NCBI GenBank assembly: GCA_010093995.1
Contig: ML992503.1
Span: forward strand, 2,033,956 to 2,053,955
Direction of reading: 5' to 3'
From: Elsinoe ampelina
Lineage: Eukaryota
DNA length: 20,000 bases
Part shown: positions 1 through 20,000 of the stretch, one piece after another
Layout of the letters: the number at the start of each line of letters is the position of its first letter
Position numbering within the stretch: position 1 is the first letter of the stretch
The notes under the pieces: generated by a model
Told to the model about the DNA's origin: nothing
What the model saw: the letters and a program-made list of their open reading frames with translations, nothing else
Database searches by the model: none
Program-made: the position numbers and the translations under genes

Positions 1-651
1 GCACCCAGCCTTGAATACTTACCGAGGTGAAGGAAAAGAAGATCGTGCCGGAGCTTGTAGATCATCGCTGAGGATACGTTCCAGCACACGATGCCACGTG
101 CAGCTTTTACCTCCGTAGTAAGAAGGTTGTCCGCAAGTTTCATCGTGCTCTCTGTGGACTATAGACCTCCCGGTGACGATCAATGTATGCCGGGCATCGA
201 TGGTCTCTCACGTTTGAGTAGTATCCGTGGAAGTTCCTCCCGAGGGTGGATGGAAAAGCTTCGCGGCCAAATCGGTGCAGCCTTGAGCTTTCCGCTTCTC
301 GATCATCAACGTCGACACGCCACGGCGCTTTGTATATCTCGTCGCAAGCACTCGAGCTGCAGGCAGTGATGAGGTTGCAGGCCCATGGCTATGTGGAGTC
401 ACTTGACGAAATGATCAGGCATTCGCCCGCAAATGACCGTTGCCGCCTGAACGAAGCGTCCAAGCTCGCGCCACAGCGGATGGAGCTCAAGGCGGCAAGA
501 CATGTCTGAGCTCCTTGATTAACAACTATAAATGCGAGGAGTTAGACTTCCACATCGTTATAGCTCTCACAGTGCTGGTCATATTCCAAGATTACACCGT
601 CTGCGCGCGTACTCACTCACTGGGCAGCCCAAGCCCTCATCTATCGCCGCC

Positions 652-2716
652 ATGTCTGCGCAACAAAGCGTCCAGCGACCTGGGATGGGACTGGACATCG
701 ATCACTACCAGAAGCATCCTCGCGATCTGGAAGAGGGTGGGCCTCATGCGGTTTTCAACCACGGATGGTCGAACCCTTGTGTGCTACTGCGGGAGAAACG
801 ATTGGTCGAAGCCATTGATCAATTGAGTGCAAGTGGAGAGAATGTAGTGCAGTTTGGCGCCCAGACTGACATCCCTAGGATAAGCCAGACTGGAGACGCA
901 AGGTGTTCGATGAGGAGATCACATCGAAATGGAGGCGTGAGGTGGTGAGCAACGCTGAGCCGGGATTCTCGGACGCCATGTTCGACTTTGTGAGTGATAG
1001 ACGACAGACTCCTTGCACTGTTTCTGGTCTGACTATTGATAGTGTCTCGCCGAGCTCCAGGACAAGGCAAAGCAGAATGAAGACACAGGTATCGCCACCA
1101 CGTACGAGACCGGGCCAGTCGTCGCAAAATCAGACTCCATTGTGCCAGAGGACGACCGTAAGCTACTGGTGGATGCGGTTGCCAGATTACTCGAGGATGT
1201 GCCAGACCGGCACAAAGACTGGCACCCCGGCTACAATGACCAAGTGCTGGATTTGGTACACCCGTCTCTCTTCCCATTGGTGTATGGGAGAACCAGAGTG
1301 CTCACGAACGAGACCATCGGAGTAGAGGATGCTCTCCAACACATCGGACACGGAGTGGTGGCCAGTCTTCCGCCCAATGACTCGACCGACAGCGACGAAG
1401 TCTTCTACAATCGCCGATTCGGCAGTCTATGGTCTTATCAGTTTCAATGGCTGCCCTCGGAAGTGTCTTTTACAGATAATGGGGTCAAGCTTGACAGCTA
1501 CATCAACAATTTGCATCCTCAGCATCACCGAGCATTGTATCCGATCATTGAGAAGATGCTGGGATTCGCAATTCCACTTTGGGATGCGGTCTTTGCTCGG
1601 GTGAAGCAGGACGAAACGGTGCTGCGATTTGAAGATCGAAAAGCAGAATATGAGTATTTCGAAGGTACTGGTTTCGACGAATGGAGTGCTCGGAGACGTG
1701 CTGAGCGTAGAGCAAGGGCTACTGATACTGCAGACAATGTCAATGAAGAAGACGACCCGGAAGCAGGAATATCGACAGACAGTCCGGTCGAGCTTGACTC
1801 GGAGGAGGAACAGGATGAAGAAGACGAATTCAATGATTTTGTGTTCGACTCTGATCACGAAACAGAATGGCCACGTCGCAGGAGAAGGCTCATACCACCC
1901 GAGCCAATGCCATACGACCTGTTCAAAGCCCGCCTGCCAGAACGTCACCATCCACTGCTCAAAGAAGCATACGGACAGGAAGGACTTCAAGTCATCGTCA
2001 AGCTCGCCAACATACATCTCACGCCGGAGAAACCCAACTACACCGGCGGATCATGGCACATCGAAGGCATGCTCAACGAAATGATCTGCGCAACAGCGCT
2101 CTACTATTACGACTGCAAAAACGTCACAGACAGCTACCTCGCCTTCCGGCAAACCGTCGACTGCGAAGAAATGGAAATGAACGCCCACGGACAAGTGAGC
2201 CCAACCCCCACCATTGGCCCCCACCCCCTTACCACCACTAACCTCCCGCCGCAGGACGACTACTCCGGCCTCGAAACCCTCTTCGGCATCGAGCAAAACG
2301 GCCGCGGCGTGCAAGACGTCGGCCGCACCCTGACGCGCCAAGGCCGCCTCCTCGCCTTCCCCAACATGGTGCAGCACCAGGTATGCCCCTTCTCGCTCGC
2401 GGACAAGACCCGTCCAGGCCACAGGAAGATCCTGGCCTTCTTCCTCGTCAATCCGAAAGCGCGCGTGCTGTCGACGGCCAATGTGCCGCCGCAGAGGAAG
2501 GACTGGTGGGAGGAAGAGCTGCGCAAGACGGGCGGTTTGGATCGTGTGCCGGAGGAGTTGCGGAGGCGTATCGTGGAGGAGGTGGATGATTTTCCGTATG
2601 GGGTGGAGGAGGCAAAGAGGATTAGGGAGAGGTTGATGGAGGAGAGGAAGTCGTATAATGTTTACGCGGATGAGCAGGTTATTTGTGAGAGGGAGTTTTT
2701 CTTTTGTGAGCACTGA
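652..2716 (+). CDS. DUF4246 family protein, ~633 aa; exons 652-828, 879-989, 1043-2194, 2255-2716
   Basis: Spliced translation MSAQQSVQRPG...AIDQLS|DKPDWRRKVFDEEITSKWRRE...MFDF|CLAELQDKAK...DWHPGYNDQVLDLVHPSLFPLVYGRT...FQWLPSEV...SYINNLHP...LQVIVKLANIHLTPEKPNYTGGSWHIEG...GRLLAFPNMVQHQVCPFSLADKTRPGHRKILAFFLVNP...FFFCEH matches recalled DUF4246 motifs. Introns: 829-878 (GC..AG), 990-1042 (GTGAGT..CTGAC..TAG), 2195-2254 (GTGAGC..CTAAC..CAG, in frame). Confidence 0.9.
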
Positions 2717-2855
2717 GGAGGAGGGGAGTGGAGGGGCGTGCTTGTATCATAGGGGTACATAAACTAGAGTATGTCTTTGAAGATGAGCGTATATGGCAGA
2801 CATGGACGCTGGCTACTCCAAGGTGGTGAACATTGTATGGGGTGGACTGCGCGGC

Positions 2856-3989
2856 TCATTTGGTCGGCTCTTTGACGGCTTCAAGATACCTTGTAATGTA
2901 CTCGATTTCTCCGGTGATAGGATTCATGACCGTAGCGTAGTGAGTCGTCTCATTCGTGGTAGGCCAGTCATTGACCCAGGTGACCAGCTGGCGACTTGTT
3001 GCGTATGGTTGGATATCAGTGCGCCCAGCTTTCTGATGCGTGGCGGCAACCTTGTTCCACTTGCCTTCTATGCACTGGAGTCTGTCTTGTGAGTCCTCAA
3101 TTAGATCTTGCATTCCGAGCAAGGGAAGCTTGGAGAGGTCTATGTCTTGGTTGCCTTTTGTGGTGACGTCGTGGTTGGTGATTGTCACGAATGAGGTGGA
3201 CGAGTTGACTGTAGCCGTGAGGTGATCCTTTTCAAATACGACTGCTCGTTGGCCGTCGCTAAAGGTCAAGTAAGCTGCTGTTGAAGGGGTAGATGGGAGT
3301 GTACTCTCGAGGTCGTCAAGTGTCGGAATCTTGCCGGAAGGCAGAAGGAAAGACCGCAAGGATGAAGCGATTGAAGGTCGGAGTCCTAAGAGTACTGCAA
3401 GACGGTGAAGGTTGAAACGGATGTTGGATGGTAGGGAGTGGCTGTCGTTGTGGTAAGGTCTAAAGTTGAGAGACATGCTCAGACCTTTCCTCAATCCAGT
3501 CAAAGTGCCTACAAACCCAGCATAGGTGATCGAGCGAGCAATGACTGCGCCGTGTGGCTTATTGACGAATTCGAGCTGCACAACCACCTTCCGCAGGGGA
3601 TCCATCTCCCAGTCGAGTGTGCGGAAGTGCAGCATTTGCGTGTCTGGGCTCTTGCTGTCCATGCGAACTCGAGCGGCACCGCTAGTGCAACCCATCAGAA
3701 GGTCTAGCAACGTGTTGAAGCATACCAAAAGGTACATGTCTACACCACTGGCTTTGCTAATACCCCGAATCTCTTCGGTCTGCTCTTTGTCATGCAATCT
3801 ACGCAGTAGCAAGCGGGCCAGTCGGGTAGTGAGACCGAGTGGAAGACCCATCTGTCTGACAATTTCTTCGAAGAGTGGTGTCAAGTGACATATTTCGTGG
3901 CGAAAGTCCTCGATTACCTCGTTGTATCGCTCGAATGGCGGTCGAGACAGATCAATTGTGTAGACCGGTACGGTGGAAGATGGAGCCAT
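2856..3989 (-). CDS. Acid ceramidase / N-acylethanolamine acid amidase (NAAA)-like Ntn-hydrolase, 377 aa, intronless
   Basis: N-terminal 'PVYTIDLSRPPFERY..' and 'EEIRGIS' segments, catalytic-Cys motif 'LLMGCTSG', 'LHFRTLDW' and 'ITYAGFVGTLTGLRKGLSMSLNFR', all typical of fungal NAAA/acid ceramidase-like proteins. No obvious signal peptide. Confidence 0.88.
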   Translation of the reverse strand: MAPSSTVPVYTIDLSRPPFERYNEVIEDFRHEICHLTPLFEEIVRQMGLPLGLTTRLARLLLRRLHDKEQTEEIRGISKASGVDMYLLVCFNTLLDLLMGCTSGAARVRMDSKSPDTQMLHFRTLDWEMDPLRKVVVQLEFVNKPHGAVIARSITYAGFVGTLTGLRKGLSMSLNFRPYHNDSHSLPSNIRFNLHRLAVLLGLRPSIASSLRSFLLPSGKIPTLDDLESTLPSTPSTAAYLTFSDGQRAVVFEKDHLTATVNSSTSFVTITNHDVTTKGNQDIDLSKLPLLGMQDLIEDSQDRLQCIEGKWNKVAATHQKAGRTDIQPYATSRQLVTWVNDWPTTNETTHYATVMNPITGEIEYITRYLEAVKEPTK

Positions 3990-4517
3990 GGTCGATCCGG
4001 CAAAGGATCCGGTATGTCACGAAGACCTCAGCACGTCCACTGTTAGGGCGCTATGCTCGCATGATCACTCCGAAGAGCCGACCATGACAACAATGAGCTT
4101 CAGGTGCAGCTTGAGCAGAGAGCGTCGTCAATTTTCCGTCAAGCTTTTCCAGAACGTGGAATTGACTCAGTTGGGCTCGCGTGGTCGTACCTGGGTATCT
4201 AGCGTGTGGTCCTCGCCACCTCCCTATGCCGTGCGCAAGGAGATCTCCGGGCTGGTGGCGGAGGAGAAATTAATGCCAAGGAACGGAAGAGCCAGTTTAG
4301 TCTTCCGACATCGGCCGCGAAAGTCGTTGGTGAGTGAATTTACTCACATTTTGCACGTCGAGAGCGCGTTCAGGCCGCCATCAGGCCAAGCGACGACCCA
4401 TCCAGACCCGTAACAGGCAGGAGTAGTGTCTCAAACTGGCTCCATGTAGCGCGACTTTCCTCTTTGCCAAGCGTGCCAACATGCTGCTCCGGGTCCCTGA
4501 TTGATTAGATTAGACTG

Positions 4518-4526
4518 ATCTGATAA
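4518..4526 (+). promoter_or_regulatory. SreA/SRE iron-responsive GATA repressor site (ATCTGATAA)
   Basis: Exact match to the ATCWGATAA consensus of Aspergillus SreA-type factors, ~500 bp upstream of a siderophore transporter ATG. Confidence 0.75.
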
Positions 4527-4921
4527 ATTTGCACCTCAAGTGGAGATTAAGCTTTTGATGCTAGCAATCTAGGGGTCCTGTCGCATTGGAAATGATCAAA
4601 CAATACCGGAATCATCTCTCGCATTTACTTTGCATGACAATATCGCCGGGGGACATACAAATTGGGATTCCTGCTACAGGATCGATGGCGAAGTCTTAAG
4701 AGTGAGGCATTGCCATCCAGTACGATGGAAGGCCGACAGAAGTTCGCGGGTGGCCATTTGGATCGTCCACACCGCTCGGCTCGGTCTATCACTGACGATC
4801 TGTATGATCCTGTGGTCTTGGTAACGGGCAGCCACATGCTTGACCAGAAAACTCGGTCCAGTACCATTGAAATGTCAGAACCCAACTCGAAGTATGCGCC
4901 ATTTCGTTGGGCCTTGTCGTG

Positions 4922-4927
4922 TATAAA
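4922..4927 (+). promoter_or_regulatory. Putative TATA box of the siderophore transporter
   Basis: TATAAA 100 bp upstream of ATG 5022, followed by a pyrimidine-rich leader. Confidence 0.5.
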
Positions 4928-5021
4928 GAGATCTTTGGGTCCTCATCTGATCTTCAATCAAACATTCATCACTACTTCCGTACCTCTGCTACGTACGTCT
5001 TGCGAGTGAAAAGTCATTGTC

Positions 5022-6854
5022 ATGTGGGACCTCAAAGCTAGACTCTGGGATAGCGGTGCCTATGAGGATGACGACTCACACACAACTGAGCAGGTCTCTA
5101 CTCCTGTTGGTAACGAAAAGACATCTGCAGCAGCAGGGTCGAGAGATTTGAGCGACAGCGAAAGCTTCGACAGCGAGCTCCAGGATGGTGTCAAGGAGAT
5201 CGAGGCCTTGACTTCGGCATGGGATAAGAAGTCCTTGATGATTGCTTTCCTCTTGTAAGTCTCCGGAGGTCCCAACATGGCAAGGATACTAACTTGCGCC
5301 AGTGTCTACATCATCTACGTTGTCGACTCGCTTCAACAACAGATGGCTACAGTCTTCACTCCATACGTCACAAGCTCCTTTTCCTTGCACTCCCTCACAG
5401 CGACCACGGGCATCCTCTCGAACTTGATCGGAGGTCTAGCTCGACTTCCTCTCGCCAAAATCCTGGATGTCTGGGGCCGGCGAGAGGGCTTCGCAACTAT
5501 GGTTTTCTGCCTCACCATTGGACTGATCATGATGGCTGCCACGAACAGCGTCGAGATGTACTGCGCAGCTCAGATCTTCTATTGGGTCGGCTACACTGGC
5601 ATCACCTATTGCCTGGCTGTCTTTGTCAGCGATGTCACTTCTCTGAAGAATCGTGGACTGGTGTTTGGTATCACTTCCACACCATACATCTTCACTACTT
5701 GGGCGGGTGGTCCTGCAGCCAACAATTTCGTCACCGGTCCCGGATGGCGATGGGGCTTCGGCACTTTTGCCATTGTTACTCCCATCATGTGTCTGCCAAT
5801 CTTCTGGGTCTTCTGGCTGAACAAGAAGAAGGCAAAGAGCATGGGTATCCTCAAGGAGAGACCAAAGTCCGGCCGCACAACTTTGCAGTCCATCAAGCAT
5901 TACTTCATCGAGCTTGATATCCTCGGTCTGGTCCTGATTTGTAGTGGACTCGCTCTGTTCTTGCTGCCATTCAGCTTGTACACCTACCAGACTCAGCAGT
6001 GGCGTTCGCCCATGATCATCTGTATGTTGGTCTTTGGTATCATCCTGCTAGTTGTCTTCGGACTTTACGAAAAGTTCCTTGCGCCCAAGAGCTTCCTTCC
6101 AATCGACCTTCTCTTCGATCGCACCGTCTTCGGCTCTTGCGTCTACGGTGCCCTGGCTTTCGTCAGCTTCTACATCTGGAATAGCTACTTCTACTCCTTC
6201 TTGATCGTCGTCAATGGAGAGTCCATCACAAACGCCAGCTACATCAGGAACATCTACAGTATCGGATCTTGCTTCTGGGCCGTGATCGTTGGTCTATTGA
6301 TCAAAGTGACTGGCCGATTCAAGGCGCTCGCCCTCTTCGTGGGCGTTCCGCTCAGCGTGCTGGGTGTCGCTCTCATGGTCGCATTCCGTCGTCCAGACGT
6401 GAATATCGGCTACATCGTAATGTGCCAGATCTTCATAGCGTTCGGCGGTGGAACTACTGTCATCTGTCAACAAATTGCGATCATGGCGGCCACGACGCAT
6501 CAGAACATCGCCGTAGCTTTGGCAATCCAGTATGCTTTCGCCAGTGTCGGTGGCGCTATCGGCTCTAGCATCTCTGCCGCAGTGTGGACCGGCGTCTTTC
6601 CCCAGCGACTACAGACCTACCTGCCTCCGGAAAGCCAGGGTAATTTTACTCAGATCTACGGTGACATGACTGTCCAGTCGTCGTATGCTATCGGCAGTCC
6701 AACCAGAGACGCCATCAGCAGAGCGTATGGCGATGCCCAGCACTACATGCTCATAGCTGCCTCCTGCTTTTTGGCTTTTGGCTGGTTCTTTGTGCTGATC
6801 TGGAAGGACATTGGCGTCAAGAGGAACAAGCAAGTCAAAGGACTGGTCGTCTAG
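5022..6854 (+). CDS. mirB: MFS siderophore-iron transporter (SIT/ARN family, MirB-like), ~594 aa; exons 5022-5254, 5303-6854
   Basis: 'QDGVKEIEALTSAWDKKSL', 'PYVTSSFSLHSL', 'LPLAKILDVWGRREG', 'SDVTSLKNRG', 'WRWGFG', 'IYGDMTVQSSYAIGSPTRDAISRAYGDAQ' and the C-terminal 'KQVKGLV'; many transmembrane segments. Intron 5255-5302 (GTAAGT..CTAAC..CAG) joins the two ORFs in frame. Confidence 0.92.
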
Positions 6855-7559
6855 CCCCCGGATGTTTTCGTCGTTCCGACTCATCGTGAACAGTAGCAAT
6901 ATGCATATCAATGTACGGATTACTCAGCGGAGAATAGGAGCGAACCAGAACAAATGCCTTCTGAGCCCCAACAGCTTCGGCGTTCCCGGGGCCGTGCCCG
7001 CCCTCCTCGAAGTTTGCCCTGCCCCCGAATCTCCACCACATCCTCAACAGCTTCTTTTCAAAAGACCGCCTTCAAGGCGGAGACATCGCTGTTGCTGAAG
7101 GGCCGACTGCCCGACAGCAGACTCAAGTCTTCCCATTGGCATGCGCTCTTCTTGCTCTTCTGCAGCATGGGCTTCTCAGCAGTGTCGATTAGACTTGTAT
7201 CGTTACGGACAACTCCGCAAATCACAAGCCCTAATCCAGGTTTGCCCTCAATACATTATGAATGAAACTCTGGAACTTTCATGCCCAGATTCTCCAATCC
7301 CTTCATCTTAACGTCATTATTCTCAAAGCACATGTCTCAGATCCCTGGTCCCCGTTGTTTACGCTTCAGGACGTTGCCAAGTCTATCCTCGACGTTGAGA
7401 TATCCATTGGTCTCGCCCTGAGCGTCGTCACGGTTCGTGTTTTACAGCTGCGTCCTTTTCTTCAAGTTCGCCTCAATTTTTGACTTGGTAGTCAGGCCTC
7501 CATGTACGCCATTGCCGGACGCTGGCTGGCGACGCAGCGACACATCTCTGGTAGAGGCC

Positions 7560-9801
7560 ATGCTGCAGCTATGGACGACATGTCTCGCCCTGGTGTCAGT
7601 GGTTGGCTGCTCCATTCGTGAGTCGGCGGGTGATTCAATACTTGACAATAGGGGTTGTTGACTGACTATCACTAGTGCCTGACATGATGGGAAATCTATC
7701 AAGAACGTATAGTCCGCCTCCGCTCGGTACGGGCATGCGACGATTCCCCAAAACAGGTTCAGGAAATGATTACGCGAGCTCATGCCAGTCCCTGCAGCAC
7801 TCATACACACTAGCGAGCAGTTCTTGGAACAAGGCTCATGCCTGGGTGACTAAACAAACGGATTACTTCGGTGGACAATCATGGTCTGTCGTCACGGATT
7901 ACCTCGGGGCAACCACACTGTGTGACGGCCATCCTCGTGTGCCAAAGTGGCCTGCAACACCTATCAGGACTCGCACCACTACGTTCAATGCTGGCCAGGG
8001 GCCTACATCTACCTCGATTGAACGACAGACGTATGGCTGGGACTTTCCAGATCCCGTACCAACATGTAGCATCAAGCCGAAAGACTGCGATCCTCTTTGG
8101 GCGGCGTATAGCACTTCTCTCTCATCGTACCTGGTGATGAATGCCACCAGGACTGTCAAGCCAGGCTCCGAGATCACCCCTCCGCCATTGACTCCTCCAT
8201 GTATGAATCGGACCGAGGCATCCTCTTGGTACGAGCTCACCAAATCAATGTACGGATGTGGTGACTGCACCATTTTCGGACACGATGTTCGATTGCTCTT
8301 CTTTCCAGTGCCGACCACTGTATCACGGGATATGTGCGCCAGTACGCCGATAGCACAGATGACGTACTTCTCCATCAACGACGATGCTCTAGATGTCTAC
8401 GCAGGCAAATCGTACGGTCAAAGACCAGCACCCCCCGGAGCCGTGCTTGCTACTGTTGATCATCACACCCTAACCTCTGGCACAGCCTACATCTCGATTG
8501 GAAAAGTCTATGCCCAAGACAGGTGTTCGAGAGATGTCGGCACGACTGTGAAGGATGTCATCATTGCAATGCACTCGGAGTCCATCCTCAGCCTGCGCTA
8601 TGCCCAAGGCCATTTCCAGTACTTTGGGAGCTCATCAACCCAAACTGGTTATCCAATGTCATATGCCGACTTCAACCACCCCATTCCCTGGTCGGCATGG
8701 AACGGTATGGCTTGGTGTCGGTATCCGAACTGGGGTGGCCGATGTGATGTGATCTACGAAGAGCAATATCGCCCACAGCTCGCGATCCCAGGCGCGATCC
8801 GTCAACTGAACTCTCGATGGTCCACTTGCCAGAATTGGTACGGTGGGCTGTATGACCCTCCGGTGACACTGCAGACCGAGCAGACATTTGCCGTTCCCAC
8901 CTTCTCGGCGAGCGTCACTTCGGCCCACGTCTTGGCTACGACAACAGCGGAACCTGCTTCGACGGTGCAAAGTCAGCCTGCCTCCACTGGACATGCCGAG
9001 ATATCAGAGTCGCCTGTTGTGGAACGACCAAGTGGTACCAGGCTGGTCGGTCCAGGAGCGACGAGTTCGCCCGTCGTGGCAGGGCCAAGTGGGACGCAAT
9101 TAGTCGTCCCAGGAGCGACAGAGTCACCGGTAGTCCAGCAACCCGGTGGGCAAGCTCCTGGTATAGTCACTGACCAAGCGGGCCTCGATATGCCTGGACC
9201 GGTCTTGACCTACCCCACTGTCACGGTGAACGGCAGGGTTTACTCAGTCACTCCCATCGACGACGGAGTCGTACTGGGAACCCACACGCTCATCGCTGGA
9301 AGTCCCGCCATTGATCTAGGCGGGGGTATCACCGCAACCTTCGGACCTCAAGGATTAGTCGTTGGCGGAAGTGGGACGACTCCTGTCCCCAACGGAGCGC
9401 TGGTCACTGTCGGCAGCCAAACCTACTCAGTAGCGTTTGCGACTCACTCAGACGTGGCGAACATCGGGACTATACCCATCAGTCTCAATGGCCCAGCCAT
9501 CACCTTATCGAACGGCATGATCGCCAGTCTCGGACCCTCTGGACTTTACCTGGGTGGACAGACTACCTTCTCAGCTGTACTGTCGGCTGCTCACACACGG
9601 GATTCGACGGACGAATCTGGCGTCGTTTCTGGCTCTGGGACGAGCGTCAAGTCTCTGATCACGGGTACACCTCATTCCAACGCAGCAGGCGGGTCGCCGG
9701 ACGCGCAGGCGACGAGTACGAGTGGCGCTGCGGAAAGGAAAGGCGATGGTATAACCCTGCTGCTGGCTCTGCTGGTGGTCTTGATTGGACTGGTCACTTG
9801 A
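7560..9801 (+). CDS. Secreted, probably GPI-anchored cell-surface protein with Cys-rich N-terminal domain and S/T/G/P-rich repeats, ~727 aa; exons 7560-7617, 7676-9801
   Basis: Signal peptide MLQLWTTCLALVSVVGCSI in exon 1; intron 7618-7675 (GTGAGT..CTGAC..TAG) restores the frame of the 7675-9801 ORF. Cys-rich domain (CTIFGHDVRLLFFP...YRPQLAIP..RWSTC..GLYDPP), an S/T-rich stalk, 'GPAITL..SLGPSGL' type repeats and a hydrophobic C-terminus ITLLLALLVVLIGLVT preceded by small residues. Confidence 0.82.
9007..9150 (+). repeat. Coding tandem repeat, 57-bp (19 aa) unit, ~2.5 copies
   Basis: ESPVVERPSGTRLVGPGAT / SSPVVAGPSGTQLVVPGAT / ESPVVQQPGG starting at 9007, 9064 and 9121. Confidence 0.85.
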
Positions 9802-10778
9802 AAGTAGCGACTGGGTTTCGATCGGATTAGACGAGAAGACAGCCCATCTCTTTCTTCGCCACAAGTTATGGGAGAACAGATTGAACGAGCAAGGGAGGAT
9901 GGCGAGTCCAACAAGCGCAGACCAACATGTTCGGCCGGCACAGTGGTCAGGCCACATGTACAGGCCACAAGAGTTAAACGCACATCGCGTATCAGCACAG
10001 ATGCTGATCCAGCTTGGACTGGAATGTAATATATACGATCTACGAATCACAACTGTACATTAACCACCTCTTTGCCCCCAAGTTTGCTTTGTCTGGGTCG
10101 TGAAATTGTGATCTGGGGTGATTGAGCGAGGGCCGGCGAGAGGGGATTTTCATTGTTGATGAAGAGGGTCGCGCCGCCGATGGACCCATAGGATGTTGTA
10201 TTTTGTTTGGTGTTTCTATTCTCGACGAGCTCAGCGTATAGCCCGCCATCACCGGAGTAATTGATCTCCTGTCAGAAATGAAATGAGTGGCAAGAACTCG
10301 CGGGTTCAGAATCACGCACCTCGAACATGTTCAGGCGAGATGACCTAAGTCAAGACTCTGTGCTAGACCGAGCAGCCCAAACGATGCCAATGCGCTGATT
10401 GACCACATGTTGCGGGAACGAAATCACAAGTGGCTGAGCTGGTACGGGAAATGCTTAAAAAAGACCCACCTCAAGACCTGTCGCTGGCGATCACGATCAC
10501 TATCAGCCGCTCGCCAGCCCATGAGTTGTATAAGAATCTGCTATACCATAGAAGCATCATGACGCCGTCCAGCCAAGCCATGAGAAGCAGAATGTCATGG
10601 AAGGAAGGGCATGGTATAGCAAATTGAGACGGCAAGATCTTTGCCCTCTGCAGGTATTGCGATGTCCATGGTGATGAAAAGAGGGGTATGGCCTCGAAAT
10701 ATGGAGGATGGAAGCGGGAGAGTGTCATGATGTCGTTGAGCAGTCGACAAAGATGCAGGTCGAATAGGACGATCTCAT

Positions 10779-10836
10779 CTCCGCTCACCCCACCGGAGAT
10801 GCCCCCATGGTCGAGGAAGCGGGGTGCCGTGCGGGG
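10779..10836. promoter_or_regulatory. Cluster of five CreA/Cre1 consensus sites (SYGGRG) upstream of the GH5 gene
   Basis: CTCCGC 10779 (rev), CCCCAC 10788 (rev), CCGGAG 10793, GCGGGG 10819 and GCGGGG 10831, about 450 bp upstream of ATG 11278. Confidence 0.45.
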
Positions 10837-11277
10837 GGGTATGTTCTTGTTGAGAAACGATCTTTGCATCTCTCATGAGCAAATGATTTTCGCGTTCGCG
10901 CAACATCAGTGGCAATGGCATCTTCAGCAGAGGTGAGCGGATCACGTGTGCTGTGGTTCCGAAAGCTCAAACAGGCAGACCAGACATGGCAAAGTCATCA
11001 GAAACACTGCTTTTCTCCAGTACAGATTTTGGCATCTCGCCAGATGGTGCGATTACGATGCTCGCCCCTGCCCTGCTACGGTAAGAGTATCCACAAAGCT
11101 TGTCGCATCTTGGTAAAATCTTGTGCACATCAAAGTGTGACCAGCACTGGTTCTACTAAGACCCACAGTCATCCACATCATGCAATGCCGGACTACCGCG
11201 TAACATGGCAATGTTTTCCGGTAAGCTTATTAGAATAATATCCTCCCTGTTCCAAGATTCCATTGTCACCACCAGCT

Positions 11278-12810
11278 ATGCATTCACATCTATACACCTG
11301 GCTTCTTGCCTTGCCTCTAGTACTTTCAGCTCCGTCAGAGCAGCCTAGGAGACCTGAGCGCTGGCATGGAGGTCATCACCGCGGCCATAACATTGATCAC
11401 AAGAACAAGACCATCAGGGCAGATGATTTCGTCACGGTCGACGGTCTTGGTCTAAGGGATGACTCTGGGATTGTCTACCTGACCGGACTCAATTACTGGT
11501 CATGCATGAACTTGGCTGCGGATGAATCCTCGGGAGGGAATTACTCCCGGCTCATCACCGAGCTTGATCAGATGGCTGCTAAGGGTGTCAACCATCTTCG
11601 TTTGATGGCCTCCTCGGAGGGTGCACCCACACCTCAACCTTTCAGGATGAACCCACCACTAATGCAGTCCCCTGGACAGTACAATGAGGATATCTTTGTG
11701 GGTCTCGATCGTTGTCTTCACGAGATGTCGTTACGTGGGATGAGAGCAACCATGACCCTCGCGAATGAGTGGCAATGGAGTGGCGGCTTCGCCCAGTATG
11801 TCTCATGGGCAAACAACGATTCTGCCATCCCTTACCCATCGAGCTGGAATCTCAGCGCTCCGCCTCAACGTGACCCCCCAAACACACGAGGTTGGGGAAA
11901 TTACACGACTGAAGGTGTCGATGCAGCACCGTATGCCAACTTCACTGCTTACGCCAACCTTTTCTACACCAGCGAGCAGTGCCAGAAATGGTACCAGAAC
12001 CACATCGACGCAGTATTGAACCGAATCAACACCATCAACGGTCGTCTTTACAAAGACGATGCTACCGTCATGACATGGCAGCTTGCAAACGAGCCCCAGC
12101 CCGCCGTCGTACCTTCACAATATCTCGGACCGTACAGCCTGGAACTACCTCCCGCCCCAGAAGACGCCATCCTCCCATGGATCGAGAGCACTTCAGCCTA
12201 CATCAAGTCGCGCGCACCTCACCAGCTAGTCAACGTCGGCTTCGAAGCAAAACAAGGCCAATGGTACTTCCAAGCCGTCCACAACTTCTCCACAGTCGAC
12301 TACACCACTTCGCACTGCTGGGTCCAAAACTGGGGCGTGTACGACATGCTCAACTCCAGCGCCGCCAACCTCGAAGCCGCAAAAGACTTTGCCCGCGCGT
12401 TCATCGCCAACACTTCCGCCTGGACGCGAGAGATCGGCAAGCCCATCTTCCTGGAAGAATTCGGCATGGCCCGGGACAATTGGGAGAATGTAGGCGAGGA
12501 GTACCTGTACCTCTCTTCCGCGGGTACGTCGCATAAGGATGAGTATTTCGAGACGATCATCGGTGCTGCGCTGGATGACTTCCAAGCGGATGACGGTGCT
12601 TATGTCGGGACTTGTCCCTGGGCGTACGGAGGGGTCTACAGGCCGGAGACTGAGACGGTGAATGAATTTGGGGAGGTCTGGGCTGGTGATCCACCGCATG
12701 AGGCGCCGGGTTGGTATGATCTGTATGACACCGATGAGGCGATGGATATTGTTCAGCGGCAGCAGGTGGAGGCGGCTGCTTTCATCAATGGACAGTCTGC
12801 AAAGGAGTAG
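11278..12810 (+). CDS. Secreted glycoside hydrolase family 5 (subfamily 7) beta-mannanase/beta-mannosidase, 510 aa, intronless
   Basis: Signal peptide MHSHLYTWLLALPLVLSAP; 'GLNYW', 'GVNHLR', 'GLDRCLHEMSLRGM', 'NEWQWSGGFAQYV', acid/base 'WQLANEP', 'HCWVQNW', nucleophile 'LEEFG' and C-terminal 'GDPPHEAPGWYDLYDTD'. The first ATG is 11278; the ORF track starts at an upstream TTG. Confidence 0.92.
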   Translation: MHSHLYTWLLALPLVLSAPSEQPRRPERWHGGHHRGHNIDHKNKTIRADDFVTVDGLGLRDDSGIVYLTGLNYWSCMNLAADESSGGNYSRLITELDQMAAKGVNHLRLMASSEGAPTPQPFRMNPPLMQSPGQYNEDIFVGLDRCLHEMSLRGMRATMTLANEWQWSGGFAQYVSWANNDSAIPYPSSWNLSAPPQRDPPNTRGWGNYTTEGVDAAPYANFTAYANLFYTSEQCQKWYQNHIDAVLNRINTINGRLYKDDATVMTWQLANEPQPAVVPSQYLGPYSLELPPAPEDAILPWIESTSAYIKSRAPHQLVNVGFEAKQGQWYFQAVHNFSTVDYTTSHCWVQNWGVYDMLNSSAANLEAAKDFARAFIANTSAWTREIGKPIFLEEFGMARDNWENVGEEYLYLSSAGTSHKDEYFETIIGAALDDFQADDGAYVGTCPWAYGGVYRPETETVNEFGEVWAGDPPHEAPGWYDLYDTDEAMDIVQRQQVEAAAFINGQSAKE

Positions 12811-13024
12811 CTCTAGAAATTGACTACAATTGAATGTACTACCAGGTTGCTGTCGTGTAAGAGAATACGGGTACATATTGATGGGATGATGCCTACCAGG
12901 AGTCCTACATGCAGCATGAGACTGACTCTAGCGGGGACATACAAGGGAAAGAGTCCTATACAAGAAAATGGCACAAGCGGGAGGACAAGAACAAAAGAAG
13001 GAACAACGATATACCATTGAAAAA

Positions 13025-14497
13025 TCACCTCCCATCCCCTCTTCCACCTCTACAATCTCCCCACTCCCCCATCCTCCTCTCCACCCTCTCCAAATGCCAC
13101 CCACTCGTCCAAAACTCCGCTCCCTGCTCGCTCGCAATCCCATAAACCAACTCCGTCCCCAGGAAACACCTACCGTCGATCCATCGCCACTGCAAACACT
13201 CGACCTCATGATCGCATGCCTCGGCACAATTCTCCGCACTCTCCACGCTAGCCTTCTGCACGTCATCGTACGAGTCCCACACTGACTCGTTGGCGGAAGC
13301 AAAGTACTGCATGTCTTCGCGCCAATTATACCACTCTTTGCGCGGCGACTGGATGTTCTCGAGGACCAATTCGCGGAAGAGGTCGGACCAGGTGTACGGG
13401 ACGGTCCAGCCGTGCTTGCGGACCCAAGCGGTTTGGAAGCGCCAGAGGTCGTTGATCTGGTAGGCGTCGACGTGGTGCTGCGTCGCCGGGGTCTGGCACC
13501 AGGTTTCGTTGGTGAAGGTGATGGTGTTGAGGGTTTCCATTTGGAGAACGCCGCCTGACTTCTCGACGACGACTCCGGCTTCTTCCATTACGGCTCCGGT
13601 GACAATGTCGCCGCAGCAGCTGGTGGAGGTGTAGTTCTCCCACCGTTGGTCAAAGGCTTCGGCCCCTTCGGTCTCTCGCGCGTGGACAAGTCGCTCCAAT
13701 GCTGGGCGAGACATGACGTAGCCGCTGCCGCCGTGGGCGAAGGTCAGGGTGGAGTTGATGACCGGGAAGACTCGTCCGATGTAGCGCGGTTCACTTGGGT
13801 CCAGGGTCGCTAGCCATGCGATGAGATTGGTCCAGCTGACGGCGGCGTCATCTTCGAGGAAGACAAACCACTCGACGTGGGATGGGGCGAGCGCATGTGC
13901 CAGTAAGGCGATGGGTATATATTTCCATTTGTCCAAGAGCCAGCCGCTAGTGCCATACAGCGTCTCTAATCGTAGGCCACCGGTGCGGTATTTTTCAAGC
14001 ATCCTGTATGTTTCAAAGTCGTCATGCATCTCTTTCCAGCCTCGACTGACATTCTTCAGCACGTCGTGCACAGGATAGCCCGCGAAGATCTCGTCCCGGT
14101 CGGATGAAATGAGGAGCTGATTGGCCGGCGCGCACCTTACGAGGGTGAGCAGATGTGTTGGTAGTAAGTAGTGCATCCTGGATGCTCCCATCTTGAGGCT
14201 GAGCATCAGGTTGCTACCTGACGGAGCTGAAGAGCAAAGGTCATCCTCGCCCAGTCTGGACAGACTGCTAGTCTTCCCTTCACCTATCTCAGAGGTGCCA
14301 GGATCATGGTGGTCCCGCAGGCTGCCATGATTATTACATTGGCTCGAGAGTCCCCGAACACCCGTCCAGTCCAGCGCAAGGTGCATGCGATTGAATAAGA
14401 AGATGCTCAAGATCGATGTGCCCAGAAAGAGGAGAACGAGTTTGCGCTTTGTCGGTGCCGCCGGCGTGGGTGAGCGGGACAGCAATGCAGAGACCAT
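13025..14497 (-). CDS. Glycosyltransferase family 31 (Fringe/core-1 galactosyltransferase-like) type II membrane protein, 490 aa
   Basis: N-terminal TM anchor after KRK; 'GWLLDKWKY', 'WFVFLEDDA' (DxD-like), 'YIG', 'FAHGGSGYVMS', 'CCGD', 'QHHV', and a C-terminal Cys-rich 'CAEAC...CLQWRW..GRC...SGW' module typical of fungal GT31. Confidence 0.88.
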   Translation of the reverse strand: MVSALLSRSPTPAAPTKRKLVLLFLGTSILSIFLFNRMHLALDWTGVRGLSSQCNNHGSLRDHHDPGTSEIGEGKTSSLSRLGEDDLCSSAPSGSNLMLSLKMGASRMHYLLPTHLLTLVRCAPANQLLISSDRDEIFAGYPVHDVLKNVSRGWKEMHDDFETYRMLEKYRTGGLRLETLYGTSGWLLDKWKYIPIALLAHALAPSHVEWFVFLEDDAAVSWTNLIAWLATLDPSEPRYIGRVFPVINSTLTFAHGGSGYVMSRPALERLVHARETEGAEAFDQRWENYTSTSCCGDIVTGAVMEEAGVVVEKSGGVLQMETLNTITFTNETWCQTPATQHHVDAYQINDLWRFQTAWVRKHGWTVPYTWSDLFRELVLENIQSPRKEWYNWREDMQYFASANESVWDSYDDVQKASVESAENCAEACDHEVECLQWRWIDGRCFLGTELVYGIASEQGAEFWTSGWHLERVERRMGEWGDCRGGRGDGR

Positions 14498-15091
14498 GCT
14501 TCTCAGACTAAGGAAATTGACCTGAAGCAGTGGGAAGTCTTGCCGTCTTGCCTGAATAGCTGACCGATCTCCATCGATCGGGCCCCTGTTCGTGCGGCTC
14601 CTATCCTAGCGACCGTTTAAGATGACCCCCTGCCCGTTCGCTCTCGGCCATGCTTGCGCCATAGCGATGCTTCGAACCTTCACGCTATTCACCCTACTCT
14701 TGTTCTACTAGGTTCTCACAAGCAAGTGGTCTTGCCATCGTGTCTGCTGTTGTCTCGCCCATGCCAGACAATGTTGAAGGAGCTGTTCATGAGTAGCGGT
14801 ACTCTTGGTGTTGACATCGGTTCGGCTCGTCTCGGGGTAAAGCGTGTACACGCTGACGCTGACTGCAGATACTTGACTTACAAGGCCGTCCGTGATCGAA
14901 TCTAGAGTGCAAGTTACTATGTGTGATTAATAGTCGTGTAGATGAGTCGAGGTGTAGTTTGGTCAGTCAGGGGATGTAGTGGGACGGATGACTTTCGTAC
15001 CCGAGCTTAGTCCGAGGTACGGTATGTATGTAGGAGTGCTACAACTATCAGGCAACTATACCCCAGCTCCACCACGCTCAGCACCACAATC

Positions 15092-16898
15092 TCAATGAGC
15101 AAATCTAAAATCCAACGTCTTATTTCCCTCATCCTTCGTCGTCTCCCTGTAGACCTCCTTCTCCTCCTTGCTCATCCCCTCCCACACCCTCTCCTTCTGC
15201 CTGTTCCTCCAAACATAGTAACCCTTGGTCCCCACAAACATCACAACAGCCAGAAAATTGATCCCAATCAGCACACTGTTCCCATGATGATAAAGGGGCT
15301 TGTCCTCCGTCCTGTAGATATTACTACTAACGACATTCCCCACCTGCACCATCATGTTGTACACCGCCGCGCTGACCGTGCGCGTCCTCACGCTGCCGGA
15401 GTTACGCGAGGCCCATGCGACCACTATGGCGTGGCAGTACGGGTAGCTGAGCAGTGTGGTGACGAGCGCGTAGGTACCCCAGGCGTCATGCATGACGCCC
15501 TGCCAAAATCGGAGGGCGAGCAAGCAGGGGAGCGTCCAGATGTCTTGGATCATGGCGACTAAGGAGCGTTCGTTGAGGTATTCTGAGAGACGGGTGATGA
15601 GGAGGAGAGTGCAGATCCCGATGGCGGTGGAGGGGACGACGAGGAGGTTGGTGGTGAACTGCGATTGTCAGTGGGGGAATGGCGAGGGCGAGGAGGAATG
15701 GGTTCAAGTACAGCGTTGAAGCCGAGTTGGCGGAGAGTGAGGGTTAAGTAGGCATTGGGAGGGTTCATGGGGATGAAGATGACGAGACCCATGGCGTAGA
15801 TCTGTTTGAATTAGCGGGCTGAGGTAGCATGAGAGGGTGTCACGAGGCTGCTGGGTGCATACCGGCCATAGGTCATAGTCTGTGAGTGCTTTCCATAATC
15901 GTGATGGGGCGATGGCCATTCGGTTGTGCATGTCTCCTTTCGAGGGGTCATCGCGGAGGACACGGTTGACGACTATGCCCACCTCGCGGTCGGTGAACCA
16001 GCCATTGGGTCGGAACCATGCTTTGGTCTGGACTGCGGATGCAGGCATGAGGAAGAAGGATGCGAAGCCGATCAGCAGTGTCATGAGCCCTTCGATGAGG
16101 AACAGCCAGCGCCATCCGGACAGACTGCTAATGCCATCCATATGTAGAAGAGCAAATGCGAGAAGAGACGTGACTAGGCCAGTAACACTAGTTGCGGTCC
16201 AGAAGAAGCTCAGCCTGATCGGCAGTTCTCGGCTCGTGTAGAAGTAACTCAGCCAGAGGATAAGATCCGGTATGAAGCCGCCCATTGAGCGTTAGAGGAT
16301 AACAAAAATTGCTTGGGGAGTTCTCACCTTCAAGTATGCCCAGTAGTGACCTTGTAGCATAGTAACTGTTCACACCGATGAGAGCTGCCTGACTGGCGGC
16401 CACGACGGACCACATGATCATCTGCGTCGGGATCCAGCGGTCTGGTCCCAGCTTCTTCGAAACAAGTTGAGAGGGCACTTCAGCCAGAAGAAACGAGACG
16501 TAGAAGATGGTCCGACCATAGTTGTACTGGTTCGTGGAGAGGTCCAACTGATCAAGCATATCAGCCGATACAGCTTGAGAGAGATTACCGCGGTCCACTT
16601 GGAGTGCGAAGAACATCACGCATGCCCAGGCGCAGACATGCCAGTCCAATCTTCTGACGAGCTTCTTCTCCTCTTGAGTTGTCCATTGCAGTTCTGGGTC
16701 GAACGCATGTCGACACTCGTACTGAGCCTTTTCATAGAGTTGTCTGTAGTGCTGCGCTATCTTCGGATCCAGGAAAGGATTTGCAGCCAGAGCGCCCTCA
16801 GTATGGAGGCTGTCGGTCGATGAGCGGCTGGCCTTGAACAGATCTTTGCTCTCGGGATCTGTACCCTTGAGGGGAGCTGCAACGGTTGCAATTGTCAT
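15092..16898 (-). CDS. MFS transporter, Dal5/allantoate permease family (Soa1/AstA-like putative sulfonate/sulfate transporter), ~548 aa; exons 16898-16328, 16281-15863, 15801-15712, 15658-15092; intron-1 acceptor non-canonical
   Basis: 'YECRHAFDPELQWTTQEEKKLVRRLDW', 'LQVDRGN', 'AEVPSQLVSKKLGPDRWIP', 'GILE|GGFIPDLILWLSYFYTSRELPIRLSFFW', 'GWRWLFLIEG', 'RVLRDDPSKGDMHNR', 'WASRNSGSVRTRTVSAAVYNM' and 'LDFRFAH'. Introns 15802-15862 (GTATGC..CTAAT..CAG) and 15659-15711 (GTACTT..CTGAC..CAG) are canonical. Intron 16282-16327 starts GTGAGA and has CTAAC but ends in TGG. Confidence 0.88.
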
Positions 16899-17039
16899 CT
16901 TACCAAGACAAAAGAAGTAGAGTCGTATAAACACAGGAGGCTTCCATGGAGTACCTTTTCTCTGCTCCTTGTATGTTCATAACCCAACACCAACTCTGCG
17001 TAACGTGTGCATCTTCGGATTAAGGATGCCGAAAAGATA

Positions 17040-17049
17040 ATGTCGCCAT
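17040..17049. promoter_or_regulatory. Possible CYS-3/MetR (sulfur-regulation bZIP) site
   Basis: ATGTCGCCAT is one mismatch from the palindrome ATGGCGCCAT, ~145 bp upstream of the Soa1-like transporter ATG, and is immediately preceded by GATAA. Confidence 0.35.
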
Positions 17050-17477
17050 ACTGAATGAGGCAGCTCCCAGTTCATGGAGAGTCTCGAAGATATAATGTGC
17101 CAAGCACGCCATCCTCGTGCATTTGACGAGCCGAGACGCGAAGACTGTGATTTGCTGCAGTTGCTGAACAGGCCTCAAGGTGTGGGACTAGAATGATGGG
17201 CTCGTACGTAGAGCTCTAGTACAGCAACCCCATGCGGTACTATGCTGGCGGCTCAAGGTCTTCTCGAGAGCCCCCTGAGAAGGTGAAAATTGCGTCGATG
17301 GAGCTGTGAGGAGGTGATAGCACGCAGGCGAAGCCAGGATGACGTGCTCGAATGGTCCACATTGCTGCAGCGATAGCTCCATCAGAGGCACTTCTGTGCG
17401 TGAAGTAGCACCCTGCCGTATGTAACCCTTGACGGACTCGTAGTGGATAGTAGATGCGTCAAAATTAAGCCTTGACA

Positions 17478-17619
17478 TGTTGTAACTAGCAAATCGGATC
17501 GAGAGACGTGTGTTTCATTCAGAGAGTTACAATAACCGATTTATCTACTGTGCGTGCGCTGACTTATCAGTACCAGTTCTTTAGTACCAGAGAAGCTATA
17601 CTAGCCTTCTATTATAACA
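17478..17619 (-). repeat. 3' LTR (142 bp) of the Copia element
   Basis: Bounded by TGTTGTAA...TTATAACA (TG..CA ends, 8-bp inverted termini with one RIP-type mismatch) and directly abutting the polypurine tract. Candidate 5-bp TSD TGACA at 17473-17477. Confidence 0.72.
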
Positions 17620-17628
17620 CTCCCCCTC
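17620..17628 (-). other. Polypurine tract (PPT)
   Basis: Minus strand reads GAGGGGGAG|TGTTATAA, the classic Copia PPT-LTR junction. Confidence 0.8.
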
Positions 17629-17979
17629 TAGTATAGATTGCTAAAGCTAGAGAACTGTCCTGTCATATATAAGTGAAGTAATTAGCTTATCACTTTATCT
17701 CTTTATAATTGCTTATAATTATTAGTGTTAGCTAATTATTAGTAAGAATTCACTATTAGTTTAGCTTATAATTGCTAGCAATAATAGTAACTATTAACAA
17801 TAGCTAGGCAGCTATTATTTATGTAAATAGACTAGCTTATAAGTCTTAATTAAAGAGATATAAGTATCTAACTAGCCTCTTTATAATTTCTCTTTTCTTT
17901 ATTATACTTATAGTAGTAGCCTTTTCTTTTATATAACACTTTTACCTTCTTACTATACTATATTAATAACACTTATAAC

Positions 17980-19089
17980 ATAAGCGCTATAGTATAGTAA
18001 TAGCTAGGCATTAACAGCATTACTGCTAGTGCTAGTGCTCTAAGTAGTCTACTAGGTAGCGGAGGTAGTAGTAAGAAGAGAAATCCTCTATTAAGGTTGC
18101 CTAGTACTTCTAATATTGATTATAATACTACTATAAGACTAATTACTCGTCTTAATACTCTTAGTAAGTAGCTATAAAGTATTAATAGCATAAGCTAACA
18201 TTAATAGCCTAATTAACTTAGACTTTAACTTAATAGTTAGCCGACATAATCTAGAATACTCTCCTTAGGCTTAGAATAATTAGTTATTACAACTATACTA
18301 ACTTATATCCTATCTAGAGGTCTATAGCAGTCTAGGCCTTTAGTACCTATAGTATACACCTAGTAGTTACTAATCCTATTCTAGTTAAGGATCTAACTAA
18401 GCAAGTTAACCTTACTAGATCTACTAACTACTCTACTGCTTTAATAGCTTCTAGTGCTACTAGTAGAGTAGTCTACTATAGCACTAATCGCTATACTAAG
18501 TGTTAGGGATCTAACCCTAGCAATAATTAGAGCAAGGGTAGGGGTAGCAAGTTTAGTAAGTATATTACTTTACCTAGTTAGCTTAATAAGGCCTACACTT
18601 GCTATGCTTATAGTAACTAATATACTAGATGTTCCTTAGCTAACTATACTCTAACTCTAAGGCCTATTAGCTCTCCTAAACCTATAAGGACCCCGAGTAG
18701 CTTAAGGGTTATTACCTAGCCTATTCTATATAGCCTAATACACCTACTAATAGAGCTCCTAAGGTCTATCTCTTTTAGTAGTGCTTTACCTTAGAGGTTC
18801 TTACTAAGGGCCTATATACTAGAGGCATTATTAGGTGTAGTTAACACCTTAATAACTTATACTAACTCTTGCTACTTTATAGTAGTCCCTATAAACTTTA
18901 TAGATCCTACTAACCTAACCGCTACTAAGGTTTATAACTTAGCTACTATAGTAATAAACTATATAGTAGAGCTTACAAGAATTATAGCTACTAGCTACCT
19001 TAGTTAGCTTTCTTCTATTTATGTCTTTATACTAGGCCTAGTACTAACAAGGCATAGTAGGTCTAGATCTAACACTTCTATAAGGTCTA
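17980..19089 (+). pseudogene. RIP-mutated spliced ORF with DUF3716-like Cys motif, antisense within the Copia 3' region; exons 17980-18163, 18208->19089
   Basis: ATA (RIP'd ATG) at 17980 downstream of TATATAA (~17930); intron 18164-18207 GTAAGT..GCTAAC..TAG; one reading frame continues to the gap with only TAG/TAA stops (RIP products of CAG/CAA/TGG). At 18489-18638 it reads RYTKC*...GRGSKFSKYI...NKAYTCYAY..*YTRCSL, which de-RIPs to CxxC..GxxFxxC..ACxxCxY..CS. Confidence 0.65.
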
Positions 19090-19430
19090 NNNNNNNNNNN
19101 NNNNNNNNNNNNNNNNNNNNNNNNNNNNNNNNNNNNNNNNNNNNNNNNNNNNNNNNNNNNNNNNNNNNNNNNNNNNNNNNNNNNNNNNNNNNNNNNNNNN
19201 NNNNNNNNNNNNNNNNNNNNNNNNNNNNNNNNNNNNNNNNNNNNNNNNNNNNNNNNNNNNNNNNNNNNNNNNNNNNNNNNNNNNNNNNNNNNNNNNNNNN
19301 NNNNNNNNNNNNNNNNNNNNNNNNNNNNNNNNNNNNNNNNNNNNNNNNNNNNNNNNNNNNNNNNNNNNNNNNNNNNNNNNNNNNNNNNNNNNNNNNNNNN
19401 NNNNNNNNNNNNNNNNNNNNNNNNNNNNNN
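19090..19430. other. Assembly gap (341 N)
   Basis: Run of N. Confidence 1.
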
Positions 19431-20000
19431 ATTAGCTAATTACTAAGTTGTATTAATATACTTAAGCTTAATTGCTTTAAGTTTATACTACTCTCTATAG
19501 TAATAATTCCTTAAATTGATATACTTAGATCTCCTTAAATTAGTATAATCTCTTACAAGTTTAATAGCTAACTTATTATTAATAAAGACTATAGTTAAGC
19601 TAAGGTAAATATTAGTAAGTAGCCTAAGTTTAATAATAAGATTTCTTAACTAATTAATCTCTCTATAGGTCTTAGTAAGGGTAAGGTATTTAGCCTTAGT
19701 ACTTAATAACACAATAATCTTCTATAGCTTTAACTTCTAAATAACTAGTATACTAAGTATGTAAATAATAGTACTAGATATAGATCTTGTAGTTAATCTA
19801 TCTCTAGCAAAGTCTAAGTTAGAGTAGGCCTTAATTATATCAACTAATAGTCTATTAGTCTTCTTAAAGGTAAGGCCCTTTATAATAGTCCTATTAATAT
19901 ACCTCTAGATCTACTTAGCTATAACTACATAAGCTATAGTTAGATTCTAAAGGAACCTAGCTAGGTAATTAGTAGTATAGCTAATATTAGGCCTTATGTT
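19431..20000 (-). pseudogene. pol: Copia pol remnant: RT C-terminus and RNase H (RIP-mutated)
   Basis: Single minus frame: NIRPNISYTTNYLARFL*N...AK*I*RYINRT...AYSNLDFARDRLTTRSISS...VI*KLKL*KIIVLLSTKAKY...FINNKLAIK...RRSKYINLRNYY.RE*...YINTT**LAN. This corresponds to TRPDIAY / YSDSDFAGD / WKSK-Q..VxLSSTEAEY / DNKSAI / RSKHID / QLAD after reversing G>A and C>T changes. Confidence 0.93.

Follow-up and report, generated by a model that had tools for sequence, protein, structure and literature searches.

A probable antisense gene between pol and the polypurine tract of a RIP-inactivated, high-copy fungal Copia-type retrotransposon

To our knowledge, canonical Copia elements carry only gag-pol, and the initial annotation of this locus was right to say so. 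In several other LTR retrotransposons, antisense additional ORFs located between pol and the 3′ LTR have been described under the name aORF-3R, the examples being gene23 of maize Grande, those of rice RIRE2, Silene Retand and Phaseolus PvRetro13, and brtn of Botrytis/Sclerotinia Boty (PMC7264820). As described there, they are found in most copies of their families, have their own promoters where this was studied, and are of unknown function; capture and nested insertion are named as their possible origins (PMC7264820). The brtn gene is also cited in PMC8365987 and PMC4227169, the latter describing Boty as a Gypsy-type element with a chromodomain. For the fungal Copia clades, "a large single ORF" has been reported (Donnart et al. 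2017, PMC5445492), and in the accessible text of this survey of filamentous-ascomycete Copia the word "antisense" occurs nowhere. Neither did we find a fungal Copia element with an antisense gene elsewhere in the open-access literature. In another class of fungal mobile elements, the DUF3716 genes REP9-1 and REP9-2 are reported to ride in REP9, a 7.9-kb IS3EU-type class II transposon of Zymoseptoria tritici (PMC8232023). In addition, the DUF3716 protein PSC58 of Fusarium graminearum has been called an orthologue of a Neurospora telomere-sequence-binding protein (PMC10776026).

The window analysed here (the whole stretch of 20,000 nucleotides) probably contains the 3′ part of a RIP-killed, high-copy Ty1/Copia family that carries an opposite-strand gene of the aORF-3R type between pol and the polypurine tract (PPT). 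The gene resembles the described aORF-3R in its position, from the end of pol to the PPT and 3′ LTR, in its antisense orientation, in a copy level like that of the rest of the element and in the implied promoter of its own. Unlike in the described cases, its carrier is a fungal Copia-type element, whereas Boty, the only fungal example, is of the Gypsy type, and the likeness drawn here is one of layout. As antisense ORFs between pol and the 3′ LTR are established in plants and in Boty, the architecture is less novel than the initial annotation implied; it belongs to a known class, and the carrier, a fungal Copia, is apparently new. The features of the locus are the following:

17478-17619, minus strand: 3′ LTR of 142 bp with TG/CA ends, its plus strand reading TGTTGTAAC...TATTATAACA
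17620-17629, minus strand: polypurine tract reading AGAGGGGGAG on this strand, immediately before the TG of the LTR
17630-17979, plus strand: AT-rich spacer, presumed promoter and leader of the plus-strand gene, with TATATAA at 17930-17936
17980-18163, plus strand: candidate exon 1, a weak one, open over 55 codons (18006-18170), Ser/Gly-rich, with a KKR stretch
18164-18207, plus strand: candidate spliceosomal intron of 44 nt, with GTAAGT at 18164, CTAAC at 18193 and TAG at 18205-18207
18255-19089, plus strand: core of the antisense additional gene, 278 codons, recognised by frame openness and TA phase, ended by the N run
19090-19430, no strand: run of 341 N, an assembly gap or withheld sequence, hiding the 3′ end of the plus-strand gene and the end of pol
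19431-20000, minus strand: RIP-degraded end of a Copia-type pol (end of RT, and RNase H), recognised by direct reading and frame openness

The block that holds these features (17478-20000) is AT-rich and RIP-like, with a GC content of 0.31-0.34 in its N-free parts versus 0.51-0.58 upstream. Both standard RIP indices are reversed in 17620-19089 relative to 1-17400: TpA/ApT is 2.28 versus 0.59, and (CpA+TpG)/(ApC+GpT) is 0.33 versus 1.25. The proposal that RIP had acted across the antisense segment is borne out by these values and by the differences among copies, which are almost exclusively of the C/T and G/A kind.

To delimit the element, we used contigs of four public runs placed on 17400-19089 at a likeness of at least 80%; two of the runs, X1 and X2, are DNA runs of one sample, possibly the one from which the window itself derives. 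The minus strand of the LTR opens with TGTTATAA... right after the PPT and closes with ...TTACAACA at 17478. At this outer edge, five contigs in X1 and five in X2 carry mutually unlike sequence before the LTR (agreement 0.57 and 0.53, respectively). At the inner end of the LTR, other copies pass from ...TTACAACA into unique DNA, with loose ends behind 17605 in X2 and in a further run, X7. The junction of LTR, PPT and internal region is crossed by an X7 contig (record 31, 17575-17659). Thus, the locus shows the arrangement typical of Ty1/Copia elements, a TG...CA LTR directly preceded by a PPT, with edges confirmed by the diverging flanks of copies elsewhere.

The PPT and LTR share the minus orientation of the pol fragment, and the placing of the PPT at 17620 and of RNase H from 19431 onwards on the minus strand agrees with what had been described. 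The minus frame of 19431-20000 contains 9 stops in 190 codons as compared to 16-51 in the other five frames, and this openness, taken as a positive control, was reached by any frame in 1 of 1000 dinucleotide shuffles. The RNase H of Copia has a TRPDI motif at its start and the AD.. of ADxxTK at its end (PMC5445492). The minus frame starts with IRPNI and reads LAN at the edge of the N run, and its codons ATA and AAT differ from those of TRPDI and AD.. solely by CpA-to-TpA and TpG-to-TpA changes; by direct reading, motifs of both types thus lie in the sole open minus frame. In our reading, the rest of this frame departs from the common consensus of Copia RNase H by D-to-N, E-to-K, H-to-Y and Q-to-stop changes.

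With its TRPDI-type RNase H start, AD.. end, short LTR and PPT, the element is like the fungal Copia elements in the survey cited above, as far as they are described there (PMC5445492), and it departs from them in the roughly 1.7 kb that separate its pol from the PPT. It is not a fungal GalEa element, since GalEa has CQPEA in place of TRPDI, and a total length near 7 kb would fit the upper end of the range reported for fungal GalEa, 5428-7018 bp (PMC5445492).

The evidence for a gene in this additional DNA comes mainly from its plus strand, antisense to pol. The plus frame of 18255-19088 is interrupted by 9 stops in 278 codons, whereas the other five frames have 40, 49, 27, 28 and 61, the last three being the minus frames. 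Among 1000 dinucleotide shuffles, none had any of the six frames with 9 stops or fewer (mean minimum 25.6, lowest 13). The nine stops are eight TAG and one TAA, with no TGA, and all of them could derive from RIP of CAR or TGG codons. The density of stops matches that of the recognisable pol frame, which is no cleaner, and the distribution of TA dinucleotides over the three codon phases (32/52/88) is similar to that in pol (25/29/70). From the openness of the frame beyond the shuffles, its TAG and TAA stops and its pol-like TA phase, we conclude that a formerly protein-coding gene lies opposite pol, inside the 3′ internal region of the element.

The initial annotation had claimed such an antisense gene between the PPT and RNase H, in a continuous frame of about 350 codons broken only by RIP-type stops. 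The core of the claim holds, with the N run intervening between gene and RNase H, and so does the continuous frame over the 278 codons of the core. The figure of 350 is generous, the supported core amounting to 278 codons up to the N run. Taken from 18210 onwards, the frame has 14 stops in 293 codons against 30-62 in each of the remaining frames, five of the 14 falling within the first 15 codons. The coding capacity is found where it is in aORF-3R, opposite gag-pol and between the end of pol and the PPT and 3′ LTR, with the 341 N standing between gene and pol. Since RNase H ends near 19431, the plus-strand gene and pol converge within the N run. Their contiguity is not read through but depends on this run (19090-19430); should the run be a scaffold gap, gene and pol would be joined only indirectly.

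The 5′ part of the gene model is less clear. In the spacer at 17630-17979, none of the frames looks coding, since 924 of 1000 shuffles do as well. As to the TATATAA suggested as its promoter, the motif is indeed present at 17930, but its occurrence is not beyond chance, as the plus strand of the 1470-nt block (17620-19089) contains TATATAA twice and TATAWA seven times; with two such sites on that strand, a promoter role for it is only presumptive. A single ATG, at 17821, survives on the plus strand of 17630-18500, so that the start codon, proposed in the initial annotation to be the RIP-altered ATA at 17980, cannot be located. RIP can turn ATG into ATA, and the plus strand has ATA in frame at four positions between 18276 and 18444. 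Over candidate exon 1 (17980-18163), no frame is as open as one of the minus strand, which has 1 stop versus 3 in the plus frame.

In the two RIP blocks, searched on both strands, the candidate intron at 18164-18207 is the sole strict match to GTAAGT..CTAAC..YAG. The motifs of a canonical 44-bp intron are therefore present as had been claimed, but they are within the reach of chance: among 2000 shuffles, 12.5% showed the strict pattern on the plus strand and 26% on at least one of the two strands. In addition, the first 15 codons after the proposed acceptor contain 5 stops. By direct reading, an alternative acceptor at 18238-18240 keeps the frame and removes four of these five stops. As this acceptor also preserves the frame, the borders of the candidate intron are not fixed. 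The gene runs antisense to the genomic RNA, so that an intron within it would escape splicing from that RNA and pass through reverse transcription.

A stretch rich in Cys and Tyr lies at about 18474-18635 in the plus frame, and the proposed spacing, CxxC-x13-GxxFxxC-x9-ACxxCxY-x6-CS, is found there once the Tyr sites are read as Cys. Three Cys codons of the pattern survive (18501, 18600 and 18630), and Tyr stands at the other five sites (18492, 18561, 18594, 18603 and 18609). Three of the four surviving Cys of the whole frame fall within its codons 98-141, counted from 18210. Because the TGY-to-TAY change is TpG-to-TpA, which is the change preferred by RIP, any Cys codon is a prime RIP target. 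In support of the Tyr-from-Cys reading, at place 18562 a G replaces A in 38% of the depth in X1 (16 contigs) and in 43% in X2 (15 contigs); the G turns TAT into TGT, so that the Tyr of GxxFxxC is a Cys in about 40% of the copy depth. Such backing by copy variation was found at one of the five sites, among the 40 of 82 variant places listed. Taken alone, the clustering of Cys and Tyr (11 in 53 codons) is not significant, as it was equalled in 605 of 5000 codon permutations, and Tyr makes up 16 of 190 codons in the RIP-mutated pol frame, as large a share as in the plus frame (23 of 278). A Zn2Cys6 binuclear cluster and an integrase HHCC finger were considered by eye for this stretch and dropped, their spacing and order being unfit.

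The spacing of Cys in the plus frame presumably resembles that of DUF3716. The assignment of the product to this domain, as made in the initial annotation, is not supported by profile search: PF12511 (DUF3716; 59 positions, curated cut-off of 22 bits) matched neither the plus frame with stops read as X nor its two stop-free pieces with TAG and Tyr codons masked as X, a search of low power, given the Tyr at five of eight presumed Cys positions and the four stops that interrupt the stretch. The putative product is like DUF3716 proteins in its short Cys-rich stretch, in being encoded by a fungal transposon, in its size of a few hundred residues and presumably, if the Tyr are former Cys, in its spacing; it is unlike them in that PF12511 gives no match and that five of the eight Cys of the pattern are Tyr here. 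In our judgement, it is close to an even call whether the product is of the DUF3716 type. By analogy with the telomere-repeat-binding relative, it may perhaps be a sequence-specific DNA binder.

Other homology searches with the plus-strand gene returned no relative. Word-indexed searches gave 1001 candidates among proteins of near length, none at E ≤ 10, and 29 among shorter proteins, none at E ≤ 1; there was no match at E ≤ 10 among PDB sequences, and nine X-read frames matched no Pfam family. Pattern matches in viral contigs (30) and in metagenome contigs (322) were confirmed in no case, and a degenerate PPT/LTR pattern had no match in metagenome contigs. Two hits were rejected: a single phmmer match of the X-read gene among 1.84 billion representatives (E 3.2e-07), to a 1446-aa protein with internal repeats, was judged spurious, and a Pfam match of the C-terminal piece of the Tyr-masked frame to Pex24p (E 0.73) was taken as noise. 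The pol fragment fared no better, with no Pfam family at E ≤ 1, 518 candidates but none at E ≤ 1 in a word-indexed search of longer proteins, no match at E ≤ 10 among PDB sequences, and 109 pattern matches in viral contigs of which none was confirmed. RIP has erased the similarity of pol that could be detected in databases. Since this control went unrecognised as well, sequence searches are essentially powerless on DNA mutated to such an extent, and the blank results neither support nor refute DUF3716.

The copy profile of the locus was read from the placed pieces, 3413 in X1 and 1446 in X2. In X1, the depths sum to 163 over the unique flank (17400-17456); the sum jumps at 17478 to 149,098-242,028 in the three LTR bins, and stays at 41,032-128,024 across all 26 bins of 17628-19089, with a mean of about 86,000. 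The internal part thus exceeds the flank several hundred-fold and is itself exceeded about 2.2-fold by the LTR, these being rough ratios of depth sums and not copy numbers. The excess in the LTR is what two LTRs per element together with some solo LTRs would give. As the whole of 17478-19089 is at high depth, with the LTR at about twice the internal level, the antisense segment was multiplied with the element, and the claim that it had been repeated together with it is confirmed. On this rough measure, depth not being copy number, most if not all members of the family carry the segment, as is the case for aORF-3R.

The copies also show how far the mutation has gone. Transitions account for all but one of the 62 variant places in X1 (C>T 20, G>A 17, A>G 13 and T>C 11, 61 in total), the exception being one A>T. 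The likeness of X1 pieces to the window is at least 99% for 1110, 95-99% for 1434, 90-95% for 801 and below 90% for 68. Most RIP changes are therefore common to the other copies, which suggests to us that the sites preferred by RIP are nearly saturated in all of them, so that a consensus built from this genome alone would recover little. The contigs placed on the repeat are mostly 100-140 nt long. Contigs of run X3, from another organism (organism B), match the LTR and 17643-17912 at roughly 84-97%, and none was placed beyond 17912. One of them (record 23, 433 letters, 255 of which are listed as loose) lies with its last 145 letters on 17768-17912 and is unlike the window beyond. The related element of organism B may lack the antisense gene; it may differ where the upstream region of the gene begins, or may simply be more diverged there. 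Contigs of X7, which is only guessed to be an RNA run, cover the LTR and almost none of 17685-19089, and are uninformative on the expression of intact copies.

What the data display directly is a segment with a coding plus frame, repeated like the other internal DNA of the element and adjoining its PPT and LTR. In the explanation we favour, a Ty1/Copia-type family would have multiplied to very high copy number in a filamentous fungus and then been inactivated by RIP in all copies. The approximately 1.7 kb between the end of pol and the PPT, absent from canonical Copia, would consist mostly of an opposite-strand gene of the aORF-3R kind, probably driven by a promoter within the 350 nt that adjoin the PPT and convergent with pol. 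Its product would be a small Cys-rich nuclear protein, probably binding zinc and nucleic acid and possibly of the DUF3716 type, which might act in trans on the expression or integration of the element itself.

The main competitor of this explanation, which we consider unlikely, accepts the gene but makes it a passenger: a host gene, or a gene of another mobile element such as a DUF3716 gene of an IS3EU-type DNA transposon, would have landed as a fragment or whole copy in the 3′ region of one master Copia, or been transduced into it, and been amplified with it without serving it. The depth profile would be the same for a functional accessory gene and for a hitch-hiker fixed in the master before the burst, and the related sequence of organism B stops matching at 17912. 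DUF3716 genes are documented as cargo of a class II transposon (PMC8232023), and capture and nested insertion are among the origins given for aORF (PMC7264820). Against a passenger, the segment is not bounded by terminal repeats, the only repeats being short ones (14-34 nt, 67-93% identity) as expected in low-complexity RIP DNA. Moreover, its position and antisense orientation are those of the recurrent aORF-3R class, and the family reached a very high copy number while carrying it.

Two further explanations question the locus itself rather than the role of the gene. It is improbable that the block of LTR, PPT and gene was joined to a pol from a different copy or element across the 341-N run, in which case the gene would be part of some other repeat or of a non-autonomous element bounded by LTRs. 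The 341 N leave room for such an artefact, and scaffolding through a repeat so abundant that its contigs are mostly this short is risky; however, the orientation of the PPT and LTR matches that of pol, the expected end of pol coincides with the point where RNase H meets the N run, and the depth is uniform up to 19089. Least probable, and already disfavoured, is the reading without any gene, with the open plus frame having arisen from RIP by chance or through composition, or being the shadow of a minus-strand frame such as a sense env-like ORF. RIP DNA is low in complexity, and a minus frame is the most open one in 17980-18163; nevertheless, no shuffle out of 1000 came down to 9 stops, the minus frames over the core have 27, 28 and 61, and TA is distributed over the codon phases as it is in genuine pol.

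The copy in this genome is a dead relic, and, as it is a RIP relic from which the protein sequence is not recoverable, its value is that of a pointer towards intact relatives. If the aORF-3R-type gene were confirmed in these, antisense accessory genes would be extended from plant elements and the fungal Gypsy element Boty to fungal Copia, and the uncharacterised DUF3716 would gain a second, independent link to mobile DNA. A role of DUF3716 in transposon biology, be it in targeting, transcription control or the evasion of silencing, would then become testable. It is conceivable, though we hold it doubtful, that DUF3716-type Cys-rich proteins are a recurrent accessory module, with its own promoter, of both classes of fungal mobile elements (IS3EU in the case of REP9, and Copia here, where the module is antisense and would keep its intron through reverse transcription), and that they aided the rise to hundreds of copies before RIP.

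Outside the element, the DNA at 1-17400 of the window is that of a filamentous fungus, gene-bearing and unremarkable, and its long ORFs match DUF4246, NAAA-beta, MFS/TRI12 and Fringe-like profiles.

When contigs of the public runs were aligned to 17400-19089 at a likeness of at least 80%, the repeat family covering 17478-19089, which runs from the LTR of the degraded Copia-type element to the edge of the N run that truncates its antisense gene, was among the most abundant sequences in X1 and X2, two DNA runs of one sample. Over this interval in these runs, the summed contig depth exceeded the value in the unique flank by a factor of several hundred, and the contigs lying on the repeat itself were mostly 100-140 nt long, among those listed. 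One contig in X1 and one in X2 skipped 95 bases of the spacer between the polypurine tract (PPT) and the antisense gene, within 17701-17797. This is a deletion variant among the element copies.

The LTR and the PPT-proximal spacer were also present in X3, a run labelled as a different organism, within 17490-17912 of the window, with 2-21 differing letters per 60-145 aligned. No X3 contig aligned past 17912 under the same threshold, and one of 433 letters departed from the window sequence at this position. The X3 sequence may represent a related element whose 3' module is different or missing.

In X7, a run that is RNA by guess only, the depth within 17478-17659 reached 806-1363 in the LTR bins, compared with 37 in the adjacent unique DNA, and several contigs joined the LTR to differing unique sequences. 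These contigs could represent LTR-containing transcripts, read-through, or DNA in the library.

On the plus strand, a single ATG survives within 17630-18500, at 17821. RIP, by changing TpG to TpA, also strikes ATG codons, so start codons cannot be located in DNA mutated in this way. The minus strand of the candidate first exon (17980-18163) contains an open stretch of 46 codons, in a frame with one stop among 61 codons, in a patch that is locally less TA-rich; this stretch is probably a shadow of plus-strand coding or of low complexity. Between pol and the antisense gene, 19090-19430 consists of 341 N, either an assembly gap or sequence that was withheld, placed exactly at the expected ends of both.

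The host genes next to the element (1556-16898) are ordinary, and include the following Pfam matches:

within 1556-16898, DUF4246 protein
within 1556-16898, NAAA-beta-like amidase
within 1556-16898, two MFS transporters, one of them TRI12-like
within 1556-16898, Fringe-like protein

A Pfam search with the long ORFs at 7684-9801 and 11278-12810 gave no match to either.
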